From positions 6,092-70,091 of the forward strand of contig JBGTFZ010000112.1 of assembly GCA_041746955.1 (NCBI GenBank): DNA of 64,000 nt, written 5' to 3'. The translations under genes and the position numbers were made by a program. Below the pieces are notes generated by a model. That model searched no databases, was not told the DNA's origin, and worked only from the letters and a program-made list of their open reading frames with translations. This DNA is from Bryobacteraceae bacterium. GTDB taxonomy: Bacteria > Acidobacteriota > Terriglobia > Bryobacterales > Bryobacteraceae. This document shows, piece after piece, positions 1 through 64,000 of the stretch. Every line of letters starts with the position of its first letter. Position 1 is the first letter of the stretch.

Positions 1-98
1 CGGCGACGCGGATCGGCTTCAAGATGGACACGGTGGGCGGCAAGGCCCGGCGCACCCGTATCGCGAGAAAAACCGGCGAAGTGCTGGAAAAGAAGTAA
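1..98 (+). CDS. rplX: 50S ribosomal protein L24, 3' fragment (start lies upstream of window)
   Basis: Frame 3 reads ...ATRIGFKMDTVGGKARRTRIARKTGEVLEKK with TAA at 96-98. It sits directly upstream of rplE, as in the conserved spc operon order. Confidence 0.7.
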   Translation, partial: ATRIGFKMDTVGGKARRTRIARKTGEVLEKK

Positions 99-104
99 GG
101 AATT

Positions 105-647
105 ATGGCGGCGAGACTCAAAGACCATTACGTGAAAGCCGTGGTTCCGGCGCTGAAGAAAGACTTCGGCTACGAGAACATCATGGCCGTGCCGAAGATC
201 GACAAGGTTTCGATCAACATCGGGCTGGGCGAGGCCACCCAGAACTCCAAACTGATGGACGTTGCCGTGAACGAACTCGGCGCGATCTCCGGACAGAAGC
301 CGGTGGTGACGAAAGCGCGCAAGTCGATCGCGGCGTTCAAGCTGCGGGAGAACATGCCCATCGGCTGCATGGTCACGCTGCGGGGCGACCGGATGTACGA
401 GTTTCTGGACCGGCTGATGAACATCGCGCTTCCGCGGGTTCGCGATTTCCGCGGCGTCAATCCGAAATCGTTCGATGGACGCGGCAACTACACGCTGGGG
501 CTGAAGGACCAGCTGATCTTCCCGGAGATCGACTACAACAAGGTCGACAAGACGAAGGGAATGAATATCTCGATCACAACGACGGCGAAGAGCGATGCCG
601 AAGGCCAGGCGCTGCTGAAGTTGATGGGCATGCCGTTCCGGCAGTAG
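105..647 (+). CDS. rplE: 50S ribosomal protein L5
   Basis: 180 aa. N-terminus [25 protein letters not shown] and C-terminus ..NISITTTAK are typical L5. Operon position fits. Confidence 0.95.
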
Positions 648-659
648 AAGGAAAAATAC

Positions 660-884
660 ATGGCGACTACCGCGAAACAAGCCAAAGACCGGCGCTTTAG
701 GGAACTCAGCGACGCCGCCCGCGCGGCGGGCAAGAAGTACAAGTTCGCCACCCGGCTGCGTAACCGCTGCCGGCGCTGCGGACGTCCCAGGGGCTACCTT
801 GGCAAATTCAATCTGTGCCGGATTTGTTTCCGGCAGCTGGCGCTGGCGGGAGAGATTCCCGGAGTGGTGAAGTCCAGCTGGTAA
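660..884 (+). CDS. rpsN: 30S ribosomal protein S14 (zinc-binding type Z, with N-terminal extension)
   Basis: 74 aa. Has [10 protein letters not shown]...CRICFR (CxxC..CxxC) and ends in W, as S14 type Z does. Located between rplE and rpsH. Confidence 0.9.
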
Positions 885-951
885 GTGCCGAACGCGTTCC
901 GGAGTTTGGATATCGCCGGAGCGGAGAGCGGAAGCGAGAAAGAAAAAGGTA

Positions 952-1350
952 ATGAATATTTCCGATCCCATTGCAGACATGCTGACCCGCGTGCGGAACG
1001 CGATGCTGGCGCGGCACCTGAAAGCCGACGTCCCCGCGTCGAAACTGAAGACGGAGATCGCGCGCATTCTGAAAGAGGAAGGCTACATCCTCAACTACAA
1101 GCTGACCGAGGAAGGCGCCAGGAAGTTTATCCGCGTGTACCTGAAATACGCCGGCGCCAATCAGCCGGTGATTTCGCGGCTGGAGCGGGTGTCGCGGCCG
1201 GGCTGCCGCGTGTACGTCGGCAAGGGTGACATTCCACGGGTGCTGGGCGGCCTGGGAATCAATATTCTGACGACGCCCGGGGGCGTTATGACTGGGGCGC
1301 AGGCGCGCAAGGCCGGAGTCGGCGGCGAAGTGCTGTGCCAGGTCTGGTAA
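952..1350 (+). CDS. rpsH: 30S ribosomal protein S8
   Basis: 132 aa with the hallmark [18 protein letters not shown]-terminus. Operon position fits. Confidence 0.95.
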
Positions 1351-1360
1351 GGGAACGCTA

Positions 1361-1903
1361 ATGTCGAGAATTGGAAAGAAAATCATTAGCGTGCCGGCCG
1401 GCGTCAAGATCACGATGGGCAACGAGATGCTGGTGGAGGGGCCCAAGGGAAAGCTGACGGTTCCCGTACCCGCCGGAATTCAGGTGGAGCAGACCGGGCA
1501 GACCTTGGAATTGAAACGCGAAAGCGACACGATGCGGGCGATGCACGGCCTCACCCGCGCCCTGACGCAGAATGCCGTCACGGGCGTTTCCTCGGGCTGG
1601 ACGCGAGAGCTGGATATCGTCGGCGTCGGCTTCCGCGCGGACATCAAGGGCAGCCTTGCGACCTTCACGTTGGGCTACTCGCATCCGATCGAATTCGTGC
1701 TGCCGAAAGGCGTGGAGATGGCGATCGACAAGGCGATGCACATCGTGCTGAAAAGCCACGACCGCCAGTTGGTGGGACAGGTGGCAGCGAATATGCGCGC
1801 CCTTCGTCCGCCAGACCCTTACAAGAACAAGGGCGTGCGGTTCACGGGTGAGTCCTTGCGCAAGAAGGCCGGAAAGACCGGAGCGGGAGGTAAAGGGAAG
1901 TAA
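1361..1903 (+). CDS. rplF: 50S ribosomal protein L6
   Basis: 180 aa. [17 protein letters not shown]... is typical L6. Operon position fits. Confidence 0.95.
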
Positions 1904-2265
1904 TGATTGCCAAGGTAAACAAAGGCGCACGGCGCCAGCGAATTCACGTCCGCATCCGCCGGCGGGTTACCGGGTCGGGCGCGCGGCCGCGGCTTGCCGT
2001 GTTCCGCAGCGTCAAGCATATTTACGCTCAGGTGATCGACGATGCGTCCGGAACGACGCTGGTGTCGGCCTCGTCGGCGGAGAAGGGCTCCGCCGTAAAG
2101 AATGGCGGCAACGTCGGCGGAGCGCAGGAACTGGGCAAGCTGATCGCCGAACGCGCTAAGGAAAAGGGCGTGGACAAAGTGGTCTTTGACCGCGGCGGTT
2201 ATCTCTATCACGGTCGAATCAAGGCGCTTGCCGAGGCGGCGCGCGAAGCAGGATTGGAGTTCTAA
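1903..2265 (+). CDS. rplR: 50S ribosomal protein L18
   Basis: 120 aa. Contains [20 protein letters not shown] and [26 protein letters not shown], typical L18. Confidence 0.95.
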
Positions 2266-2267
2266 GC

Positions 2268-2789
2268 ATGAGCAGTGTGCCCGCATCAAAGCGCGTCGAT
2301 CCGTCGTCGCTGAATTTGAAGGAGCAGGTGGTTTCGATCAACCGCGTGACGAAGGTCGTCAAAGGCGGAAAGAATCTCAGCTTCTCGGCCCTTGTCGTTA
2401 TCGGCGACCCGGCGGCGAAAGTGGTCGGGTTCGGTACCGGCAAGGCTAAAGAAGTGCCGGCGGCAATCAAGAAGGGGATCGAATCGGCGAAGAAAAATCT
2501 CCGGAAGATCCACGTGCTGCCCACCACCATCCTGCACCCGGTGCTGGGACGGTTTGGGGCGGGTCTGGTGCTGCTGAAGCCGGCTCCGGAAGGAACCGGA
2601 GTGATCGCAGGCGGCCCGGTGCGCGCCGTGATCACCAGCGTCGGCATCCCGAACGTACTTACGAAATCGATCGGCTCGCACAATCCGCATAACGTCGTCA
2701 AGGCGACCATCGACGCGCTAACGCAACTCCGCGACCGTAGCGAGGTGGCCGACATGCGTGGCGTCGCGCTCGATAAGGTCGGACGCTAG
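2268..2789 (+). CDS. rpsE: 30S ribosomal protein S5
   Basis: 173 aa. [24 protein letters not shown] and the [13 protein letters not shown] motifs match S5. Confidence 0.95.
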
Positions 2790-2791
2790 AG

Positions 2792-2986
2792 ATGGCGGAA
2801 ACCAGGATGTTGAAGATCCAACTATTCGCCAGCACGGCCGGTTGCCCTGAGAAGCAGAAGGCGATCGTGCGGGCGCTGGGCCTGAAGACGCTGAACCGCA
2901 TCGCCGTGCGTCCCGACACCCCGTCGTTCCGCGGCATGGTGGCCAAGATTCCGCATTTGCTGAGAGTGGTGGAGGAAGCCCAATGA
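2792..2986 (+). CDS. rpmD: 50S ribosomal protein L30
   Basis: 64 aa. LKIQLFASTAGCPEKQKAIVRALGL...RGMVAKIPHLLRV is an L30-like pattern. Located between rpsE and rplO. Confidence 0.9.
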   Translation: MAETRMLKIQLFASTAGCPEKQKAIVRALGLKTLNRIAVRPDTPSFRGMVAKIPHLLRVVEEAQ

Positions 2987-3423
2987 ACCTAAGCCAGCTA
3001 AAACCGCCCCCCGGGCAGAAGCACAAGAAACAGCGCGTCGGCCAGGGCATGGGCTCCGGACGCGGCAAGTTTTCCGGACGCGGCGCCAAGGGCCAGAAGT
3101 CGATCTCCGGTTATTCGAAGATGCGCGGGTTCGAGGGCGGACAGATGCCCTTGCACCGCCGCCTTCCGAAGCGCGGCTTCACGAATCCGTTCCGCCAGGA
3201 GTGGTGCGTCGTAAACCTCGCCCGGCTGGAGCAGTTGGAAGGCGAGACCTTCACGCCCGAATCGCTGATGGCGTCCGGCGTCATCAAGAAGATCGGCCGT
3301 GGCCTGAAAATCCTGGCCAACGGCGAGATCAAGCGCAAGATCCACATCACCGCGCATGCCGTGTCGGCGGCGGCGGCGGAGAAAATCAAGGCAGCGGGCG
3401 GCGCCGTCGAGCTTCTCGCTTAA
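2983..3423 (+). CDS. rplO: 50S ribosomal protein L15
   Basis: 146 aa. Gly/Lys-rich N-terminus GQGMGSGRGKFSGRGAKGQKS and LPKRGF match L15. Operon position fits. Confidence 0.95.
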   Translation: MNLSQLKPPPGQKHKKQRVGQGMGSGRGKFSGRGAKGQKSISGYSKMRGFEGGQMPLHRRLPKRGFTNPFRQEWCVVNLARLEQLEGETFTPESLMASGVIKKIGRGLKILANGEIKRKIHITAHAVSAAAAEKIKAAGGAVELLA

Positions 3424-3454
3424 GCACCACCGGGCCGCGTAGGACAATACCCTT

Positions 3455-4870
3455 ATGTCGAAGTTCTTTGAGGCCATCGCGAACGTCTTCCGGATTCCCG
3501 ATCTGCGGAACCGGATCCTGTTCACGCTTGCGATGCTGGCGATTTACCGCCTGGGCGGGCACATTCCCACCCCCGGTATCGACGCCAACCGTCTGGAGCA
3601 GTTCTTTCAACAGAACGCCGGAAGCTTCTTCGGCTTCCTGGATCTGTTTTCCGGCGGAATGTTCCGCCGTTTGACGATCTTCGCCCTGGGCATCATGCCC
3701 TATATCACCAGCTCCATCATCCTGCAGTTGATGACGGTGGTTGTTCCGACACTTGAGAAGCTTTCGAAAGAAGGCGAGTTGGGCCGCCGAAAAATCACGC
3801 AGTGGACGCGCTACCTGACAGTGATCCTGGCGCTGGTGCAATCTTCGGCGATCGCAACCGCGCTGCAATCCGCCACCGACCCATCCGGAGGCGGCGGCTT
3901 CGTCATCAATCCCGGCATTGGCTTCATCCTGATGACCATGCTGTCGCTAACCACCGGTACGGCGTTCATCATGTGGCTGGGTGAGCAGATTACCGAACGC
4001 GGCATCGGCAACGGCATGTCGCTGATCATCTTTACGGGCATCGTGATCGGCCTTCCCACGGCGATGAGCGAGATCTACACCAACGTGTTCGTCACCCGCC
4101 AATGGAACGCGCTTCAGGTGATCATGATCATGGTGATGATGATCGCCGTTGTCGGCTTCATCGTCCTGGTCGAGCGCGGTGAGCGCCGCATTCCCGTCCA
4201 GTACGCAAAGCGCGTCGTTGGGCGGCGCATGTTCGGCGGCCAGTCCACGCACATGCCGTTGAAGGTGAACGCCGGCGGCGTCATCCCCGTCATCTTCGCG
4301 CAGAGCCTGCTGACCATTCCGCAGAGCTTTGTCACCATCGATTGGGTCCGCAAGAACCAGTGGATTTCCGGAATGCTGGACGCCATCTCGCACACCCAGG
4401 TTCTATACTTCGTCCTCTACACCGCGCTGATCGTATTCTTCAGCTTCTTCTACGTGTCGATCATCTTCAATCCAAACGAAGCGGCCGACAACATGCGGAA
4501 ATACGGCGGATTCATTCCGGGCATCCGTCCCGGCAGGAACACAGCCGAATATATGAATAGGATCCTGACGCGGATCACCGTTGTCGGTGGCCTGTATCTG
4601 GCCCTGCTCAGCATGCTTCCGGAGATTCTGATTTCTGGCATCAAGCTGCAGCGCCTGCCGCTGATGGGCAACTGGATCGACTCCAATTTCCCGCGCTTCC
4701 TGCTGGACGGCCTGGGCGTCTCGTTCTACTTCGGCGGCACGTCGCTGCTGATCGTCGTCGGCGTGGCGATGGATACGGTTAATCAGGTGGAGGCGCAACT
4801 GATCATGCGCCACTACGAAGGATTCACACCCCGGTCGGGCCGGATTCGCGGCCGCCGCTCCGGGATGTAA
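3455..4870 (+). CDS. secY: Preprotein translocase subunit SecY
   Basis: 471 aa polytopic membrane protein. Contains IFALGIMPYITSSIILQL and GISLIIF-type motifs. Follows rplO. Confidence 0.95.
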   Translation: MSKFFEAIANVFRIPDLRNRILFTLAMLAIYRLGGHIPTPGIDANRLEQFFQQNAGSFFGFLDLFSGGMFRRLTIFALGIMPYITSSIILQLMTVVVPTLEKLSKEGELGRRKITQWTRYLTVILALVQSSAIATALQSATDPSGGGGFVINPGIGFILMTMLSLTTGTAFIMWLGEQITERGIGNGMSLIIFTGIVIGLPTAMSEIYTNVFVTRQWNALQVIMIMVMMIAVVGFIVLVERGERRIPVQYAKRVVGRRMFGGQSTHMPLKVNAGGVIPVIFAQSLLTIPQSFVTIDWVRKNQWISGMLDAISHTQVLYFVLYTALIVFFSFFYVSIIFNPNEAADNMRKYGGFIPGIRPGRNTAEYMNRILTRITVVGGLYLALLSMLPEILISGIKLQRLPLMGNWIDSNFPRFLLDGLGVSFYFGGTSLLIVVGVAMDTVNQVEAQLIMRHYEGFTPRSGRIRGRRSGM

Positions 4871-4881
4871 GCTCGTTATCT

Positions 4882-5571
4882 ATGCACACGGGCGCAAGCC
4901 CAGCCAAGGCGCTGGTGCTTTTTGGCCCCCCTGGTTCGGGGAAAGGCACTCAGGCGAAGATGCTGACGCACTCCCTGAAGTGTCCGCACATCTCGACGGG
5001 GGACATGCTTCGGGACCGCGTCCGCGCCGGCGATTCTGTCGGCACGAGAGTCCGGGGACTATTGAAGAGCGGGCATCTTGTGCCCGACGAACTGGTAAAC
5101 GAGATGGTGATGGACCGGATCGCACAGCCCGACTGCCAAGGCGGCTTCATCCTCGACGGTTATCCCCGTACGCTGCAGCAAGCCCGGCGGCTGATCGAGG
5201 CCCTCGAAGAACGTCAGGTGAAACCCGTCGTCGTCCACCTGAAAGTGGACGAGGAGAAGCTGGTGCAACGGCTGACGAACCGCAGGCTGTGCCCGCAGTG
5301 CGGAACACTCTACAACGTTCTGCTGAAGCCGCCCATCGTTCCCGGACGCTGCGACATCGAAGGCGCGCGGCTGATCGTGCGGGAGGACGACAAGGAACTC
5401 GTCATCCGCCAGCGGTTCGAAGCGTATGAGAAGCTGACGCGTCCCGTGATTCGCTTCTTTGAGAACAGTGTGCCCTTCTTCGCCGTAGAGGCCTCCGACG
5501 CTCCGCCGCACACCATCTTCCTTGAGATCGGCGCGTTTGTGGCAAACGGAAGCTCGGGAGGCGGTAAGTGA
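4882..5571 (+). CDS. adk: Adenylate kinase (zinc-lid type)
   Basis: 229 aa. P-loop GPPGSGKGTQ, then GFILDGYPRT, and a lid with CPQCG...PGRCD. The start could be slightly downstream. Confidence 0.9.
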   Translation: MHTGASPAKALVLFGPPGSGKGTQAKMLTHSLKCPHISTGDMLRDRVRAGDSVGTRVRGLLKSGHLVPDELVNEMVMDRIAQPDCQGGFILDGYPRTLQQARRLIEALEERQVKPVVVHLKVDEEKLVQRLTNRRLCPQCGTLYNVLLKPPIVPGRCDIEGARLIVREDDKELVIRQRFEAYEKLTRPVIRFFENSVPFFAVEASDAPPHTIFLEIGAFVANGSSGGGK

Positions 5572-6338
5572 TCATCCGTAAGAGCGCGTCGGAGCTCGAA
5601 AAGATGCGGAAGTCGGGACTGCTGGTCTACGAGATTCTGCAGAAGCTCTCCGCGATGGTCGCCGAAGGCGTCTCCACCTGGGATCTGGAAGTGGCGGCGG
5701 AGGCGATGGTAAACGACGCAGGCGCCAAGCCCGCCTTTAAAGGCTACTATTCGCAGGCCGCGGGCACGAAGTATCCCTACGTGCTGTGCACCTCCCTCAA
5801 CGCCGAAATCATACACGGGTTTCCGTCGCCGAAAAAGGTATTCAAGGCTGGAGACATCATCTCCATCGATACGGGCGTGTCGCTGGACGGCTACTACGGA
5901 GATTCCGCCGTTACGGTTCCGGTGCCGCCCATATCGCCGGAGACCGACAAACTGCTGCGCGTCACCCGCGAGTCTCTTGAACTTGCCATCTGCCAGGCGC
6001 GCGCCGGAAACCGGTTGTTCGACATCTGCGGCACGGTGGAGAAGCACGTCAAGGCGAACGGCTTCTCCGTCGTCCGCGAGTTCGTCGGCCACGGAATCGG
6101 CACGTCGCTGCATGAAGAGCCGCAGGTCCCGAATTACATCGACCGCCGGAACGACAATCCCCGCCTGAAAGAAGGCATGACGCTGGCGATCGAGCCGATG
6201 GTGAACACGGGCAAGCCCGATGCCAAGGTTCTGAAGGACCGCTGGACGGCGGTGGCGGTGGATGGCCGGAATTCCGCCCACTTTGAGCATGTGGTCGCCA
6301 TCACCGCCGACGGCCCTTGGGTACTGACGCGCCCTTAG
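5568..6338 (+). CDS. map: Type I methionyl aminopeptidase
   Basis: 256 aa. Contains HGFP, DIISIDTG, VREFVGHGIG, EPMVN and SAHFEHVVAIT motifs. ATGA-type overlap with adk. Confidence 0.95.
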   Translation: MIIRKSASELEKMRKSGLLVYEILQKLSAMVAEGVSTWDLEVAAEAMVNDAGAKPAFKGYYSQAAGTKYPYVLCTSLNAEIIHGFPSPKKVFKAGDIISIDTGVSLDGYYGDSAVTVPVPPISPETDKLLRVTRESLELAICQARAGNRLFDICGTVEKHVKANGFSVVREFVGHGIGTSLHEEPQVPNYIDRRNDNPRLKEGMTLAIEPMVNTGKPDAKVLKDRWTAVAVDGRNSAHFEHVVAITADGPWVLTRP

Positions 6339-6380
6339 CTACACTCTCCTTACGAACTTCGCCAGCTTGTTTCTGCTGGC
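6268..6380. repeat. Direct repeat copy 1 (3' end of map plus downstream sequence)
   Basis: ggaattccgcccactttgagcatg...ttagctacactctccttacgaacttcgccagcttgtttctgctggc recurs at 7592-7687 with a few substitutions and an ~18-bp gap. Confidence 0.85.
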
Positions 6381-6453
6381 TCGACGTTCTGCGACGAACT
6401 TCCAGGCCTTCGAGCAGTAGAGGCTAGCCAACCGCCGCTCAGTCGGGCTTGAT

Positions 6454-6472
6454 ATATATCCGTAACGGATAT
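6454..6472. promoter_or_regulatory. Palindromic candidate operator upstream of the PadR gene
   Basis: TATATCCGT-A-ACGGATATA has perfect 9-bp arms around one central base. It ends 12 nt before the PadR ATG at 6484. Confidence 0.45.
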
Positions 6473-6483
6473 AGTATTGGAGC

Positions 6484-6831
6484 ATGGCGGCGAAAAACAC
6501 GGCGCAAGCTCCACTCACTCCCGCAGTGCTGCACATCCTGCTGGCGCTTTCGACCGGGGAGCGGCACGGGTACGGAATCATGAAACAGGTGCAGGCGGAC
6601 TCGCAGGGCACGGCGAAGATGGGCCCGGGGACGCTGTATGGATCGATGGGGCGGATGATGGAGGCCGGGCTGATCCGGGAAAGCGATAAGCGGGTCGATC
6701 ACGAGATGGACGACGAGCGGCGGATCTATTACGAGCTCACAGGCGCGGGGCGGGCGGCGCTAAAAGCGGAGTTGAAGCGGTATCGCGGCGTGGTGGCGTT
6801 GGCGGGAGGACGTTTGGCGCATGGCCACTAA
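6484..6831 (+). CDS. PadR family transcriptional regulator
   Basis: 115 aa. The winged-helix signature LHILLALSTGERHGYGIMKQV....GPGTLYGSMGRMMEAGLI is typical PadR. Confidence 0.85.
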   Translation: MAAKNTAQAPLTPAVLHILLALSTGERHGYGIMKQVQADSQGTAKMGPGTLYGSMGRMMEAGLIRESDKRVDHEMDDERRIYYELTGAGRAALKAELKRYRGVVALAGGRLAHGH

Positions 6832-7579
6832 CGTCGCGGACCGGCGCTACCGGAGTTGGTATGCGATGCTGCTGCGGCTGTATCCGCGGCCTTTCCGTGA
6901 GCGGTTCGGCGAGGGGATGGCGCAGACATTTCACGACTTGTGCCGGGAACACAGGGACGCCAGGCGGGGACTATTCGGGCTCGCGCTGTGGATCTTCTTC
7001 GAGACGTTGGTGGGAATCGTAAGGGAGAACACAACTCATATGTCGCAACTGGGAAAGACGATGCTGCGTGTGGCGCTGGTGGCGTTGGGTTTGTTGATGG
7101 TGCCCTTGGCCGCTTCGCGCGTGGTGGAGGGATGGAACTGGGGCCCGGGCGCGTTCGTGTTTACCTATGTCCTGTTCTTCGGAACAGGGATGGCGTATGC
7201 GCTGATCGCCAGGAAGATGAACGCGTGGGCGTACAAGGCGGCCGTCGGACTCGCGCTGCTGGCGGGGTTCGTGCTGGGGTGGGCCACCATGGTCCATATG
7301 TCGGAAACGGAAAATCCGGTGAACCTGGTGTACTTCGGCGTACTCGCGGTGGGGGCCGCCGGGGCCGGGTTGGCGCGGCTGGAGGCGCGAGGGATGGCTC
7401 GCGCGTTGTTCGCAATGGCGGCGGCGCTGGCGGTGGCGTGGGTAATTACCCAGGTGCTGTCGCCGGACGCGCCGGCGGGGCCTGTCTGGAATATCGGGGT
7501 CATCCATGGCGGGTTTGTGCTGTTGTTCGCCGCGGCGGGTCTGCTGTTCCGGCACGCGAGTTTGAACGAATCGAAGTGA
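6821..7579 (+). CDS. Membrane protein with permease-prefix-like N-terminus (PadR-associated)
   Basis: 252 aa. The N-terminus RSWYAMLLRLYPRPFRERFGEGM resembles the prefix domain seen next to PadR genes in Acidobacteria. Several hydrophobic helices follow. Overlaps the PadR stop by 11 nt. Confidence 0.6.
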   Translation: MATNVADRRYRSWYAMLLRLYPRPFRERFGEGMAQTFHDLCREHRDARRGLFGLALWIFFETLVGIVRENTTHMSQLGKTMLRVALVALGLLMVPLAASRVVEGWNWGPGAFVFTYVLFFGTGMAYALIARKMNAWAYKAAVGLALLAGFVLGWATMVHMSETENPVNLVYFGVLAVGAAGAGLARLEARGMARALFAMAAALAVAWVITQVLSPDAPAGPVWNIGVIHGGFVLLFAAAGLLFRHASLNESK

Positions 7580-7591
7580 GACGAGGCCGCC

Positions 7592-7687
7592 GGAATTCCG
7601 CCCACTTTGACCATGTCGTAGCTATCACCGCCGACGGTCCCTTAGCTACACTCTCCTTATGAACTTCGCCAGCTTGTTTCTGCTGGC
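7592..7687. repeat. Direct repeat copy 2 (degenerate duplicate of the map 3' end plus the start of the interrupted downstream gene)
   Basis: Aligns to 6268-6380 and encodes a remnant ..NSAHFDHVVAITADGP. It differs by an ~18-bp deletion and about 5 substitutions. Here the triplet ATG (7659) replaces ACG of copy 1. Confidence 0.85.
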
Positions 7688-7734
7688 AGGTCTCCACGTT
7701 GCAGCCCTGGCCCAGCTTGTCCCGCCCTCATTTT
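7659..7734 (+). pseudogene. 5' fragment (signal peptide) of a gene split by the outer IS1595-family element
   Basis: ATG 7659 gives MNFASLFLLAGLHVAALAQLVPPSF. This runs in frame across the insertion into ..SVPTTYSGEGYK at 14950 onward once 7735-14949 is removed. Confidence 0.75.
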
Positions 7735-7768
7735 GGTAATAATATAGTTCGCAACTCACGCGGCCTGG
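7727..7768. repeat. Outer element left end: 8-bp target duplication (7727-7734) plus terminal inverted repeat
   Basis: CTCATTTT is followed by GGTAATAATATAGTTCGCAACTCACGCGGCCTGG. The partner is at 14908-14949. Confidence 0.85.
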
Positions 7769-7792
7769 TGGCGTAGGCCGGAAGATTGGGTC

Positions 7793-7957
7793 TCAGTGCG
7801 CCTTCTTTTGACGCTTAGCCTTCTGCTGCTCTTTCTTCCACTTCTCTTCTGCTGCAAGTAGATCGGCCTTGGATACGGTGAGTACAGACCGCAGAGCGTT
7901 GCTCATGCGCTCCGATTCGGAGTTGCCAGGTACGTGCGGTGCTGATGCTGGTTTCAT
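7793..7957 (-). CDS. Small basic protein (54 aa), last gene of the cargo operon
   Basis: Not in the ORF track (under 60 aa). ATG 7957 is preceded by GGAGGG. It translates to MKPASAPHVPGNSESERMSNALRSVLTVSKADLLAAEEKWKKEQQKAKRQKKAH. It resembles the 71-aa ORF at 10668-10883. Confidence 0.55.
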   Translation of the reverse strand: MKPASAPHVPGNSESERMSNALRSVLTVSKADLLAAEEKWKKEQQKAKRQKKAH

Positions 7958-7971
7958 GTTGTCCCTCCGGT

Positions 7972-8418
7972 TTAGAACTGAAGCTTATCCTGTTGATTGG
8001 ATTCGGACGCGCGCTTAGCAGCGGCTATGACCTCTAGACTCATGGGAATTTCGAGCCGCTTGCCGCCCTCTACAATCTCCTGAATGGTTACGATGCTGAT
8101 CTGATCGTAGCTTCGCCCCATGGTCTCGTGCCGGTACTGCCCTGCTGCCTTGGCCTCTTTTAACATTGGGCCACTTGGCTTCTCAAGCGTTATCAGAACG
8201 GCCAGCGCCGCCTGTTCCCGGCCCATGTCACCGCGCAGTGTGGCGATGTCGCTACGCTTCACACCCCCGGATTTAACTTGGAAGATGATCTTGGCGTTGT
8301 CGTGTTTGCCCGTCATGAAGTAAGCCCGCGCATCAATCCCAGCGTCCGCGCCTCTTTTCTCATTGATGACCGCCCGGTTGCTCGTGTACGTGAGCACAGC
8401 CCACTTCTCAAATTCCTT
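7972..8418 (-). pseudogene. 3' fragment of the methyltransferase-nuclease fusion gene: Mrr-like (PD-(D/E)xK) restriction endonuclease domain
   Basis: FEKWAVLTYTSNRAVINEKRGADAGIDARAYF...IIFQVKSGGVKRSDIATLRGDM...AVLITLEKPS matches the nuclease domain commonly fused C-terminally to beta-class DNA methyltransferases. The frame continues from 11402 once the inner IS is removed. Confidence 0.8.
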
Positions 8419-8440
8419 GGTAAGAATATACTTGACTAAG
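8411..8440. repeat. Inner element left end: 8-bp target duplication (8411-8418) plus 22-bp terminal inverted repeat
   Basis: AATTCCTT is followed by GGTAAGAATATACTTGACTAAG. The exact reverse complement is at 11372-11393, followed by AATTCCTT. Confidence 0.9.
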
Positions 8441-8466
8441 GAACCGATTCCCGGCATACTTGGTTC

Positions 8467-9411
8467 ATGGCACACGAACCCAAGACGCTCCAGGAAGCCA
8501 TTCAGTTCTTCTCGGACCTCGACAACTGCCAGAACTACCTTGTAGCGAAGCGCTGGGCCAATGGCGTCGTGTGCCCTACCTGCGGATCGAATGACGTTCG
8601 CTACCTTGCCAACCAGCGCCGTTGGGAGTGCAAGGCGAAGCACTCCAAGAAGCAATTCTCGATCAAGGTCGGGACCATCTTCGAAGACTCCCCGATCGGC
8701 CTAGACAAGTGGCTTGCAGCGGTATGGATGATTACGAACGCGAAGAACGGCATTTCGTCTTGGGAGATTCACCGCGCTCTTGGTGTCACGCAAAAGACCG
8801 CTTGGTTTATGCTCCATCGCGTTCGTTTGGGTCTTCAGTCGAATGATGGGGGCAAGCTGTCCGGTGAAGTCGAAGTCGATGAATCCTTCATCGGCGGCAA
8901 GGCCCGCAACATGCACGCTGTGAAGCGTGCGGAGCGGATGACAGCGGGATCGAACAAGGGAAAGACCATCGCGGTCGCCATTGTCGAGCGTGGCGGCAAG
9001 GTCAAGACTACCGTTGTCGAGCGCCGTCGAAAAAAGGAACTTCAGGCCGCAGTCCGTGAGCACGTCGAAGTTGGCAGCGCGATCTTCTCCGATGAGCTTC
9101 TGTCCTACGAAGGACTGTCCGAAGACTATCGCCACGCCGTCATCAATCACGCTGTCGAATATGCGCGGGGCAACGTGCACACGAACCATGCCGAGAACTT
9201 CTGGAGCCTCTTGAAGAGAGGAATTCACGGCACGTACGTGAACGTGGAACCTTTCCACCTGTTTCGCTACCTTGACGAACAAGCGTTTCGCTACAACAAC
9301 CGGAAGTTGACCGATGGTCAGCGGTTTGAAACGGCGGTTCAGCAGATCGTTGGCAAGCGCCTCACGTATGCCGATCTCACGGGCAAGGCAGGGTCAGACG
9401 CGGAAGCGTGA
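8467..9411 (+). CDS. IS1595 family (ISXO2-like) DDE transposase
   Basis: 314 aa. It has an N-terminal zinc ribbon (CPTCGS...C), then VEVDESFIGGKARNMH, FSDELLSY and HTNHAENFWSLLKRG. It is clearly related to the second copy at 13942-14892. Confidence 0.9.
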   Translation: MAHEPKTLQEAIQFFSDLDNCQNYLVAKRWANGVVCPTCGSNDVRYLANQRRWECKAKHSKKQFSIKVGTIFEDSPIGLDKWLAAVWMITNAKNGISSWEIHRALGVTQKTAWFMLHRVRLGLQSNDGGKLSGEVEVDESFIGGKARNMHAVKRAERMTAGSNKGKTIAVAIVERGGKVKTTVVERRRKKELQAAVREHVEVGSAIFSDELLSYEGLSEDYRHAVINHAVEYARGNVHTNHAENFWSLLKRGIHGTYVNVEPFHLFRYLDEQAFRYNNRKLTDGQRFETAVQQIVGKRLTYADLTGKAGSDAEA

Positions 9412-9468
9412 TGCCCCGCCAAGGGCGCGGGAAACGCCGCTAGCGGCGGGGCCGTCTAAGTCTATACA

Positions 9469-10281
9469 ATGCCTGAGTCGATGATCCAACTTGAAATCAC
9501 GTGGGGGGGGACTGTCAACGGCTTGTCGGAGCACAGGCTGAGCGTAGCTGCATTTGGCGAACCCCTGAAATTGTTGCTCAGTGCGATTAGGCGAAAGGCC
9601 AACAGCAAACTTCGTGAAGCCGCTGACCGAAGAGATGTTGATGTTGGCAGGTTCAAAGCTGAGGCGCGGAAGATTGACATTGAGATTGAATCGATCACTC
9701 ACGGTTCCGGCGGGATCAGCAGCGTTGTGACCGTTGAAGCCCCGGTTTCTGGACAACATTCCCTCTGGCCAGATGGGCTAGCCGAGGATTCCCTGAAAGA
9801 TGTTCTCGGCGACATCGAATCCGAGGGGAGGGGCAACCGTAGGAATAGGGCCGTTCGGGCATATCTTGCGGCTCTAGACCCCCGAGTTACGGCACAAGAC
9901 TACACGGCTAGTGTTAATGGGACCGTTCTAGCCAGGGTTCATTTGGGAACATTCATTATCTCTGGCGAACTTAGCGATGTCCCCTATATTGTAGAGCCGC
10001 GCGGTCGAATTGTGGGCCTTGGATTCGAACCTGGCCGCCCATTCATACGAATAAAGACAGCCGACGTAAATCAATCGGAAACTACATTTGCGGCCACCCA
10101 GGGACAAGTTGACGAGGCTCTCGAATTAAGGGACCGGGAGGTTCGAGTCCTGAGCGTAGTATCGGCTCTTGGCAAGAAGGTTTTGCGAATACAAGCCAGT
10201 GAAGATCCTCCCGTCCGACTCGACGAGAACGCCTATATTTTCGAGAAATGGAGCGTAGTCCTTGAAAGGCTGGCTCAATGA
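9469..10281 (+). CDS. Hypothetical 270-aa protein, upstream partner of the Doc-like toxin
   Basis: The ORF has no motif I recognise. Its stop overlaps the start of the Doc gene (ATGA at 10278-10281). By eye it is collinear with the 273-aa protein at 12983-13804. The start could be ATG 9481. Confidence 0.6.
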   Translation: MPESMIQLEITWGGTVNGLSEHRLSVAAFGEPLKLLLSAIRRKANSKLREAADRRDVDVGRFKAEARKIDIEIESITHGSGGISSVVTVEAPVSGQHSLWPDGLAEDSLKDVLGDIESEGRGNRRNRAVRAYLAALDPRVTAQDYTASVNGTVLARVHLGTFIISGELSDVPYIVEPRGRIVGLGFEPGRPFIRIKTADVNQSETTFAATQGQVDEALELRDREVRVLSVVSALGKKVLRIQASEDPPVRLDENAYIFEKWSVVLERLAQ

Positions 10282-10709
10282 AGCCATGGGAATCGCTAAT
10301 CTCTCTTGAGCGGATCATGGAGTTGCACGGCAAGGCAATGACGAAGGTTGGGCAAGCGCCAACCGTGGATCGGAAAACGCGGGACTGCGTTGACGGACGA
10401 TTAGGTAATGCTTGGACAGGAGAATCTTATGTGGGGGATGCCAGGGATGCAAGACCGGGACTGTGTTTCGCTGGCTTTCTACTGTTTTACCTAGTCAGAG
10501 ACCATTGCTTCCCTGATGGAAACAAGCGAATCGGTTGGGTCGCAGCGATGGAGATCTTGGCAAGGATTGGCCTTACTGTTAAGGCTACAGATGATGAAGC
10601 CACTGACTTCGTTACCAGAATCGCAGATCAAGAACGGGACGATTCTGTCAAGTCGGGGCTAGATGCCTCACTTTGGTTGGCTGGCAGACTTGAAGCACCA
10701 GCCGTCTGA
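10278..10709 (+). CDS. Fic/Doc family protein (death-on-curing-type toxin)
   Basis: 143 aa. The motif DHCFPDGNKRIGW matches the Doc signature HxFxDGNKR. Confidence 0.8.
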   Translation: MKPWESLISLERIMELHGKAMTKVGQAPTVDRKTRDCVDGRLGNAWTGESYVGDARDARPGLCFAGFLLFYLVRDHCFPDGNKRIGWVAAMEILARIGLTVKATDDEATDFVTRIADQERDDSVKSGLDASLWLAGRLEAPAV

Positions 10710-10883
10710 CGGGCGGTCGCTTTCTGGCAACGTTCGCTTCTTCGGCCCGCGCTTCTTAGGGTTCTTGTCCGCTTCCTTCTTGTAGGCTTCCATCCGCTTC
10801 TTCATCTCATTGCGGGGCACGCCGAGAAGCTGGCTCATCGCGTGGTCGAACGCCTCGAACTCCGGGTTCCTTGATGTTGCCAT
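10668..10883 (-). CDS. Small basic protein (71 aa)
   Basis: An internal Met of track ORF 10668-11120 gives MATSRNPEFEAFDHAMSQLLGVPRNEMKKRMEAYKKEADKNPKKRGPKKR.... It resembles the 54-aa ORF at 7793-7957. There is no clear SD, and its 3' end overlaps the Doc gene by 42 nt. Confidence 0.4.
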   Translation of the reverse strand: MATSRNPEFEAFDHAMSQLLGVPRNEMKKRMEAYKKEADKNPKKRGPKKRTLPESDRPSDGWCFKSASQPK

Positions 10884-10986
10884 TCTGTGGACATCGTAAC
10901 CCACTACGTTCGCGCTTGAAAGTGAAAAACATTCTGCTCTTGCCGGAAAACATTCAGGTGGTAAAATGTTGTGAGAGGTACCCGAA

Positions 10987-11313
10987 ATGAGCACCGACGA
11001 ACAAGACGCGATCATAGGCCGAATGATCCGGGAACGCTCGGAAGTGCAGAAGAGCGTAGCTGCCTTGCGTGAGGATTTAAAGGCGAAGGCGCGGTCGATG
11101 GCTGAACTTGTATCAGCCATCGAAGGACTCGTGAATGGGGAAGCGCGACCGGCCTACATTTCAGACCCAACGAACGACCACACCCAGCACGCCATTTCAA
11201 AACTTCAGTCGGCGCCGGAGAAGGAGGCTATCCTTCAATCTCTCCACCAATTCAACGGGGCGTCGAAGCGCCTGTTGGATCTCAAGAACAACCTCGCCGA
11301 ATTCGGCGCGTAA
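10987..11313 (+). CDS. Hypothetical 108-aa protein (helical or coiled-coil-like)
   Basis: The ORF is divergent from 10668-10883 and has no recognisable motif. It is the last gene before the inner right end. Confidence 0.4.
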   Translation: MSTDEQDAIIGRMIRERSEVQKSVAALREDLKAKARSMAELVSAIEGLVNGEARPAYISDPTNDHTQHAISKLQSAPEKEAILQSLHQFNGASKRLLDLKNNLAEFGA

Positions 11314-11338
11314 GAAAATTCTAACCCCACCGGGCCTG

Positions 11339-12478
11339 TCACGCCGCCTTCAGCGTACCGACCGCCATTCGCTTAGTCAAGTATATTCTTACCAATTCCT
11401 TTCGGAGTCGGTCGTCTTGCTTGTGCGCGAGAGCCTGGGCGGAGGCTATATCACGCGGGATACCGTCCGCTTGGACTTGAGAGAGTACGCCTACCCCCAA
11501 TGACTCCTCAAGACGCCTCAGGACGAGCGAAATAGAATGATAGGTAATATCGATTCCAATCCACTCGCGTTTTAGCAACTGGGCCGCTACGATTGTAGTT
11601 CCGCAACCGCAATAGGCATCTAGCACCACCTGCCCCTCTTGGCTGCACGCCTTTATGATCCGCTCCAAAAGGGCTAGGGGCTTTTGCGTGGGATATCCGA
11701 GGCGCTCAGCTGATGTCGCTTGAAGTGAGTTGATGTCAGTCCACCAGTCTTCTGGAACCTTTCCTTCGTCGAGATAATACTTATAGTATTTCGTCTCCCC
11801 CTTAGCGTTCTTCGTTCCATAAACCAAGCGATACTCGCGGCCATCGGAATCGGTTTCCATGCGCCCGCCGAAACTCTTCTTCCCGCTTCTCATTTCTATA
11901 CGAACCTGATCACCATTGAACACATACTCAGAAGATTTTGAGTAGAAAAAGATGACATCATGCTTGCGCCCGAAGCGGTTCTTGCTCTTGCCGCCGTGGC
12001 TGTAACACCATACGATCTCGTTTATGAAGTCGCCACCGTCCGAACAGAAAACCGCATCCAGAATCAGCTTTAGGTAATGACTTGAAGTAGGGTCACAATG
12101 CAGGAAAAACGTACCCGTTCTCTTGAGGACGCGACGAATCTCGGTAACGCGAAGCGCAATACTGATGAGATACGCCAACAATCCCCCTTCCCCAAGGACA
12201 GGGTGTAGGCCCTTGAGTAGGTCCACAAGCTGAGGCTGAAAGCGACCATGGTCGTTGGATAGAACTTCCGCGTAACCAGTAGTAGCCCTGGCATCCCAAG
12301 TCCACGTGTCCATGAACGCCTGCGCCTGCGCACGGTCCTCTCCCCCTACGTTGTTGTAAATCTGGTTGTAGTTCCGCTTCGAGTTGAAAGGCGGATCGAT
12401 GTAGCATAGATCAACAGTCTCATCTTTGATCTTCTTCCGAAGAATGTCCAGGTTGTCGCCGTAGAAGAGTTTGTTCAT
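11339..12478 (-). CDS. Beta-class N6-adenine (N4/N6 family) DNA methyltransferase, truncated by the IS insertion
   Basis: 379 aa. Motif IV IDPPFNS lies near the N-terminus and motif I VLDAYCGCGTT near the C-terminus, which is the beta-class order. The native sequence ends at ..DDRLRKE (11394). The final 18 codons (LVRIYLTKRMAVGTLKAA) are read from the IS end. Confidence 0.85.
   Translation of the reverse strand: MNKLFYGDNLDILRKKIKDETVDLCYIDPPFNSKRNYNQIYNNVGGEDRAQAQAFMDTWTWDARATTGYAEVLSNDHGRFQPQLVDLLKGLHPVLGEGGLLAYLISIALRVTEIRRVLKRTGTFFLHCDPTSSHYLKLILDAVFCSDGGDFINEIVWCYSHGGKSKNRFGRKHDVIFFYSKSSEYVFNGDQVRIEMRSGKKSFGGRMETDSDGREYRLVYGTKNAKGETKYYKYYLDEGKVPEDWWTDINSLQATSAERLGYPTQKPLALLERIIKACSQEGQVVLDAYCGCGTTIVAAQLLKREWIGIDITYHSISLVLRRLEESLGVGVLSQVQADGIPRDIASAQALAHKQDDRLRKELVRIYLTKRMAVGTLKAA
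11372..11401. repeat. Inner element right end: 22-bp terminal inverted repeat plus 8-bp target duplication (11394-11401)
   Basis: CTTAGTCAAGTATATTCTTACC is followed by AATTCCTT. Confidence 0.9.
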
Positions 12479-12990
12479 ATGCGCTCTGCTTGGGCTCCAG
12501 GTGTCGGCCCTAGGGGCAGGAATGGTTCCGAAGAGACCGGTGCCTTGATTGGGAAGTTGTTCTCTGTTAGCGCGGAATATTTATCCAGTGGCCTGTCGTA
12601 GGTATGGAACTCTGTGACTTTTAGTTGTTCTGCGGTCGCCAGATGAAGAGCGTCGGCAGGCTTCAGTACCCAACCTTTTTCGATTGCCGCCCTCATCAAT
12701 CGTCGTGCCCGTTCGGCGATTGGTTCATACACCTCCACTAGCTTTATTGGTGAGCCGATCCGCCAGAGGTTCCCGATCTTGTCTTCGATCCCTGGATCTA
12801 GGAGTTTGTTGTCCTGCTCAACCTTGGCGAATGCTACTTCTGTGATGCTGATAACAGAGGTGACAATCTGGAAGGTTTCCCCGCTCCGCTTCATCAGCGG
12901 CGCGATGTGCTGGATTCTATCTTCGGTGCCGTTAATGTACGACAGCGGGACGCAGGCATCCCAGTAGATGAATGGGAGGCTGTCAGGCAT
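12475..12990 (-). CDS. PIN domain nuclease (VapC-like)
   Basis: Acidic residues fall in PIN order: IYWDACV, SITEV, KPADALHLATA, TYD. The stop overlaps the methyltransferase ATG (ATGA at 12475-12478). The start is taken at MPDSLPF (12990); the alternative is 13011. Confidence 0.75.
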   Translation of the reverse strand: MPDSLPFIYWDACVPLSYINGTEDRIQHIAPLMKRSGETFQIVTSVISITEVAFAKVEQDNKLLDPGIEDKIGNLWRIGSPIKLVEVYEPIAERARRLMRAAIEKGWVLKPADALHLATAEQLKVTEFHTYDRPLDKYSALTENNFPIKAPVSSEPFLPLGPTPGAQAERI

Positions 12991-13804
12991 CGCGCCCCCT
13001 TCGGATGGCATCTTCTGGCGATAGATCGTTTAGCGATGGCGCCACGCCGCGAGCAGTCTCATAATTCGGAGCGGAAGGCGGCTCATCTAAAAGAGCGATA
13101 CTCCTGACTTGACGGATCGCTAAAGGCCTTCCATTCAGTGGATCGCGGGTGATGAGGCCTTCAATGAACGCCAGTCTGCCCCAAGCGTTACGCAGCAATT
13201 CTTCTTTGCCCTCGGCTATGTAGCAGCCGACGGCCTTGTCATAGAGCAGATCGTAAACCGTAAAGCGGAGAGCGCCCCTATTGGAAAGAGCCTGGACCCT
13301 GCCTTGAATCGCACCGAAAGAAGACGCCGCCGTGGCCGGCGCTTTAATCGCAAGCAGTTCCGAGACAGTGCCGACTGCCGCCGCTGTCTTGGCTTTGGGG
13401 AAGACAAGCAGCCTGGGAGGGCTATCCTGGCTCGTGGGGATCACAGCATCCCTTTGAGCGGTCTCGAACCTCACAGCCTTAACGCGACGGTCCCGTATCG
13501 AGATTATTTTGTTTACAGCCCGGCGAACACGCGGGGACACCTGGACCGGCGTGTGGTTCTCAAGGGCCGTTCCCACTGCCGCATAATCGCGGGCGACTTG
13601 CTCTGCGGCTTGGGGATCACTAAGGGCTCTTGCGGTCGCTATGGCGCTGCTGACCTGAAGGTCATCAATAACCCAATCTAGTTCGGGCGATCCGGCGTCC
13701 TCAGAGAGAGCGCTGACTAGTTCGGCAAAGCGCCCTATGGTGCGGGCGAACTCGCCAAGGGGAATCTCCCCATCAAGAGCGATTGTGATGGTATCGTCTG
13801 GCAT
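12983..13804 (-). CDS. Hypothetical 273-aa protein, upstream partner of the PIN nuclease
   Basis: GGGAGG lies 8 nt upstream of ATG 13804. The 3' end overlaps the PIN start by 8 nt. No known motif. By eye it is collinear with the 270-aa protein at 9469-10281. Confidence 0.65.
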   Translation of the reverse strand: MPDDTITIALDGEIPLGEFARTIGRFAELVSALSEDAGSPELDWVIDDLQVSSAIATARALSDPQAAEQVARDYAAVGTALENHTPVQVSPRVRRAVNKIISIRDRRVKAVRFETAQRDAVIPTSQDSPPRLLVFPKAKTAAAVGTVSELLAIKAPATAASSFGAIQGRVQALSNRGALRFTVYDLLYDKAVGCYIAEGKEELLRNAWGRLAFIEGLITRDPLNGRPLAIRQVRSIALLDEPPSAPNYETARGVAPSLNDLSPEDAIRRGRDA

Positions 13805-13863
13805 GATTCAGCCTCCCTATGCTACGATCAAGTCACCTGAAGATCATTAGCATTTCAGAAGGA

Positions 13864-13889
13864 GCCGTGATTCGTAGTCACGGCTTTTT
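13864..13889. terminator. Hairpin between the transposase and the cargo operon
   Basis: GCCGTGA-ttcgtag-TCACGGC is followed by TTTTT on the plus strand. On the minus strand, where the genes lie, the U-tract is poor, so function is uncertain. Confidence 0.3.
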
Positions 13890-13941
13890 CTTGTCCGGCT
13901 CCAAGGGACGCTTTCCGCGCCTTTGCCTCAGGGCTTCTTTC

Positions 13942-14892
13942 TCAGTTAGCTTGCGATGATCGCTCCTCCATCTGCTTGCCCGTCAGGTGATCGAAAGTCA
14001 GCCGCTTCCCCACGATACCCGAAACCGCCAAGCCGAATCTCTCTGCATCGGTCATCTTGCGATGGTTGTAGCGGAAGCACTGTTCGTCCAAGTAGCGGAA
14101 CAAATGGAACGGCTCGACACTCACGTAGGTTCCGCCGATGCCGCGCTTGAGCAAGCTCCAGAAGTTCTCCATGCCATTGGTGTGGACATTTCCACGGACG
14201 TACTCTTCGGCGTGGTTGATGACCTTGTGAGCGTAGTCGGAAGCAAGCCCGTCGTAGCTTAGCAACTCGTCAGTGTAGACGGTCGAGCCGGGCGCGACGT
14301 GCTGCCGAATCTCAGCTTGGACTTCATGCTTGCGGCGGGTCTCTACAACGGTGGCCTTGACCTTGCCCTTACGCTCTAGCATTCCCATGACGATGACCTT
14401 CCCCACGGTTCCGCGCCCGTTGATTCTGGCCTTTCGCTTGGAGACGTGCATGTTACGAGCTTTACCGCCGATGAACGATTCATCGGCCTCAACTTCCCCC
14501 GACAGTTTTTGTTCGGGGTCCAAGCCGAGGGCAAGGCGAATCCTATGATTCATGAACCATGCAGACTTCTGAGTTACGCCAACGGTGCGGTGAATCTCAT
14601 AGCTGCTCACGCCGTTCTTGCAGTTGACCACCATCCACATCGCCAAGAGCCACTTATCTAACCCGAGTGGCGAACTCTCGAAGATGGTCCCGGTCTTTGT
14701 GGTGAACTGCCGAAGTGCATGCCTGCTGCCACATTGCCAGCGGTTGTACTTCTCCTGAAACAGGACGTTCTTGCTGCCGCATCGCGGGCAAGTCACACCT
14801 TCAGGCCAGCGGTGTGCGACCAAGTAGTCCCGGCAGTTGTCGGGATCGGCGAAGTAAAGGACCGCTTCTTGCAGGGTGTTCGGGCTGGCCAT
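13942..14892 (-). CDS. IS1595 family (ISXO2-like) DDE transposase
   Basis: 316 aa. It has a zinc ribbon (CPRCGS...C), then VEADESFIGGKARNMH, YTDELLSY and HTNGMENFWSLLKRG. The ATG is 49 nt inside the right end of the outer element. Confidence 0.9.
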   Translation of the reverse strand: MASPNTLQEAVLYFADPDNCRDYLVAHRWPEGVTCPRCGSKNVLFQEKYNRWQCGSRHALRQFTTKTGTIFESSPLGLDKWLLAMWMVVNCKNGVSSYEIHRTVGVTQKSAWFMNHRIRLALGLDPEQKLSGEVEADESFIGGKARNMHVSKRKARINGRGTVGKVIVMGMLERKGKVKATVVETRRKHEVQAEIRQHVAPGSTVYTDELLSYDGLASDYAHKVINHAEEYVRGNVHTNGMENFWSLLKRGIGGTYVSVEPFHLFRYLDEQCFRYNHRKMTDAERFGLAVSGIVGKRLTFDHLTGKQMEERSSQAN

Positions 14893-14907
14893 GACTCAAT
14901 AATAGGG

Positions 14908-14949
14908 CCGGTCCGTGTGAGTTGTCAACTATATTATTGCCCTCATTTT
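14908..14949. repeat. Outer element right end: terminal inverted repeat plus 8-bp target duplication (14942-14949)
   Basis: The reverse complement from 14941 reads GGCAATAATATAGTTGACAACTCACACGGACCGG. It is followed on the plus strand by CTCATTTT. Confidence 0.85.
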
Positions 14950-15419
14950 CGGTTCCCACGACGTACTCCGGAGAAGGATACAAACTTGTCCCGCTCGGTC
15001 CGGAAGTCGCGAAATTAGACTACGCGGCCTATATGGGTTCGATCAATCACATCCGATCGACGATGGGAGGGAAATGGCCCCATGCCGGGCTGACTCTCGA
15101 CGATCAGGCGAAGGATATGGCCGGGGAAAAGGCGCAGTGGGATGCCCGGAAGTCGTTTCCCTACGCGGTGCTAAGTCCGGACGGATCGGCTGAGTACGGC
15201 TGCTTCTACATCCGGCCCAGCGGCAAGCAGGGATACGACGCTGTGGCCACGCTGTGGGTGACCAAGGATCAGGCGGAGCACGGCTTCGACCGGAAGCTGG
15301 CGGCGGACATGAAGTCCTGGCTGGCGACCGGGTGGCCCTTCACGAAAGTGGCATGGCCGGGCCTGGACATGCCCCGGGACGAGTGGAATGCGCTTCCCGC
15401 GAAAACTCCGAAGAAATAG
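14942..15419 (+). pseudogene. 3' fragment of the gene split by the outer element (GNAT-like family by weak resemblance)
   Basis: ..SVPTTYSGEGYKLVPLGPEVAKLDYAAYMGSINHIRSTMGGKWPH...FPYAVLSPDGSAEYGCFYIRP. The track ORF start at 14922 is a TTG inside the IS end. The true N-terminus is at 7659-7734. Confidence 0.7.
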
Positions 15420-15486
15420 CTAAAGTCCAGAGCCACTCTGGTCGATAGGCGTCCATGAGCCGACCTATGGCCCAGGACGTGGCCCC

Positions 15487-15825
15487 ATGCTGAACCCGCT
15501 GGCCGGACGCCTGACACACTACATGGATTTGCTGGCGACGCGGCAGAAGCTGATCGCCTCCAACGTCGCCAACGCCGACACCCCCGGCTACCAGACCAAG
15601 GACATCGACTTCCAGTTCGAGTTTCTCTCGCTCACCAAGGGAGAGCGCCCGAACGTGGTCGAAGCGTCCGGTCTGGACAATAAGAACGACGGCAACAACG
15701 TCTCCATCGACAGGGAGATGCGTCTGCTTTCGGAGACCGCGATGCGGTTTAACGTCGCCGAATCTATGCTGAAGGGCCAGATCAAGGCCGTTCGCGACGC
15801 GATCCAGGAGGGCAAAGGCGCATGA
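15487..15825 (+). CDS. flgB: Flagellar basal-body rod protein FlgB
   Basis: 112 aa. LIASNVANADTPGYQTKDIDF is the FlgB signature. First gene of the flagellar cluster. Confidence 0.9.
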   Translation: MLNPLAGRLTHYMDLLATRQKLIASNVANADTPGYQTKDIDFQFEFLSLTKGERPNVVEASGLDNKNDGNNVSIDREMRLLSETAMRFNVAESMLKGQIKAVRDAIQEGKGA

Positions 15826-16259
15826 GCCTGTTTCAACTGCTTTCGGTTTCCCATTCCGGGATGGCGGCGCAGCGGCACCGTGCGGAACTGCTGGTCGGCA
15901 ATATCGCCAACGCCGAGACCACGCGTACCGCCGACGGCGGGCCGTACCGGCGCCGCGATGCCGTGTTCGAGAGCCAGTCCCAGTCGTCACCCTTCTCGGC
16001 CGTCTTTCAGACCCAGCTGGACGGGGAGGCGACGGGCGTTTCCGTTTCCGAAATCCGGATTGACGACCGCGATCCGGAGAAGCGCTATGTTCCCGGGCAT
16101 CCCGATGCGGACGACAAGGGCTACGTCGCGTTCCCCCGTCTGAATCCGGCCGAGGAAATGGCAGACCTGATGAACGCAACGCGCGGCTATCAGGCGAACG
16201 TATCGGCGATGGCGGCGATCAAGGACATGATCAACCGCTCCATCGATCTGATGAGGTGA
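15822..16259 (+). CDS. flgC: Flagellar basal-body rod protein FlgC
   Basis: 145 aa. Contains GNIANAETTRT and GYVAFPRLNPAEEMADLMNATRGYQANV. ATGA overlap with flgB. Confidence 0.9.
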   Translation: MSLFQLLSVSHSGMAAQRHRAELLVGNIANAETTRTADGGPYRRRDAVFESQSQSSPFSAVFQTQLDGEATGVSVSEIRIDDRDPEKRYVPGHPDADDKGYVAFPRLNPAEEMADLMNATRGYQANVSAMAAIKDMINRSIDLMR

Positions 16260-16263
16260 CGCG

Positions 16264-16557
16264 ATGACCCCAATCGCACCGATACGCACCCATATCGCGC
16301 CGGTGGAGCTGCCGTCGCTTAACCCCAAGCCCGCCGGCGAATTCTTCTCCGACCACCTAAAGGCAACCATCGATACCGTCGAAAGTCTGGGAAAGACATC
16401 AGCACAAACGGCGGAGCGGTTCCTGAACGGCGAGGGGGAAGAACTGCACAACGTCGCGGTGGCCTCGCAGAAGGCCGCTCTTTCGTTTGAGCTGTTCATG
16501 CAGGTAAGAAACAAGGTTGTCCAGGCGTATCAGGAAGTAATGCGAATGCAGGTGTGA
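16264..16557 (+). CDS. fliE: Flagellar hook-basal body complex protein FliE
   Basis: 97 aa. The C-terminus VRNKVVQAYQEVMRMQV is typical FliE. Confidence 0.85.
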   Translation: MTPIAPIRTHIAPVELPSLNPKPAGEFFSDHLKATIDTVESLGKTSAQTAERFLNGEGEELHNVAVASQKAALSFELFMQVRNKVVQAYQEVMRMQV

Positions 16558-16600
16558 GGAGACGGATTCGCCCCCGTCCGACGTTCCGGCTCAAATACAC

Positions 16601-18295
16601 ATGGATCAGTTTCGAATACTTCTGGAACGGCTGACGCTCCGGCAGAAAATTACACTCGGCGGAACGGCAATCGCCGTTCTGGCGGCGCTCTCCTTCTTCG
16701 TTCGATGGAACGAGCAGCGGGACTATCGTCCGCTCTTCACCGGGCTCTCCGCCGAAGACGCTGGCAAGATTACCAGCCGTCTCCGGGAAAACGCCACCAA
16801 GTTCAAGCTGAACGAGACGGGCGATACCGTGCTGGTTCCGTCCGAACGCGTGGCGGAAACCCGCCTTGAACTGGCCGCCGAAGGCCTGCCCAAGTCGGGC
16901 AGGATGGGGTACGAGCTTTTCGACAAGGTCAATCTGGCGACGACGGATTTTCAGGAGCGGGTGAACTTTCACCGCGCCATTGAGGGCGAGCTGGAGCGGA
17001 GCATCACTTCGTTGCGCGAGGTAGAGTCGGCGCGCGTCCACGTCACTTTCGCCAAGGAATCCGTGTTTATGGAATCGCGCCAGCCCGCCAAGGCCAGCGT
17101 GGTTCTGAAGCTCGCCGGGAACGCCCAACTGGACGCGCAGAACGTAGCGGCCATCTCGCATCTGGCCGCCAGCGCGGTCGAGGGGTTGGAGCCTCAGGCG
17201 GTCAGCATCCTCGACACCCAAGGCCGCTTGCTCAGCCGTCCCCGGAAGCGGGGCCGGCCCGGCGATCCGGAGCCCGACGACGCACAGTTGGAGTTTCGCG
17301 GCAAGCTGGAGCGGGAACTTCTGGCGAAGATCGACAGCACGCTCGAACCGCTGCTGGGACCGGAGCACTTTAGAGTTGGAGTTTCGACGGAGGTCGACTT
17401 TTCGAGCGGCGAGCAGAGCGAGGAGTCCTTCGACCCATCGCGTTCGGTGATGGCAAGCCAGCAACGCACGGAAGACGTTAGCGGTTCGACTGGAGCGTCG
17501 GGTGTGCCCGGCACGCCATCCAGCCTCCCGCGGCCCACGTCGAAACCGGGTGAGAACGGTAAGAATGTCGCGCGGCGAAGCGAGAACATTACCTATCAAT
17601 CGACACGCACAGTCAAGCGCCTGTTGATCCCGCAGGGGTCCCTCAAGCGCGTCTCCCTGTCTGTGCTGATCGATCACGACCTTCGCTGGGAAGGCGCAGG
17701 GGAGAAGGCCAAACGAATCCTGGAGCCACCGTCGGCGGAGAAGCTAAAGAAAATTTCCGACCTGGTGTCGGCGGCTGCCGGGCTGCAGACCCAGCGCGGC
17801 GACCAGATCATGGTGGAGTCGATGCCGTTTGAGGCGACATTGAATGCGCGTCCGCCCGTCGATGGAAACGCTCCCACCGACGCTCCGGCCGCTGGCGGCG
17901 GCTTTGTGTGGCCGGCCTGGATGCCGGCGCCCTTGCGCAATCCTCTCGTTTTCGCGGGTATCGCGGGTGTGATCGTCCTCGGAGCGCTAGTGGCACTGGT
18001 CCTGCGATTCTTCCGGCGGAAGAAGGTCGCAAAAACCGCGGCGCCAACGGCGATCGCAGGCCCGCCGGAAGGCGTATCCGCTGAGTCGAGATCGCTGGAA
18101 GACACGCTGGCCGATCACGAGAAGAAGAAGCTGGAAATGGAAGCCGCCGCCATGAAGGCGCTGAAGCTTCCCGGGCCGGGAGCGAACAAGGGAGACGTTC
18201 TGCAGAAGCAGGTAATGGAGTCGGCCAAAAAGGACCCCGCAGGCATCGCCCAGGTAATTCGAACCTGGCTGCAGGATGACGCCGTAGCTAAATGA
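16601..18295 (+). CDS. fliF: Flagellar M-ring protein FliF
   Basis: 564 aa. It has an N-terminal TM segment, the block RLELAAEGLPKSG...GYELFD, a C-terminal TM segment and a FliG-binding tail. Confidence 0.9.
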   Translation: MDQFRILLERLTLRQKITLGGTAIAVLAALSFFVRWNEQRDYRPLFTGLSAEDAGKITSRLRENATKFKLNETGDTVLVPSERVAETRLELAAEGLPKSGRMGYELFDKVNLATTDFQERVNFHRAIEGELERSITSLREVESARVHVTFAKESVFMESRQPAKASVVLKLAGNAQLDAQNVAAISHLAASAVEGLEPQAVSILDTQGRLLSRPRKRGRPGDPEPDDAQLEFRGKLERELLAKIDSTLEPLLGPEHFRVGVSTEVDFSSGEQSEESFDPSRSVMASQQRTEDVSGSTGASGVPGTPSSLPRPTSKPGENGKNVARRSENITYQSTRTVKRLLIPQGSLKRVSLSVLIDHDLRWEGAGEKAKRILEPPSAEKLKKISDLVSAAAGLQTQRGDQIMVESMPFEATLNARPPVDGNAPTDAPAAGGGFVWPAWMPAPLRNPLVFAGIAGVIVLGALVALVLRFFRRKKVAKTAAPTAIAGPPEGVSAESRSLEDTLADHEKKKLEMEAAAMKALKLPGPGANKGDVLQKQVMESAKKDPAGIAQVIRTWLQDDAVAK

Positions 18296-19320
18296 TCACG
18301 AACTCAGAGAACAAGAACGCCCAGTCCGGAGCGCGGAAGGCGGCGATCTTCCTGATCGCGCTTGGCGAAGAGCTTTCCTCTCAGGTGTTGTCGCACCTGG
18401 AGGAAGACGAAATTCATCGCGTCGGCCAGGAGATCGCGCGATCGCAGACGATTACCACCGACCAGTCCGAGCTGATCGTCGAAGAATTTTACAACATGCT
18501 GGTCGCACGGGATTTCGTGATCCGGGGCGGCGTCGACTATGCGCGCAAAGTGCTTCGCCAGGCGTTCGGACCGGAGCGTGCGGCGCGGATCATTGAAAGA
18601 ATGCTGCGCCAGCTGGGTGGCGAGAATCTCAGCTTCGACATTCTGAAGAAGGCGGACCCTCAACAGCTCGCGAAGTTTATTCACAACGAGCATCCGCAGA
18701 CAATCGCTCTCATTCTGTCGCACCTGCCGCCCCAACAAGCCGCTGGACTGCTGTTCTGGCTTCCGGCGGCCCTGCGCTCCGACGTTTCCTTGCGAATGGC
18801 GCAACTGGATCAGATTTCACCCGAGATTATCGGCAAAATTGCCAACATCGTGGGCATGAAGATCCGGGTCATGGGCGAGGTCAGCCGCGAATCGGCCGGC
18901 GGAATCAAAGCGGTGGCCGAAATGCTGAACCGACTCGATTCGACGACGTCAAAAGAACTGCTGGAGACGCTGGAGGGCGAGGACTCCAAGCTGGTCGAAC
19001 AGATCCGGCATCTGATGTTCGTGTTCGAAGACCTGATGCTGCTGGACCTCAATGGAATCAAGGAGCTTCTGGGGCGCGTGGACCGGAAGATTCTCACCGT
19101 TGGCTTGAAGGGCACCTCCGAAAAGCTCAGGGAACACTTTCTGCAGGCCATGTCGCAGCGCGGCGCGGACATGCTCCGCGAGGACATGGATGCCATGGGC
19201 CCCGTCAAGATCAAGGAAGTGGAGGCGTCGCAGCAGCAGATCATCTCGATTGTCCGGCAGTTGGAGATGGAAGGCCTGGTCAGCATGAAGGGCGCGGTGG
19301 GCGAGCAGTATGTCCTCTAA
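18292..19320 (+). CDS. fliG: Flagellar motor switch protein FliG
   Basis: 342 aa. Contains GARKAAIFLIALGEE, EHPQTIALILSHL, and MFVFEDL followed by ..LKG. Confidence 0.9.
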   Translation: MITNSENKNAQSGARKAAIFLIALGEELSSQVLSHLEEDEIHRVGQEIARSQTITTDQSELIVEEFYNMLVARDFVIRGGVDYARKVLRQAFGPERAARIIERMLRQLGGENLSFDILKKADPQQLAKFIHNEHPQTIALILSHLPPQQAAGLLFWLPAALRSDVSLRMAQLDQISPEIIGKIANIVGMKIRVMGEVSRESAGGIKAVAEMLNRLDSTTSKELLETLEGEDSKLVEQIRHLMFVFEDLMLLDLNGIKELLGRVDRKILTVGLKGTSEKLREHFLQAMSQRGADMLREDMDAMGPVKIKEVEASQQQIISIVRQLEMEGLVSMKGAVGEQYVL

Positions 19321-19963
19321 GATCGTCCCCGGCCGCGGGCGCGGTATTGAGCAGTACACGTGGCGGGCTTTCATTCCCGACCTTCATGGAAATTCCGAAG
19401 GCGGTGGGCCGCTTTCCGGCCCGGGGATGGATGCGCAGCTATCCATGCTCGCCGCCGAGGCGGACCGACAGATGGGCGAAGCGTTCGAGAGGGGCCGCAA
19501 GGAGGGACGCGCCGAAGGGGAACGGGCAATGATGACCCAGTTGGACCCCGTCATCTCGCGCCTTTCAAAAACCATCGCTGAAGTCGCGTCGTCCGGAAGC
19601 GGTCTGCGGCGGCAGGCCGAAGAAGATGTCGTCAAGCTCTCGGTGGCGATCGCCCGGCGGATTCTGAACCGCGAACTGTCCATCGATCCCGACGCGATTA
19701 TGGGTCTCGTCAAATCGGCGCTCGGCAAGATCGAGGCTCGTGAGATACATCGAGTTCTTGCGAACCCGGAGGACGCGCCCCGGATTACCCGGGCGCTCGA
19801 CTCGCTTTCGCTGGTCGAAAAAATCAAGGTATCGGCGGACTCTGCGCTGGAGCGCGGAGCCGTCCTTTTTGAAACGTCCCGTGGCGTGCTCGACGCGTCG
19901 GTCGGCACCCAACTCGACGAGATTGAGCGTGGACTTACAGATCGCATTCGGGGGCGGGGATGA
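19310..19963 (+). CDS. fliH: Flagellar assembly protein FliH
   Basis: 217 aa. Located between fliG and fliI. The Glu/Arg-rich central helix and C-terminal domain fit FliH. The call rests mainly on position. Confidence 0.7.
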   Translation: MSSKIVPGRGRGIEQYTWRAFIPDLHGNSEGGGPLSGPGMDAQLSMLAAEADRQMGEAFERGRKEGRAEGERAMMTQLDPVISRLSKTIAEVASSGSGLRRQAEEDVVKLSVAIARRILNRELSIDPDAIMGLVKSALGKIEAREIHRVLANPEDAPRITRALDSLSLVEKIKVSADSALERGAVLFETSRGVLDASVGTQLDEIERGLTDRIRGRG

Positions 19964-21285
19964 CGGCGCCGGCCTGGAGTGTCGATCCGTACCTCCGCGC
20001 CCTCGACGGGATCGATCCCTTCCGCTGGTCCGGCAGAGTGACGGATCAGGTTGGGCTGCTGATCGAAAGTCTCGGCCCGGCGGCTTCAACCGGCGACTTC
20101 TGCGAAATTCTGATTCCCGGAAAAAACCCGGTTCGGGCCCAGGTGGTCGGCTTTCGAGATGGCCGCGTGCTCTCCATGCCGCTTGAAGACACCGATGGCC
20201 TATCGCTGGGCGCCACCGTCGTGGCCCGTCCGGAGGCGGCGAAAGTTGCCGTCGGACCCGGGTTGCTGGGCCGCGTCATTGATGGCTTCGGACTCCCGGC
20301 CGACGGAGGCCCAAGGTTTACCCCTGAAGCCCACTACGACCTCTACCGGACGCCGCCCGGACCGATGGATCGTGCTCACATCCAGGAGCAACTCGTTACG
20401 GGAATCCGCGCGATCGATGGATTTCTTCCCACCGGCAAAGGGCAGCGGGTTGGCCTCTTCGGAGGCTCGGGTGTGGGAAAAAGCACCCTTGTCGGATCGA
20501 TGGCCAGGAACAGCGATTCCGACGTCAGCGTCATCGCACTGATTGGCGAGCGCAACCGCGAGGTCCGCGCATTTATTGAGCATGAGCTGGGTCCGGAGGG
20601 TCTGGCGAAATCCGTCGTTGTCTGCGCAACCTCGGACCGGCCCGCGCCGCTGAAACTCCGCGCCTGTTTCGTCGCCTTGGCCATTGCCGAATATTTCCGG
20701 GACCAGGGCGGAAACGTGCTGTTGGTGATGGACTCGGTGACGCGTCTCGCCATGGCGCAGCGCGAGATTGGACTGGCCGCCGGGGAGCCGCCTTCGCAAA
20801 AAGGCTACACGCCCAGCGTCTTCAACCTGCTCCCCAAAATCTGCGAGCGCGCGGGAAAGTTTCCTCAAGGCTCCATCACCGGGTTCTTTACGGTTCTTGT
20901 CGAGGGCGACGACTTCAACGAGCCCATCTGCGACGCGGTAAGGTCGATCCTCGACGGCCACATCATGCTGTCGCGGGAACTGGGGCAAGCGGGGCACTAC
21001 CCGGCGATAGACATCCTGCAGTCGGTCAGCCGGTTGGCGGGCACACTCGCCGCACCGGAACAAAAACGGTCGGCCCAGGCGTTGCGCGAGGCCATGGCGG
21101 AGTACGACCGCGCCTCCGATCTGATCAACCTTGGCGCGTATGCGGCAGGCTCAAACCGCAAGATCGACGCCGCGATCCGGGCCCGCGACGACATCAACCA
21201 GTTTCTGCGGCAGGACGCCAATGAGCGGACGGCCTTCGAACAAACCCGGACCAGCATGGATCAACTGGCGGCGATGGTTGGATGA
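19960..21285 (+). CDS. fliI: Flagellum-specific ATPase FliI
   Basis: 441 aa. Walker A GGSGVGKST and Walker B LLVMDSVTR. F1/T3SS-ATPase architecture. Confidence 0.95.
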   Translation: MTAPAWSVDPYLRALDGIDPFRWSGRVTDQVGLLIESLGPAASTGDFCEILIPGKNPVRAQVVGFRDGRVLSMPLEDTDGLSLGATVVARPEAAKVAVGPGLLGRVIDGFGLPADGGPRFTPEAHYDLYRTPPGPMDRAHIQEQLVTGIRAIDGFLPTGKGQRVGLFGGSGVGKSTLVGSMARNSDSDVSVIALIGERNREVRAFIEHELGPEGLAKSVVVCATSDRPAPLKLRACFVALAIAEYFRDQGGNVLLVMDSVTRLAMAQREIGLAAGEPPSQKGYTPSVFNLLPKICERAGKFPQGSITGFFTVLVEGDDFNEPICDAVRSILDGHIMLSRELGQAGHYPAIDILQSVSRLAGTLAAPEQKRSAQALREAMAEYDRASDLINLGAYAAGSNRKIDAAIRARDDINQFLRQDANERTAFEQTRTSMDQLAAMVG

Positions 21286-21716
21286 AACGATTCGAATTCC
21301 GGCTTGCCCGCGCACAGGAAGTCCGGCGCATGCAGGCGGAAGTGGAACGGGAGAAACTACAGCGCCTTCTGGCGGCCGGCGAAACCTATCGCGGCAGGCT
21401 TGCCGCAATCGAAACCGAAAAGACGGCGACGTTCGATCTTCCGCTGACCCATCAGCCGCAGGCGGGAGCGTACCGCCGGCATCTTACGGCCACCGGCGAC
21501 AAGCTCCGTGGGGAACTCAGCCAACTGGAGACGCAGATCCAGGCTCAGCGAATGAAGGTGATCGAATCGGACCGGCGGACGGAACTTCTGGAGCGTCTAC
21601 GGAAGCGACGCTTCGCGGAATGGAGCGCCGGCTTCGCGCGCGAACTGGACGAACTGGCCTCCGACGCCCATCGCGCGCGTTTGCACGCCGCCCGAGCCCG
21701 TGTTGAGAAACGCTAG
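21282..21716 (+). CDS. fliJ: Flagellar export chaperone FliJ
   Basis: 144 aa coiled-coil protein immediately after fliI (ATGA overlap). The call rests on position and composition. Confidence 0.65.
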   Translation: MKRFEFRLARAQEVRRMQAEVEREKLQRLLAAGETYRGRLAAIETEKTATFDLPLTHQPQAGAYRRHLTATGDKLRGELSQLETQIQAQRMKVIESDRRTELLERLRKRRFAEWSAGFARELDELASDAHRARLHAARARVEKR

Positions 21717-23495
21717 GTACTCCGCCGGGTTCTTCGTCAGGCCCGGGAAGCTGGCCACCACCTTCTCTTCGGCGTCCAGGATGGCGTAGAACGGAATGGC
21801 CGCGTTGCCGAACATCTTCTCCTGGTAGGCCTGATTCTCCTCGCTGGCCGCATCCGTGCCATCGGTGTACAGTTCCAGCAGCACGAACCGGCCCAGCGCC
21901 TCGCGAATCTCCGGCCTCGGGAACATGTTGGCCTTCATCCAATGGCAATTCGTGCAGGCGTAGCCCGTGAAGTTGACGAAGATCATCTTGTTTTCGGCAC
22001 GAGCCTTCGCCAACGCACCCGGCAAGTCGTTCTTCAGCCACGCGGACTTCTCAGCAGACCCGGCATTAGCGCCAACACCAAACTGGCCCTCGGCGGGAAG
22101 CGGAACGTAGGCGTCCAACTCGCCCAAGCGGCCTCCAAACATTCCCGGAAGCAAACTGAACGCAAAGATGGCGAACAGCGCCCCGGCCAGGATACGGCCC
22201 GTCCCGGCGGGTTCATCCCTCTTGACGCCTTCCATTGGCAGCAGACCCAGCAGATACATGCCCGGCAGCAGGAAAAGCACGAACCATGCGGCCAGGAAAC
22301 GCTCCCGCGTCAGGAACCCCCACTGCATTACCTGATCGATATTTGCGACGTACTTCAGCGCGGCGGCCAGAATCACAAAACCCATCACCACCTTCACGCG
22401 GGCCAGCCATCCGCCGGAACGCGGCATGCTCTTCAACACGGAGGGGAACAGCGCGAGAAAGAAGAACGGCAGCGCCAGCCCGGTGGCGAACGCCATCATG
22501 CCGAACATCGGCTGCCAGCGGTTCCCGCTGACCGACGCGGCCAGCAGAGTGCCGACGAACGGCCCCACACATGCAAACGCAGTCAATGAAAATGTAAGCC
22601 CCATCAGTAGCGTGCCAGCCGTTCCGCCGGAGCCCGACGCGGAATTCAGCTTCGTCAACAGGCCCGACGGCAGAGTGATCTCGAAAGCGCCGAACATGCT
22701 GAAAGCCAGCGTGATGAAGATCGCCGCGATGAACGCGTTTACCCAGGGATTCGACGCGATCTGCACCACGCCGAACGGACCTAGCGCCGCCGTCAGCGCG
22801 ACCCCCAGAACCGTGAACAGCAGCACGATGCCCAGGCAGAACAAAAACGCCTGCGAGATTTGGCTCGCCCGCGAACGCCCTTCGGACTGTCCCAGGAAAA
22901 ACGACATCGTGATCGGAATCATCGGGAACACGCACGGCGTGAAAATCGCCGCCAATCCGAAGCCAAACGCGATCCAGAGAAACTGCGCCAATCCCTCATC
23001 CTGCGGCGATGGCGCGGGCACGGTAGACGTCGATGGAGCCACCGGAGCCGGGTCGCCCACCTTCAGAAATGTCGATGGCATCGGGGGCACGGCGCCTTGC
23101 ACGATCTCCACCGATTTGCGCTTTGGCGGAAGGCACAGCCGCTCCGTACACGCCTGATAGCGTATGCTGACTTCCGCGCCCGCCGGCACATCGCCTTTGA
23201 TGTAGAAGACGGCCTCGGTCTCAAACGTCTCGGTCTCCACGCCGAAATTCTCGTCCAGCTTCCGGATCGGCGCGGACTGCCAGATTTCGAGATTCTCGAC
23301 ACCCTCGATCTTCGCCGTCGTGGCGATCGGGGGCCGCGGCGTCGTCATCGAGTACAGATGCCACGGTGCGGTAATCGCAGCCGACAGCCGGATGATCTTG
23401 CCATCCGTAACGGCGGACCAGGCAACCGGATCGGGCGTCTTCGATTGCGGGAAGGACGAAAGCGCGCAGACGGCAAGGACCAGTGCGGTGCGCAT
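21597..23495 (-). CDS. DsbD-family protein-disulfide reductase (N-terminal DsbD-like domain, TM core, C-terminal thioredoxin)
   Basis: The start is taken at MRTALVLAV (23495). The TM Cys motifs are FTPCVFPMIP and FACVGPFVG. The C-terminal thioredoxin fold has YACTNCHWM (CxxC). The 3' end overlaps fliJ convergently by 120 nt. Confidence 0.8.
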   Translation of the reverse strand: MRTALVLAVCALSSFPQSKTPDPVAWSAVTDGKIIRLSAAITAPWHLYSMTTPRPPIATTAKIEGVENLEIWQSAPIRKLDENFGVETETFETEAVFYIKGDVPAGAEVSIRYQACTERLCLPPKRKSVEIVQGAVPPMPSTFLKVGDPAPVAPSTSTVPAPSPQDEGLAQFLWIAFGFGLAAIFTPCVFPMIPITMSFFLGQSEGRSRASQISQAFLFCLGIVLLFTVLGVALTAALGPFGVVQIASNPWVNAFIAAIFITLAFSMFGAFEITLPSGLLTKLNSASGSGGTAGTLLMGLTFSLTAFACVGPFVGTLLAASVSGNRWQPMFGMMAFATGLALPFFFLALFPSVLKSMPRSGGWLARVKVVMGFVILAAALKYVANIDQVMQWGFLTRERFLAAWFVLFLLPGMYLLGLLPMEGVKRDEPAGTGRILAGALFAIFAFSLLPGMFGGRLGELDAYVPLPAEGQFGVGANAGSAEKSAWLKNDLPGALAKARAENKMIFVNFTGYACTNCHWMKANMFPRPEIREALGRFVLLELYTDGTDAASEENQAYQEKMFGNAAIPFYAILDAEEKVVASFPGLTKNPAEYLAFLNTGSGGVQTRAMGVGGQFVQFAREAGAPFREASLP

Positions 23496-23505
23496 AACTT
23501 TATTG

Positions 23506-24537
23506 TCAGTCAGCGAAGGCACGGCTGGGTTTGGCGCTGCCGCTCCATTCGGAAAGCTCTTCCTCGATTCGCTGATTGATGCGGCCTTCGGCAAATTCCG
23601 CCGCCACCCGGATCGCATTCTTGATCGCGTTCGCGTTGGAGCGGCCATGGCAAATGATCGTGACGCCTTTGACGCCCAGCAGCGGCGCGCCACCATACTC
23701 GGAGTAATCCATGCGGCGCTTCAAGTCCGCGAATCCGTTTCGAGCAAGCACCGCGCCGATCTGGCGGCTGATCGTCGCCTCCAGCGATTGGCGCAGCATT
23801 TGCTTGATCACGTCGACGATGCCTTCGCTAACCTTCAGCGCCACGTTGCCCACGAAGCCGTCGCAAACCAGCACGTCCGCATACCCGGTGTAGACGTCGC
23901 GCCCTTCCACGTTGCCGATGAAATTGATGGGAAGACTCTTCAACAGGGGAAAGGCCTGGCGGGTAAGTTCGTTGCCCTTGTGTTCCTCTTCGCCGATCGA
24001 AAGAAGTCCGACGCGCGGACGGTCCGTCTGGAAGATCACGCGTGAATAGACTTCGCCCATCACCGCGAACTGCGCCAGCATCTGGGGTGAGCAATCCACG
24101 TTGGCGCCGACGTCAACCAGCACAGCGGGAGAGCCTTTGAGTGTGGGGAATGCCGTTGCGAGAGCGGGCCGCTCGACACCGCGAACCATGCCCTGAACCA
24201 GCTTCGCCGTAGCCATTACGGCTCCGGTGTTGCCGGCGGAGACCATGCCCTGGGCCGTGCCTTCACGCACCAGCCGGCAAGCCACCCGCATGGAGCTGTC
24301 GCGCTTCGTCCGCATAGCTTTCGCGGCGGAGTCCTCCATGGTGACCACTTCCGAGGCGTGATGCACCTCGATCGGCAGATTCCGCGCGCCTTGCTCCCGC
24401 AGCTCCTGATGGATCATGTCTTCCCGTCCCACGAGAATGACGCGAACGTTCAGAGCGCGGACCGCGCGTATCGCACCCTCGACTTCGGACTTGGGGGCAT
24501 GGTCGCCGCCCATAGCGTCGAGAGCGATCGTGATCAT
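23506..24537 (-). CDS. plsX: Phosphate acyltransferase PlsX
   Basis: [15 protein letters not shown]..., CDGFVGNV and HGRSN motifs. The start is chosen just downstream of the rpmF stop. Confidence 0.9.
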
Positions 24538-24547
24538 CCGGGATTGG

Positions 24548-24730
24548 CTACTGGCCGGCGACTTCAACCACTTCGCGCCCCTTGTAGAACCCGCAATAGG
24601 GGCAGGCGCGGTGAGGCATCTTCGGTTCGCGGCAATTCGCGCACTCGGAAATGTTGTAGGCCTTCAGGAAATCATGAGCCCGGCGGGTGGAGGTGCGACG
24701 CTTGGAGTGTCGGCGTTTCGGATTCGGCAT
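24548..24730 (-). CDS. rpmF: 50S ribosomal protein L32
   Basis: 60 aa. [19 protein letters not shown]... plus the zinc ribbon CANC..CPYCG. Confidence 0.9.
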
Positions 24731-24764
24731 GCTTACGTCCTTCGAAAAATCGTTTCAAACTTGC

Positions 24765-25289
24765 TTACCTGGCGGAGAGCTTGCGGAGGGCCGACCAGCG
24801 TTCATCCACCACATTCACCACGCAGGAGCAATCTTGCCCATTCCGGTTCACGCCGCACACCGGGCACAAGCCCTTGCAATCGGCGCGGCACAAACGCTGC
24901 ATCGGCAGCGCCAGCAGAACCTGCTCCCGCAAAACTTCCTTCAAATCCAGTCCATCGCCGTCGTAGAAAGCGATCTCAACTTCACCGGCCTTTAGCGCAA
25001 CCTCGCCAGCCTCCGGCGTGGACTCCTCGGGCGAGTAATACAGATCAAACTGCCGGCGAATCGGGAAGACCGCCAATTCGAGACATCGTTCGCAGTCCGA
25101 TTCAAGACCGACTTCAAACTCCCCTTGGATGCGAATTTCCTCCACCGATCCAAGTAAATCCGCCCGGCCTTCCACTCGAAGACCCGTTGTCTGCCTCAGT
25201 TCGGTGTCGAAGAAATCGATCTCTCCCGGCGCAAAGGTGAGGTCGAAAACAATCGGCCGAACTTCCATGTCCCTGATATTCAAGAACAT
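24765..25289 (-). CDS. yceD: YceD/DUF177 family protein
   Basis: Conserved position upstream of rpmF-plsX. The C-terminal Cys cluster is CRADCKGLCPVCGVN. The start is taken at MFLNIRD, preceded by GGGAGG. Confidence 0.75.
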   Translation of the reverse strand: MFLNIRDMEVRPIVFDLTFAPGEIDFFDTELRQTTGLRVEGRADLLGSVEEIRIQGEFEVGLESDCERCLELAVFPIRRQFDLYYSPEESTPEAGEVALKAGEVEIAFYDGDGLDLKEVLREQVLLALPMQRLCRADCKGLCPVCGVNRNGQDCSCVVNVVDERWSALRKLSAR

Positions 25290-25391
25290 AAGCACCTCCC
25301 GGCCGGAAACGGGCACACAGCAAGCCCGATCTGCCTCAAAACAGACAGTATAGCCCGGTTCGGACCCGTGAAGCAAAGGCCGCACCTCAAC

Positions 25392-25802
25392 TTACAGGAG
25401 AAGCGCGGCCAAGCCAATCAGCGTGGCAAGCGCCAGCACGACGGCAATAACCAGACTCAGCGGCAGGCGCGGTATCTGAAGATCGTCACCATTGCGGAGC
25501 CGCTCCAGATTCCGCCAATGGGATGCCGCCGCCAGGATGGTCGCGATGGCAGCCAGCACGATCAAAGCGATCCCGAATCGAATAGCGGTTTGATGGTGAA
25601 GTATATTTTCAGGGGAAGGTGACGTTTCACTCACAGACCGGAAGAATCCCACCAGGCCGAAACCGAAACTGCTCATGGTGAGGGCCGTGCGAACCCACGC
25701 CATCGTCGTGCGGTCAAGCGCGAGGTGTGTGCGGAACGCCGCGAAGCCGGTACGGGATTGCGCCAACCCCGTGCGCGGGTCGGCAGCCGAGGGGTCGATC
25801 AT
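25392..25802 (-). CDS. DUF202 (YidH-like) membrane protein
   Basis: 136 aa. LAQSRTGFAAFRTHLALDRTTMAWVRTALT is typical of DUF202. Three TM helices. Confidence 0.65.
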   Translation of the reverse strand: MIDPSAADPRTGLAQSRTGFAAFRTHLALDRTTMAWVRTALTMSSFGFGLVGFFRSVSETSPSPENILHHQTAIRFGIALIVLAAIATILAAASHWRNLERLRNGDDLQIPRLPLSLVIAVVLALATLIGLAALLL

Positions 25803-26018
25803 TCCGACTCAGGATATCGCGAGTGAATCAGGAATCCGGATTGGGTAGAAAGGGTTGCTCCACTTGAGGGAGCGGGGGGGGAAAGGCGGGCGATCTGAGG
25901 TTGAGTGAATCGGGGTACTTGGGGCGGGTCCGGATTCCTTTTTCGCTTGTCCGGAAGGTAATGGGCACGGGAGGAATTGCAGCAGACGGAGCTACCCAAG
26001 CCACTGGAAGCAGGGCGG

Positions 26019-27143
26019 TTATTTTTTTGGAACGGCCGTGATTTCCTCCGCGGCCCACATCATCGCCCGCGGCACATGAAAGAATCCCTTGTAGGAATTG
26101 CCCTTTGCGTCGTGAGTGATGCGGCCCTCGCGCGACGCGTAGCCGAACCACTCTCCGAATTCGTCGTCGACGAACGTCCGCCACGCATACTCGTCAATAC
26201 GGTCCAGCCAGCCCGCCCACTTGGCATCGCCCGTGCGGCGCCATGCGTGGGCAAGCGCCAGAATCGCCTCCGTGTGCGGCCACCACAGCTTCATATCCCA
26301 CTCAAGTTCCAACATGGGCTTCGACTGCGTATCGAGAAAATAGAAAAGTCCGTCGTAGCGGCTGTCCCAACCCAGCTCCAGCGATCGCTGAATATTCATC
26401 AGCACGCGGTTGAACTTCGCGGTGTCGGGGAACTGGTCCAGGATGCGCAGCAGAAACCACGAAACTTCCAGCGCATGGCCGGGACACCACAGCCGGCCTG
26501 TTGGCGAATCGTCAAAGTGCGTCCGGTCCACCCGGATATTCTCGACAAACACGCCCAGCTCCGGATGCTGGTGCGCCAACGCCTCGTCCAGCATCTGGTT
26601 CAACAGTTCCGCATGGCGCGGATCGTCGTGGGATGGCATGATCTCCAGCAGCATGGAGATCGTCACCATTACGTCGGCCAGTTGCGACAGCCCGTGACGC
26701 GGGCGGCCCAGCAAGGTGGGGTCGGCAATCCACTCCCGGATCTTCCAGAACAGTGCGGCCGCATCATCCAGCGGTTCCTGCCGCGCCGCCGACCGTGCGT
26801 ATTCGGCCAACCCGATTGCCGCGAACACCGCGCCATATGGCTTGCGCTGAAAGGAAGCCGGGCTCCCGTTGCGATTCAACGAGAAGTAGAACCGCCCCTC
26901 CGGATCGCGTCCATGGCGCATCAGGAAATTCAGGACAGGCTCGGCAGCGGCAGTGTCGCCCAGCTTTGAGAACATCCAAACCGCGCGGCCCGCCATCCAG
27001 ACGTACTTTCGCTCGTCGTAGACGGCGCCGCCGCGATCGAGACAGCTCCAGAAGCCGCCGTAGCGCTGGTCGATCGCATGCGTCTTCCAGAAACGCTGCG
27101 AGCGCTTCAGTTGTTGAAGGTACTTTGCCGCCCGCTCAATCAA
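26019..27143 (-). CDS. N-acylglucosamine 2-epimerase (AGE) family protein
   Basis: 374 aa with an alpha/alpha-barrel-like repeat pattern. [11 protein letters not shown]...[13 protein letters not shown] and [10 protein letters not shown] are typical of AGE-family epimerases. Confidence 0.7.
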
Positions 27144-28552
27144 GCCAGCATCTTGTCGACCACGTTGCCGTGAACGTCCGTCAGCCGGAAGTCGCGGCCC
27201 TGGAACCGGTAGGTCAGGCGTTTATGATCGACGCCCAGACAGCGCAGCAGCGTCGCCTGAATATCGTGAATGTGGATGGGGTCCTGGACGATGTTGTAGC
27301 CGAAGTCGTCCGTTTCACCGATCACCGCGCCGCGCTTCAATCCACCTCCTGCGAACCACATCGTGAAGCATCGCGGGTGATGATCGCGCCCGTAGTTGGC
27401 GTCGGTCAACCGGCCCTGGCAGTACACCGTTCGGCCGAATTCGCCACCCCACACCACCAGCGTGTCGTCCAGCATTCCACGCTGCTTTAGGTCGGTGACC
27501 AGCGCCGCCGAGGGCTGATCGACAGCTTGCGCCTGAAGGCGAAGATCGCGCGGGAGTTCCGCATGCTGATCCCAACCGCGCTTGTAAAGCTGTATGAAGC
27601 GGACCCCACGCTCCGCAAGGCGACGCGCAAGCAGGCACTGCGACGCGTACGAACCGGGTTTGCGCGCGTCCGGCCCGTAGAGGTCAAACACGGATTCGGG
27701 TTCCGTGGACAGGTCCATCAGCTCCGGTACCGAGGTCTGCATCCGGTAGGCCATTTCGTACTGCGAGATTCGAGTCTCGATTTCCGGATCGCCAAAGATC
27801 TCGCTCCGCATGCCGTTCAGCGTCTTCAGCGAATCCAGCATGCGGCGGCGGGTCTCGCGATCGATGCCCGGAGGGTCGGAAAGGTAAAGCACCGGATCGC
27901 CGGAGGAGCGGAACTTCACTCCCTGATAGTTCGACGGCAGAAATCCGGAAGACCACAGCCGGGAGAACAGCGGCTGGTCGGTATTCAGTCCGCTGGCTTG
28001 GGAAAGCAGGACGACGAACGCCGGAAGATTTTCGTTCTCGCTTCCCAGTCCGTAGCTAACCCAGGACCCCAACGACGGCCGCCCGGGCTGCTGGCTGCCG
28101 GTTTGTATGAACGTGATTGCCGGATCGTGGTTGATCGCGTCGGTATGCACCGTCCGCACCAGCGTGATGTCGTCGGCGATCCCCGCGATATGCGGAACCA
28201 GATCACTAAACCAGGAACCGGCTTCGCCGTGCTGGGAGAACTTGAAAATCGTCGGCGCGACGGGAAGGGTCGACTGGCCAGACGTCATGCCGGTAATGCG
28301 CTGGCCCATGCGGATGGAATCCGGCAGATCGATTCCGCGCTTGGCGTCCAGCTTCGGCTTCCAATCGAAAAGGTCGTGCTGGGACGGGCCGCCGGACTGA
28401 TGTAGGAAGATGATCCGCTTCGCCTTCGGAGCGAAGTGCGGGATTCCAGGAAGCGACGCGCCCAGCGATTGCAGTGCGGCAAGTCCCAGACCCCCGGCTG
28501 TCCGGGAGAACAAGGCCCGGCGGGTCATCATGTTTTGAAGATCGTTCCGCAT
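27140..28552 (-). CDS. DUF1501 domain protein (sulfatase-like fold, Tat signal)
   Basis: The twin-arginine N-terminus is [19 protein letters not shown]. It also has ..GGRDHH-like RDHHPRCF and FRLTDVHG at the C-terminus. It follows its DUF1553 partner directly. Confidence 0.8.
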
Positions 28553-28554
28553 CG

Positions 28555-31500
28555 CTATTCCTTCGTGACCGCCTCGTCGAGATTCAGAATGACGCTGGCG
28601 ATTGTCGTCCACGCGGCCAGTTGTGCTCGGTTCAGTTCCTTCGGCGTCTCGATTTCGCCGTTCGACAGCAGCCTGTCCACGCCCTCGGGAAAATTGCGAT
28701 AGACGGCCAGTTGATCGCGATACTGGCGGGCAAGCAGGTCGCGTTCGGCACGTTGCGGCGCGCGGCTAAGCGCGGTGCGGAACCCGAACGCCAACGGATC
28801 CTTACCGCCTTCGATCATCATTCTGGCGGCCAGCGCCCGCGAAGCTTCAACGTACGTTGTGTCGTTCAGCAGCACCAGCGCTTGCAGCGGAGTGTTGGTC
28901 AACGACCGCCGCCCGGTGCACTTCTCTCGATCCGGCGCGTCGAACGTTGCAAGGCCCGGCGGCGGCGCGGTCCGCTTCCAGAACGTGTAGAGGGACCGCC
29001 GGTAAAGGGCGTCGCCATGATCCTGCTCGAAAATTTGAGAGGAGAACGTATCGCCGTACGCGATGTCTTCCCACACGCCCTTCGGCTGATAAGGATTCAC
29101 GGACGGCCCGCCGACCTTGGCGTTTAGCAGCCCACTCGACGCTAGCGCACTGTCGCGGATGGCCTCGGCGGGAAGACGGAAGCGGGGACCACGGGCCAGC
29201 AACCGGTTCTCCGGATCTTTCTCCAGCAACGCGGGAGTCGAGCGGGACGATTGCCGGTAAGCCGCCGACATCACGATCGTCTTCTGCATCGCCTTGATGT
29301 CCCAGCCGCTGGTCCGGAACTCGGTCGCCAGCCAATCCAGCAGTTCAGGGTGAACGGGAAACTCACCCTGGCTGCCGAAGTCTTCGCCAGTCTTCACGAT
29401 GCCGTGTCCAAAATACATTTGCCAGAAACGATTCACCGCGACGCGCGCGGTTAGCGGATGATCCGGCGACAGCAGCCACTGCGCAAGGCCCAGCCGGTTT
29501 TGCGGCGCCCCGGCGGGCAGCGGCGGAAGGAAGCTGGGAACGCCTGGCGTTACCGTTTCTGTGCCGTTGCGGTAATCGCCGCGGCCGAGAATCTTCGTCT
29601 CGCGCGGGATCGCCATTTCCGACATCACCATCGAGGTGGGAATCTGATACTGAAGTTCGTCGCGCTCGTCGTAGAGACTGTTCAACCGACGGTTGAGGGT
29701 GCGCAAGTCTTGGGGCGCGCCGTTCTCGAAGAAGAAATCAAGCAACGCCAAGCGCTGATCGGTTGACCGTTGCTTTGCCGGAATCCGCAGCGTCGATTGG
29801 GCCGGTTGAGTCACCGCCAGAAATTCAATCTCCGCAGGGTCGAGACCGCGCGAATAAAGGCGCAGGTCGTCCAGCGAAGCGCGAATCCAGCGCTCGGGCG
29901 CCGCTTCATCAATATCGGTCAGCTCGACGCGCGCGTTGTTAATGTAGATCGCCGGCTGCGGCTGAGACAGGTTCACCGCGGTGTGCACCCACGGTCCCGT
30001 CACGGTCTCCGTCTTCGTGCGGTAGGTGCGGCCCCCCGTAGAAATGTAGAAGCGAGATCCGCGCCGGTTGCGGCCAATCGCGCGGCCGCCGTCGATCCAG
30101 AACGTGAAGGATGCGCCTTGCAGCAGCGTGCTGGGCCGGTTGTCGAGACGCGCGCTGACTTTCGTCCAAAGCGCAAACGCGGCGGCGTCTCCAACGCCGG
30201 GAAGGTCAACCAAAGATCTCTCGTCCAGCGCGATACCCTGTCCGTCGGCACCAGCAACAAACCCCGGCTCACCCTTCGTGATGCGCCCATGCTGGTAGTG
30301 GCCGCTGATGTCTTCTAGCGATCCGTCGAACGAATAGTGCGCAATCAGGCCCGATGCATCGGAACGCGGACGCGGCTTGTCGGCCTGCTCCTCTTCCCAC
30401 GCCTTGCGCAGGCCGGTAATTCCGGAGCGGTCCATCTCGGCTTCGGCCTTCGCAATGTCCGACGAAAGGCGGTCTACCTGCGCCTGCTGCGATTCATCCG
30501 GCAGCATTAGGAACGGCCGCGCATTTCCTTTCTGCCCGTCCAAACCCTTCTCGCTCACGGTATTGAAGAAGGCGAACATCCGGTAAAAATCTTTCTGCCG
30601 GATCGGATCGTATTTGTGATCGTGGCAACGGGCGCAGCCGGTGGTCAGCCCCAGAAACGCGGTGGATGTCGTCTCGACGCGATCGACGACATACTCGACC
30701 AGATACTCCTCGGGAATTGCGCCGCCCTCGTAGTTAATCATGTGGTTCCGGTTGAAGCCGGTTGCGATCAACTGCTCCCGCGTCGGATTCGGCAGCAGGT
30801 CGCCCGCAAGCTGCCAGGTCAGAAATTTGTCGTAAGGAAGATTTCGATTGAAGGCGTCGATCACCCAATCGCGCCAGGGCCACATCTCGCGGCTTGAATC
30901 GATGTGATAGCCATGCGTGTCCGCGTAGCGCGCCATGTCCAGCCACGGCACCGCCATGCGTTCGCCATAAGCTGGGGACGCTAGCAGCCGGTCAACGACG
31001 CGCTCATAGGCGGCCGGTGACTTGTCGCGCAGGAACGCGCCTAGCTCATTCGACGACGGAGGCAGTCCGGTTAGATCCAGAGTGACGCGGCGCAGAAGCG
31101 TCGCGCGGTCTGCCTGCGGCGATGGCTTCAACCCTTCTTTCTCCAGCCGCGACAGGATGAAGTGGTCGATGCCGTTGTCCGGCCAGGAATCGTTCTTGAC
31201 CGCCGGAGGGTCGATGGCCTTCGGAGGGTCGAAGCTCCAATGGGTCTTAAATGGTGCGCCTTGCGCCACCCACGCCTGAAGAGTCTTCACCTGCGGCGGC
31301 GTCAGTTCCGCCGTGCTGGGCGGCGGCATTCGCAGCGCCTTCTTCTCGTGCGTGATTCGCGCCACCAGTTTGCCGGAGTCGATTGCCGCGCGCGCACCGT
31401 CTTCCGTGTCCAGTCGAAGGTTCGCCATGCGATGCGCCTCATCCGGGCCGTGGCACGCGAAACAGCGGTCGGACAACAGCGGACGCACGTCGCGGATGAA

Positions 31501-31569
31501 GTCGATTTTGGCTGCGGTTTGCGCAGTGGCCGATAAGGCCAGCAGAGAACCGGCAAGCAGGTACTTCAT
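28555..31569 (-). CDS. PSCyt1/DUF1549/DUF1553 (PSD1) family protein with internal LamG-like insert
   Basis: 1004 aa. It has a signal peptide and a cytochrome-like [21 protein letters not shown]. It also has the DUF1549 block [11 protein letters not shown] and a DUF1553 C-terminus. Confidence 0.8.
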
Positions 31570-31663
31570 TTCCTTAATTATGGCACTCGGCGCGTTTTCA
31601 GCCTCGCCGCCACGCAGGGGCGCGGGCTGCTGCGTTTGCTGCTATTTTGGGGAGTTCGTACTT

Positions 31664-33103
31664 ATGGCAAGCCCTACTCCAATCACCGTTGCCCATGGCG
31701 ACGGAATCGGCCCCGAGATCATGGCCGCAACCCTGCACATCCTGAAGGAAGCGGGAGCCAATATCGACATTGAAGAAATCGAGATTGGCGAAAAAGTTTA
31801 TCTGCGCGGGATCAGCGCGGGAATCGAGAATTCGTCAATCGATTCGCTCACCCGGACGCGCGTTTTCCTGAAAGCTCCGATCACCACGCCACAGGGCGGC
31901 GGCTTCAAGAGCCTGAACGTCACGACGCGCAAGATGCTGGGACTGTACGCCAACATTCGGCCGTGCGTCAGCTACCACCCGTTCGTCAGCACGAAGCATC
32001 CGGTGATGGATGTCGTGATCGTTCGCGAGAACGAAGAAGACACGTATGGCGGGATTGAGCACAAGCAGAGCGACGAAGTCCACCAGTGTCTGAAGCTGAT
32101 CACGCGTTCCGGGTGTGAGCGGATCGTCCGCTACGCATTCGAATATGCGCGTGCGAACAATCGCAAGAAGGTCACGTGCTTCACGAAAGACAACATCATG
32201 AAGCTGACCGACGGTCTGTTTCATAAGGTGTTCGACGAGATCGCGCCGGAGTATCCAGACCTCGTGAATGAGCATTGGATCGTCGACATCGGAGCGGCCA
32301 AGCTCGCCGACACGCCAGAGGCGTTCGACGTGGTGGTGATGCCGAACCTTTACGGCGACATTCTCTCCGACGTTGCCGCGCAGATCGCAGGTTCGGTTGG
32401 CCTCGCCGGTTCGTCCAATGTCGGGATGAAGTACGCGATGTTTGAAGCGATCCATGGCTCCGCGCCGCGGCGTGCGGGGCAGAATCTGGCAAACCCGTCG
32501 GGCCTGCTGCTGGGGTCCGTGATGATGATGAATCATATTGGACAGTCCGATGTCGCGTCGCGTGTGCACAATGCATGGCTGCGGACGATTGAGGATGGCG
32601 TCCACACCTACGACATCTTTAAAGACGGAGTCTCGAAGGAGAAGGTGGGCACGAAAGAATTCGCGCAGGCCGTGGCCGCCCGTTTGGGCCAGAGCCCCGA
32701 AAAACTGAAGCCCGTCGCGTACAAAGCTTTTAAGCCTCTTGCATTGAAGCCGGCGTCCACCCGCGTGGCGTCGAAGAAGGAACGTGTGGGTGCAGACGTA
32801 TTCGTCGGATGGACGAAAGCGCCGGACGAACTGGCGGAAGTTCTGAAGCGCACCGAAGCCGCCGGCCTGACGCTGAACATGCTGTCGAACCGCGGGACCA
32901 AAGTATGGCCGGAGGGTTTCCCGGACACCATTTGCACGGACGTTTTCCGCTGCCGCTTTATGAAGGATGGCGGCGGACTTAGCGGCGCGATCCTCGCCGC
33001 GCATCTCGCGCGTGTCGAAGCCGAGGGCCTGGATGTCGTGAAGTTCGAAAGCCTATACACCTTCGACGGAGAACCCGGGTTCTCTCTCGGCCAAGGTCAA
33101 TAG
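31664..33103 (+). CDS. icd: Isocitrate dehydrogenase (isocitrate/isopropylmalate dehydrogenase family, ~480-aa form)
   Basis: The start is ATG 31664, after GGGGAG. Contains [28 protein letters not shown] and [12 protein letters not shown]. The upstream extension in the track ORF overlaps the neighbouring gene. Confidence 0.75.
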
Positions 33104-33110
33104 ATCTCCC

Positions 33111-33590
33111 ATGCTCAAGGTCGCGGTGGTAATGGGGTCCCAGTCGGACTGGGAAACCATGCGGAACGCCGCCGACGTTCTGGAGTCTTTTGGCGTCGAT
33201 CATGAGTGCCGCGTGGTCAGCGCGCATCGAACACCGGTCCTGATGGCGCAGTTCGCAGGCGAAGCGGAATCGCGCGGCATCGAAGTGATCATCGCGGGCG
33301 CGGGTGGGGCGGCGCATCTTCCAGGCATGATCGCTGCGCACACGACAGTGCCGGTGCTGGGCGTTCCCGTGGAGTCACACGCGCTAAAGGGAATGGACTC
33401 CCTGCTTTCGATCGTTCAGATGCCGGCTGGTGTGCCGGTGGCTGCGCTGGCCATTGGGCCCGCGGGCGCCAGGAACGCCGGTCTTCTTGCCGTGGCGATT
33501 CTCGCGAATCACGATCCAGCGCTGCGCGAAAAGTTGAAGCAGTTCCGCTCCCGGCAGACCGAGGAAGTGCTGAATCAGAAGTTGCCGTGA
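33111..33590 (+). CDS. purE: 5-(carboxyamino)imidazole ribonucleotide mutase
   Basis: 159 aa. Contains [28 protein letters not shown] and VPVLGVP. Confidence 0.95.
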
Positions 33591-34636
33591 AGCCCATTCT
33601 TCCCGGCGCGACCATTGGCATACTCGGCAACGGGCAGCTCGGGCGTATGACCGCGCTTGCCGCGCGCGCGATGGGCTATCACGTCGCTGTCGATCCCTGG
33701 GTTCCGGCCTCGCCGACGGGCCAGGTGGCGGACCGGGAGTTGAAAGACGCTTCCGTCGTCACGTACGAGTTTGAAAACGTCGAGCCGGTGGCGCTGGACG
33801 TTCCGGTGCGGCCGCCGTTCGATGTGCTGCGCATCACGCAGGACCGTATTCGAGAGAAAACGTGGCTTCGCGATTACGACATCCCGGTAACGCCGTTTAT
33901 TCCTGTTCTGACGCCGGGCGATCTAGAGGCCGGGCACTACCCAGGCGTCTTGAAAACTGCGGGTTTCGGATACGACGGAAAGGGCCAGAAGAAAGTAGCG
34001 AACGCGGCGGAAGCGTTGGCTGCCTGGAGCGGCCAGCCATCGATTCTTGAGCAATGGATCCCGTTCCGCCGTGAAGTCTCCGTGGTGGCCGCACGAGGAC
34101 AAGACGGCGAATTCGCACACTATGGCGTGATCGAGAATTCTCATTGCAACCATATCCTCGACGTCTCGAAAGCGCCCGTCGATGGAGCGGGCGAGGCGAT
34201 CGGCATCACGCAGAAGATTTTTGAAGGGCTGGGAATTGTGGGCTTGGCCTGCGTCGAATTTTTCGAGACGGAAGCGGGCGGCGTGATGGTGAATGAGATT
34301 GCGCCGCGTCCCCACAATTCAGGGCATCTGACGATCGACGCCTGCGTCACCAGCCAGTTTGAGCAGCAGGTTCGCGCGGTGTGCGGCCTGCCCTTAGGCT
34401 CAACCGCGTATTGCAGTCCCTGCGCGATGGCCAATCTGCTGGGTGACCTGTGGTCCGGTGGCGAGCCGGACTGGGCGGCGGCGCTGGCCGATCCGCGAGT
34501 GAAGCTTCATCTCTACGGAAAAGCCGATCCGCGCCCGGGGCGTAAAATGGGTCATCTGACGGCCTTGGCCGAAACGGTGGAAGAAGCGGAAGCCGCCGTA
34601 CGCCAAGCGCGCCAGCGTCTTCTTCATCGCACGTGA
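33587..34636 (+). CDS. purK: 5-(carboxyamino)imidazole ribonucleotide synthase
   Basis: GTG 33587 overlaps the purE stop. [21 protein letters not shown] begins an ATP-grasp body, which ends in ..KMGHLT. Confidence 0.85.
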
Positions 34637-34673
34637 GCCGCTTCGAAAGCTACTCTGAAATAGGTCGAATCGT

Positions 34674-35813
34674 ATGAAAATTTGCTATCTTGATGCGTAC
34701 TCTGGGATCTCCGGCGACATGACCGTTGGCGCGTTAATCGATGCAGGCGCGGACGCGGCTGAACTGATCGATCGGTTGCGCACGCTGGGAACGAATGCGG
34801 AGTTTCGTGTCGAGAAGACGAAGCGCAAGGGCATCGTTGGAACGAAGTTTCACGTCATGCCGCCGGAGGGCGACAAGAGGCACCGCCATCTGCATCACAT
34901 CGTCGAGATGATCGACAAAGCTCCGCTGCCCGCGCCGGCGCAGGAGATGGCCAAGCGCATTTTCAACGCGCTGGGCGAAGCGGAAGCGCACGTGCACGGC
35001 ATCGAAATTCGCAAGGTCCATTTTCATGAAGTAGGCGCGGTGGATTCCATCTGCGACATCGTCGGCGCCGCCATGGGATTTCATTTGTTGGGCATCGACG
35101 CCGTTCATTGTTCTCCCGTGAACGTTGGCGGAGGGACGGTGAAGGCGGATCACGGCGTGATGCCGGTTCCCACGCCCGCCACCAGCCTGCTGTTGGAAGG
35201 GAAGCCGATCTACTCACGTGGACCACAGGTGGAATTGACGACGCCAACCGGCGCCGCTATCGCCGCTGCGATGTCGAAGAGCTTCGGACCGATCCCCGCC
35301 ATGAACGTCAAAGGGAATGGATTCGGCGCGGGCGATAAAGACTTCGAAGAACAGGCGAACCTGTTGCGGGTGTTGATTGGCGAATCGTCGTCCGCACCGG
35401 AGTCAACCACCGTTGCCGTGCTGGAGGCCAATATCGACGACGCTTCGCCGCAAGTGCTGGGATACGCGCTGGAGCGGCTGATGGACTCGGGTGCGCTGGA
35501 TGCTTCGCTGCAGCCGGTCTATATGAAGAAGAACCGTCCCGCTACGCTAGTGCGCGTGATTGCGCGGCCGGAGGATCAGGACAAGCTTTCGCAGATCCTT
35601 TTCGCGGAAACCACCACTCTGGGCGTGCGCATCTACAATGCCGAACGCCGGGTGCTGGAACGCCATTTTGAAGAGGTGGACACACCTTACGGACGCGTCC
35701 GCGTGAAGGTTACCGGGCATGGGCGTGTCCCGGAGTATGAAGACTGCCGCAAGCTGGCGGTAGAAAAAGGCGTGCCCTTGAAAGACGTGCTGGCAGCCGC
35801 CTCGAACGCATGA
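34674..35813 (+). CDS. larC: LarC family nickel insertion protein (DUF111)
   Basis: 379 aa. MKICYLDAYSGISGDMTVGALIDAG and HFHEVGAVDSI are typical of LarC. Confidence 0.85.
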   Translation: MKICYLDAYSGISGDMTVGALIDAGADAAELIDRLRTLGTNAEFRVEKTKRKGIVGTKFHVMPPEGDKRHRHLHHIVEMIDKAPLPAPAQEMAKRIFNALGEAEAHVHGIEIRKVHFHEVGAVDSICDIVGAAMGFHLLGIDAVHCSPVNVGGGTVKADHGVMPVPTPATSLLLEGKPIYSRGPQVELTTPTGAAIAAAMSKSFGPIPAMNVKGNGFGAGDKDFEEQANLLRVLIGESSSAPESTTVAVLEANIDDASPQVLGYALERLMDSGALDASLQPVYMKKNRPATLVRVIARPEDQDKLSQILFAETTTLGVRIYNAERRVLERHFEEVDTPYGRVRVKVTGHGRVPEYEDCRKLAVEKGVPLKDVLAAASNA

Positions 35814-37633
35814 GCGAAAAGCCGTATTACCTGACGACGCCGATTTACTATGTCAACGCGGCTCCGCATATTGGACATACTTACACAACGATCGCCGCCG
35901 ATGTAATCCGCCGCTGGAAGCGTCTGAACGGGACCGAAGCTTTTCTGACGACCGGCACCGATGAGCATGGCCAGAAGATCGCGCGCGCGGCTGCGGCCCA
36001 GGGAAAGCCGCCCCAGGAATTTACCGACCTGATCGCGGCGGAGTTCAAGGCCACGTGGGACTCGTTTGGCCTGAAGTACGATTTCTTCCAGCGGACCACA
36101 GATCCCGTCCATGCGAAGTACGTCGGTGAACTTTACTTTGCCTGCAAGAAGAACGACTATATTTACTCCGGAACCTACTCCGGATGCTACTGCTTTTCCG
36201 ACGAGCTGTATGTCACCGACGCGAAACCCGGAGACCCATGCCCGGATTGCGGGCGCCCGCTTGAGTTCATCACGGAAGAGAACCAATACTTCAAGCTTTC
36301 GGCCTTCACGGGGAAGTTGATCGAGTTTCACGAGGCAAACCCTGAATGGTGCCAACCGGAGATCCGCCGGAACGAAGTGCTCGCATTCCTGAAGCAGGAA
36401 GGCGGCTTGAAGGATCTTTCCATCTCCCGCTCGACGGTGAAGTGGGGAATTCCGGTGCCCGATTCACCGGGTCAAGTCTTCTATGTCTGGTTTGACGCGC
36501 TGATGGCGTACTACACCGCCGCGCAGGAGAATGGCCTATGGCCCGCCGACCTGCACCTGATCGGGAAGGAGATTCTTCGCTTCCACGCGATCTATTGGCC
36601 CGCATTCCTGATGGCGGCGGAGTGGCCGCAGCCGAAGAAGGTATTCGCGCACGGGTGGCTGTTGTTTGACAACGACAAGATGTCGAAGTCGAAGGGCAAC
36701 ATCGTTCGCGCGACGCCAATACAGAAGGTGCTGGGAGCGGACGCGCTGCGCTATTTCCTGCTGCGCGAAGTGCCGTTCGGTGGCGACGGAAGCTTCTCGT
36801 TTGAAGCGTTAGTGACCCGGTACAACGCCGACTTGGCGAACGGGCTGGGCAATCTTGCGGCCCGCACTTTGAAGTTGACGCGGCAACACGGAGTCTCGGC
36901 TGGTGAGTTCAATCATCCCGCCGCCACCGCTGTGCGCGAAGCTTACGATTCCTTCCAGTTCCATCGCGCGTTGATGGCCATTTGGGAGATCATCACGCAT
37001 CTGGACGGCTACCTTGTCGAGAAGGCTCCGTGGCAGCAAGCGCCTGCGGACGCGTCGGTCACGCTGGCATACGCGCTGGGCGGCCTTACTCTAATCTGCG
37101 ATCTTGCTGAGCCCGTGCTCCCCGAATCTGTCGCGAAGATCCGCGCGCAGATGCATGGCGCGGACCTGACCCCAGTATTTCCCCGCGCCGACGCCAAGGA
37201 CTCGATCCCCAAAATGCACGAACTCGAACAGGAAGAACTCGCGCGGCAGAAAGCCTTGCTAGCGCCGAAGGAGCCCGAAACGGCGAACGCCACGGACACG
37301 GCGCACATCTCCATTGACGACTTCTCGAAAGTGGAACTGCGTGTCGGACTTGTCCTCTCGGCTGAGCCCGTGCCGAAGGCGGACAAACTGCTTCACCTGA
37401 AGATCGACTTAGGCGAAGCTTCCGGGCCGCGAACGATTCTGGCCGGCATCGCCGAACACTACAAGCCAGAGCAGTTGTTGAACCGCAAGGTAGTGGTAGT
37501 GGCGAATCTCGCACCGAGGAAGATGCGCGGGATCGAATCGCAGGGCATGGTGGTGGCGGCGTCGCTTGACGGAGGTGCGCCCGTACTCGCTGGATTCCTT
37601 GAAGATGTTCCCGTCGGCGCGCGCCTGAAGTGA
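35810..37633 (+). CDS. metG: Methionine--tRNA ligase
   Basis: 607 aa. HIGH-type motif PHIGHTYT, KMSKS, and a C-terminal tRNA-binding (EMAP/Trbp111-like) domain. Confidence 0.95.
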   Translation: MSEKPYYLTTPIYYVNAAPHIGHTYTTIAADVIRRWKRLNGTEAFLTTGTDEHGQKIARAAAAQGKPPQEFTDLIAAEFKATWDSFGLKYDFFQRTTDPVHAKYVGELYFACKKNDYIYSGTYSGCYCFSDELYVTDAKPGDPCPDCGRPLEFITEENQYFKLSAFTGKLIEFHEANPEWCQPEIRRNEVLAFLKQEGGLKDLSISRSTVKWGIPVPDSPGQVFYVWFDALMAYYTAAQENGLWPADLHLIGKEILRFHAIYWPAFLMAAEWPQPKKVFAHGWLLFDNDKMSKSKGNIVRATPIQKVLGADALRYFLLREVPFGGDGSFSFEALVTRYNADLANGLGNLAARTLKLTRQHGVSAGEFNHPAATAVREAYDSFQFHRALMAIWEIITHLDGYLVEKAPWQQAPADASVTLAYALGGLTLICDLAEPVLPESVAKIRAQMHGADLTPVFPRADAKDSIPKMHELEQEELARQKALLAPKEPETANATDTAHISIDDFSKVELRVGLVLSAEPVPKADKLLHLKIDLGEASGPRTILAGIAEHYKPEQLLNRKVVVVANLAPRKMRGIESQGMVVAASLDGGAPVLAGFLEDVPVGARLK

Positions 37634-38367
37634 TCGACTCGCACTGCCATCTGGACGACGCGGCGTTTGACGCCGACCGCGATGCCGTGATCGCGAGGGC
37701 GATCGACGCGGGCGTTGAAACGATGCTGACGATCGATGCGCCGGTCTCGTTTCTTGAAACACACTCCGCGCTGCTGGGCACCGCCGGAGTGCATCCGCAC
37801 GAGGCATCGAAGGCCACGCCGGAAACGATTCCCGATCTTCTGGAGGCCGCGCGGCATCCGAAAGTCGTAGGGATCGGCGAGATCGGCCTGGACTATCACT
37901 ACGAGTTTTCGCCGCGCGACGTGCAGCGGCGTGTTTTCCTTGATCATCTTGAGGCCGCCGCGAATTTGAAGATGCCCATCATCATCCACACACGCGAAGC
38001 TTGGGACGACACGCTGGCTATTCTTCGTGAGAATTGGCGGGGGCAGGGAATCATGCACTGCTTCTCCGGCGGTCCCGCGGAAGCGGAGATGTGCCTCGAC
38101 CTTGGATTTCATCTTGCCTTTGGCGGCGTCGTCACCTTCGCGAAAGCCACCAATGTTCACGAAGCGGCGCGTGTTACTCCGCTTGACCGGCTACTGCTTG
38201 AAACGGACGCCCCGTACCTGGCGCCCGCACCGCACCGGGGCAAACGAAATGAGCCGGCCTTTGTCGCCCGGACGGCGGCGCGAATCGGAGAACTCCGGAG
38301 CGTGGCTGTGGACGAGCTTATACGGGCGACGACGCAGAATTTCCGGCGGCTGTTTTCGCTAGACTGA
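37630..38367 (+). CDS. tatD: TatD family hydrolase
   Basis: 245 aa. Contains MIDSHCHLDD, GEIGLDYHY, IIIHTREA and ETDAPYL. Confidence 0.9.
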   Translation: MIDSHCHLDDAAFDADRDAVIARAIDAGVETMLTIDAPVSFLETHSALLGTAGVHPHEASKATPETIPDLLEAARHPKVVGIGEIGLDYHYEFSPRDVQRRVFLDHLEAAANLKMPIIIHTREAWDDTLAILRENWRGQGIMHCFSGGPAEAEMCLDLGFHLAFGGVVTFAKATNVHEAARVTPLDRLLLETDAPYLAPAPHRGKRNEPAFVARTAARIGELRSVAVDELIRATTQNFRRLFSLD

Positions 38368-38378
38368 GGTTTACCCGC

Positions 38379-39380
38379 ATGTCTTTTGGCAAACTCGGCG
38401 CAGCGTTGACGGCCGCTGAGATCCATTTCCTAGTTAGAGACGATCTGGAGCGCGTCGAAGCGGCCATCACCGAACAAAGCGTCGGATCGGTCGAGCAGAT
38501 CGCCGAGATCAGCCGCTATTTGCACGCCAGCGGTGGAAAGCGCATCCGCCCGACCCTCCTTCTCCTGGTCTGCAAACTGTTCCGCGAACCCGACGCGGCG
38601 GCGATCAGCCTGGCGGCGGTCGTCGAGATGATCCACGCGGCCACCCTGGTTCACGACGACGTGATCGATGTCGCCCAAACCCGGCGCGGACGCCCATCGG
38701 CCAACGTGATCTGGGGCAACCACACCAGTGTTCTCGCGGGTGACTGGATGTACATGCAGGCCTTCCAGGTGGCGCTGCAACTTCGGAACTTCCATATCCT
38801 CGACATCCTGATCAGCCTGACGCAGATGATGGTGGAAGGCGAACTGATCCAGCTTCAACGAATCGGCCGGATCGACGTTTCCGAAACCGACTACATGGAG
38901 CTGATCGACCGGAAGACGGCGGCTCTCTTTTCCGCGTGCGCACGATTGGGCGCCGTGGCTGGCGGCGCGGATGAGGCGACGGAATCCCGGCTGAGCGAAT
39001 TCGCCTGGAATCTCGGAATGGCATTCCAGTTGATCGACGACATGCTGGATTTCACGTCGCGCGAAAAGGTGCTGGGCAAGCCGGTGGGCAACGACCTGCA
39101 AGAAGGCAAGGTGACGCTGCCCATGATCTATGCGCTGAACGAAGCTACGCCCGCCGAGCGCCAGTTGGTCGAGACCGTTCTTCGGGACCAGAATTATTCC
39201 CGCGTGCCTTTGTCGAAGATCCAGGAGTTAATCACGCAGCGCGGCGGCCTGGACCGGGCTCGCGAACGGGCGCAGTTCTTCACAGACCGCGCCCGCCAGT
39301 TGATCGCCGGGTTCCCCGAATCGCGATGCCAGGCTGCATTGGCCGCCGTTACGGAACTGGTGACGGAGCGCGATCGTTGA
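38379..39380 (+). CDS. Polyprenyl diphosphate synthase (long-chain, IspB-like)
   Basis: 333 aa with two Asp-rich motifs, LVHDDVIDV and LIDDMLDF. Confidence 0.85.
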   Translation: MSFGKLGAALTAAEIHFLVRDDLERVEAAITEQSVGSVEQIAEISRYLHASGGKRIRPTLLLLVCKLFREPDAAAISLAAVVEMIHAATLVHDDVIDVAQTRRGRPSANVIWGNHTSVLAGDWMYMQAFQVALQLRNFHILDILISLTQMMVEGELIQLQRIGRIDVSETDYMELIDRKTAALFSACARLGAVAGGADEATESRLSEFAWNLGMAFQLIDDMLDFTSREKVLGKPVGNDLQEGKVTLPMIYALNEATPAERQLVETVLRDQNYSRVPLSKIQELITQRGGLDRARERAQFFTDRARQLIAGFPESRCQAALAAVTELVTERDR

Positions 39381-40483
39381 TTCGGGCCCTGCCGTGCGCG
39401 CTTCTGGCGCTGCCGCTGATGGCCCAGCTTTCGCCACTGCCCTATCCAAAGATCGCCAGCCGCTTGACCGCCGCGCTGGAACTGCGAAGCGGCGAACGCG
39501 TTTTGATCCCGCGCGACCCAGGCTATTTCGACGCGCTCATCCCGGAACTGGAGCAGCGGGTCCGCAAGGCCGGCGCGATCCCGGTGCTAACCGAGTACTC
39601 CCCGAAAGGCCAGCCGCGCCCCGGACGCGCCATTCGAGACCTGCTGGAAGAAACGGACGTGTTCCTGTGGCTGCCATTCCGGACCACGGTCCGCGAGGTG
39701 ACTCCGCAGGAGAATCGCGACATCGCCCGGTGGACCGATCTCGGCGGCGCCCGGCGGCAGATTCATTTTCATTGGGACCAAGGGAGCGTGCTTGCCGATG
39801 GGCTGCCGGGTGAGCACACGGCGGCGCTCGACAAGGTCTATCTGTCGGCGTTGGCGATCGACTATCGCGCAATGGCGAAGGCGCAGCAGCGGACGGCCTC
39901 CCGCCTTCGCGAAGGAGTGGTCCGCATCACCACGCCCGCCGGAACCGACCTGCGGTTTGAGATTCGAGACCGGCCTTTCAATCGCCAGGATGGCGCCGCC
40001 TCCGCGAAGCGCATGGAATCGGCCAAGGTGCGCGTGGACCGCGAGATTGAATTTCCCTCCGGCGTTCTGCGCGTCGCGCCGATTGAGGAAACTGCCAACG
40101 GCGTCGTGGTCGTCCCGGAAGCACGGTTCGGCGATATCGTCGCGAAGAATCTGCGGCTGGAGTTCAAAGACGGGAAGGTATCGTCGATGCTGGCTTCGGA
40201 AGGGCTGGCCGCCGTGCAAAACGAGTTGCAGGCAGCGGGCGACGCCGCATTCCGCTTTCGCGAATTTGGCCTGGGCTTCAATCCGCGCCTGCGTCCGCTG
40301 AAGGGAAGCAAGGTTCTGCCTTACTTCGCGTACGGCGCCGGGATGGTGCGGATCAGCCTGGGCGACAACGAAGAGCTGGGAGGCGCCATCCGCGGCGGAT
40401 ACCGAAGGTGGTTCTTCTTCCCCGACGCCACGGTTACCGTAGGCCGCCAGACCATCGTGCGCGGCGGTACACTTGGGCCGTGA
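39377..40483 (+). CDS. Putative M29-family aminopeptidase with signal peptide
   Basis: ITTPAGTDLRFEI and the C-terminal ISLGDN resemble aminopeptidase T/S. The start is uncertain. TTG 39377 overlaps the upstream stop, and the track ORF begins at 39326. Confidence 0.5.
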   Translation: MIRALPCALLALPLMAQLSPLPYPKIASRLTAALELRSGERVLIPRDPGYFDALIPELEQRVRKAGAIPVLTEYSPKGQPRPGRAIRDLLEETDVFLWLPFRTTVREVTPQENRDIARWTDLGGARRQIHFHWDQGSVLADGLPGEHTAALDKVYLSALAIDYRAMAKAQQRTASRLREGVVRITTPAGTDLRFEIRDRPFNRQDGAASAKRMESAKVRVDREIEFPSGVLRVAPIEETANGVVVVPEARFGDIVAKNLRLEFKDGKVSSMLASEGLAAVQNELQAAGDAAFRFREFGLGFNPRLRPLKGSKVLPYFAYGAGMVRISLGDNEELGGAIRGGYRRWFFFPDATVTVGRQTIVRGGTLGP

Positions 40484-41310
40484 ACCGGCGTACGTTCCTA
40501 GCATCCATCGCCGCGGCCTCCGCATCCCGCGCTGACATTCCCTTTCCAATTGGCGTGACCGACTGGAACCTGAAGCTGTCCTCCGATATCGAGGCGGTTC
40601 GTCTGGCATCCTCAATTGGCTTCGCCGGTGTGGAGGTCAGCCTGGGCCGAAAGCTGGTGGACGGGCGTCTGCCGCTTTCGCATGCCGATAGGCAGGACGC
40701 CTACCTCGCCGCAGCGGCCGAACACAAGATCGCCCTCGCGGGCACGTGCCTGGATATCCTCCACGTAAATTATTTGAAGAACGATCCGCTGGGCCAGAAG
40801 TGGGTGGCGGATGGAATCCCTGCGACGAAGCGCCTAAAAGCTCGCGTTATGCTGCTGCCCTTCTTTGGCAAGGGAGCGCTGAAGACCCGCGACGAAATGA
40901 CGTTTGTGGGCGACGCACTTCGCGACTTGGCTCCCGAAGCCGAGAAGGCCGGCGTCATCCTGGGGCTTGAGAATACTGTAAACGCCGCCGACAACTTGTA
41001 CATCTGCGAGCGCAGCCGCTCCGCCGCGGTCCAGATCTACTACGACTGCGGGAACCTGCGGAATGCCGGGTTCGATCCGCTGAAGGAACTTCATGAGATG
41101 GGTGTCGCTCACATTTGCCAAGTGCATCTGAAGGACAATCCGCACTACCTCGGCGAAGGACCCATCGACCTGCGCGCGATCGTCGGCAGTCTCCGGAAAA
41201 TGGGATACAAAGGCTTCGTCAACCTAGAGACAGACTCACCCACAGGAGACATCGCCGCCGACATGAGCCGCAATTTCAGCTACCTCCGAAAAATCGCGGC
41301 AGTAGGCTAA
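40480..41310 (+). CDS. Sugar phosphate isomerase/epimerase (xylose isomerase-like TIM barrel), Tat-type signal
   Basis: GTG 40480 overlaps the upstream stop. VNRRTFLASIAAASAS is followed by ..GLENT.. and VHLKD motifs. Confidence 0.65.
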   Translation: MNRRTFLASIAAASASRADIPFPIGVTDWNLKLSSDIEAVRLASSIGFAGVEVSLGRKLVDGRLPLSHADRQDAYLAAAAEHKIALAGTCLDILHVNYLKNDPLGQKWVADGIPATKRLKARVMLLPFFGKGALKTRDEMTFVGDALRDLAPEAEKAGVILGLENTVNAADNLYICERSRSAAVQIYYDCGNLRNAGFDPLKELHEMGVAHICQVHLKDNPHYLGEGPIDLRAIVGSLRKMGYKGFVNLETDSPTGDIAADMSRNFSYLRKIAAVG

Positions 41311-41461
41311 GCGATCCCGAAAAGCGTACACCTCCCAAAGGTGGAAAACCAGACCCGTTTGGTCGGATTGCATTCTCCTATATTCAGGTGGGATTAACGT
41401 TACAAATAGGGCAATATCAACTTTCCCCAATGAATCCAGCAACAAACGGGCGAGTTAGGGG

Positions 41462-41490
41462 TTGACACTTCGGACAAAAGGGTTTAATCT
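41462..41490 (+). promoter_or_regulatory. Sigma70-like promoter candidate for carD
   Basis: TTGACA (41462-41467), a 17-nt spacer, then TAATCT (41485-41490). It lies in an AT-richer intergenic region about 60 nt upstream of the carD ATG. Confidence 0.35.
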
Positions 41491-41549
41491 CAGTGTCGAA
41501 GCCGAGTTGTAACGTGTAACTTCTATCAAGTGTATAGCGAGGTCCGCGA

Positions 41550-42059
41550 ATGACCTTTCAGGTCGGCGAGAAGGTGGTGTACCCCAATCAGGGGGTCGCT
41601 ACCATAGAAAATATCAGTTCCCGTACTTTCGGGAGCAGTTTCGAGAGCTTCTACCTATTGCGCCTGTCGTGCTCCAGCATGACGGTGATGGTGCCGTTCT
41701 CTCACGTTCACCAAATCGGACTCCGCAAAGTCACCCGCGGCGGAGAAGTTACGAGAGTCCTGGATTATCTGGCTTGCGGTACCTGCAAGTGCAGCGAGGA
41801 CTGGAAACGTAGATTCAAAGAGAATTCCGATAAGATGCAGGCCGGTAGCCTGCTGGAGATCGCTCAGGTCTTCAAGAGTTTAGTAATGCTTGTCCAGGAA
41901 AAACCACTTTCTTTCCGGGAAAAGAAGATGTTGGAGCGTGCAAGGCAAATGCTGATCGGCGAAGTTGCCACCGCTCGCGGAGTTCGGGAACCAGAGGCGG
42001 TCGTGATTATGACCAAGTCTCTTTCCCAGGCCAGTTTGAAGTTCCCCGAAGCGATGTAA
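41550..42059 (+). CDS. carD: CarD/CdnL family transcriptional regulator
   Basis: 169 aa. FQVGEKVVYPNQGVATIENI is the CarD_CdnL_TRCF N-terminal signature. Confidence 0.85.
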   Translation: MTFQVGEKVVYPNQGVATIENISSRTFGSSFESFYLLRLSCSSMTVMVPFSHVHQIGLRKVTRGGEVTRVLDYLACGTCKCSEDWKRRFKENSDKMQAGSLLEIAQVFKSLVMLVQEKPLSFREKKMLERARQMLIGEVATARGVREPEAVVIMTKSLSQASLKFPEAM

Positions 42060-42098
42060 AGCTGCGGATTCATTTTTCCTCCTCCTCTTTCTTTAAGA

Positions 42099-42133
42099 GC
42101 CGGTCGAGCACAACGCTTCGACCGGCTTTTTAT
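42099..42133 (+). terminator. Rho-independent terminator after carD
   Basis: GCCGGTCGA-gcacaacgct-TCGACCGGC is followed by TTTTTATTT. Confidence 0.7.
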
Positions 42134-42148
42134 TTCCGCCCACTTATC

Positions 42149-43018
42149 ATGAAGAAGATGCTACTGGCGATTGCCTTGGCCCTGAGTGTCGTCGCAGCAG
42201 CCCCCTTCAGCGAAGCGTCGGCGTACCGGTTTGCCGAAAAGGCGGTGTCCTTTGGCGCGCGCCCGTCCGGATCGCCCGCCCATGCCCGCCTCCAAGGGTT
42301 TATTGTGGAGCGCCTTCGATCCTTCGGATGCGAAGTAACCGAGGAAGTCTTCAGCGCCAGCACGCCTTCCGGGCCGGTGCCCATGAAGAACATCCTCTGC
42401 CGGCTGAAGGGTTCGGCTGGCCGGAGCGCGCTGGTCGTCTCGGGCCACTACGACACCAAGGTGATGCCGGGCACCCACTTCGTTGGAGCAAATGATGCAG
42501 GTTCTTCCACCGGACTGCTGCTGGAACTCGCCCGCACGCTGGCCAACCAGCCTCGAAAACGCGACGTGTGGATCGTGTTCTTCGACGGCGAGGAAGCCGT
42601 AGGCCAGTGGACCGCCACCGACAGCCTCTACGGCAGCCGTCATCAGTCGGCGCGATGGGCGTCCAGCGGCTTCCTTGGCAGGATCGACGCACTGATCAAT
42701 GTCGATATGATTGGCGACCGGGACCTGAACATCTTGCAGGATCTGAATTCCTCTCCGGCGCTGGTAAGCCTCGTCTGGAAGGTGGCGGCCGATCTCGGCT
42801 ACGGACGGCATTTTGAACAGGCGCAGACGGCGATGGAAGACGATCACATGCCCTTCCGGAGGCGCGGCGTCGAGGCGATCGATCTGATCGATTTCGAGTA
42901 CGGTCCGTTGAACCGGTACTGGCATACGGACAAGGACACGATGGATAAGCTAAGCCCGGCCAGCTTCGGCGTGGTGGGCAAGGTGGTCATCGAAACATTA
43001 AGGAGACTGGATAAATGA
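42149..43018 (+). CDS. M28 family peptidase (glutaminyl-cyclase-like), secreted
   Basis: 289 aa with a signal peptide. Contains VVSGHYDTK, GANDAGSSTGLLLELAR and VFFDGEE. Confidence 0.8.
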   Translation: MKKMLLAIALALSVVAAAPFSEASAYRFAEKAVSFGARPSGSPAHARLQGFIVERLRSFGCEVTEEVFSASTPSGPVPMKNILCRLKGSAGRSALVVSGHYDTKVMPGTHFVGANDAGSSTGLLLELARTLANQPRKRDVWIVFFDGEEAVGQWTATDSLYGSRHQSARWASSGFLGRIDALINVDMIGDRDLNILQDLNSSPALVSLVWKVAADLGYGRHFEQAQTAMEDDHMPFRRRGVEAIDLIDFEYGPLNRYWHTDKDTMDKLSPASFGVVGKVVIETLRRLDK

Positions 43019-43425
43019 AGAGACGAAATGCACTGGCGGCGATGCCGTTTGCTCCACTGGCGATGTTCGCGGCGGCGATTGACGGTCCGCTGCCCAACGT
43101 GACTTTCAACGAAGCGGATTCGAAACTAGTGCCGGACCCGTCGGGCGATTTGCGGATTTACTTCGACGGCGGGACGGACCAGTTGAAGCGCATGACCGCC
43201 GGCAGCCTGCGCCTGAAACCTGGCGCGACGCCGCATCCGCCGCACACGCATCCCGAGGAAGAGTTCATGGTGGTGACGGAAGGCACGGGCGAGATCTTCT
43301 GCGACGGTAAGACGATCAAGGTTGCCCCGGGCGCGATCATGTATTGCGCCGCCGGGAAGTCCCACGGGATTCTGAACACCGGCAAAAAGCCGATGATGTT
43401 CTACTTCTTCAAGTGGAAGGCGTGA
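43015..43425 (+). CDS. Cupin domain protein, secreted
   Basis: 136 aa with a signal peptide. The cupin motifs are PHTHPEEEFMVVTEG and the later GKSHGILNTG. Confidence 0.7.
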   Translation: MKRRNALAAMPFAPLAMFAAAIDGPLPNVTFNEADSKLVPDPSGDLRIYFDGGTDQLKRMTAGSLRLKPGATPHPPHTHPEEEFMVVTEGTGEIFCDGKTIKVAPGAIMYCAAGKSHGILNTGKKPMMFYFFKWKA

Positions 43426-43495
43426 TCTTGCCGCGCCAGAGATAGCCTCCGCGATCTGGATGAAGTGCAGCGAGACGACCGAGACGACCGCTCGC

Positions 43496-45259
43496 CTACA
43501 TCGCGACAGGCAGTGTTACCGTGAACGTCGATCCTTGCCCAACAACGCTACGCGCATCAATGGTCCCCTTGTGCTTCTGCACGATGTTCAAGCACGTGAA
43601 CAGGCTTAGCGACGCGCGTACCCGCGCTTCCTCGCGATTGAACCCGGCGTTGAAGATCCGGGGCAGATCCTCCGCCGCAATTCCCCGTCCAGTATCGGCA
43701 AAGCTAAGGCGCACGCCCGCGCCCGCGGGACGGGAACCGATTCGCACCTCACCCGGACCGTCGATCGCCTGGCCGCAGTTGCGAAGCAGGTGCAGGAATA
43801 CCTGATTCAATTCCGCCGGGAAGCAGGAGACGCGTGGGATCGGCTGGAAGTCGCGAACTACAACGACACGCCGCCCAAACTCGGGAGCAAGAATCTCCAG
43901 CGCCTGCTCAATGCCTTCCAAAAGGTCTGCTTCGCGGAACTCGGCAAGATCGATACCGGCGAAACTCTTCAGCCGGGCAATGGTGGATGAGATACGGTCG
44001 GCAGCCGCGGACACGGTTTCCGCATTGCCGCGAAGGATGTCGGGCACACCTTCCCCGCCAAGCCTGGCCGTCGCCCGCACTAGCGTGTCGGCGGAACTGC
44101 GGATGACGCCCAAGGGCGAGTTCATTTCGTGCGCCAGCGCCGCCACCAGACTTCCAACCGCGGCCATCTTCTCCGCGTTGACGGTTGCCGCCTGCTCCGC
44201 GCGGAGCGTTTCCACCTGCGCCATCAGGCGCATGGCGCGAAGCCGTAACTGATTCTGTTCGCCCGTAATCGTCTCGCGAATCTGCTGGTAGGCCTTGAAC
44301 CGGCTTAGCGCGTCGCCCAGATCGCCGCGCTTTTCACTGATTGCCGAGATCAACTGGTAGGCGTCCGCAAGCTTCGGCCGCGCGCCAATCGCTCCTGCGC
44401 TTTTCTCGGCGCGGACGGCATATTCCATTGCCTGATCGAGATTCTCTCTGCGCAGATACAGGCGTCCCAGATCGATCAGAGACGTGATCGCGGCGCCGGA
44501 GTATCCCTCATCGGTGCGGATTTGCAGGGCCTGCAGCAGATACTTCTCCGCCGCTTCCTCGTCGCCTTTGCGCCAGTGCGTGGCGCCCATTTCATTTAAC
44601 GAACGCGAGATCAACAGCCGGTTGCCGCTCTCCTCACCGCATGCCAGCGCGCGCCGGTGGAACTCCAGGGCCTTGTCCAGGTCTCCCAATTCCATGTGTG
44701 CCGCGCCGATTTGCGCGTAGGCCCGCCCTTGCGCGATCAACTGAGGTGTGGAATGCTCAAGCACCTTCAGCGCCTGCTCGGAATGCTCGCGGGCGGCGTT
44801 GAAATCTCCCAGCGAATGGCTCATTCCCGCGCGCGCCACCCACCCGAAAGCCTCATCGGCGCGGTCAGGCGATTTGGCCAGCAGCTCCATTGCGAGGTCG
44901 CCCTCGCGGGTCATCTCGTCGTAGTTGCCAAGGCTCCAGTGGATCAGCGCCAGCACTCCCCGCAGCCGGCCTTCGTGTACGGGATCGTCGCCAAGAAGCT
45001 GAAGCGCGCGTACGCATTCGTCGATGGCGAGATGCAGGTCAGACCGCAGATAGTGGACGAACGCCAGAACGCCAAGGCTGCGTCCAATCCCCGGCAGGTA
45101 ATGGATCTCTTCTGAAAGCCGCTTCGCCTCGCCGCCGATTTCCAGCATGCGATCGAAATTCTCGGTCTCGCGGAGGCGGTAAGCCTCCTCGGTTAGAGCG
45201 TCGATGCGCTGCTCTAGCTCAATTCGATCCGGCGCAACTTTATCTTCGACCATTCCCAC
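43496..45259 (-). CDS. TPR-repeat sensor histidine kinase
   Basis: 587 aa. N-terminal TPR-like repeats, the H-box LAHEMNSPLGVI, and HATPase motifs (N box LLRNCGQA, G box DTGRGI). Confidence 0.85.
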   Translation of the reverse strand: MGMVEDKVAPDRIELEQRIDALTEEAYRLRETENFDRMLEIGGEAKRLSEEIHYLPGIGRSLGVLAFVHYLRSDLHLAIDECVRALQLLGDDPVHEGRLRGVLALIHWSLGNYDEMTREGDLAMELLAKSPDRADEAFGWVARAGMSHSLGDFNAAREHSEQALKVLEHSTPQLIAQGRAYAQIGAAHMELGDLDKALEFHRRALACGEESGNRLLISRSLNEMGATHWRKGDEEAAEKYLLQALQIRTDEGYSGAAITSLIDLGRLYLRRENLDQAMEYAVRAEKSAGAIGARPKLADAYQLISAISEKRGDLGDALSRFKAYQQIRETITGEQNQLRLRAMRLMAQVETLRAEQAATVNAEKMAAVGSLVAALAHEMNSPLGVIRSSADTLVRATARLGGEGVPDILRGNAETVSAAADRISSTIARLKSFAGIDLAEFREADLLEGIEQALEILAPEFGRRVVVVRDFQPIPRVSCFPAELNQVFLHLLRNCGQAIDGPGEVRIGSRPAGAGVRLSFADTGRGIAAEDLPRIFNAGFNREEARVRASLSLFTCLNIVQKHKGTIDARSVVGQGSTFTVTLPVAM

Positions 45260-46350
45260 TCTCCAAGGCCGAGGCCTCCGGCGATTTCGACGTGCTCCGG
45301 CTGTTTGCGAACGAAAACCGAGTGCTTGTCGGGAAGCTCGTCCGCCAGCTTCAGCCTTCCCACGGCCAGACGCTTTTCATCGATCTCGCGCCAGCAGACA
45401 TGATCCAGCGCGACGGCGTCGGTGGCGAAGAACATCGCCTTCTGTTCCCAAACGTACTCGGGCCGCGCGGAAGGTCCGCCATGGTAAACGCCCTTGATTC
45501 CGTCCAGCACGTGAAGAACGGCCTTGTCGCGAATCACAGGCATCGCAACCACCGCCGGAATAAACGCGCCGCAGGCGTTGAGAGAGTGAGTGGAATGGCT
45601 CCGGCTAACGTTGTTCACCAAGCCGTGGGAAAGATTCTTCAGTGCCAGAGTCACTCCCGCGGACTGATGATCCTTCAGCACCGGCAGGTTCACCAGCTTA
45701 TTGATCTCCGTCGTGATGAACTTCGCGGCGTAGCTGCGCCGCACGGTTTCGTCGCGCACGTCCTGGTTGGTATGCGCCAGCGCCATGTCCAGATAATGGT
45801 CGGCGTCGTATCCATTGACGTTTGGCGAAGTGGCGCCCAGCAGGCTCTGTTGAACGTCGTCGTATTTTGGAGCTGCCGAGGAGATGCGCACACCCTGCGG
45901 CAGCCACTTATCAAACCCGGCCTTCAGGAACTGGTCGTGATAGCGGTCGTAGACCACAATGTCGTTCTTCTTTACACCAGCGGATTCCAGACCCGCGATG
46001 ATTTCCCGCACCACGCTGGCGTCGGAAATAACATGCGGCTGCCCGACCGGGTTTACTTTGATTCCGACTACATCGCCCGGCTCAAAGAACAGCTTCCAGG
46101 CCGACTGCCAGTCCGGCGCGCCGGTTAATTCCGTCATGCCGCGCCGCATCATCGCCTGGATCGCTTCGGGTTGATAGCGGTTGGTGACGATCGGCGAAGG
46201 GTGGGAAACTCGCGTCACCTGGCCCCGGAACATACCCGGCATGGAATGTTTGGATGCCGCGGACCGGGAGAAATTCTGGGCGGTGGCGGCCAGTTGAGCA
46301 GCCGTCATCGCGGCCACTCCTTGAACCAACTGACGCCGAGTCCATTTCAT
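45214..46350 (-). CDS. DUF362 domain protein with Tat signal
   Basis: 378 aa. MKWTRRQLVQGVAAMTAAQLAA, VGIKVNP and LKDHQSAGVTLALKN are typical of DUF362. Confidence 0.7.
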   Translation of the reverse strand: MKWTRRQLVQGVAAMTAAQLAATAQNFSRSAASKHSMPGMFRGQVTRVSHPSPIVTNRYQPEAIQAMMRRGMTELTGAPDWQSAWKLFFEPGDVVGIKVNPVGQPHVISDASVVREIIAGLESAGVKKNDIVVYDRYHDQFLKAGFDKWLPQGVRISSAAPKYDDVQQSLLGATSPNVNGYDADHYLDMALAHTNQDVRDETVRRSYAAKFITTEINKLVNLPVLKDHQSAGVTLALKNLSHGLVNNVSRSHSTHSLNACGAFIPAVVAMPVIRDKAVLHVLDGIKGVYHGGPSARPEYVWEQKAMFFATDAVALDHVCWREIDEKRLAVGRLKLADELPDKHSVFVRKQPEHVEIAGGLGLGEWEWSKIKLRRIELS

Positions 46351-46370
46351 GGTTCGAGTATAATCCCGCC

Positions 46371-47291
46371 ATGGCAGGCATTATTCCTACGCGCACTCTC
46401 GGACGGACGGGTGTTCCCGTGTCGATTCTCGCTTTGGGCGGGTGGCACATCCGCGCCATGAAGGACGACAACGAGGCCATACGCGTGATGCACGCGGCCA
46501 TTGACGAGGGGCTGACGTTCTTCGACAACGCCTGGGACTACTGGGACGGGGCGTCGGAAGAGCTGATGGGCAAGGCCCTGGCGATGGACGGCCGCCGGGG
46601 CAAGGTCTTCCTAATGACGAAGAATTGCGAGCGGGACTACACCGGGTCGATGAAGAACCTGGACGATTCCCTTCGCCGCTTGAAGACCGATCATCTGGAC
46701 CTGTGGCAGTTCCACGAAATGGTTTACGACAGCGACCCGGACTGGGTGTTCGAAAAGGGCGGCATCAAGGCGGCGATGGAAGCCCGGCAAGCCGGGAAGG
46801 TCCGGTTCATCGGTTTTACCGGCCATAAAGATCCGCGAATCCATCGCAAAATGCTGGCGAAACCCTTTGAATGGGACAGCGCGCAGATGCCGATCAACGT
46901 TCTCGATTCCCACTACCGCAGCTTCCAGCACGACGTCCTGCCCCTGTGCCTGGAGAAGCATGTGGGCGTTCTCGGAATGAAGGGGCTTGCCGGTGGCTAC
47001 CCTCAAGGGCGCATCCTTGAGAAGATGAAAGTCACTCCAGAGGAGTGCTTCCGTTACTGCCTTAGCCTTCCGATCACCGCGCAAGTGGTCGGCATCAACA
47101 GCATGGAGCATCTGAAACAGGACATCGCCATTGCGCGAAATTTCAAGCCGATGTCGAAGGCTGAAATGAAGGTCTTCGAGGACCGGGTGGCTGGTGAAGC
47201 CACCGATGGCCGCCATGAGCTCTTTAAGTCGACCCAGTCGTTCGACGGACCGCATCACCGCCGGCAGCATGGGTTTGCCGTCGGCGACTGA
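46371..47291 (+). CDS. Aldo/keto reductase
   Basis: The start is at MAGIIPTRTLGRTGVPVSILALGGW. Contains FFDNAWDY, DLWQFHE and GFTGH. Confidence 0.85.
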   Translation: MAGIIPTRTLGRTGVPVSILALGGWHIRAMKDDNEAIRVMHAAIDEGLTFFDNAWDYWDGASEELMGKALAMDGRRGKVFLMTKNCERDYTGSMKNLDDSLRRLKTDHLDLWQFHEMVYDSDPDWVFEKGGIKAAMEARQAGKVRFIGFTGHKDPRIHRKMLAKPFEWDSAQMPINVLDSHYRSFQHDVLPLCLEKHVGVLGMKGLAGGYPQGRILEKMKVTPEECFRYCLSLPITAQVVGINSMEHLKQDIAIARNFKPMSKAEMKVFEDRVAGEATDGRHELFKSTQSFDGPHHRRQHGFAVGD

Positions 47292-47321
47292 CAAGATCGT
47301 TCGACAAAAGGGAGGTCGCAC

Positions 47322-49733
47322 ATGCGACGTATTGCGATTGCTTTAGCCTTGGCCGCCGTTACGGCGCTTTGCCAGTCCGGATATCAGAAGCCGCCCAAAG
47401 CGGTATTGGATGTACTGCGAGCACCCGATGCGCCGGCGGTGCTTCTCAGTCCGGCCCGCACACACATACTCTTGCTGGACGTCGTCCAGAACCCGTCGAT
47501 CAGCGACATCGCGCGGCCGATGCTGCGGCTGGCCGGACGGCGTATCGACCCTGGGTCGAACGGGCCGCATCTTACTTCGTATGCGACGGCTGTCACCGTG
47601 AAGGATCTCGCATCGGGCAAAGAGACGAAGTTGACGCTGCCCGCCGTCGCGCGACTGTTCTCGCCCACGTGGTCGCTGGACGGCAAGTCGGTTGCAGTCG
47701 CCAATCAAACCGCTTCCGGCACCGAACTCTGGGTCGCCGACGCAGCCACCGGACAGACGCGCAAGCTGAACATCGCGCTGAATGCGGTGATGAGCGATTT
47801 CATGGCATGGCTGCCGGATGGTAAGCGCTTGATCGTATCTTCAATTCCCGCTGGTCGCGGAGCAGCGCCGGAACGTCCACTCACTCCGCCGGGCCCGAAG
47901 ATTCAGGAAACGGAGGGCAAGGCTGGACCTACGCGCACCTATCAGGACATGCTGACGTCGCCCTACGACGAGGCGCTGTTTGAGTACTACGCGAAGTCGC
48001 AGCTGCTGCTGGTGGATGCGGCGTCGGGGAAAGCGACGCCCCTGGGCACGGCCGGCCTTTACGACGACATCTCCGCGTCACCTTCCGGCGGCCACTATCT
48101 GGTCACGGAATATCGCAGGCCTTTCTCTTACCTTTTGCCAGTGCAGCTTTTCACGCGCGATGTGACGGTTCGAGACCTCACGGGAAAAGTAGCCTACACG
48201 GCAGCCAGCCTGCCGATGTCCGACCGGATTCCGATCGATGGGGTGCCTGTGGGGCCGCGGTCTGTCCAGTGGCGTCCCGGCAAACCGGCGACGCTGGTTT
48301 GGGTTGAGGCGCTGGACGGCGGAAACCCGAAGGAGAAGGTTCCGCATCGCGATCGCATCCTGATGCTGAGCCTCCCGGACAAAGGCGAACCATCTGAGCT
48401 TGCGAAGGTGGAGCATCGTCTTCAAGGCGCGGGCTTCGGATCCCCGTCGATCACATGGCTGGACGACGGACGCCTGATGGTTTCTGACTACGACCGCATG
48501 CGCCGCTGGAGCCGCACGTTTCTGGTCGATCCCGCCAAGCCCGCGGGTATGACCGAACTCTTCAGCCGCAATGTCCAGGATCGGTACAAAGATCCCGGCG
48601 CACCAGTAGCCGATACTCGTCCCGATGGGCGCGTTGTCGCGGTAAGGGGCGATTCGATTTTCCTGCGCGGCGCGGGAGCGTCTCCAAAGGGCGATTTCCC
48701 GTTCGTTGACCGCTACTCCCTGGCGACTGGCAAGGCCGAGCGAATCTTCCAATCCGATCCCGAGAAATTCCAGGAAGTGGTGGGCGTGCTGGACGACACC
48801 GGCAGCCGCCTGTTGATCCGCAGCCAAAGTCCGCTGGAACCGCCGAATCTCTACATCCGCGAGGCCAGCGGAAAGCTTACGCCAATCACGAATAATCCCG
48901 ACCCCAGTCCCCAACTGCGCGGCATTCACAAAGAACTGGTGACGTACACGCGGGCGGATGGCGTCAATCTAAGCTTCACGCTGTATCTTCCGCCGGGCTA
49001 CAAGAAGGGCACTCGGCTTCCGACTGTGGTTTGGGCTTATCCGCTGGAGTACAACGACGCAGACACGGCCGGCCAGATTGCCGGATCGCAGAAGCGGTTC
49101 AACCGGCTCTCGGGTTACTCGCACTTGTTCTTTCTTCTGGAAGGCTACGCGATCCTCGACGGCGCGACGATGCCGGTGGTTGGCGATCCGGAGACAGTCA
49201 ACAACACGTATGTGGAGCAGATTGTCGCGTCGGCGCAGGCCGCAATCGACAAGGCTGTTGAGATGGGCGTCACGGACCGCAATCGCGTCGGTGTTGGCGG
49301 CCACAGCTATGGCGCGTTCATGACGGCGAATCTGCTGGCGCACTCCGACCTGTTCCGCGCCGGCATCGCGCGGTCCGGCGCCTACAACCGCACCCTGACG
49401 CCCTTCGGCTTTCAGAGCGAGCGGCGAACGCTGTGGGAGGCTCCCAGTGCCTATTTGAAGATGTCGCCCTTCATGAGCGCGGACAAAATCAAGGAACCGA
49501 TTCTGCTGATCCATGGCGAGGCCGACAACAATCAGGGAACGTTCCCCATCCAGTCCGACCGCATGTATCAGGCGCTGCGGGGGAACGGAGCGACGGTGCG
49601 GCTGGTTTCCCTGCCGCATGAATCGCACGGCTACTCCGCGCAGGAGACGATTGAGCATGTGCTCTTCGAACAGCTGCAATGGTTCGACAAGTACGTGAAG
49701 AACGCTCCGGCGCTGACGTCGCTTCGCGATTGA
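47322..49733 (+). CDS. S9 family (prolyl oligopeptidase-type) serine peptidase with N-terminal beta-propeller
   Basis: 803 aa with a signal peptide. The nucleophile motif is GGHSYGAFM, with late HGEADNN and HGY blocks. Confidence 0.85.
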   Translation: MRRIAIALALAAVTALCQSGYQKPPKAVLDVLRAPDAPAVLLSPARTHILLLDVVQNPSISDIARPMLRLAGRRIDPGSNGPHLTSYATAVTVKDLASGKETKLTLPAVARLFSPTWSLDGKSVAVANQTASGTELWVADAATGQTRKLNIALNAVMSDFMAWLPDGKRLIVSSIPAGRGAAPERPLTPPGPKIQETEGKAGPTRTYQDMLTSPYDEALFEYYAKSQLLLVDAASGKATPLGTAGLYDDISASPSGGHYLVTEYRRPFSYLLPVQLFTRDVTVRDLTGKVAYTAASLPMSDRIPIDGVPVGPRSVQWRPGKPATLVWVEALDGGNPKEKVPHRDRILMLSLPDKGEPSELAKVEHRLQGAGFGSPSITWLDDGRLMVSDYDRMRRWSRTFLVDPAKPAGMTELFSRNVQDRYKDPGAPVADTRPDGRVVAVRGDSIFLRGAGASPKGDFPFVDRYSLATGKAERIFQSDPEKFQEVVGVLDDTGSRLLIRSQSPLEPPNLYIREASGKLTPITNNPDPSPQLRGIHKELVTYTRADGVNLSFTLYLPPGYKKGTRLPTVVWAYPLEYNDADTAGQIAGSQKRFNRLSGYSHLFFLLEGYAILDGATMPVVGDPETVNNTYVEQIVASAQAAIDKAVEMGVTDRNRVGVGGHSYGAFMTANLLAHSDLFRAGIARSGAYNRTLTPFGFQSERRTLWEAPSAYLKMSPFMSADKIKEPILLIHGEADNNQGTFPIQSDRMYQALRGNGATVRLVSLPHESHGYSAQETIEHVLFEQLQWFDKYVKNAPALTSLRD

Positions 49734-50608
49734 TCGCACGGTCGATTCTTAGTCCGGTAACCGGCTTCCTTCGCGAGGCCGGTTTCACACACTCCCTTAC
49801 GCCGGCGCGCAATTGCACGTTTGGTTGCACGTATTGTTACGTGCCGACGCTTCGGATCTACGCGGGACTTCAGCGCGAGGACTGGTTGCGCTGGGGCCAG
49901 TTCACGACGTTCAAGGACAACGCGGCCCAGCTGTTGGCGCGCGAGCTTCGAGCGGACCAGCGCGTCTACTGCTCGCCGTTGGTGGATCCCTACCAGCCGG
50001 AGGAAGCGCAGCGCAGGCTGATGCCGGAAATTCTCGCTTCACTGGCCGGTCGTCCACCGGCGGTGTTTTGCCTACAAACCCGGGGACCATTGATATTGCG
50101 TGATACGGAACTTCTCTCGCGGATTCCCGGAATGCGCGTCAGCTTCTCCGTCACTACGAATCGCGAAAGTATCCGCCGCTTGTATGAGCCGCATTGCGCA
50201 TCTTTTGAGGAACGTCTTGCTGTGATCCGGCTGCTTCGCAGCGCGGGTCTGAACGTGTTCGCCACGCTTGCGCCATTGCTGCCATGCGATGCGGAGGAAC
50301 TTGCAGAAGCGGCTCTAGAAGCCACTGGCAACGATCTGATCGGCGATCCGCTGCATGTCTGGGGCGTCAAGAAAACAGGTGCGACCACAAGGCCGGAGGC
50401 ATTCAAAATCGCGGCGCGCCAAGGCCACGCGCAATGGATAGACCCGGAATTTCAGAATGAGATCGTTCAGCGAATCGCAGCCACTGCCGCGACCGCCGGG
50501 CGTCGATTCATTACCGGACCTGCGGGCTTCGCGCTGCTTTCGCGCGCGAGTTGCGTACCTACTCAGGCAGCGACAGAGCGACCAGAGCGGACCCTGCGCC
50601 CATCGTGA
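49730..50608 (+). CDS. Radical SAM protein (SplB / Rv2578c-like)
   Basis: The CxxxCxxC motif is CTFGCTYCY. The start is uncertain: TTG 49730 overlaps the upstream stop, or ATG 49679. Confidence 0.7.
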   Translation: MIARSILSPVTGFLREAGFTHSLTPARNCTFGCTYCYVPTLRIYAGLQREDWLRWGQFTTFKDNAAQLLARELRADQRVYCSPLVDPYQPEEAQRRLMPEILASLAGRPPAVFCLQTRGPLILRDTELLSRIPGMRVSFSVTTNRESIRRLYEPHCASFEERLAVIRLLRSAGLNVFATLAPLLPCDAEELAEAALEATGNDLIGDPLHVWGVKKTGATTRPEAFKIAARQGHAQWIDPEFQNEIVQRIAATAATAGRRFITGPAGFALLSRASCVPTQAATERPERTLRPS

Positions 50609-52142
50609 CGTACTGCCGTCCGTTCACTTCGTAGGTGATCGGCGCGCCCTTCATCTGAAAGCCGAGATTCAGCTTCCAAAGCAGCGATCCGTTCTTGGCG
50701 TCCAGGGCGAAGATGTATCCGTCCACATCCGTTGCGAAGATCAGGCCGCCTCCGGTCGACAAGACGCCGGACCAGGGAGACTTGGCGAGCTTGAACTCCC
50801 ACTTCGTCTCGACGGTTTTCGGATCGATTGCGCGGATGAATCCGTACTCTTTCTCCTCCGTCAACCCGCGAAACACGCTTCCCCAATAGGCCTTGCCTTC
50901 GATGTATTGCGGCGCCGCTTCATAGAAAATGTCGCACTGTTCGCGAACCGAAAAATAGAACCAGCCGGTGGTGGGATTCAATGCCGACGGCATCCAGTTG
51001 GTTCCGCCCACCAGACCGGGGCACACGCTGCTGCCTTCCTTTGACGGCTTACTGGCCGGGATCTCCACCGGGCGGCCCTTGTCGTCGATCTCCCGCGCCC
51101 AATTCTGCTTCACGAAAGGTTTCGCCATCAGGAACTCACCCGTCACGCGGTCCAGCAGGTAGAAAAAGCCGTTGCGGTTCGCGTGAAGAAGCAGCTTCCG
51201 TTGCTTGCCCTGAAATTCCATGTCGGCCAGCATCGGCGTTTGGTTTGCGTCCCAGTCGTGCGTGTCGTGCGGCGTGTACTGAAAGTGCCATTTCAACTCG
51301 CCTGTATCCGGGTTCAGCGCCAGATCGGAGCAAGTGTAAAGGTTGTCGCCCTTGCGAGCATCGCCGTAGAGATCGGGACCCGGATTCCCTACCGACCAGT
51401 ACAGAGTGTCCAACTGCGGATCGTAAGTGCCGGTCATCCAAGTGGGTCCGCCGCCGCGCTTCCACGAATCCCCGGACCATGTATCGCCGCCCGGCTGCCC
51501 CGGCTCGGGCACCGTGTAGAAGCGCCACAGACGCTTGCCCGTCGCCGGATCGTATGCATCGATGAAGCCACGGATTCCGTATTCGCCGCCGCCGATTCCT
51601 GCGATAACTTTGTCCTTCACCACCAGGGGGGCAACGGTGGCGCCGTAGCCTTTCTTGTTGTCCTCCATCTGGACATTCCAAATCATTTGGCCCGTGCGCG
51701 CGTCCAGCGCCAGGATGTGCGCGTCCGGCGTGGTCATAAACAGGCGGTTGCCGAGAATTGCGAATCCGCGGTTCACGTTGCCGTTCGGCAGCAGCTCGCC
51801 TTTCGGCACAGGGTAAGTGAACTTCCACAGCTGCCGTCCGCTGCGGGCGTCGATGGCGAACGCCACGCCGCCGGACGCGGTGAAGTACATGATGCCGTCT
51901 ACGACTAAAGGTGTGGATTGAAACTCGCCGGGCTGGTTCGTCTGAAAGATCCAATCGACGCGCAGATCCTTCACGTTCGACGCGTTGATCTGGTTCAGCT
52001 CACGATGCCGGCGGCCGGAGTAGTCTCCGAAGTACGTCATCCAGTTCTGCTGTTCGTCCAGAGCGTTCTTCAAACGGTTGAACGACACGTCCTGCGCGGG
52101 CGCGGCAAGCGTAGCCGCAAGAATGATGAGTGCAAATCGCAT
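50559..52142 (-). CDS. PQQ-dependent dehydrogenase (methanol/ethanol family)
   Basis: The start is at MRFALIILAATLAAPAQD (52142), overlapping the upstream stop as TAATG. It has the repeated W-motif beta-propeller pattern, e.g. WKF, WRF, WHF. Confidence 0.85.
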   Translation of the reverse strand: MRFALIILAATLAAPAQDVSFNRLKNALDEQQNWMTYFGDYSGRRHRELNQINASNVKDLRVDWIFQTNQPGEFQSTPLVVDGIMYFTASGGVAFAIDARSGRQLWKFTYPVPKGELLPNGNVNRGFAILGNRLFMTTPDAHILALDARTGQMIWNVQMEDNKKGYGATVAPLVVKDKVIAGIGGGEYGIRGFIDAYDPATGKRLWRFYTVPEPGQPGGDTWSGDSWKRGGGPTWMTGTYDPQLDTLYWSVGNPGPDLYGDARKGDNLYTCSDLALNPDTGELKWHFQYTPHDTHDWDANQTPMLADMEFQGKQRKLLLHANRNGFFYLLDRVTGEFLMAKPFVKQNWAREIDDKGRPVEIPASKPSKEGSSVCPGLVGGTNWMPSALNPTTGWFYFSVREQCDIFYEAAPQYIEGKAYWGSVFRGLTEEKEYGFIRAIDPKTVETKWEFKLAKSPWSGVLSTGGGLIFATDVDGYIFALDAKNGSLLWKLNLGFQMKGAPITYEVNGRQYVTMGAGSALVALSLPE

Positions 52143-52927
52143 TAGTGAATTCCTTTGGCCCGCTTCGCCGGTCCGGTAGCAGTGATGTTCGCCCGCAACG
52201 AGTCCAGGTACGCCAACAGGTTGTCGAGATCCGCACCGGAAAGTTGAGCGTACGCGGGCATCAACGATTTCGGCGCCGCCTGCACCTCCCGCAACTCCGC
52301 GCGCTTGTCGAACATCCGGAATTTGCCAGCCTGATCGCGAAGCTGAAGCGTGAAGGTGTCCTCGTTCACTTTCAACCCCTGCACTTTGCGTCCGTCCTTC
52401 AGTACCGCGACGACGCCCTCCCATTCCTGAGGAATATCCGTGGAAGGATTGACGATCGATTCTCGAATGTACCCGGCGGACCGCGCCACTCCGATGCGGC
52501 TAAGGTCGGGGCCGAAGACGCTGCCCTCGCTCTGAATTGCATGGCAGCCCGCGCAGCCGGACTTCGCGTAGATCCCCTTGCCCGCGTCTGCATTGCCTCT
52601 CAGGGGCGGCGAATCCGCTCCGGCATTCGCGAACGCGTTCGTGTATTCGGCAAGACGGTCCAGTTCGTCTTCCAGAAAGTTGGCGAATGCGGGCATCGTG
52701 CTGCCGGGGATGCCTTGGCTGATGACGCGTTTTACATCTCCAACCGTATTGCCATGGTTGCGGCGCCCGGTAAGATCCGGACCTCGTCCGCCCTTACCGC
52801 TTAGTCCATGGCAGAACGCGCAGTTGGAACGGTATAGAGAATCGCCTTCCGCATTCGGGTTTCCGACGGCGGGATGTTGTGCGCTCGCCCACGGGGCGGC
52901 CAGAAGGAGAAAACAGATTGGCTTCAT
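52142..52927 (-). CDS. Di-haem cytochrome c
   Basis: 261 aa with a signal peptide and two CxxCH motifs (CAFCH, CAGCH). Translationally coupled to the PQQ dehydrogenase. Confidence 0.85.
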   Translation of the reverse strand: MKPICFLLLAAPWASAQHPAVGNPNAEGDSLYRSNCAFCHGLSGKGGRGPDLTGRRNHGNTVGDVKRVISQGIPGSTMPAFANFLEDELDRLAEYTNAFANAGADSPPLRGNADAGKGIYAKSGCAGCHAIQSEGSVFGPDLSRIGVARSAGYIRESIVNPSTDIPQEWEGVVAVLKDGRKVQGLKVNEDTFTLQLRDQAGKFRMFDKRAELREVQAAPKSLMPAYAQLSGADLDNLLAYLDSLRANITATGPAKRAKGIH

Positions 52928-52970
52928 GTACAGGGAAAACGAAGAGGACGTCTGCCGACATTATATGCGG

Positions 52971-54023
52971 TCAGGCTGGCAGGGCTACGCGCAGCCGCGC
53001 GGCCGCCTCGACCAAGTCCTGCCAGTTCCCCTCGGCGATCGGAATCCCCTCGCTAAGCCGCTGTTGCTCGATCCTTTTCTCCGGTTCGCCCGGCACCAAT
53101 ACCTCGTCGAATCCGCTGCCCGGCGCGGACGACTTCATCATCGACACTAGCTTCCCGATTCGATCGTTGAAATCGTCGAGAGGGAGAAACCTTCGGATGT
53201 CGATCGCTAGATACGCGTGGCTTACGCGCACAGGACGGTCGGTGAAGCGGATGCCGCCCACTTCGGTTGACAGCGCTCCGCCGCTGAGGACCGCCGAGAG
53301 AACCTCCACCATCATCGCCAGCCCATATCCCTTGTACCCGCCCAGCGGCATCACCAGGCCCGTATAGGCGGCTTCTGTATTCGTGGTCGGCGCACCGTCG
53401 GCGTCCATGGCCCATCCCGCGGGCACGTCCGGCTGGCGGTTGATCCATGCCTTGAAGATTTTGTTCGCCGCCACGGTGGTCGTTGCCATGTCCAGCAGCC
53501 AGGGTTCCTGGCCATCGTTCCCAGACGGCGGAACGGCCATGCAGATCGGATTGGTCCCGAAGCGCTTTTCCTTCCCTTGCCAGGGTGCAACCAGGGACGA
53601 CGCGTTGCAGAAAACCAGACCCAGGCAGCCCTCGCGCGCAAGCTGACGAGCCCACCAGAAGCATCCGCCGAAATGATTCGTCTCCCGCGCGGTCACCATC
53701 GCAAGGCCGTGAAGGCTCGCCAGCCGCAACGCGTGCGTGCAACAATGCTGCGCCGTCACCTGCCCCAATCCGTTGCGCCCGTCGTAGACCATGCAGGCTC
53801 CGGACTCGCTGACGACGCGGCCCTCTTCTGTGGGGCTGACCTGTCCGCTCTCAATCTGCTTCACGTAATACGACAGCAGATGGACACCGTGCGAATCGAT
53901 TCCGCGCAAGTTAGCCGCCAGCAGCATCCGCGCAGTCAGTTCCGCATTCGCTGCGGGAACACCCGCGGCTTCCAGCAGACGGCGCGCAAAGTCCAGCAGG
54001 ACTTCGTGACGGACGACGATCAC
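52971..54023 (-). CDS. Ldh_2 family (malate/L-lactate/ureidoglycolate dehydrogenase type 2) oxidoreductase
   Basis: 350 aa. Contains GIDSHGV, TNHFG, NPICMAVP and GYKGYGLAMMVEVL. Confidence 0.8.
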   Translation of the reverse strand: MIVVRHEVLLDFARRLLEAAGVPAANAELTARMLLAANLRGIDSHGVHLLSYYVKQIESGQVSPTEEGRVVSESGACMVYDGRNGLGQVTAQHCCTHALRLASLHGLAMVTARETNHFGGCFWWARQLAREGCLGLVFCNASSLVAPWQGKEKRFGTNPICMAVPPSGNDGQEPWLLDMATTTVAANKIFKAWINRQPDVPAGWAMDADGAPTTNTEAAYTGLVMPLGGYKGYGLAMMVEVLSAVLSGGALSTEVGGIRFTDRPVRVSHAYLAIDIRRFLPLDDFNDRIGKLVSMMKSSAPGSGFDEVLVPGEPEKRIEQQRLSEGIPIAEGNWQDLVEAAARLRVALPA

Positions 54024-54940
54024 GGCTTCGCGCAGTCTGGCGGATGCAGCACCTGGGCGCTAAGGTCGATTCGCGACGGCGGCGACTTGCCGTCCAGCGC
54101 ATCCACGACGGTCTTCACCGCCTGATAGCCAATCTGGAAAGGGTCCTGCACGATCATTGCCTGGATGACGCCCGTGCGGCAGTCCTCCACCAGCGTGTCG
54201 CTGGAATCGAACGTCACCAGTTTCACCTGGCCCACACGTTCGCGAGCGCGGATCGCCAGCGACGCTCCGACAGAGCCGGGCTCCGCCGAAGCGAAGATTC
54301 CAGCCAGGCGTGGATTCGCGGTCAGCATGTTCTCCGCGGACGCGCGGCCCTTTGCTCGATCCGACATGGAGTACTGCCGGGTGGTGATCTTCAACTGGGG
54401 AAATTCCTTGGCCAGCGTTTCCTCAAAGCCCTTCTCGCGGTCCATGGTCGATGTCGAGCCCGGCGCGTGCATCAACAATCCAATGTCGCCTTGGATGCCA
54501 ACGGCCTTTGCGAGCTCGCGCGCCGCTATCGCGCCACCTTCGTAGTTGTTGGTTGCGAGAAACGAAGTGATGTTCTCCGTGTCGACGCCAGAATCGAAAA
54601 CCACTACCGGAATCCTTGCCGCCATGGCGCGATCGATCGTCGAGACCAGGATCTTTCGCTCGGTCGCGGCGACGGCGATCCCGTCCACTCGCCGGCTGAT
54701 CATCGAATCGAGAATCTGCACCTGCCTCGCATAGTCCGTCTCGGCCGGCGCGCCATTCCACAGCACCTCGACGTCCAGGTCTTCTCCAGCGGCGCGCACG
54801 CCCTTTTCGACGTTCACCCAGAACAGATGCGACGTGGCTTTCGGAACGACGGCGATCGTGCGCTTGTGCTGCCGCTGGCACCCGGCGAGGGCCAGCAGAG
54901 CCGCGATGAGCGCGAGCCTACTGCGCAGTCCAGCCGCCAT
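54020..54940 (-). CDS. Periplasmic sugar-binding lipoprotein (ribose/LacI-type binding fold)
   Basis: 306 aa. Lipobox LALAGC and a type I periplasmic binding protein pattern. No permease or ATPase gene is adjacent. Confidence 0.7.
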   Translation of the reverse strand: MAAGLRSRLALIAALLALAGCQRQHKRTIAVVPKATSHLFWVNVEKGVRAAGEDLDVEVLWNGAPAETDYARQVQILDSMISRRVDGIAVAATERKILVSTIDRAMAARIPVVVFDSGVDTENITSFLATNNYEGGAIAARELAKAVGIQGDIGLLMHAPGSTSTMDREKGFEETLAKEFPQLKITTRQYSMSDRAKGRASAENMLTANPRLAGIFASAEPGSVGASLAIRARERVGQVKLVTFDSSDTLVEDCRTGVIQAMIVQDPFQIGYQAVKTVVDALDGKSPPSRIDLSAQVLHPPDCAKP

Positions 54941-55652
54941 CGATCAGGATGTCCGTTCCCGTGATGTAGCCCGCCTGCGGCGAGCAAAGGTAGGCGGCAA
55001 GCGCCCCAATTTCCGACGGATCGCCCCAGCGCCCCACCGGAAGCTTCGATAGAAACTGCGCGTTCTTCTCCGCGTCGTTCATCAGCGCCGTGTTCATCTC
55101 GGTGGCGAAAGGACCGGGCGAGATGCCGTTCACGGTAATTCCGTCGCCCGCCAGTTCCAACGCCAAAGCTTTCGTCAGGCCCAACAGGGCCGTTTTCGAC
55201 GATGAGTATGCGGTGCGGCCGGGAAGCGAAACATGGCTCATGATCGACGTCATGTTCACGATGCGGCCATAGCCGTGCCCGGTCATCTTCGGAACGATGG
55301 CGCGGCACATAAGAAAGACGCTGGTCAGGTTCGCATCCATCACGTTGCGCCATTCCTCAAGCGTGAACTCGATCAGGTTTTTTCGCAGATTCACTCCGGC
55401 GTTATTCACCAGGATCTGCACTTTGTCGAACTGCGCGGCGAACGCTGCAACTTCACTTTCCGACGTGACATCCACAACGTGCACGCTTGCACCCTCGCCC
55501 ACCTGACGCGCGGATTCCTCCAGCGCTTCGCGATCCCGCCCCACCAGCGCTACCTTTGCGCCCTCGGCGGCCAAGGCGATTCCCATCGCGCGGCCCAGTC
55601 CCCTGCTGCCTCCGGTAATTACCGCTGTCTTGCCTTCCAACGTTTTGGACAT
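54918..55652 (-). CDS. SDR family oxidoreductase
   Basis: 244 aa. Contains TGGSRGLG, NNAG and YSSSK. Confidence 0.9.
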   Translation of the reverse strand: MSKTLEGKTAVITGGSRGLGRAMGIALAAEGAKVALVGRDREALEESARQVGEGASVHVVDVTSESEVAAFAAQFDKVQILVNNAGVNLRKNLIEFTLEEWRNVMDANLTSVFLMCRAIVPKMTGHGYGRIVNMTSIMSHVSLPGRTAYSSSKTALLGLTKALALELAGDGITVNGISPGPFATEMNTALMNDAEKNAQFLSKLPVGRWGDPSEIGALAAYLCSPQAGYITGTDILIDGGWTAQ

Positions 55653-55680
55653 AAGCGGCTATTCTATCGGGCTGTGGGCC

Positions 55681-56169
55681 CTAGCGGGGTTCGTGGCACG
55701 CGTTGCAATCGTTCGGAGCCTTCTTTTGCTGATGGCACGTCATGCACCCGCCCATGCTGATGTCGCCTTCCTTGAACAGGACATCGCGCTCCCGCACGGC
55801 GCCGTGACAAGATTCGCACGTCGATCCCGCCTCGGCATGAAGCCGATGTGAGAAGTAGACGTAGCTGGGCGTTTGATACACCCGCTTCCAGCGGATCTCG
55901 CGCTTCTCGGCGGCGGCCTTGGCCAGTTCCTGGATGTGCGGCGAGTCCGTCTTGATCTTCGTGTGGCACGTCATGCACGCCGCCACTTTCGGGATGCCCA
56001 TTGAATCGCCGGGGTCGGCATTCGTATGGCACGCGTTGCATTCCAGCCCCTTAGACAAGTGCAGCTTGTGCGAATACGGGATCGGCTGCTTTGGCGCGTC
56101 CGCTTCGGCCTGACGGAAGAACGGCTGTTGCGCCAGAAGAAGAATCAGGATCGCGCTACACATCGCCAC
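55681..56169 (-). CDS. Penta-haem c-type cytochrome (cytochrome c3 family-like)
   Basis: 162 aa with a hydrophobic N-terminus and five CxxCH motifs: CNACH, CMTCH, CESCH, CMTCH, CNACH. Confidence 0.8.
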   Translation of the reverse strand: MAMCSAILILLLAQQPFFRQAEADAPKQPIPYSHKLHLSKGLECNACHTNADPGDSMGIPKVAACMTCHTKIKTDSPHIQELAKAAAEKREIRWKRVYQTPSYVYFSHRLHAEAGSTCESCHGAVRERDVLFKEGDISMGGCMTCHQQKKAPNDCNACHEPR

Positions 56170-57742
56170 GCTTCATCGTATCCGCCAAATGCTCCGCCGC
56201 GCGAAGGCTAAGGGCGAGAATCGTCAGTGTGGGATTCTGCGCGCCGCCGCTTGGGAAACAAGAGCCGTCTACAACAAGCAGATTCGGAATCTCGTGGCAT
56301 TGGTTCCAGCGGTTCAGCATCGACGTTTTCGGATCGCCGCCCATACGGCAGCCGCCCAGCTCATGTATGCTCTCACCCGGCGGCACCATCTGCGCATGCG
56401 ATTCCAGTACTTCGAACCCGGCTTCGCGGCACAACTCATCGGCCACTTGCCGCGAATCCTCCGCCATCTTGTGCTCGTTGTCCGTGTAGCGATGCACTAC
56501 GTGAAGCGACGGAATGCCCCAGGCATCGCGTAGATTCGGATTGATCGACGCCACGTTTTCGTAGCGTGGAAGGACCTCGCCCATCGTCGTCAGCGAAAAC
56601 CCGGCACTCTGAAGATCGCTGAGTTCGCGAAGCATGCCCTCGCCAACGCCGCGAATGTACTTCGGATTCGGTGTGCTTCCGGAATTGAAGTCGTAGACGT
56701 AGCCGCGAAGGAAGGGATGCTTCTCGTTCCGCCGGAGGTTGCGAAAGCGGCAGATGTACCCCGCGCCTCCGGTAACCCGGGACTGGCCGCGCGACGCTCG
56801 TGCTTCCGGCACGATTGCCTGCACAACGCTCTTCACATAGAACTGGTCGAAAAGATAGCGGCCCAGCGTGCCACGTGCGTTCGCCAGCCCTTCGGGCCAG
56901 CGCGTCGATTTCGAGTTCAGCAGCAGCCGCGTCGATTCCAATGTGGAAGCGCCCAGGATGACGGCCTCTGCCGCGACATGAAACTCGCGGCGGGAGCGGC
57001 GGTCTACGAACGAGACGCCGTTTGCGCGTCCCGATACGGGGTCGATCGTCACTTCCCGCGCCACGGCGTTGGTAACCAGCTTCAGCTTGCCCGATTCGAC
57101 AGCGGCGGGAAGCAGCAAGTTCAGGCTGGACGCCAGCGTCCCGGTTGCGCGCCTTGGTTTGGTAATCCGGATGTCCCGCTTCGCCGCTGCGGCGATGAAT
57201 CGCTGATTCGCCGGAGAGTCGGGCGATTCATCGGGCAGAAGCTTGCCGTCCGGCAATTGCGGGATGCCCTCATTGCGGCCCTGGACGGAAAACAGAGTCT
57301 CCGCCCGGTCGTAGAAATGCGCAAGGTCGTCATACTTCAAAGGCCAGTTCTCGCCGAACCCGTCAAGGTCCTTGGCCTGAAAGTCGAGATCGGAAAGCCG
57401 CCAGGAGGCGCGGCCCCAGCGCGTCGTTCTTCCGCCGGCCATGCGGATGCGCACCCAATAGTAGGGGTCGCCGGGAGGATAGCTGTACGGATTCTCTTTC
57501 TCGCCGGCCCAAAGGTTTTCGTCGAACTCCGAAGCCTGCACGACGTGCAGAAAGCGCTCCGGCGTTCCGAAACCACGGAACGGCAGGTCGAACACTGCGC
57601 GCAGTTCGCGCTGCTTGTCGATGTCGATTAACGGACCGGCTTCGAGAAGGCAGCACTCCATTCCGAGTTGCGTGAGGGCCCACGCGGCCATTCCTCCTGC
57701 GGCGCCCGATCCGACAATTACCACCGGAAATGTTCTTGCCAT
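56156..57742 (-). CDS. GMC family FAD-dependent oxidoreductase (large subunit)
   Basis: The start is at MARTFPVVIVGSGAAGG, overlapping the upstream stop as TGATG. The C-terminal GMC signature is HELGGCRMG...VVDGSCFPS. Confidence 0.85.
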   Translation of the reverse strand: MARTFPVVIVGSGAAGGMAAWALTQLGMECCLLEAGPLIDIDKQRELRAVFDLPFRGFGTPERFLHVVQASEFDENLWAGEKENPYSYPPGDPYYWVRIRMAGGRTTRWGRASWRLSDLDFQAKDLDGFGENWPLKYDDLAHFYDRAETLFSVQGRNEGIPQLPDGKLLPDESPDSPANQRFIAAAAKRDIRITKPRRATGTLASSLNLLLPAAVESGKLKLVTNAVAREVTIDPVSGRANGVSFVDRRSRREFHVAAEAVILGASTLESTRLLLNSKSTRWPEGLANARGTLGRYLFDQFYVKSVVQAIVPEARASRGQSRVTGGAGYICRFRNLRRNEKHPFLRGYVYDFNSGSTPNPKYIRGVGEGMLRELSDLQSAGFSLTTMGEVLPRYENVASINPNLRDAWGIPSLHVVHRYTDNEHKMAEDSRQVADELCREAGFEVLESHAQMVPPGESIHELGGCRMGGDPKTSMLNRWNQCHEIPNLLVVDGSCFPSGGAQNPTLTILALSLRAAEHLADTMKRGDV

Positions 57743-58230
57743 CAATCGAACGGCTTCCAGTAATAGCCGGTTCCGCCGCCCCGGCGGCCAGACAGCCATT
57801 CCCGCGAATTGAATGTGGCCCGCAGGACGTCGTCCTTCAAGCGCCGCGGGAAAATCAGCGCCGAATCAGCCGGTGTGTCGTAGGTCCAGGCTTGCTCGAA
57901 CTGCTTCAGCAGTTGCGTGCGGCGCGAAGTATTTGCCCATGCGGCCATACCCGCGCGGTAAAGACGCTGGTCCGCTTTTGAAGACTTAGACAGAAGAAAG
58001 TCGAGAAACTGCGGGACGCCCGCCTCAATCGCTCCAGGGCGGCCGCCCAGCGCGGGCAGGATCAATTTGCACAGATCGTAGAGAGCCTCCATTTCGCTGG
58101 CGTTGAAGAACGACAGAGCGGGCGATGCTACGGCCTCCGCGCCTGTCGAAACAACCTCCTGCGCCGCCGCGGGTGCGGCAGCCAGAGCCTGAATTGCGCG
58201 CCGGCGTTTCACAAAACACGAAACTATCAC
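57742..58230 (-). CDS. Gluconate 2-dehydrogenase subunit 3 family protein (Tat signal, small subunit)
   Basis: 162 aa. The twin-arginine N-terminus is KRRRAIQALAAAPAAA. It is positioned directly upstream of, and coupled to, the GMC subunit. Confidence 0.7.
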   Translation of the reverse strand: MIVSCFVKRRRAIQALAAAPAAAQEVVSTGAEAVASPALSFFNASEMEALYDLCKLILPALGGRPGAIEAGVPQFLDFLLSKSSKADQRLYRAGMAAWANTSRRTQLLKQFEQAWTYDTPADSALIFPRRLKDDVLRATFNSREWLSGRRGGGTGYYWKPFD

Positions 58231-58271
58231 GGCCCGGCTTGGCGGGCACTGGGCACGTTCCCTAGACTAGA

Positions 58272-59546
58272 GTGATGGCCGACTTCTTTCAGCCCGGAAT
58301 CATCTCCACCCTTCACCGGCTAACGCCTGGAGGTCTTGAGCGCCTGGAGGGCGACCTCCGTGGATTCAACCGCGCCAATCCCATCGGCCTGGTGCTGCCG
58401 GCGCTTTACCGGGAATTTGAGTCTTCTTCGATGGCGCAGATAGTAGAGCAGCTTCGTCCGGTCAACTATCTCTCGCGTATCGTCTGCGTGATCGGCGATG
58501 CCAGCCGCGAACAGTACGAACACGCCCGAACCTTCTTCGAAGGATTTCAGGTGCCGGTGACGCCGCTTTGGCTGGAAGATCCGCGCATGCTGGAGCTGCT
58601 TGCGCTTCTGAAGAAGAACGACGTAGATCCCGGCGGTCCCGGCAAAGGCCGGGCTTGCTGGTTTGCCTTCGGCTCGCTATTTACCGACGAGAAGATCGAC
58701 GTGGTCGCGCTGCACGATTGCGACATTCAAAATTACACGCGCGAAATTCTCGCTCGGCTAGTCTGGCCCGTCGCCCATCCCAACCTTGGATTCGAATTCA
58801 ACAAGGGCTTCTACGCCCGCGTATCGGACACTCTTCACGGGCGCGTGACCCGCCTTTTCTTCACGCCGCTGGTGCGGGCTATTCAGGGCATGACACCGGA
58901 GATTCCGTACCTTCGCTTCCTCGACAGCTTCCGGTACGCGCTGGCGGGTGAGTTCGCAATGCAAGCCGACTTGGCGCGCACGATTCGCATTCCCAGCCAC
59001 TGGGGCCTGGAAGTGGGAGTGCTCAGCGAGGTGTTTCGAAACGTCAGCCCCCTGCGCGTTTGCCAAGTCGATATCGCCGACAACTATGAGCACAAGCATC
59101 AGGATCTTTCGGCCGGCGATCCGGAAAAGGGCTTGCGCCGAATGGCGCGCGATATCGCCACCAGCCTGTTCCGTTCGATCGCCCAGGAAGGCTTTGTGCT
59201 GACGGCCGACCAGTTCAACGGCCTGCTGGTTTACTACATTCGCTTCGCGCAGGACACGATCCGCCGGTATCATGCCGACGCCGTGCTGAACGGCCTGCGG
59301 TTCGACCGGCATGCCGAAGACATGGCTGTGGGCGTCTTCGCCACGGCGCTTCGCGAGGCCGCAAAGTCTTACATGGAAGATCCCCTTGGCGCGCCGCAGA
59401 TTCCAAACTGGAATCGCGTTGCCTCGGCAGTTCCCGACGTGTATGAACGGCTGCTTGCCATCACCGAAGATGTCCAGATGCTTCCCGCCGGCGCAGGAAC
59501 GAAAGCACCGCCTCATTCCAGCCGCGCGGTCCAGGCCACTCAGTAA
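58272..59546 (+). CDS. Glucosyl-3-phosphoglycerate synthase-like glycosyltransferase
   Basis: 424 aa. FQPGIISTLHRL, VALHDCDIQNYTREILARL and FLDSFRYALAGEF match GpgS-type enzymes as I remember them. So do GLEVGVLSEVFRN and CQVDIADNYEHKHQDLS. Confidence 0.65.
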   Translation: MMADFFQPGIISTLHRLTPGGLERLEGDLRGFNRANPIGLVLPALYREFESSSMAQIVEQLRPVNYLSRIVCVIGDASREQYEHARTFFEGFQVPVTPLWLEDPRMLELLALLKKNDVDPGGPGKGRACWFAFGSLFTDEKIDVVALHDCDIQNYTREILARLVWPVAHPNLGFEFNKGFYARVSDTLHGRVTRLFFTPLVRAIQGMTPEIPYLRFLDSFRYALAGEFAMQADLARTIRIPSHWGLEVGVLSEVFRNVSPLRVCQVDIADNYEHKHQDLSAGDPEKGLRRMARDIATSLFRSIAQEGFVLTADQFNGLLVYYIRFAQDTIRRYHADAVLNGLRFDRHAEDMAVGVFATALREAAKSYMEDPLGAPQIPNWNRVASAVPDVYERLLAITEDVQMLPAGAGTKAPPHSSRAVQATQ

Positions 59547-60207
59547 CCGCCGCCTGCGGAAGGGCGGCAGACATCTCATCAGAACGGGGCGAGCGGACGA
59601 TCACCGCTTCCCCAACCTCGCGTAGGAAACTGATATCGTTCGGCGCGTCGCCCAACCCCAGACTTGCAGCGGTGGGATTTTGGTCCAGGATTCGCCGTAC
59701 CGCCTCACCCTTGCCGCCGGACTCAAACACATGGTGAAATCGTCCTCCTCTCGTCCAGTTCAGGCCGCGGCGCTCCAGTTCCCGCAGAAGATACTGAGTG
59801 CGCGATTCAGCGAGAATCTGAAACGGCTCGGAGTTTTCGCGACGGGCCGCGCTCTGGGCCGCCGGCACCGGAAGGCCGGCCTGCGTGGAGATCTCTTGCG
59901 GCGTCATCTCGTGAAAGCCCCGCACCGCAACACCCGTCGCAGCGCTGGCTTCGCGGAGCTGCTGGCAAATCCATTCGTAGCTGCGGGAGCGGGAGCCGTT
60001 CTCGGTGATGTTCTCGCCGCGCAGATCGAGTTGAGTCCGCAACTCCTCCACTTCGATGCGCGTCTTACTCGTCACGATGACCAAGGGAATCCCGCAGGCG
60101 CGCAACTCGTCCAACGCCGGCCGCGCAGCCTCCCAGGAATAGCTATCGTGGTCCAGTAGCGTCCCGTCTAAATCCGTGAACACCACACCCGAAGAGAAGA
60201 AACCCAT
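59461..60207 (-). CDS. HAD-IIB phosphatase (mannosyl/glucosyl-3-phosphoglycerate phosphatase family)
   Basis: VVFTDLDGTLLDH, VIVTSKT and GDAPND are HAD motifs. The start is taken at MGFFSSG (60207). The 3' end overlaps the synthase gene convergently by 86 nt. Confidence 0.7.
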   Translation of the reverse strand: MGFFSSGVVFTDLDGTLLDHDSYSWEAARPALDELRACGIPLVIVTSKTRIEVEELRTQLDLRGENITENGSRSRSYEWICQQLREASAATGVAVRGFHEMTPQEISTQAGLPVPAAQSAARRENSEPFQILAESRTQYLLRELERRGLNWTRGGRFHHVFESGGKGEAVRRILDQNPTAASLGLGDAPNDISFLREVGEAVIVRSPRSDEMSAALPQAAVTEWPGPRGWNEAVLSFLRRREASGHLR

Positions 60208-60268
60208 CCCTCGATTGAACTTGAACCGGGTGCTTGGTATCAACCGCGCCGACCGGTTGCAGATCTAC

Positions 60269-61588
60269 ATGAGCGTCTTCAAAGGCGCCGATTTGCGGGA
60301 TCTGAACTATTGGATGGAGCTTCTGCTTGGCGCGGGCATCGCCACGCTGGGACTGATTCTGGACAGTCCGGCGGTGATCATTGGCGCCATGTTGATCTCG
60401 CCGCTAATGGCGCCGATTGTCGCGGCGGGTTTGGCGTTGGCGGCGGGCGACATTTATCTGGCCGTGCGGTCGGCGGCGAATCTCACTCTCAGCATCATCG
60501 GCTCGGTTGGATTTTCGGCTCTCCTGGTTTGGCTGCTGCCCTTCCACTCGCCCACCCAGGAGATTCTTGCGCGCACGCATCCTAGCCTGCTGGATCTTGG
60601 CGTCGCGGTGTTCTCCGGCCTTGCGGGCACGCTGCTGCTATTGCGTGGCGGCGGCGGCGGAGGCGTCACGGCGCTTCCGGGCGTTGCGATCGCGGTAGCA
60701 CTACTGCCGCCTTTGTGTACTGTCGGTTTCGGCGTCGGCAGCGGCTTTCAGGCCGACGTCATGTCCGGAGCGTTCCTTCTTTTCCTTACCAACCTTGCGG
60801 CCATCATCGCCAGCGCGTTCTTCCTTTTTCTGGCTGCGCGGATGGACGCGAAGGGCGTTCGCGAGTCCATCGATTCCGCCATTCGCGAGGCTGGCGCGCA
60901 CGACAACCTGTTCCATCTGATGGAGCGTTTCGTTACTGCGGAGAAACTCAGCCACATCGGGCGGCTGCCGTACCGGATCGCATTAATCGTAATCTCATTT
61001 CTACTTCTTGGCCGGCCATTGGTAACCGGATTCCTGCAGGTGAAAGACGAGACGATGGCCCGCGGAACGCTGACGCGCCTGATCCCGAAACTAGTTCATC
61101 CAAGGGCGTTGGTGTCCTCCGATGAAAGTGTCACGAAGGAAGGTATTTTCGTCAACCTCGTGGTGACGGAAGACGTCGCGGCCGCACAGATCGGCGAAAC
61201 GGAGAAAGAGATCGCGCGGCTTACCGGGCTGAACACTTCCATTCAGGTCCGCCGCGTCGCCAACGCCGACGAACTGGTTCAACTGCGCGACCGGCTGATG
61301 CGGTCTCAGCCACAACTGCCACCGCCGGTTTTGATCCGCGATCTGGAGGAGATCCGAAACGACGTCCGCGGGCGGCTGGACAACGCACTAAAAAACATCT
61401 GGCCCGAAGACACGACGCCGCTGAAATCGAAGGAGCTGATCTTCCGCGACGGGCTGGTGCTGGTCCGCCTGACCTATGTCGCGCGCCAACCGCTGTCGGA
61501 GTCCGGGCAGTTGGTGCTGCGCAACCTTCTGCGCGTGCGCCTGGCCGATCCGAAGCTGGAAACCGAGTTCGTACGTGTTCGGCGCTGA
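60269..61588 (+). CDS. DUF389 domain membrane protein
   Basis: LDSPAVIIGAMLISPLMAPIVAAGLALAAGD is typical of DUF389. The start is taken at MSVFKGADL (60269) to avoid overlapping the divergent phosphatase gene. Confidence 0.7.
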   Translation: MSVFKGADLRDLNYWMELLLGAGIATLGLILDSPAVIIGAMLISPLMAPIVAAGLALAAGDIYLAVRSAANLTLSIIGSVGFSALLVWLLPFHSPTQEILARTHPSLLDLGVAVFSGLAGTLLLLRGGGGGGVTALPGVAIAVALLPPLCTVGFGVGSGFQADVMSGAFLLFLTNLAAIIASAFFLFLAARMDAKGVRESIDSAIREAGAHDNLFHLMERFVTAEKLSHIGRLPYRIALIVISFLLLGRPLVTGFLQVKDETMARGTLTRLIPKLVHPRALVSSDESVTKEGIFVNLVVTEDVAAAQIGETEKEIARLTGLNTSIQVRRVANADELVQLRDRLMRSQPQLPPPVLIRDLEEIRNDVRGRLDNALKNIWPEDTTPLKSKELIFRDGLVLVRLTYVARQPLSESGQLVLRNLLRVRLADPKLETEFVRVRR

Positions 61589-61622
61589 CTCTGCCGCGTC
61601 CGCGATAGAATGAAAGCTGGAA

Positions 61623-61976
61623 GGGGGCGCAACGGTTTCGACGGGATTGATTCGTCGTGGAGAGGCGTGCCGGGTTCCGAGCTCCCGTTAAACGATCGGA
61701 AAACCATAACTGCCAACACGCAGTTTGCATACGCTGCCTAATTAAATAGGCATGCCGCCTAACCGGGTCAGCCCGATGGCCTGGGGACGGCGTCTTAATT
61801 CGGGATAGGTGATGTTTCTTCGGTCCGTAGCCGCATCGCCAAAACTCAACCGGACTAGGTTGCGGCTTTCTCGCCGGTTCTTAGGTCGTGACCGAAACAA
61901 CCGAACCGCGCTACGCACGTAGGCTCTTCAGGACAGGCCTTCTCGGACGGGGGTTCAACTCCCCCCGCCTCCACCA
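61623..61976 (+). ncRNA. ssrA: tmRNA (SsrA)
   Basis: The 5' end is GGGGGCGCAACGGTTTCGACGGG. The 3' end has a T-arm GGGGGTTCAACTCCCCC followed by CGCCTCC-ACCA. The acceptor stem pairs GGGGGCG with CGCCTCC, including the G3:U wobble. The internal tag ORF GCC AAC ACG CAG TTT GCA TAC GCT GCC TAA (61712-61741) encodes ANTQFAYAA. Confidence 0.9.
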
Positions 61977-61985
61977 CTCACCCGG

Positions 61986-62417
61986 CTATTTGGCCGGGTA
62001 GCGGGTGGTCTGGCGGTTCGCCAGTTGCCACGCTCCGTGCTGCTTCACCCAAACGTGAGTGACGAACAGGGTAAGCTTTCCAGTTTTGGCATTGTCGATG
62101 GTGATCTTGTGGTTGGCCAACACTGTGTCGCCGTACTGGCGGTAGCGCGAATCGGCAAATTCGACGCCGTTGATTTTCGTCTCGCCCGACTTGAAGCCGT
62201 CGATGATCTGCATCTTCGTTTCCGGGCGCGTGTCGGAATGGGTGTAGACAATGTCGTCGGCCAGCATCTTCCCCAACGTGGCGGTGTCGCCCTTCACTAC
62301 AGCGTCGGCCCAGGACTTCTCAGCGGCTTTCACCGCTTCTTCCACACCAGCGCCCGGCGCGCCCGCGAATGCAGCTGACGTCAACAACACAGTTAATAGC
62401 GTCTTGTTCATGGCCAC
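61986..62417 (-). CDS. SnoaL-like / DUF4440 (NTF2 fold) protein, secreted
   Basis: 143 aa with a signal peptide. Has WADAVVKGD...DIVYTHS and VTHVWVKQHGAWQLANRQTT, typical of DUF4440-type proteins. Confidence 0.6.
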   Translation of the reverse strand: MAMNKTLLTVLLTSAAFAGAPGAGVEEAVKAAEKSWADAVVKGDTATLGKMLADDIVYTHSDTRPETKMQIIDGFKSGETKINGVEFADSRYRQYGDTVLANHKITIDNAKTGKLTLFVTHVWVKQHGAWQLANRQTTRYPAK

Positions 62418-62485
62418 CTATCATATCCATCCCAGCCACCGATGCGAAGGCGTGCCGGGGATGGACGCCGGCATAAACTAAAAAT

Positions 62486-63712
62486 ATGCTTCGTTACGCC
62501 GCGCTTGCCGCGTGTCTCGGATCTTTTGCCGCCTCCGCCCAGGACGCAATACGCTGGGTGGACAGCTACAAGGAAGCCCGGGAGCAGGCCAAGCGCACTG
62601 GCAAACCGATCTTCCTGGAGTTTCGCTGCGAGGCTTGAATCGCCGGCAGAGTTTTCGACGCACAGGTTGTGCTGTCGCCGCCCGATTCGCCCCGTGGAAA
62701 ACTAATGCAGCAATACGTGTGCGTGCGTATAGCGCGCATGGACGACGTCGATATTGGCCTGTTTGAATACGACCGCTACAACACGCTGTACTTCTTCATT
62801 CTGAATGCCGACGAGCAGATTTATCTTCGCTACGGCGGACGCGACACCTCGCAGGATACTTACCTTAGCCTCGACAGTCTGGAGCTTGCGCTGTCGAAAG
62901 GCCTCCAGCTACACCAGCAGTTCCAGAGGGGCAAACTGCCGAAGGCCGCGCGGCCACAGCCGAAGTTCGCGCGTGACATTCCTCTCCTGGTGGAGCGCAC
63001 CTACGCCCGCAACAGTTGCGTCGAATGCCACCTGATCGGCGATTTCAACTTGCAGCACAAGGAACTGGAAGGGACGTTGAACAAGCCGCAGGACATGTTC
63101 CGTCCCGCCGACATACGTGCCGCCGGAGTCTATCTTGACGTGCCGAAGGGCCTGCTAGTGAAAGAAGCGAAGGGTGCTGTCGCCGACGCCGGGCTGCTGC
63201 CCGGTGACCGCATCGCGAAGCTGAACGATACCGTGCTGTGGACCTTCGCCGACTTGCAGCATGCCTACGACAAGCTGCCGCGAAGCGAGACAGCGATGCG
63301 GTTGGCCGTGGTCCGGCAGGGCAAGATCGTCGACCTTGCCGTGGCGCTGCCGAAGTTGTGGTGGTTCTCCGACATTCGCTACAAGCAGTTGACCGTCGAT
63401 CCGCGCGTGTACTTTGAAACGCGTCCGCTGGCGGTTGAAGACAAGCGGAAGCTGGGGCTGGATCCCGAAGGGTTCGCCGCCGAGGTGAAGTATGTCAGCG
63501 CGATGGCCAAGGCGCTTCAGCTTCACGAGCTTCGAACGGGCGACATCATCATCGCCGTCGATGGAAAAAGCAAGGATGATTTGGCGGACACGCCGGAGCT
63601 TTTCATCCGGCTGCGAACTAAGGCGGGCGACTCCGCCCAACTGGATCTGATTCGCGACGGCCAGCCCGTCAAAATGGAATTGAAGACGTCAAGGATGAGC
63701 TTTCGAAAATGA
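62486..63712 (+). CDS. Secreted thioredoxin-fold / double-PDZ protein with in-frame TGA at the redox motif (candidate selenoprotein, or else a pseudogene)
   Basis: ATG 62486 gives MLRYAALAACLGSFAASAQDAIRWVDSYKEAREQAKRTGKPIFLEFRCEA, then TGA (62636-62638). The same frame continues IAGRVFDAQVV...QYVCVRIARMDD... to 63712. The thioredoxin fold spans the TGA. PDZ-like segments include GLLPGDRIAKLND and LRTGDIIIAVDG. Confidence 0.55.
62656..62677 (+). promoter_or_regulatory. Candidate bacterial SECIS hairpin
   Basis: CGACGCAC-AGGTT-GTGC(T)GTCG forms an 8-bp stem with one bulged U and an apical loop AGGUU. The loop begins 25 nt after the UGA. Confidence 0.4.
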
Positions 63713-64000
63713 ATCTTGCAATCGCGCTGATGCTGCTTGGCGGAGAGTGGAGCGCCCCGGCGGAAATCCGGAACGACGAGACGCTGTGCCTGACCTACCG
63801 TGCGCGCTTTACCGGATCGCACCTAGTGGTGGAGATCCAGCCGGAACCTGGATGGCATACGTTCTCCATGGACAACAAGCAGAGGCAGACGGCCGCGTTG
63901 CAGGGCAGGATGTCGTTGGGTTCCGAGAAGCCGACTACCGTCGTGGTGACCGAAGGGTTGACCATCGCCGGCCCATGGCGGCAGACAGCGCCCGAAGATT
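63709..64000 (+). CDS. DsbD N-terminal-domain-like protein, 5' partial (runs off window)
   Basis: ATG 63709 overlaps the upstream stop (ATGA). MNLAIALMLLGG...LVVEIQPEPGWHTFSMDN... has the GWH(T/I)Y/F pattern of DsbD-type N-terminal domains. It stays open to the window end. Confidence 0.5.
   Translation, partial: MNLAIALMLLGGEWSAPAEIRNDETLCLTYRARFTGSHLVVEIQPEPGWHTFSMDNKQRQTAALQGRMSLGSEKPTTVVVTEGLTIAGPWRQTAPED

What the first reader, a model, noticed from the sequence alone, without database searches (positions are those of the whole stretch)
7793..13804. Translationally coupled four-gene cargo operon: unknown 273-aa protein, PIN nuclease, methyltransferase-Mrr-like nuclease fusion, small basic ORF
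The outer transposon carries four serially linked genes on the minus strand. The 273-aa gene (13804-12983) overlaps the PIN start by 8 nt. The PIN stop overlaps the methyltransferase ATG (ATGA at 12475-12478). The reconstructed methyltransferase-nuclease gene ends at 7972. A 54-aa ORF with a GGAGGG ribosome-binding site starts 14 nt later. I do not recognise this combination as a named defence system. It joins a self-marking enzyme (DPPF N6A methyltransferase) and two nuclease folds (PD-(D/E)xK Mrr-like and PIN) with an unknown large protein in one coupled operon on a mobile element. It could be a composite restriction/abortive-infection module rather than an R-M system that merely sits next to a toxin-antitoxin pair.
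Basis: partly seen in the sequence, partly recalled or inferred. Interest (0 to 1): 0.8.

Follow-up and report, generated by a model that had tools for sequence, protein, structure and literature searches.

The report
Toxin pair plus methylase on transposon
The four linked genes are real, but they are a mosaic riding on a jumping-gene element: a conserved toxin-antitoxin-like pair (an uncharacterised OB-fold protein plus a PIN nuclease) and its small partner gene, into which a separately mobile DNA methylase-nuclease gene was later inserted.

Summary
All stated coordinates, overlaps and the in-frame reconstruction check out. The genes lie in an IS1595-family transporter IS (7735-14941, 34-nt inverted repeats, 8-bp duplication CTCATTTT). 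A second such element (8419-11393, duplication AATTCCTT) splits the methylase gene.

The four genes are not one conserved system. The 273-aa protein and PIN are a tight pair: PIN follows directly in 26 of 30 loci. The 54-aa gene follows PIN directly in the two closest relatives, which lack any methylase. The methylase-Mrr-like fusion belongs to a very large family and had no p273 or PIN neighbour in six other contexts.

The 273-aa protein belongs to an unannotated family (2148 cluster representatives, no Pfam hit). Its model shows an N-terminal α/β domain, an OB fold and a conserved Arg-rich C-terminal helix. I read it as an unusual antitoxin. The inner element carries an analogous OB-fold protein plus Doc pair.

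The linkage is not pure chance. Two distant loci also place this fusion type beside the pair, once in the same order with no gap. One locus has an MmeI-like enzyme and three have type I R-M genes nearby.

Verdict: a modular mosaic with a new TA variant and a loose R-M association.

The parts
7735..14941 (.). Outer IS1595-family transporter IS (tIS). Inverted repeats at 7735-7768 and 14908-14941. 8-bp target duplication CTCATTTT at 7727-7734 and 14942-14949.
   Evidence: A 26-nt stretch of the same terminal repeat matches at 100% at the right end of a 2.7-kb relative in L024.
13942..14892 (-). Outer transposase, 316 aa (DDE_Tnp_IS1595 plus zinc ribbon)
   Evidence: E 5e-44 and 2.2e-9. An 11/12 sigma-70-like match lies at 14928-14899, overlapping the terminal repeat.
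12983..13804 (-). p273: uncharacterised OB-fold protein, inferred antitoxin or partner of PIN
   Evidence: No Pfam, NCBIfam, PADLOC or PHROG hit. The family has 2148 representatives. AF2 model: pLDDT 82.8, pTM 0.73. OB-fold matches in the PDB.
12475..12990 (-). PIN-domain nuclease (171 aa), inferred toxin
   Evidence: PF01850 at E 1.9e-11. Acidic residues in YWD, TEV, PAD and TYD are conserved among relatives. It lies directly downstream of p273 homologues in 26 of 30 loci.
11402..12478 (-). N-terminal part of the methylase-Mrr-like fusion: the complete beta-class N6A methylase domain. As it stands, it is a 379-aa ORF ending at 11339 inside the inner element.
7972..8418 (-). C-terminal part of the fusion: Mrr-like PD-(D/E)xK-type domain with a D...QVK signature
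7793..7957 (-). p54: small basic protein, a conserved passenger gene of the basic element
   Evidence: Homologous ORF 20 nt after PIN in L024 and L025. z = 15.7 against shuffles.
8419..11393 (.). Inner IS1595-family tIS that interrupts the fusion gene. Perfect 22-nt terminal repeats. 8-bp duplication AATTCCTT at 8411-8418 and 11394-11401.
8467..9411 (+). Inner transposase, 314 aa, 64% identical to the outer one
9469..10281 (+). p270: second uncharacterised long protein with an OB-fold barrel and a conserved C-terminal helix; inferred partner of Doc
   Evidence: Doc is directly downstream in L022 and L023.
10278..10709 (+). Doc/Fic-family toxin
   Evidence: Pfam Fic at 6.6e-8. TIGR01550 at 41.3 bits, cut-off 38.65. 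PHROG Doc-like toxin at 1.8e-13.
10668..10883 (-). 71-aa ORF weakly similar to p54 (status uncertain)
   Evidence: z = 5.0; 1 of 500 shuffles reach the score
10987..11313 (+). 108-aa ORF of unknown function inside the inner tIS
   Evidence: no family

Best explanation
The locus is two nested IS1595-family transporter insertion sequences, each carrying a toxin-antitoxin-like cargo.

The basic outer element is transposase, p273, PIN and p54 between 34-nt inverted repeats. p273 and PIN form a type II TA-like module. PIN is an RNase-type toxin with its acidic active-site residues in place. p273 is an atypically long antitoxin. I infer that its invariant Arg-rich C-terminal helix (PEDAIRRGRDA) blocks the acidic PIN site. 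Its N-terminal α/β domain and OB fold take the place of the usual AbrB, RHH or HTH DNA-binding domain. They presumably bind nucleic acid, either for autoregulation or to sense a trigger.

The module most likely stabilises the element or acts as an abortive-infection or defence cargo.

A promoter-less, independently mobile gene for a single-chain beta-class N6-adenine methylase fused to an Mrr-like domain was later inserted between PIN and p54. That event rewrote the last ~11 codons of PIN and created the ATGA overlap.

The inner tIS, carrying an analogous OB-fold protein plus Doc pair, later landed in the linker between the methylase and Mrr-like domains. This detached the nuclease-like domain but left a complete methylase ORF.

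Shown: the anatomy, the family memberships, the pair conservation, the mosaic history and the predicted folds. Inferred: toxin neutralisation by the C-terminal tail, the role of the OB fold, and the biological function.
For: - Anatomy and in-frame reconstruction.
- The p273/PIN pair is conserved in Acidobacteriota, Chloroflexota and Actinomycetota, in unrelated contexts, usually with a 4-nt overlap.
- L024 and L025 elements (2.7 kb, a 26-nt terminal-repeat stretch 100% identical in L024) run transposase-p273-PIN-p54 with no methylase.
- The window's PIN is collinear with relatives up to SSEPFLPL and then diverges.
- The window's fusion is 72-79% identical to fusions that are solitary or sit directly after an IS1595 transposase.
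- The same tight start-to-stop junction occurs behind three different upstream genes: PIN, the transposase and a type ISP fragment.
- p273 model: pLDDT 82.8; a barrel at 161-238 matches OB folds of LysRS, XseA, Teb1 and Rim1; a terminal helix lies at 263-272. The C-terminal motif is nearly invariant in 35 sequences.
- p270 model has the same order of secondary-structure elements and also matches OB folds. Doc follows it in both other loci examined.
- tIS are described as IS-like elements with passenger genes, so far restricted to the IS1595 and IS66 families (bioRxiv 10.1101/2021.05.26.445724).
Against: - No experiment or complex model shows that p273 neutralises PIN.
- p273 lacks any recognised antitoxin DNA-binding domain.
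- The OB assignment rests on Foldseek E-values of about 1e-3, and only the barrel aligns.
- p273 and p270 show no sequence relationship (hhalign probability 0.2%). Their likeness is architectural only, and the p270 model is of moderate quality (pLDDT 73.9).
- Three independent adjacencies to the same fusion type and four to other R-M enzymes hint that the pair is not fully autonomous.
- Four p273 loci lack PIN: L010, L048, the L041 fragment and the IS-disrupted L026.
Confidence: 0.62

Rival explanations
1. One reading: the four genes form one obligate composite restriction and abortive-infection system, in which the methylase-nuclease and the p273/PIN pair need each other.
For: - Tight serial linkage in the window.
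- L044 repeats p273-PIN-fusion in the same order with no gap, at 37-42% identity. L042 has the fusion 153 bp away.
Against: - Only 2 of about 29 other p273 loci carry the fusion.
- The closest relatives of this element lack it, and there p54 follows PIN directly.
- None of six fusion contexts has p273 or PIN.
- The ATGA overlap follows from the fusion gene's own ATGAAC start and occurs behind unrelated genes.
- The fusion is already broken here while p273, PIN and p54 remain intact.
Confidence: 0.06
2. p273/PIN is an R-M-linked guard in the manner of PrrC. It stays latent beside a restriction enzyme and fires when that enzyme is inhibited, or when foreign nucleic acid is sensed through the OB fold. 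It would attach facultatively to different R-M types.
For: - R-M genes are the only recurrent non-transposase neighbours among 134 flanking ORFs of 20 loci (Pfam, PADLOC).
- The neighbours are type I hsdR in L004, L008 and L014; in L004 the pair sits between hsdS and hsdR.
- There is an MmeI-type enzyme 17 nt upstream on the same strand in L047.
- The methylase-Mrr fusion is adjacent in the window, L042 and L044.
Against: - About three quarters of loci show no R-M gene within 4.5 kb.
- Twelve further loci have only an IS1595 transposase upstream.
- TA modules and R-M systems both gather in defence islands and on mobile elements, so adjacency alone is weak evidence.
- There is no similarity to PrrC.
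- I ran no matched control census.
Confidence: 0.17
3. p273 is not an antitoxin. It is the nucleic-acid-binding subunit of a two-protein nuclease, in which the OB fold delivers substrate to PIN, and there is no toxin-neutralisation cycle.
For: - p273 is large (273 aa). Its model has an OB fold matching ssDNA- and RNA-binding proteins.
- It has no classical antitoxin domain.
- Full-length structural matches to uncharacterised phage proteins exist.
Against: - The gene order (partner first, PIN second), the 4-8-nt overlaps, carriage on transposons and plasmids, and a nearly invariant basic C-terminal tail are the usual hallmarks of type II TA pairs.
- The parallel p270-Doc pair fits a TA pattern.
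Confidence: 0.1

Closest known systems
VapBC-type type II toxin-antitoxin modules (PIN toxin)
   Same: A PIN-domain second gene with conserved acidic residues. The partner gene lies directly upstream and overlaps it. The pair is conserved across phyla and carried on mobile elements.
   Different: The partner is 250-280 aa long. It has no AbrB, RHH, HTH or Phd domain and no Pfam family. Its model shows an α/β domain, an OB fold and a terminal helix. Neutralisation has not been shown.
Phd-Doc (for the inner element's pair)
   Same: A Doc/Fic toxin is preceded by an overlapping partner gene.
   Different: The partner is 270 aa with an OB-like barrel, not the ~73-aa Phd (size from my own knowledge). 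The family is tiny: 13 clusters.
Transporter IS (tIS) of the IS1595 family
   Same: An IS1595 DDE transposase with zinc ribbon, terminal inverted repeats, an 8-bp duplication, and passenger genes inside the repeats. Definition from bioRxiv 10.1101/2021.05.26.445724.
   Different: The passengers here are TA-like modules and an R-M-type gene, and one tIS is nested in the other. I found no description of these cargoes.
Single-chain restriction-modification enzymes (type IIC/IIG such as MmeI and BpuSI) and Mrr/MspJI nucleases
   Same: A methylase and a PD-(D/E)xK-type domain in one polypeptide. The D...QxK signature resembles the one I recall for MspJI (own knowledge; alignment).
   Different: The methylase is beta-class (N6_N4, related to MboIIA, RsrI and CcrM), and the nuclease-like domain is C-terminal. 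That domain also scores just under the cut-off of a Pfam family defined as an inactive endonuclease (26.7 bits, cut-off 27). In distant relatives the Q is replaced by S. Activity is unknown, and the gene is interrupted here.
PrrC-EcoprrI (anticodon nuclease inside a type I R-M locus)
   Same: A latent RNase-type module sits inside or beside R-M loci. In L004 the pair lies between hsdS and hsdR. The PrrC biology is from my own knowledge.
   Different: There is no sequence or domain similarity to PrrC. It is a two-gene module. Most copies are not R-M-linked.

Membership tests
Type II TA, VapBC-like | The toxin is a PIN domain with the conserved acidic active-site residues | tested here: met
   PF01850 at E 1.9e-11. 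The D/E/D/D positions (YWD, TEV, PAD, TYD) are conserved in the 5-sequence alignment. L044 has N at the fourth position.
Type II TA, VapBC-like | Two adjacent co-oriented genes, antitoxin first, conserved as a pair in varied genomic contexts | tested here: met
   PIN is directly downstream in 26 of 30 loci, usually with a 4-nt overlap.
Type II TA, VapBC-like | The antitoxin carries a recognised DNA-binding domain (AbrB, RHH, HTH or Phd/YefM) | tested here: not met
   No Pfam or NCBIfam hit for any of 35 members. The model shows an α/β domain plus an OB fold.
Type II TA, VapBC-like | The toxin is growth-inhibitory and is neutralised by direct binding of the antitoxin | not testable with these tools
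   Needs expression assays or a model of the complex.
IS1595-family transporter IS | DDE_Tnp_IS1595 transposase with an N-terminal zinc ribbon | tested here: met
   both elements
IS1595-family transporter IS | Terminal inverted repeats and an 8-bp target-site duplication that enclose the passenger genes | tested here: met
Single-chain R-M enzyme (type IIC/IIG-like) | Complete DNA methylase motifs (DPPF and the FxGxG-type SAM motif) | tested here: met
   IDPPF at residues 27-31 and LDAYCGCGTT near residue 290. PF01555 at E 7.5e-41.
Single-chain R-M enzyme (type IIC/IIG-like) | A catalytically competent nuclease domain | tested here: inconclusive
   Mrr_cat at 24.7 bits (cut-off 21) and NA-iREase1 ('inactive') at 26.7 bits (cut-off 27). 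D and K are invariant, and the middle residue is Q or S. No relative in the PDB by sequence.
Single-chain R-M enzyme (type IIC/IIG-like) | An intact gene in this genome | tested here: not met
   It is split by the inner tIS at the inter-domain linker.
Named anti-phage systems (PADLOC-DB 2.0) | Component proteins match the models of one named multi-gene system | tested here: not met
   Only generic MTase_II and MTase_III models hit the fusion. p273, PIN and p54 have no hits.
PrrC-like R-M-linked anticodon nuclease | Encoded within or next to an R-M locus | tested here: inconclusive
   7 of about 25 loci with enough flank.
PrrC-like R-M-linked anticodon nuclease | The PrrC domain organisation (ATPase plus anticodon-nuclease domains; own knowledge) | tested here: not met
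   No ATPase or PrrC-related family hit. PIN plus an OB-fold protein is found instead.

The most novel reading that the evidence does not exclude
p273/PIN, and by analogy p270/Doc, would represent a class of TA-like modules whose long OB-fold 'antitoxin' acts as a nucleic-acid or R-M-status sensor. Such modules would attach repeatedly and independently to restriction enzymes of different types (methylase-Mrr fusion, MmeI-like, type I) as a second-line abortive-infection guard, and would spread as cargo of IS1595 transposons.
Probability: 0.15. Interest if true: 0.75.

Novelty: new variant of a known kind. Interest (0 to 1): 0.42.

Why it matters
- It assigns a likely role and a fold to a sizeable protein family that carries no annotation: 2148 cluster representatives, with no Pfam, NCBIfam, PADLOC or PHROG model.
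- It shows that IS1595 transporter ISs carry TA-like modules and R-M-type genes as cargo, and that these cargoes are assembled stepwise.
- It gives a testable lead: OB-fold 'long antitoxins' paired with different toxins (PIN, Doc) tend to sit beside restriction enzymes.
- It is also a caution. Tight overlaps between neighbouring genes on a mobile element can be junction by-products rather than signs of a shared function.

Tried and rejected
- BLASTP and profile-profile comparison of p273 with p270 found no sequence relationship.
- A PDB sequence search with the p273 profile gave only noise, such as the myosin VI lever arm at E 0.11. Searches with PIN and with the Mrr-like domain found no relatives.
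- PHROGs returned nothing except Doc.
- Lenient Pfam scans of all 35 family members found no shared family.
- The first genome scan with the broad alignment failed for lack of a conserved stretch, so I repeated it with closer sequences.
- A search for inverted repeats in L002 and L003 found no clear element ends.
- Literature searches for IS1595 passenger methylases, iREase or Mrr fusions, and OB-fold antitoxins found no description of these modules.
- I considered that the small basic ORFs after PIN in L002 and L003, and after the fusion in L020, belong to the p54 family. I rejected this because the scores are no better than shuffles.
- I considered gene-by-gene GC content as evidence for a separate origin of the methylase. 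It does not discriminate: all cargo genes have lower GC3 than host genes.
- The promoter and terminator scan was not above shuffled expectation.

Full report
**Observation.**
- On the minus strand lie a 273-aa ORF (13804-12983) and a PIN-domain ORF. The PIN ATG at 12990 overlaps the 273-aa stop by 8 nt.
- A methylase ORF follows. Its ATG shares ATGA with the PIN stop (12475-12478).
- A 54-aa ORF (7957-7793) lies behind a GGAGGG, 14 nt after the stop of the reconstructed methylase-nuclease gene.
- The methylase gene is interrupted by an element at 8419-11393. This element has perfect 22-nt terminal repeats and an 8-bp duplication, AATTCCTT.
- Removing 8419-11401 restores a 507-aa ORF in frame. 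It has a beta-class N6_N4 methylase domain (PF01555, E 7.5e-41; IDPPF at residues 27-31). Its C-terminal domain matches Mrr_cat (24.7 bits, cut-off 21) and NA-iREase1 (26.7 bits, cut-off 27).
- The whole set lies inside a larger element, 7735-14941. That element has 34-nt inverted repeats, an 8-bp duplication CTCATTTT and an IS1595-type transposase at 14892-13942.
- Both elements fit the published description of transporter ISs: IS-like elements with passenger genes, so far restricted to the IS1595 and IS66 families (bioRxiv 10.1101/2021.05.26.445724).

**The conserved unit is p273 plus PIN.**
- The word-indexed search found 63 clusters of p273 relatives, all unnamed.
- A full profile search found 2148 representatives at E ≤ 0.001 and 523 at E ≤ 1e-30, nearly all 245-280 aa long.
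- None of 35 members matches any Pfam family, even at E ≤ 1. NCBIfam, PADLOC and PHROGs are also silent.
- In loci fetched from genomes and metagenomes, a PIN gene follows the p273 homologue directly in 26 of 30 cases with usable downstream DNA. The usual overlap is 4 nt. The hosts are Acidobacteriota, Chloroflexota, Actinomycetota and others.
- The exceptions are L010, L048, the fragment L041 and the IS-disrupted L026.

**The basic element has no methylase.**
- The closest relatives (L024 and L025) have p273 at 70-71% and PIN at 78-80% identity to the window. In L024, 26 nt of the terminal repeat match the window at 100%. They are 2.7-kb elements that read transposase, p273, PIN, then a small ORF, then the right repeat.
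- That small ORF is the homologue of p54 (MKPAAAPK...LTVSKEALL...; z = 15.7 against shuffles) and starts 20 nt after PIN.
- So p54 belongs with the pair, and in the window the methylase gene sits between PIN and p54.
- The window's PIN is collinear with its relatives up to SSEPFLPL. It then ends in 11 unrelated residues that run up to the TGA inside the methylase gene's own ATGAAC start.
- I infer that the methylase gene was inserted. A deletion in all the relatives would need more steps.

**The methylase-Mrr-like fusion is a mobile gene in its own right.**
- The search returned its maximum of 8000 hits at E ≤ 1e-20. This total probably includes methylases without the Mrr-like domain. The best 120 are 64-79% identical to the query; nearly all cover 95-100% of it and most carry the same two domains.
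- In Terracidiphilus (L017) and in L029-L031 the fusion gene is flanked by unrelated, mostly housekeeping genes.
- In L019-L021 it follows an IS1595 transposase with a 4-nt overlap.
- In L033 and L034 it splits a type ISP restriction gene, again with a 4-nt overlap.
- On the two plasmids whose surroundings I examined (pMLa of Mesorhizobium and a Microbacterium plasmid) it lies next to unrelated genes, including other TA-type genes.
- None of these six contexts has p273 or PIN.
- No flanking sequence is shared between copies. Homology starts at the ATG and ends at the stop.
- The tight junction with whatever lies upstream therefore looks like a habit of this gene, not a PIN-specific link.

**What p273 looks like.**
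- The AlphaFold2 model (35-sequence alignment, pLDDT 82.8, pTM 0.73) has an N-terminal α/β domain (1-123), a disordered linker (about 124-160), a five-stranded barrel (161-238) and a terminal helix (263-272).
- Foldseek against the PDB aligns only the barrel. Matches are the OB folds of lysyl-tRNA synthetase, ExoVII XseA, Teb1 and the SSB Rim1. E-values are about 2e-3 to 1e-2, and the TM-score normalised to the small targets is 0.5-0.6.
- Against predicted viral structures, three uncharacterised phage proteins match over the full length, with E-values from 2e-7 to 2e-5.
- The last residues, PE(D/E)AIRRxRDA, are nearly invariant across the family.
- From the gene order, the overlaps and this basic tail, I infer that p273 is the antitoxin and that its tail covers the acidic PIN site. 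This is inference, not a result.

**A parallel module in the inner element.**
- The inner tIS encodes a 270-aa protein followed by Doc (TIGR01550 at 41.3 bits, cut-off 38.65).
- The p270 family has only 13 clusters. Doc follows p270 directly in both other loci examined.
- Its model is weaker (pLDDT 73.9, pTM 0.53). It has the same order of elements as p273: β, α, ββ, αα, ββ, a βββαββ barrel, then a terminal helix. Its barrel matches OB folds (LEF-3, Lin28 cold-shock domain, SSBs, Rim1).
- There is no sequence relationship to p273.
- The likeness is therefore architectural. Common descent is unproven.

- Two metagenomic loci from one sample carry the pair next to the same type of fusion.
- L044 has p273, PIN and the fusion in the same order with no gap. 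The called GTG start of the fusion overlaps the PIN stop by 4 nt, and the next ATG overlaps it by 1 nt. A DDE_Tnp_1 (non-IS1595) transposase lies upstream. L042 has the fusion divergent, 153 bp from p273.
- The three instances are deeply diverged from each other: p273 37-42%, PIN 41-44%, fusion 37-47% identity.
- Each component in the window has much closer relatives that are unlinked. The window's linkage is therefore recent and probably independent of the other two.
- L047 has an MmeI-family single-chain enzyme 17 nt upstream on the same strand.
- In L004 the pair lies between hsdS and hsdR of a type I system. L008 and L014 have hsdR within about 4 kb.
- Among 134 flanking ORFs from 20 loci, the only families that recur are the IS1595 transposase (5 ORFs), type I HsdR (3) and the fusion (2). 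PADLOC gives the same picture.
- So about 7 of 25 loci are R-M-linked.
- I could not run a matched control, so I cannot separate a functional link from the general clustering of defence and addiction genes.

**State of the locus today.**
- The inner tIS landed in the linker between the methylase and Mrr-like domains. It leaves a 379-aa ORF with all methylase motifs and detaches the nuclease-like domain.
- Losing the nuclease part while keeping the methylase is the expected safe route of decay for an R-M enzyme (general knowledge). This would fit an active nuclease domain, but it is weak evidence.
- The domain's signature is D...QVK. D and K are invariant, while the Q is replaced by S in distant plasmid relatives.

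**Verdict.**
- The locus is a stepwise mosaic on nested IS1595 transporter ISs.
- Its core is a new variant of a PIN toxin-antitoxin module, with an unannotated OB-fold partner family.
- The methylase-nuclease gene is an independent mobile cargo that associates with this pair repeatedly but facultatively.

Noticed in passing
window 6265-6380 and 7589-7687: The last ~115 bp of the methionine aminopeptidase gene (5568-6338), with a little downstream sequence, occurs twice at 90-95% identity. The copies flank a PadR-like gene (6484-6831) and a membrane-protein gene (6821-7579). This looks like an insertion with a long target duplication, just left of the outer element.
   Followed up: no
window 8419-11393: The interrupting element is itself a cargo-carrying IS1595 tIS. 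It encodes a transposase 64% identical to the outer one, a 270-aa OB-fold-like protein plus Doc, and two small ORFs.
   Followed up: partly
window 10668-10883 (minus strand): A 71-aa ORF inside the inner element is weakly similar to p54 (z = 5.0; 1 of 500 shuffles). It lies on the strand opposite the inner transposase.
   Followed up: partly
L033 1849-5015 and L034 554-3720: A fusion homologue (P0082; 71% identical to the window's fusion) sits between an ISP_coupler fragment and a Type_ISP_C fragment. It appears to have split a type ISP restriction gene.
   Followed up: no
L019/L020 4051-6473: An IS1595 transposase overlaps the start of a fusion homologue by 4 nt, so this methylase-nuclease gene can be the sole main cargo of a tIS. 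A 47-aa basic ORF follows it in L020 but is not demonstrably related to p54.
   Followed up: partly
L002 9333-9542 and L003 9297-9419: More distant IS1595/p273/PIN loci have a different small basic ORF right after PIN. The two are related to each other (z = 6.2) but not to p54.
   Followed up: partly
L024 (40-kb contig whose name ends in _c, possibly circular): The closest relative of the outer element sits on a plasmid-like contig. It has RepA_C, ParA, a resolvase, BrnT/BrnA and HicAB modules, and an MmeI-family gene about 5.5 kb from the element's left end.
   Followed up: no
window 14899-14928 (minus strand): An 11/12 match to a sigma-70 promoter (TTGACA, 18 nt, TATTAT) overlaps the outer element's terminal repeat, upstream of the transposase. 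The number of promoter-like sites in the region is not above shuffled expectation.
   Followed up: no
p273 model against BFVD: Full-length structural matches to uncharacterised phage proteins: A0A8S5QA00 (labelled DUF6575), A0A8S5T657 and Leptospira phage LE1 Q6NE06, with E-values from 2e-7 to 2e-5. The two-domain architecture may therefore be wider than the sequence family.
   Followed up: no

Follow-up and report, generated by a model that had tools for sequence, protein, structure and literature searches.

Within the window, the 64,000-nucleotide stretch of Bryobacteraceae DNA analyzed here, two proteins of about 270 amino acids, designated A and B, are each encoded upstream of a toxin-type gene, Doc in one case and a PIN domain in the other. 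The question is whether these large proteins are antitoxins and whether they represent one kind of partner shared by unrelated toxins. The initial annotation, made by eye, proposed one partner domain servicing unrelated toxins on the basis of three collinear blocks in A and B, and named profile-profile comparison, structure prediction, and a tabulation of downstream genes as checks.

Two nested IS1595-family elements

The two gene pairs are located in two nested IS1595-family transposable elements, each with a two-gene toxin-antitoxin-type operon just 3' of the transposase (Table 1). The outer (B-PIN) element extends from 7735 to 14941 and the inner (A-Doc) element from 8419 to 11393. Both end in inverted repeats and are flanked by perfect 8-bp target duplications, and the two transposases (8467-9411, plus strand; 14892-13942, minus strand) are 64% identical, in agreement with the initial assignment of each module to an IS1595 element of its own. 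Both elements presumably belong to the ISNwi1-like subgroup of the family. The inner element is inserted within the methylase-Mrr gene of the outer element, and deletion of 8419-11401 in silico restored a single 507-aa open reading frame encoding a methyltransferase-nuclease fusion. This restriction-modification-like gene is cargo of the outer element and adjoins the B-PIN module.

TABLE 1 Features of the nested elements, with positions in the window
Feature	Position	Strand	Evidence or remark
Target-site duplication CTCATTTT, outer element, left copy	7727..7734	.	Identical 8-mer at 14942-14949, directly outside inverted repeats
Terminal inverted repeat, outer element (GGTAATAATATAGTT...)	7735..7768	.	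34 nt, 82% complementary to 14908-14941
Small basic ORF, 54 aa, far end of outer element	7793..7957	-	Homologues at same end-proximal position elsewhere
3' part (Mrr-like nuclease domain) of methyltransferase-nuclease fusion gene	7972..8418	-	Mrr_cat E 2.7e-5; cut by inner element
Target-site duplication AATTCCTT, inner element, left copy	8411..8418	.	Identical 8-mer at 11394-11401
Left inverted repeat, inner element (GGTAAGAATATACTTGACTAAG)	8419..8440	.	Perfect 22-nt inverted repeat with 11372-11393
IS1595-family transposase, inner element, 314 aa	8467..9411	+	DDE_Tnp_IS1595 E 3.5e-39; Zn_ribbon_IS1595 E 9e-10
Protein A, 270 aa, presumptive large antitoxin of Doc	9469..10281	+	Pairing with Doc; AF2 model; Foldseek OB-fold matches
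Doc-type Fic toxin, 143 aa, HCFPDGNKR	10278..10709	+	Pfam Fic; TIGR01550 DOC_P1; phrog_577 'Doc-like toxin'
Second small basic ORF copy, ~71 aa from MATSRN..., convergent with Doc	10668..10883	-	Homologous to small ORFs of cargo-free IS copies
ORF of 108 aa within inner element	10987..11313	+	
Right inverted repeat, inner element	11372..11393	.	Perfect pair of 8419-8440
Target-site duplication AATTCCTT, inner element, right copy	11394..11401	.	
5' part (N6/N4 DNA methyltransferase domain) of interrupted fusion gene	11402..12478	-	N6_N4_Mtase E 7.5e-41; PADLOC MTase_II E 1e-54
PIN-domain toxin, 171 aa from second ATG	12475..12990	-	PF01850 E 1.9e-11
Protein B, 273 aa, presumptive large antitoxin of PIN	12983..13804	-	Pairing with PIN; AF2 model; Foldseek OB-fold matches
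IS1595-family transposase, outer element, 316 aa	13942..14892	-	DDE_Tnp_IS1595 E 5e-44
Terminal inverted repeat, outer element, with promoter-like site	14908..14941	.	34-nt repeat paired with 7735-7768
Target-site duplication CTCATTTT, outer element, right copy	14942..14949	.	

The left inverted repeat of the inner element contains a -35-like TTGACT, and a promoter-like TTGACA-18-TATTAT (11/12 matches) is present in the outer inverted repeat at 14928-14899 on the minus strand. Small basic open reading frames, in which the conserved core ERFDNAVRK..VSK.EL precedes a K-rich tail, are located near the ends of many IS1595 elements, with cargo present or absent. The one at 7793-7957 had no match in Pfam or NCBIfam, and homologues of the one at 10668-10883 abut the transposase in three cargo-free IS copies (L090, L100, and L106). 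The 108-aa open reading frame had no family match and no homologue among the fetched loci.

Toxin genes and their large partners

The positions, lengths, and toxin assignments of both gene pairs were confirmed. The Doc gene matched Pfam Fic (E = 6.6e-8) and TIGR01550 DOC_P1 (E = 1.5e-10) and encodes the motif HCFPDGNKR, and the identity of the PIN gene was established by its match to PF01850. Fic kinases of the P1 Doc type phosphorylate EF-Tu. In both operons the partner gene precedes the toxin gene and overlaps it, by 4 nt for A and Doc and by 8 nt for B and PIN. The latter value is for a PIN start at 12990, the likely start, which is shared with an independent gene call and with homologous loci; with the first ATG (13011) as start, the overlap would be 29 nt.

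As initially stated, classical Phd and VapB are only about a third as long as A and B. Neither A nor B has a known antitoxin domain, with no match in Pfam, NCBIfam, PADLOC, or PHROGs. As judged from their sequences, they are two separate, previously unannotated protein families, with approximately 158 clusters for A and 2,251 clusters at 50% identity for B.

Pairing with toxins and carriage by other elements

The tabulation of downstream genes revealed a conserved pairing within each family. The Doc motif was found 3' of the A-type gene in 47 of the 50 distinct loci with enough downstream sequence, and in 2 further loci the catalytic His of Doc was replaced by Ser, for a total of 49/50. PIN genes, all of the same subfamily, were found 3' of the B-type gene in 18 of 21 genome loci and in 3 of 3 viral-contig loci, which had been selected by their transposase. 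The two families were almost never seen without their toxins. The proposal of one partner domain servicing unrelated toxins thus fails inside each family, and any promiscuity would be confined to the level of a very ancient fold.

Each cargo was also identified in independent elements that have target duplications of their own, L025, L017, and L008 for A-Doc and L072 and L069 for B-PIN. In about 11 of 29 A loci and 8 to 9 of 23 B loci, an IS1595 transposase is encoded directly 5' on the same strand. Other loci, as in Anaeromyxobacter oryzae (AP025591.1), Dehalococcoidia metagenome-assembled genomes, and many metagenomes, have the pair but no IS, and the pair is therefore a self-contained module. 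Among 80 transposase-selected loci, B was present in 3 and A in none, with other cargo filling the same slot. Because IS1595 elements of this group bear many other kinds of cargo, the link with the IS appears to be opportunistic rather than obligatory. A literature search found no paper on IS1595 elements with toxin plus large-partner cargo.

These distributions bear on the possibility that A and B are accessory transposition proteins, binding DNA ends or single strands, to which toxins were added secondarily. Such a role would fit their location in many elements, immediately 3' of the transposase, in the same orientation and within the inverted repeats, and the OB fold predicted below could bind DNA. 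However, most IS1595 relatives lack both proteins, and both families are found with a toxin and no transposase but almost never without a toxin. A function in transposition is thus very improbable.

Relationship between A and B

Sequence comparisons did not link the two families. BLASTP of A against B yielded nothing (best E = 1.4), and searches with either family retrieved no member of the other. In the profile-profile comparison with hhalign, P for the full-length proteins was 0.54 with the first alignments and 0.026 to 0.035 with larger alignments, for the N-domains alone 0.012 (local) and ∼0.005 (global), and for the OB/C-terminal parts 0.2 to 0.45, compared with 0.03 to 0.3 for cross-domain controls. 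The best A-B score (19.2) exceeded those of 120 of 120 column shuffles (mean, 12.4; SD, 1.9; maximum, 18.2), and a reversed-profile control scored 16.7. Because no profile similarity was significant, the claim of one family fails the sequence test.

The predicted structures were more alike. AF2 models of A and B, made independently, have an identical order of all 15 secondary-structure elements, predicted to form an alpha/beta N-domain (strand-helix-strand-strand-helix-helix-strand-strand) that is joined by a variable linker to an OB-fold barrel, with a short, conserved helix or tail at the C terminus. The model of B had a pLDDT of 85.7 and a pTM of 0.75. The model of A, built on a 13-sequence alignment, had a pLDDT of 73.9, with ∼90 in the OB domain and only moderate values (51 to 68) in N-domain strands 1 to 3. 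Foldseek matched both C-domains to OB folds, including the Lin28 cold-shock domain, SSB, PriB, LEF-3, the LysRS anticodon-binding domain, Teb1, and ExoVII, and both matched Rim1 (6cqk_C). No PDB match to the N-domains was present among the best 50 Foldseek matches listed, all of which were short and OB type.

The three by-eye blocks, although not significant by sequence, coincide with predicted elements that are equivalent in the two proteins, namely helix 1, strands 2-3, and the initial hairpin of the OB barrel, and blocks 1 and 2 have the exact register of the best subthreshold hhalign alignment. The common order of elements and the OB matches, including 6cqk_C, make a shared architecture plausible. 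At the level of the modeled fold, it is plausible, though unproven, that A and B are one family, possibly with a distant common ancestor.

Alternatively, A and B could be two unrelated families of large antitoxins that are similar in length and have a common OB fold, the blocks being due to chance. The BLASTP and hhalign values, comparable to those of controls, and the failure of either family to retrieve the other are consistent with independent origins, as are the high score of the reversed profile and the fact that the OB fold is among the commonest small barrels. Weighing against this are the identical order of elements and of domains, the alignment that is in register with equivalent N-domain elements and better than every shuffle, and the same slot between IS1595 transposase and toxin in related elements. 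We consider independent origins a serious possibility, though less likely than not.

Proposed function of the modules

The C-terminal tails of both families are conserved, yet poorly packed in the models. The tail of A (IF.RW..L.RLA, with W261 and L268 invariant) had pLDDT values of 44 to 53, and that of B (ARG..P...SPE.AIRR.RDA) had values of 67 to 80. Neither tail matched the sequence of any Phd or VapB chain in the PDB. Invariant basic or aromatic residues of the B OB domain are R169, R176, R180, F181, K190, Y195, R205, W208, R220, R226, and R231.

The reading that we favor, with somewhat better than even confidence, is that each pair is a type II toxin-antitoxin module with a large OB-fold antitoxin of a new kind, in which the tail neutralizes and the body is accessory, with a regulatory or sensory role. 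A similar division of labor has been described for PanA-Doc, in which a C-terminal 'Phd-C' element neutralizes Doc and the globular Panacea domain is accessory (PMC10440598). The downstream genes would encode ordinary toxins, a Doc-type Fic kinase and a PIN ribonuclease, and the large unannotated partners upstream are probably a new kind of antitoxin. We infer that the cognate toxin is bound and inhibited by the C-terminal tail, a part that differs between the families and according to the toxin. The N-domain and OB barrel could serve in dimerization, in autoregulation through nucleic acid binding, or in the sensing of a trigger; nucleic acid binding is suggested by analogy with other OB folds. 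Translational coupling via the overlaps of 4 and 8 nt would match antitoxin synthesis to that of the toxin. The modules lie inside the inverted repeats and therefore move with the IS, for which they are probably addiction or defense cargo that favors retention of the element.

The modules might instead function in abortive infection or defense, with the N-domain and OB body sensing a sign of phage or foreign DNA (for instance, a phage protein or single-stranded nucleic acid) and then freeing the toxin, as in Panacea- and CapRel-type proposals. The globular body is conserved and much larger than neutralization would require, the OB domain of B is rich in the invariant residues listed above, and the outer-element module adjoins the restriction-modification-like methylase-Mrr gene. 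A sensory role for accessory antitoxin domains has also been proposed by the NetFlax authors (PMC10440598). Foldseek against viral models gave a full-length match (E = 1e-7) to a protein with DUF6575, which is present in an experimentally selected anti-phage system (PMC9519451), but this match had a TM score of 0.23 to 0.30 and an rmsd of 21 Å, without sequence support. Furthermore, no PADLOC model fits A or B, and both families are rare in IMG/VR contigs. A primary function in defense therefore seems rather unlikely.

Comparison with known systems

As toxin-antitoxin modules, the A-Doc pair is most like Phd-Doc of phage P1, with a Doc-type Fic toxin (HxFxDGNKR) and a partner gene that comes first and overlaps it. 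Neutralization by the C-terminal helix of A, as proposed here, would resemble that by Phd and by the Phd-C of PanA from Corynebacterium doosanense. Unlike Phd (∼73 aa), A has 270 aa, no Phd/YefM or Panacea domain, a body predicted to consist of an alpha/beta domain and an OB fold, and a tail without sequence match to Phd. The B-PIN pair shares with VapBC a PIN toxin with D, E, D, and D in conserved-looking YWDAC, ITEVAF, ADALHLA, and HTYD, the antitoxin-first order, overlapping genes, and an arginine-rich C-terminal tail. B differs from VapB in its 273-aa length, in having no detected VapB DNA-binding fold (AbrB, RHH, Phd, or MerR), and in its membership in a large unannotated family.

The elements resemble other IS1595-family elements with passengers in their DDE_Tnp_IS1595 transposase with an N-terminal zinc ribbon, 8-bp target duplications, inverted repeats beginning GGTAA.AATATA, and passengers between the transposase and the far end. 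They differ in that the passenger is an operon of a toxin and a large partner, to which the outer element adds the methylase-Mrr gene. Toxin-antitoxin genes have also been described in Tn3-family transposons, beside the transposition module, where they may help to maintain or establish the element (PMC7157771). The likeness to the elements described here lies in gene placement, inside a transposon and adjoining the transposition genes, rather than in a link to resolution sites or transposase regulation. The IS1595 elements also differ in being small DDE insertion sequences and in having nonclassical antitoxins.

Unlike Panacea antitoxins, A and B lack DUF4065 and each family is tied to a single toxin type, and a body common to the Doc and PIN partners would exist only as predicted architecture. 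As a concept, however, a globular accessory domain combined with an exchangeable, toxin-specific neutralizing element is what A and B would share with Panacea (DUF4065) and the NetFlax network (PMC10440598).

Toxin gene pairs on nested IS1595 elements

Two proteins of about 270 amino acids were described in the initial annotation as the upstream partners of toxin-type genes, one of Doc/Fic type and one of PIN type. That observation is essentially correct, and the feature is real and well defined: the open reading frames for both proteins (designated A and B) and for their partners were recovered at the same coordinates, and the partners had matches to Fic and PIN domains. The Doc partner of A matched Pfam Fic (E value, 6.6e-8), TIGR01550 DOC_P1 (1.5e-10), and phrog_577, "Doc-like toxin" (1.8e-13). 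It carries HCFPDGNKR, which fits the HxFx(D/N)(A/G)NKR motif of the Doc-type Fic toxin of Phd/Doc systems. The PIN partner of B matched PF01850 (1.9e-11), the kind of toxin that is found in VapBC systems, and the acidic residues read from its sequence in YWDAC, ITEVAF, ADALHLA, and HTYD are kept in homologues. The start of the PIN gene that is considered most likely was also used in an independent gene call on the same sequence in another assembly, and there is an equivalent start in homologous loci. Both pairs consist of adjacent, co-oriented, overlapping genes that are conserved as a pair across genomes, as is general for type II toxin-antitoxin modules. A and B had no matches when the proteins of the window were searched against Pfam, NCBIfam, PADLOC, and PHROGs. 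The Doc and PIN proteins had no phmmer match in the PDB, and scans of the region for Rfam families and tRNA genes found none.

Coordinates of the gene pairs, insertion sequences, and associated features in the window
Feature	Position	Strand	Description
A	9469-10281	+	270 aa
Doc-type Fic gene	10278-10709	+	143 aa; 4-nt overlap with A
B	13804-12983	-	273 aa; followed by the PIN open reading frame
PIN gene	start most likely 12990	-	171 aa; 8-nt overlap with B
Inner element	8419-11393		Perfect 22-nt repeats GGTAAGAATATACTTGACTAAG; AATTCCTT on each flank (8-bp target-site duplication); transposase, A, Doc, small basic ORF on the opposite strand, 108-aa ORF
Outer element	7735-14941	-	34-nt repeats; CTCATTTT on each flank (8-bp target-site duplication); transposase, B, PIN, N6/N4 methyltransferase fused to an Mrr-like nuclease domain, 54-aa basic ORF
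Small basic ORF	7793-7957	-	Transposase-distal element end
Small basic ORF	10668-10883	-	Transposase-distal element end
108-aa ORF	10987-11313	+	Inner element
Promoter-like site	14928-14899	-	Terminal repeat upstream of outer transposase
Promoter-like site	8432-8460	+	Terminal repeat upstream of inner transposase
Promoter-like site	10940-10967		Precedes the 108-aa ORF
Palindrome	9436-9449		Perfect, CGCCGCTAGCGGCG; between inner transposase and A
Hairpin	13885-13863	-	AGCCGTGA-7 nt-TCACGGCT; between outer transposase and B

The region lies within two pairs of inverted repeats, and the 8-bp duplications that flank them bear out the earlier proposal that each gene pair rides on its own IS1595-family element. 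The two transposases, which are 64% identical, matched DDE_Tnp_IS1595 (E values, 3.5e-39 and 5e-44) and an N-terminal zinc ribbon (9e-10 and 2e-9), as expected for this family. The inner element is a nested insertion that interrupts the methyltransferase-Mrr nuclease fusion gene of the outer element, and in silico removal of positions 8419 to 11401 restored a single open reading frame of 507 aa. The G+C content falls from ∼0.62 in the flanks to 0.50 to 0.57 within the elements. A second IS1595 transposase gene closely follows the A-Doc pair in four fetched loci (L012, L018, L019, and L036); added to the nested insertion described here, this suggests frequent insertion of these elements beside or into one another.

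Several smaller signals were seen within the elements. The promoter-like hexamers upstream of each transposase share a −35 box that falls within ACTTGAC, a conserved sequence of the repeats, and the site in the outer element reads TTGACA-18-TATTAT (11/12 matches). The palindrome and the hairpin that separate the transposases from A and B could be operators or transposase terminators. The 108-aa open reading frame has a coiled-coil-like sequence; no homologue was found in the ∼170 fetched loci, and it may not be a gene.

Each partner family accompanies a single toxin type

A search with A alone returned 13 relatives, and a profile search returned ∼158 clusters at 90% identity, with only close members among the matches listed. 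Most came from Acidobacteriota/Terriglobales metagenomes. The family also includes a cultured isolate, Anaeromyxobacter oryzae (WP_248358968.1, in AP025591.1), in which the A-Doc pair is present, so that experiments are feasible. The family of B is larger, with 63 relatives in a single-protein search and 2,251 representatives at 50% identity with E values of ≤0.001 in an exhaustive profile search (532 with E values of ≤1e-30). The best 150 matches of the exhaustive search were listed, and ∼1,100 weak relatives of B lie outside the tabulation of toxin partners. The hit lists of A and B did not overlap among the matches listed.

The genes downstream of the homologues were tabulated, as the initial annotation had proposed. 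For the A family, 64 metagenome loci were collected, and counts were made on the 50 distinct ones in which downstream sequence extended for 330 nt or more. A Doc motif was found just 3' of the A homologue in 47 of these, mostly with the same 4-nt overlap, and a Doc homologue with serine in place of the catalytic histidine was found in 2 more (L059 and L063), for a total of 49/50. The B sample consisted of 23 genome loci from Acidobacteriota, Dehalococcoidia, Binatia, Anaerolineae, and Solirubrobacteraceae, 21 of which had room downstream. The same PIN subfamily was located 3' of the B homologue in 18 of the 21 loci, typically with an 8-nt overlap. All three B-type genes in an independent sample of loci selected by transposase, two of them remote, also precede PIN genes. 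Each family is the faithful partner of a single toxin type, with no sign of promiscuity within either family. At the family level the suggestion that one promiscuous partner serves unrelated toxins is not supported, as A was found only with Doc and B only with PIN.

The catalytic motif of Doc in A-family loci varies, with HCF, HCY, and HCW forms, NCF in L029 to L031, and SCFPDGNKR (serine for histidine) in L059 and L063. Because of this variation, some Doc copies may be inactive or altered. After the B homologue in two Dehalococcoidia metagenome-assembled genomes (L075 and L078) the PIN gene is split over two frames, which could reflect a genuine frameshift or an error of long-read assembly. 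In L079, L080, and L088, PIN was not seen after the B-type match.

Toxin modules are one recurrent cargo of the elements

Complete elements with transposase, A, Doc, and the small open reading frame, bounded by their own 8-bp duplications, were found in three other loci (L025, L017, and L008), and the transposase is combined with B and PIN in elements of two more (L072 and L069). Terminal inverted repeats with 8-bp duplications, the arrangement of the IS1595 family that is seen in both window elements, were also found in L025, L017, L008, and L072. Among the loci with enough upstream sequence, an IS1595 transposase gene immediately precedes the A or B gene in the same orientation in ∼11 of 29 from the A family and 8 or 9 of 23 from the B family. 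The A-Doc and B-PIN pairs also occur with no insertion sequence nearby, in the A. oryzae and Dehalococcoidia loci.

In order to sample cargo by transposase alone, 80 viral-contig loci from IMG/VR (L090 to L169) were chosen, and cargo was identified from motifs visible in the sequence. The slot after the transposase is very diverse, holding, among others, N4/N6, Dam-like, and C5 DNA methyltransferases and PAPS-reductase-like, ParB-like, and DUF3800-like proteins. Thus, the toxin modules are one recurrent type of cargo among many. B-PIN was present in 3 of the 80 loci and A-Doc in none; scans of viral contigs with the families themselves yielded one locus for A and none for B. Methyltransferases were apparently the commonest cargo in this sample.

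The small basic proteins encoded at the transposase-distal ends (54 to 75 aa) have a core of ERFDNAVRK..VSK.EL followed by a lysine-rich tail. Members of this family, which had no Pfam or NCBIfam match, also occur at L014 (1818-1976), L071 (5357-5515), L090 (4636-4451), and other loci, in either orientation and with or without cargo. The possibility that the 54-aa open reading frame after the toxin encodes the real antitoxin was considered and rejected. Because the small genes are present in cargo-free copies of the insertion sequence and absent from A-Doc and B-PIN pairs that are free of insertion sequences, they belong to the backbone of the element and not to the toxin module.

A likely common architecture of A and B without significant sequence similarity

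AlphaFold2 models of A and B have an identical order of 15 secondary-structure elements, part of the N-terminal domain of A being modeled at a pLDDT of 51 to 68. The model of B had a pLDDT of 85.7 and a pTM of 0.75 (53 sequences), and that of A was moderate (pLDDT, 73.9; 13 sequences), with ∼90 in the C-terminal barrel and the lowest range in strands 1 to 3 of the N-terminal domain. In both models a predicted alpha/beta domain (strand, helix, strand, strand, helix, helix, strand, strand) is joined by a linker to a second domain (strand, strand, strand, helix, strand, strand) and a terminal helix. The first helix is longer in A, where it forms a helical hairpin, and the linker is longer in B, where it is disordered and variable. 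A Phd/YefM-like identity for the N-terminal half, which has the same strand-helix-strand-strand-helix order, was rejected, as it had no Pfam support.

The second domain of both models has the topology of an OB fold, a five-stranded barrel with a helix between strands 3 and 4. Foldseek searches of the PDB returned OB folds only among the matches listed, over short alignments (∼80 to 110 columns) and with a probability of ∼1.0, yet with E values of only 8.5e-4 to 1e-2. The matches of A included LEF-3, the Lin28 cold-shock domain, SSB, PriB, Rim1, and LysRS (best E value, 2.9e-3), and those of B included the LysRS anticodon-binding domain, Teb1, ExoVII, and Rim1 (best E value, 8.5e-4). Chain 6cqk_C was in both lists, with target-normalized TM scores of 0.64 for A and 0.63 for B. 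Judging from the topology, these matches probably fall on the C-terminal domain.

When the model of B was compared with BFVD, three viral proteins (A0A8S5QA00, annotated as DUF6575; A0A8S5T657, 270 aa; and Q6NE06 of Leptospira phage LE1) were aligned over the full length and loosely superposed (TM scores, 0.23 to 0.34). The match to the DUF6575 protein had an E value of 1e-7 and TM scores of 0.23 to 0.30. An anti-phage system of Escherichia coli that was identified by experimental selection includes DUF6575 (PMC9519451), and the resemblance of the predicted fold of B may be taken as a lead only.

Sequence comparison did not unite the two proteins. BLASTP of A against B revealed no significant similarity (E value, 1.4), and the profile-profile alignment that the initial annotation had proposed, run in five rounds of hhalign with small and large alignments, separate domains, added AlphaFold2-derived secondary structure, and global versus local modes, did not find any. 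The first family alignments gave a probability of 0.1% (P = 0.54), and alignments of 51 to 155 A-type and ∼203 B-type sequences gave P values of 0.026 to 0.035. The N-terminal domains compared with each other gave P values of 0.012 (local) and ∼0.005 (global), the C-terminal OB halves gave 0.2 to 0.45, and cross-domain controls gave 0.03 to 0.3, with values of 0.03 to 0.05 for the OB domain of A against the N-terminal domain of B. The best subthreshold alignment paired residues 5 to 91 of A with residues 3 to 60 of B and reproduced the N-terminal and middle blocks of similarity noted earlier by eye; the third, C-terminal block is the first hairpin of the OB barrel in both models. The score of this subthreshold alignment (19.2) exceeded all 120 column-shuffled nulls (mean, 12.4; standard deviation, 1.9; maximum, 18.2). 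However, the reversed-profile control scored 16.7, near the real value, and much of the signal is therefore shared secondary-structure periodicity. Searches of PDB sequences with both family profiles and tail profiles returned noise only. Remote B-like proteins of viral contigs (L095 and L104) were tried as a bridge between the families and rejected, since none reached A.

Thus, A and B are not a single family by significant sequence or profile similarity, the P values for A against B (0.005 to 0.54) being set against 0.03 to 0.3 for the controls, and of the earlier one-family proposal only a similar predicted architecture is left: the models make a common build likely, and common ancestry is plausible but unproven.

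Proposed roles of the tails and globular bodies

Both proteins end in a short tail that is conserved across its family and poorly packed in the monomer models. The tail of A (IF.RW..L.RLA), with W261 and L268 invariant, has a pLDDT of 44 to 53, and the tail of B (ARG..P...SPE.AIRR.RDA) has one of 67 to 80. The tail is different in remote B-type proteins whose PIN partners are divergent. The OB domain of B has many invariant basic and aromatic residues, which would fit nucleic-acid binding without proving it.

We take A and B to be antitoxins, because type II toxin-antitoxin operons show the same gene order, overlapping genes, and near-invariant pairing. Conservation combined with poor packing in the monomer is what would be expected if the tail bound the toxin and became folded on contact with it. 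An experimental precedent exists in PanA-Doc, where Doc is neutralized by a Phd-like C-terminal element on its own and the globular domain has an accessory, perhaps sensory, role (PMC10440598). We infer for A and B that the tail binds and neutralizes the cognate toxin, that the body may bind a ligand, and that the insertion sequence may benefit; the body, made up of the N-terminal and OB domains, might serve in dimerization, in binding of an operator or other nucleic acid, or in sensing of a trigger. A broader scenario, which we consider improbable, is that A and B represent two branches within a single ancient and as yet unannotated superfamily of OB-fold "sensor antitoxins," in which a nucleic-acid-binding body (responding, for example, to single-stranded or damaged DNA from transposition or phage infection) controls the release of interchangeable toxins, and that IS1595 elements recruited the modules as portable addiction or defense cargo, with which they persist and stack in genomes.

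If the large partners are antitoxins, they would constitute two sizeable unannotated antitoxin families (∼2,250 clusters at 50% identity for B and ∼158 at 90% for A) and would extend the range of accessory antitoxin domains to a fold of the nucleic-acid-binding type. The modular model, according to which an exchangeable neutralizing tail is attached to a globular body, could also be tested cleanly with them. The modules are enclosed in small DDE insertion sequences whose past transposition together with their cargo is demonstrable, and whether toxin-antitoxin cargo aids the persistence of an insertion sequence can therefore be asked in a simple system.

Relation to known systems

The toxins belong to established families, Doc and PIN, and it is the partners that depart from known systems. 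Pfam searches with E values of up to 10 found nothing in 44 A-family or 53 B-family members. The antitoxin of Phd/Doc is a Phd/YefM protein, in contrast to the A family, in which such a domain is missing and whose tail profile missed the Phd chains of the PDB. VapBC antitoxins have an AbrB, RHH, Phd/YefM, or MerR domain followed by a toxin-binding tail, whereas the 53 B-family members have no such domain, and the B tail profile had no VapB match in the PDB. The DUF4065 domain of Panacea is absent from both families in Pfam searches, and Panacea differs further in that one domain is found with many unrelated toxin families, not with a fixed partner as here.

The window elements agree with the IS1595 family in the features compared. 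The tips of their repeats resemble what we take to be the ISNwi1 subgroup, which in ISfinder includes members with passenger genes. Literature searches on toxin cargo of IS1595, on ISNwi1, and on OB-fold antitoxins returned nothing specific: no paper was found on such cargo or on an OB-fold antitoxin, and the build of an alpha/beta domain plus an OB fold was not found in the toxin-antitoxin literature searched. Toxin-antitoxin pairs inside transposons have been described for the Tn3 family (PMC7157771). On present evidence, A-Doc and B-PIN are best classed as putative type II toxin-antitoxin modules with novel, large partners of predicted OB fold, borne as the cargo of insertion sequences.

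What the first reader, a model, noticed from the sequence alone, without database searches (positions are those of the whole stretch)
62486..63712. In-frame TGA exactly at the second Cys position of a thioredoxin-fold CxxC motif: candidate CxxU selenoprotein
A 50-codon ORF too short for the track encodes a signal peptide and the first strand and motif of a thioredoxin fold, ..GKPIFLEFRCEA. It stops at TGA 62636-62638. The same frame then continues without another stop for 357 codons, through IAGRVFDAQVV...QYVCVRIARMDD and two PDZ-like domains. The thioredoxin fold is thus split by the TGA, so neither half makes sense alone. C-E-A-TGA sits where thioredoxin-like proteins have CxxC, and known thioredoxin-fold selenoproteins use CxxU or UxxC. 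A hairpin lies at 62656-62677: CGACGCAC / AGGUU loop / GUGC-U-GUCG. It has an 8-bp stem, a bulged U and G residues in the apical loop, which begins 25 nt after the UGA. This is within the spacing and shape reported for bacterial SECIS elements. The next gene (63709 onward) encodes a DsbD-N-terminal-like domain, giving a thiol-redox context.
Basis: partly seen in the sequence, partly recalled or inferred. Interest (0 to 1): 0.75.

Follow-up and report, generated by a model that had tools for sequence, protein, structure and literature searches.

The report
Known Trx7/PDZ selenoprotein gene with SECIS
The in-frame TGA is almost certainly a real selenocysteine codon in a secreted thioredoxin-like/PDZ protein, with its RNA insertion hairpin just downstream, but this selenoprotein family is already catalogued, so the find is correct and ordinary.

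Summary
A 50-codon ORF (62486-62635) ends at TGA 62636-62638, and the same frame runs 357 more codons to 63709.

With the TGA read as Cys, the protein scores 400.8 bits (cutoff 300) on NCBIfam NF041199, "Trx7/PDZ domain-containing (seleno)protein". Two reviews list this family as a CxxU selenoprotein. They trace it to the 2008 GOS study.

All 94 related loci where the site could be read have an in-frame stop at this codon. The codon was read as TGA in 92 of them. Cys-form homologues have CxxC at the same position.

Its 20-nt core is almost invariant in 79 distinct sequences. The six codons inside it are frozen (98.8-100% one codon, against about 0.6 elsewhere). It meets every rule of the published bacterial SECIS model.

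Not tested: selA, selB, selC and selD were not found among the ORFs scanned in the window, and the rest of the genome is out of reach.

Additional points:
- A DsbD_N-like gene with an invariant Cys pair is coupled downstream in all 15 genomes and is fused to the protein in some relatives.
- A CxxCH motif is conserved in every family member examined.

Verdict: interpretation supported, already known, low interest.

The parts
62486..63712 (+). Complete Trx7/PDZ selenoprotein gene. It has 408 sense codons with Sec at codon 51, and the terminal stop is TGA 63710-63712.
   Evidence: The frame is open apart from one TGA. NF041199 scores 400.8 bits against a cutoff of 300, covering residues 23-400.
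62486..62539 (+). Predicted signal peptide (MLRYAALAACLGSFAASA, cleavage after ASA)
   Evidence: Judged by eye from the sequence. Equivalent hydrophobic N-termini are present in all 15 genomic orthologues. No signal-peptide predictor was run.
62552..62737 (+). Thioredoxin_7 domain match, which spans the TGA
   Evidence: Pfam PF13899, E = 1.4e-07, 32.0 bits (cutoff 27), residues 23-84.
62627..62638 (+). Redox motif C-E-A-U: TGC GAG GCT TGA, with the Sec codon at 62636-62638
   Evidence: An in-frame stop is present here in 94/94 readable related loci, read as TGA in 92. It aligns to the second Cys of CVPC in the Cys-form P0125 and to CxxC in other homologues.
62656..62677 (+). Bacterial SECIS hairpin. 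It has 4 + 4 base pairs with a bulged U at 62673, and an AGGUU apical loop at 62664-62668. The A and the last U of the loop can pair, leaving a GGU triloop.
   Evidence: RNAalifold predicts it independently. Pairing holds in 98.4% of cells across 79 sequences, and the closing pair is U-A in 61, C-G in 9 and U-G in 1. The six codons inside it are 98.8-100% fixed. MFE is -9.5 kcal/mol. It meets the bSECIS rules given in PMC13188914.
63017..63031 (+). CxxCH motif (CVECH, residues 178-182). This is a possible heme c or metal site.
   Evidence: The motif is invariant in 16 orthologues. It is retained in every distant Cys-form examined, including three that lost the CxxC, and in six further representatives that start near or after the Sec position. 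No cytochrome HMM support was found.
63128..63346 (+). PDZ domain 1 (approximate bounds)
   Evidence: Pfam PDZ_6 covers residues 230-258. The AlphaFold model has pLDDT above 85 here. Foldseek matches the tandem PDZ domains of DegP, DegQ and RseP.
63413..63685 (+). PDZ domain 2 (approximate bounds)
   Evidence: Pfam PDZ_2 covers residues 347-400, E = 9.2e-12. Also supported.
63709..64000 (+). 5' part of the translationally coupled DsbD_N-like gene, cut off by the end of the window. The full length is 168 aa in L001.
   Evidence: The ATG overlaps the upstream stop (ATGA). Pfam DsbD_N scores 27.3 bits against a cutoff of 25. The gene is present downstream in all 15 genomes, and its start overlaps the upstream stop in 13. 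An invariant C-x4-C pair is present. It is fused to the upstream protein in P0125 and P0122.

Best explanation
Window 62486-63712 is one gene for a secreted selenoprotein of the catalogued Trx7/PDZ family.

How the UGA is decoded (inferred from the established bacterial pathway):
- UGA 62636-62638 is decoded as selenocysteine.
- The hairpin at 62656-62677 lies inside the coding sequence and acts as the bacterial SECIS.
- SelB-GTP carrying Sec-tRNA(Sec) binds the apical GGU loop and bulged U. This places the tRNA at the UGA, which sits 25 nt upstream of the loop.

What the product is:
- It has a signal peptide and a DsbD-gamma-like thioredoxin domain whose active site is C-E-A-U. Relatives have CxxC at that position.
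- A linker region carries an invariant CxxCH motif.
- Two PDZ domains follow.

How it probably works (inferred):
- The Cys/Sec pair cycles between a selenylsulfide and the reduced form.
- It exchanges electrons with the co-translated DsbD-alpha-like protein encoded immediately downstream. This resembles the gamma-to-alpha step of DsbD.
- The PDZ domains are presumed to recruit a partner or substrate.

What is shown: gene structure, family membership, conservation of the TGA, RNA-level constraint on the hairpin, the Cys/Sec correspondence, and linkage and fusion with the DsbD_N-like gene.

What is inferred: actual Sec insertion, periplasmic location, direction of electron flow, and the role of the PDZ domains and CxxCH.
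For: Family membership:
- NF041199 'Trx7/PDZ domain-containing (seleno)protein' scores 400.8 bits against a cutoff of 300.
- Pfam finds Thioredoxin_7 plus PDZ domains.
- Reviews list the family as CxxU with one Sec. They cite the GOS study, whose only unmatched CxxU entry is 'putative secreted serine protease MucD'.

Conservation of the codon:
- All 120 top database homologues are N-terminally truncated at 335-359 aa. This is how gene callers treat a Sec codon.
- TGA is at the identical codon in 15 species-level genomes and in 77 metagenome loci. Two more loci show an in-frame stop there. No locus has any other codon.

Cys/Sec correspondence:
- Full-length relatives have CxxC at this position.
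- Sec aligns to Cys in a 555-column alignment with P0125, E = 7e-151.

The hairpin:
- RNAalifold recovers it.
- 98.4% of cells are paired, and sliding the partner by one column drops this to 12-13%.
- The closing pair covaries between U-A and C-G.
- Codons D-A-Q-V-V-L are 98.8-100% one codon in 85 distinct coding sequences, against roughly 0.35-0.9 at the other conserved residues.
- Loop of 5 nt with G at positions 2-3, a 4-bp upper stem, 25-nt spacing and -9.5 kcal/mol all satisfy the published bSECIS constraints.

Other points:
- The same gene ends in a TGA that has no hairpin after it, so TGA is not generally a sense codon here.
- The partner gene is conserved, overlapping and sometimes fused.
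- Acidobacteria are recorded as having selenoproteins.
Against: - No selA, selB, selD or tRNA-Sec was found in the window. ARAGORN and Rfam found only a tmRNA. None of the 20 largest ORFs is one of these genes. Smaller ORFs were not scanned, and the rest of the genome cannot be searched with these tools.
- No Rfam family matches the hairpin, even at E <= 10.
- The window's 71-nt context is not unusually stable (z = -0.52).
- Most stem pairs are invariant, so covariation rests on a single pair.
- The link between NF041199 and the GOS 'MucD' entry is inferred from the reviews' citation and the shared CxxU motif. The GOS sequences were not compared.
- No selenium incorporation data exist for this family in the literature searched.
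Confidence: 0.93

Rival explanations
1. Two separate genes. The UGA is a true stop that yields a 50-residue secreted peptide, and a PDZ protein initiates downstream (GTG 62669 or ATG 62705). This is how gene callers annotate it.
For: Public gene calls split the locus this way. L001 has a 50-aa gene and a 335-aa gene, and all 120 top database entries are truncated.
Against: - The Thioredoxin_7 match and the NF041199 match both run straight across the TGA.
- The stretch between the TGA and any downstream start (IAGRVFDAQVVLSP...) is strongly conserved as protein in frame.
- Cys-form homologues are single continuous proteins.
- There is no conserved start codon after the TGA. Homologue calls start at different points, giving lengths of 335, 348, 354 and 358 aa.
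Confidence: 0.03
2. Stop-codon read-through without selenium. The conserved hairpin stimulates near-cognate or Cys insertion at UGA, giving a CxxC or CxxW protein.
For: The Sec machinery could not be shown in this genome. A hairpin downstream of a stop can stimulate read-through in other systems (general knowledge).
Against: - The hairpin fits the SelB-type model precisely: GGU loop, bulged U and 25-nt spacing.
- The site is the redox Cys position, where Cys/Sec exchange is the known pattern.
- If Cys were wanted, TGC is one mutation away, yet none of the 94 loci uses it.
Confidence: 0.03
3. A nonsense pseudogene or a sequencing or assembly error at 62636-62638.
For: Nothing specific. This is the default reading of an in-frame stop.
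Against: - An independent assembly (Logan SRR28170461 contig, L001) has the identical sequence.
- The same stop occurs in 94/94 related loci from many projects.
- Both halves remain under protein-level constraint.
Confidence: 0.01

Closest known systems
NCBIfam NF041199, Trx7/PDZ domain-containing (seleno)protein. The reviews list it as 'PDZ domain-containing protein (Thioredoxin_7), CxxU'. It is probably the 'putative secreted serine protease MucD' selenoprotein of Zhang & Gladyshev 2008.
   Same: - Full-length match above the curated cutoff.
- Same architecture: N-terminal Thioredoxin_7 followed by PDZ domains.
- Same CxxU motif with one Sec.
- Both Sec and Cys forms exist.
   Different: Nothing in the defining features differs. 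Three features seen here are not mentioned in the literature I could search:
- an obligatory downstream DsbD_N-like partner;
- natural fusions of the two proteins;
- a CxxCH motif conserved in every member examined.

The equation with the GOS 'MucD' entry rests on the reviews' citation and the shared motif, not on a sequence comparison.
E. coli fdhF-type bacterial SECIS and the bSECISearch consensus model
   Same: - The hairpin lies within the coding sequence just 3' of the UGA.
- It has a small apical loop with GG/GU, a bulged U next to a 4-bp upper stem, 25-nt spacing and an MFE of -9.5 kcal/mol.
- By my recollection the fdhF upper stem-loop (UGCA-GGUC-UGCA with a bulged U) is closely similar. 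This was not tested here.
   Different: - The bulged U is on the 3' side of the stem here. In fdhF it is on the 5' side (from memory).
- No Rfam model matches the hairpin.
- SelB binding was not tested.
DsbD (gamma thioredoxin-like domain and alpha N-terminal domain)
   Same: - The Thioredoxin_7-type domain has a CxxC/U motif.
- The partner is a DsbD_N-type domain with a conserved Cys pair. The two are adjacent, co-translated and sometimes fused.
- This matches the gamma-to-alpha thiol-disulfide relay of DsbD. That Thioredoxin_7 is the DsbD-gamma domain type is from my own knowledge.
   Different: - The cassette has no membrane (beta) domain. The only DsbD-like membrane protein in the window is about 40 kb away, at 21597-23696.
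- The extra PDZ domains and the CxxCH motif are absent from DsbD.
- Sec replaces one of the Cys residues.
HtrA/DegP/DegQ (MucD) and RseP tandem PDZ modules
   Same: The C-terminal half matches their tandem PDZ domains in both sequence and predicted fold.
   Different: There is no protease domain. The old 'serine protease MucD/Do' names come from PDZ similarity only.

Membership tests
NF041199 Trx7/PDZ (seleno)protein | Whole-protein HMM score above NCBI's curated cutoff (300 bits) with end-to-end coverage | tested here: met
   400.8 bits, E = 5.9e-120, residues 23-400 against profile positions 2-389 of 390 (Sec entered as Cys).
NF041199 Trx7/PDZ (seleno)protein | N-terminal Thioredoxin_7 domain followed by PDZ domains | tested here: met
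   PF13899 scores 32.0 bits (cutoff 27). PDZ_2 scores 45.5 bits and PDZ_6 scores 28.8 bits. The fold matches tandem PDZ structures.
NF041199 Trx7/PDZ (seleno)protein | CxxU (or CxxC) at the thioredoxin active-site position | tested here: met
   C-E-A-U at 62627-62638. Homologues have CVPC, CIPC, CEQC or CDPC at the same position.
Bacterial selenoprotein gene | In-frame UGA aligned with Cys in homologues and conserved as UGA in orthologues | tested here: met
   An in-frame stop is present in 94/94 readable loci, read as TGA in 92. The Cys alignment is shown.
Bacterial selenoprotein gene | bSECIS: 3-9 nt apical loop, 4-16 bp upper stem, G in the first two loop positions, 16-37 nt from the UGA to the loop, MFE <= -7.5 kcal/mol (PMC13188914, Fig. 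2) | tested here: met
   The AGGUU loop is 5 nt and fits the N1-G-[G|U]-N-N2 pattern. The upper stem is 4 bp, followed by a bulged U and 4 more bp. Spacing is 25 nt and MFE is -9.5 kcal/mol. The hairpin is conserved and partly covarying.
Bacterial selenoprotein gene | selA, selB, selC (tRNA-Sec) and selD present in the same genome | not testable with these tools
   Only 64 kb is available. No tRNA-Sec was found. None of the 20 largest ORFs is a sel gene, and smaller ORFs were not scanned. Acidobacteria as a phylum are recorded with selenoproteins.
Bacterial selenoprotein gene | Selenium actually incorporated at the UGA | not testable with these tools
   This needs 75Se labelling or mass spectrometry.
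DsbD-like gamma/alpha thiol-disulfide relay | DsbD_N (alpha) domain with a redox Cys pair partnered with the thioredoxin-like domain | tested here: met
   PF11412 scores 27.3 bits (cutoff 25). C136 and C141 are invariant. The gene is adjacent in 15/15 genomes, and fusions exist.
DsbD-like gamma/alpha thiol-disulfide relay | Membrane electron-transfer (beta, DsbD/CcdA) domain in the same protein or operon | tested here: not met
   The cassette has only two genes and its flanks vary between genomes. A DsbD-like ORF lies about 40 kb away in the window and scores below cutoff (186 bits against 330).
c-type cytochrome | CxxCH heme-attachment motif in an exported protein | tested here: met
   CVECH is at 63017-63031. 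The motif is invariant in orthologues and kept in every distant homologue examined. The signal peptide is inferred by eye.
c-type cytochrome | Recognisable cytochrome c domain by profile or fold | tested here: inconclusive
   No cytochrome family appears at E <= 1 for the whole protein. One of five segments gave sub-threshold hits (Cytochrome_C554, 17.4 bits against a cutoff of 20.8). PDB sequence and fold searches return only PDZ proteins.

The most novel reading that the evidence does not exclude
The CxxCH motif persists even in family members that have lost the CxxC/U. This suggests the Trx7/PDZ proteins carry a covalently bound heme c.

If so, the cassette would be an uncharacterised periplasmic redox module. 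It would couple a heme centre to a Cys-Sec (selenylsulfide) thioredoxin site and a DsbD-alpha-like partner.

This would be a split, membrane-domain-less DsbD-like relay, in which the PDZ domains select the client.
Probability: 0.2. Interest if true: 0.5.

Novelty: already known. Interest (0 to 1): 0.15.

Why it matters
For this window the practical consequence is an annotation fix. Public gene calls split the locus into a 50-aa ORF and an N-terminally truncated 'PDZ protein / serine protease Do'. The correct call is one 408-residue selenoprotein.

The family is very common in soil and freshwater Acidobacteria (Bryobacterales and Solibacterales-type MAGs). Among the close relatives sampled, every one uses Sec. 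It is therefore a good marker that these lineages decode selenocysteine.

Its function has not been studied. Three features give concrete handles for experiments: the conserved DsbD_N-like partner, the natural fusions and the conserved CxxCH motif. None of them changes the fact that the selenoprotein itself is already catalogued.

Tried and rejected
- Rfam, at gathering thresholds on the whole window and at E <= 10 on 62500-62800, found only the tmRNA and noise. No SECIS family matched.
- Folding 71 nt around the site was not significant (z = -0.52). I relied on comparative evidence instead.
- The exhaustive representative search and the structure tools refuse the read-through protein with U changed to C. 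I used the 357-residue part after the Sec codon instead.
- A scan of the window for other TGA-interrupted ORF pairs with coding-like GC3 gave no second convincing CxxU or UxxC candidate.
- ARAGORN on the window and on all 96 loci found no tRNA-Sec.
- NCBIfam scans of the 20 largest window ORFs found no selA, selB or selD.
- A PDB sequence search and a Foldseek search on the model returned only PDZ-containing proteases. They gave nothing for the thioredoxin remnant or the CxxCH linker.
- Pfam on the isolated CxxCH segments was inconclusive.
- The NrfA-like cytochrome c552 and the SnoaL-like neighbours are not conserved in other genomes. I therefore rejected a functional link to them.

Full report
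**Observation.**
- An ATG at 62486 opens a 50-codon ORF, MLRYAALAACLGSFAASAQDAIRWVDSYKEAREQAKRTGKPIFLEFRCEA. It stops at TGA 62636-62638.
- The same frame continues for 357 codons to a second TGA at 63710-63712.
- The hairpin CGACGCAC/AGGUU/GUGC-U-GUCG lies at 62656-62677. Its loop starts 25 nt after the UGA.
- The next ORF starts at ATG 63709 and overlaps the stop (ATGA).

**What the protein is.** I entered the Sec position as Cys and scanned the 408-residue product.
- Pfam matches Thioredoxin_7 at residues 23-84, straight across codon 51, and finds two PDZ regions.
- NCBIfam gives an end-to-end hit to NF041199, "Trx7/PDZ domain-containing (seleno)protein". This is an equivalog model. The score is 400.8 bits against a curated cutoff of 300.
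- The other NCBIfam hits (DegP, DegQ, HtrA, RseP, MamP) are far below their cutoffs and cover only the PDZ regions.

**Literature.** The family is already catalogued.
[quoted passage not shown] - The 2026 review cites Zhang & Gladyshev 2008 for this entry, and I take the 2022 review's reference [64] to be the same paper. That paper reports a new CxxU family called "putative secreted serine protease MucD", with 2 Sec sequences and 12 Cys homologues (PMC2398784). I take this to be the same family, based on the citation and the motif. I did not compare the sequences.
- No paper in the library says anything about its function.

**Is the TGA real and conserved?**
- An independent assembly (a Logan contig, L001) has the identical sequence.
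- The 120 best database homologues are all 335-359 aa and cover only 82-88% of the query. They begin after the TGA position. This is the signature of gene callers truncating at a Sec codon.
- In 15 species-representative genomes the codon is TGA in every case. All are Acidobacteria MAGs labelled Bryobacteraceae, Solibacteraceae, Candidatus Solibacter, Sulfopaludibacter or similar. The context is F/Y-R-C-E-A/P-TGA.
- In 80 metagenome loci, 77 show TGA, two more show an in-frame stop there, and one contig is cut off before the site.
- No locus has TGC or TGT, or any other codon.
- More distant full-length relatives (about 28-42% identity) carry CxxC at this position: CVPC, CIPC, CEQC or CDPC.
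- In a 555-column alignment with P0125 the Sec position aligns to the second Cys of CVPC.
- The gene's own terminator is a TGA that is not followed by the hairpin. TGA is therefore not a general sense codon in this organism.

**Is the hairpin a SECIS?**
It adds an A-U pair that closes a GGU triloop.
- Across 79 distinct sequences, 98.4% of cells pair. Sliding the 3' partner by one column drops this to 12-13%.
- Seven of the eight pairs are essentially invariant.
- The closing pair is U-A in 61 sequences, C-G in 9, U-G in 1 and unpaired in 8. The covariation score exceeded all 500 shuffles.
- One genome (L007) has a changed 3' arm and can re-pair with the bulge on the other side.
- The strongest evidence is at synonymous sites. 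In 85 distinct coding sequences, the six codons inside the hairpin (Asp GAC, Ala GCA, Gln CAG, Val GTT, Val GTG, Leu CTG) are 98.8-100% one codon. At the other conserved residues the commonest codon takes roughly 0.35-0.9, typically about 0.6.
- GCA and GTT look like minor codons for a 60% GC genome (GC), so the constraint appears to act on the RNA. I did not measure codon preference.
- The published bacterial SECIS model requires a 3-9 nt loop, a 4-16 bp upper stem, G in the first two loop positions, 16-37 nt of spacing and MFE <= -7.5 kcal/mol.
- The values here are a 5-nt AGGUU loop, a 4-bp upper stem plus 4 more pairs below a bulged U, 25-nt spacing and -9.5 kcal/mol. All the rules are met.
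- Rfam has no matching family. The wider 71-nt fold is not unusually stable.

**What could not be shown.**
- The window contains no tRNA-Sec.
- None of its 20 largest ORFs is selA, selB or selD. Smaller ORFs were not scanned.
- None of the fetched loci contains a tRNA-Sec.
- The only outside support is that Acidobacteria are recorded with selenoproteins (PMC1794560).
- This is the main reason confidence is 0.93 and not higher.

**Context and likely mechanism.**
- The downstream gene is 168 aa in L001 and matches Pfam DsbD_N above threshold.
- It has a signal-peptide-like N-terminus and an invariant C-x4-C pair.
- It follows the selenoprotein gene in all 15 genomes. In 13 of them its start overlaps the upstream stop. 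The overlap explains why the final Lys codon AAA is 96.5% fixed.
- Other neighbours are not conserved.
- Single polypeptides exist that carry both proteins. P0125 is a CxxC form. P0122 is truncated exactly at the Sec site, so it is presumably a Sec form.
- From general knowledge, Thioredoxin_7 is the domain type of DsbD-gamma and DsbD_N is DsbD-alpha.
- The simplest model is therefore a soluble periplasmic gamma/alpha-like thiol-disulfide relay, in which Sec replaces the resolving or attacking Cys.
- No membrane electron-input domain is part of the cassette. A DsbD-like membrane protein lies about 40 kb away in the window and scores below cutoff.
- The AlphaFold model of the post-Sec part has mean pLDDT 81.7, above 90 over most of the PDZ domains.
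- PDB sequence and fold searches show a DegP/RseP-like tandem PDZ and nothing else recognisable.

**An unremarked feature.**
- A CxxCH motif (CVECH, 63017-63031) is invariant in the orthologues.
- It is retained in every distant homologue examined, including three that have lost the CxxC (P0192, P0228, P0230).
- In an exported protein this is the heme c attachment motif.
- No cytochrome profile supports this, however. I record it as a hypothesis only.

**Verdict.** The locus is a routine member of a curated, published selenoprotein family. It is mis-split in public gene calls. Novelty: already known. Interest: low (0.15). The residual novelty lies in the unstudied biochemistry of the family: the partner protein, the fusions and the CxxCH motif.

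Noticed in passing
window 63017-63031 (residues 178-182): A CxxCH motif (CVECH) is invariant in the orthologues and kept in every distant homologue examined, even those that lost the CxxC/U redox motif. It may be a covalent heme c site or a metal site. It is not mentioned in the literature found.
   Followed up: partly
window 63709-64000 (full gene at L001:2042-2548): A DsbD_N-like gene with an invariant C-x4-C pair is translationally coupled to the selenoprotein gene through an ATGA overlap. It is present downstream in 15/15 genomes. The two proteins occur as single fused polypeptides elsewhere (P0125, P0122).
   Followed up: yes
window 63698-63709: The C-terminus of the selenoprotein is invariantly S-F-R-K. 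The last codon AAA is 96.5% fixed, which is explained by the overlapping start of the next gene. The reason for the invariant peptide is unknown. It might be a PDZ ligand.
   Followed up: no
window 61623-61976 (+): A tmRNA gene (ssrA) is present. Rfam RF00023 scores 165.5 bits, and the tag peptide is ANTQFAYAA.
   Followed up: yes
window 21597-23696 (-): A 699-aa DsbD-like membrane protein scores 186 bits on NF001419, below the cutoff of 330. It also resembles the DsbD part of selenoprotein TsoB. It is a candidate electron donor for the cassette but lies about 40 kb away.
   Followed up: no
window 16601-21285 (+): A flagellar gene cluster is present: fliF, fliG and an ATPase of the FliI/YscN family (above cutoff only for that subfamily model). 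SecY is at 3455-4870.
   Followed up: no
window 27140-31569 (-): Two large ORFs (490 aa and 1004 aa) have no NCBIfam match at E <= 1e-5.
   Followed up: no
window 50559-52424 (-): A PQQ-dehydrogenase-like protein also matches the 'acido-empty-quinoprotein group A' model (571.5 bits, cutoff 650). This is consistent with an acidobacterial origin for the window.
   Followed up: no
L001:2684-4135 (-), just beyond the window's end: An NrfA-type cytochrome c552 gene lies next to the cassette in this organism. The adjacency is not conserved in the other 15 genomes.
   Followed up: yes
L007:3150-3171: This is the one orthologue with a changed 3' arm of the SECIS (CUCACA in place of CUGUCA, Ser to Thr). 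It can still form a stem, with the bulge moved to the 5' side (-6.7 kcal/mol).
   Followed up: partly
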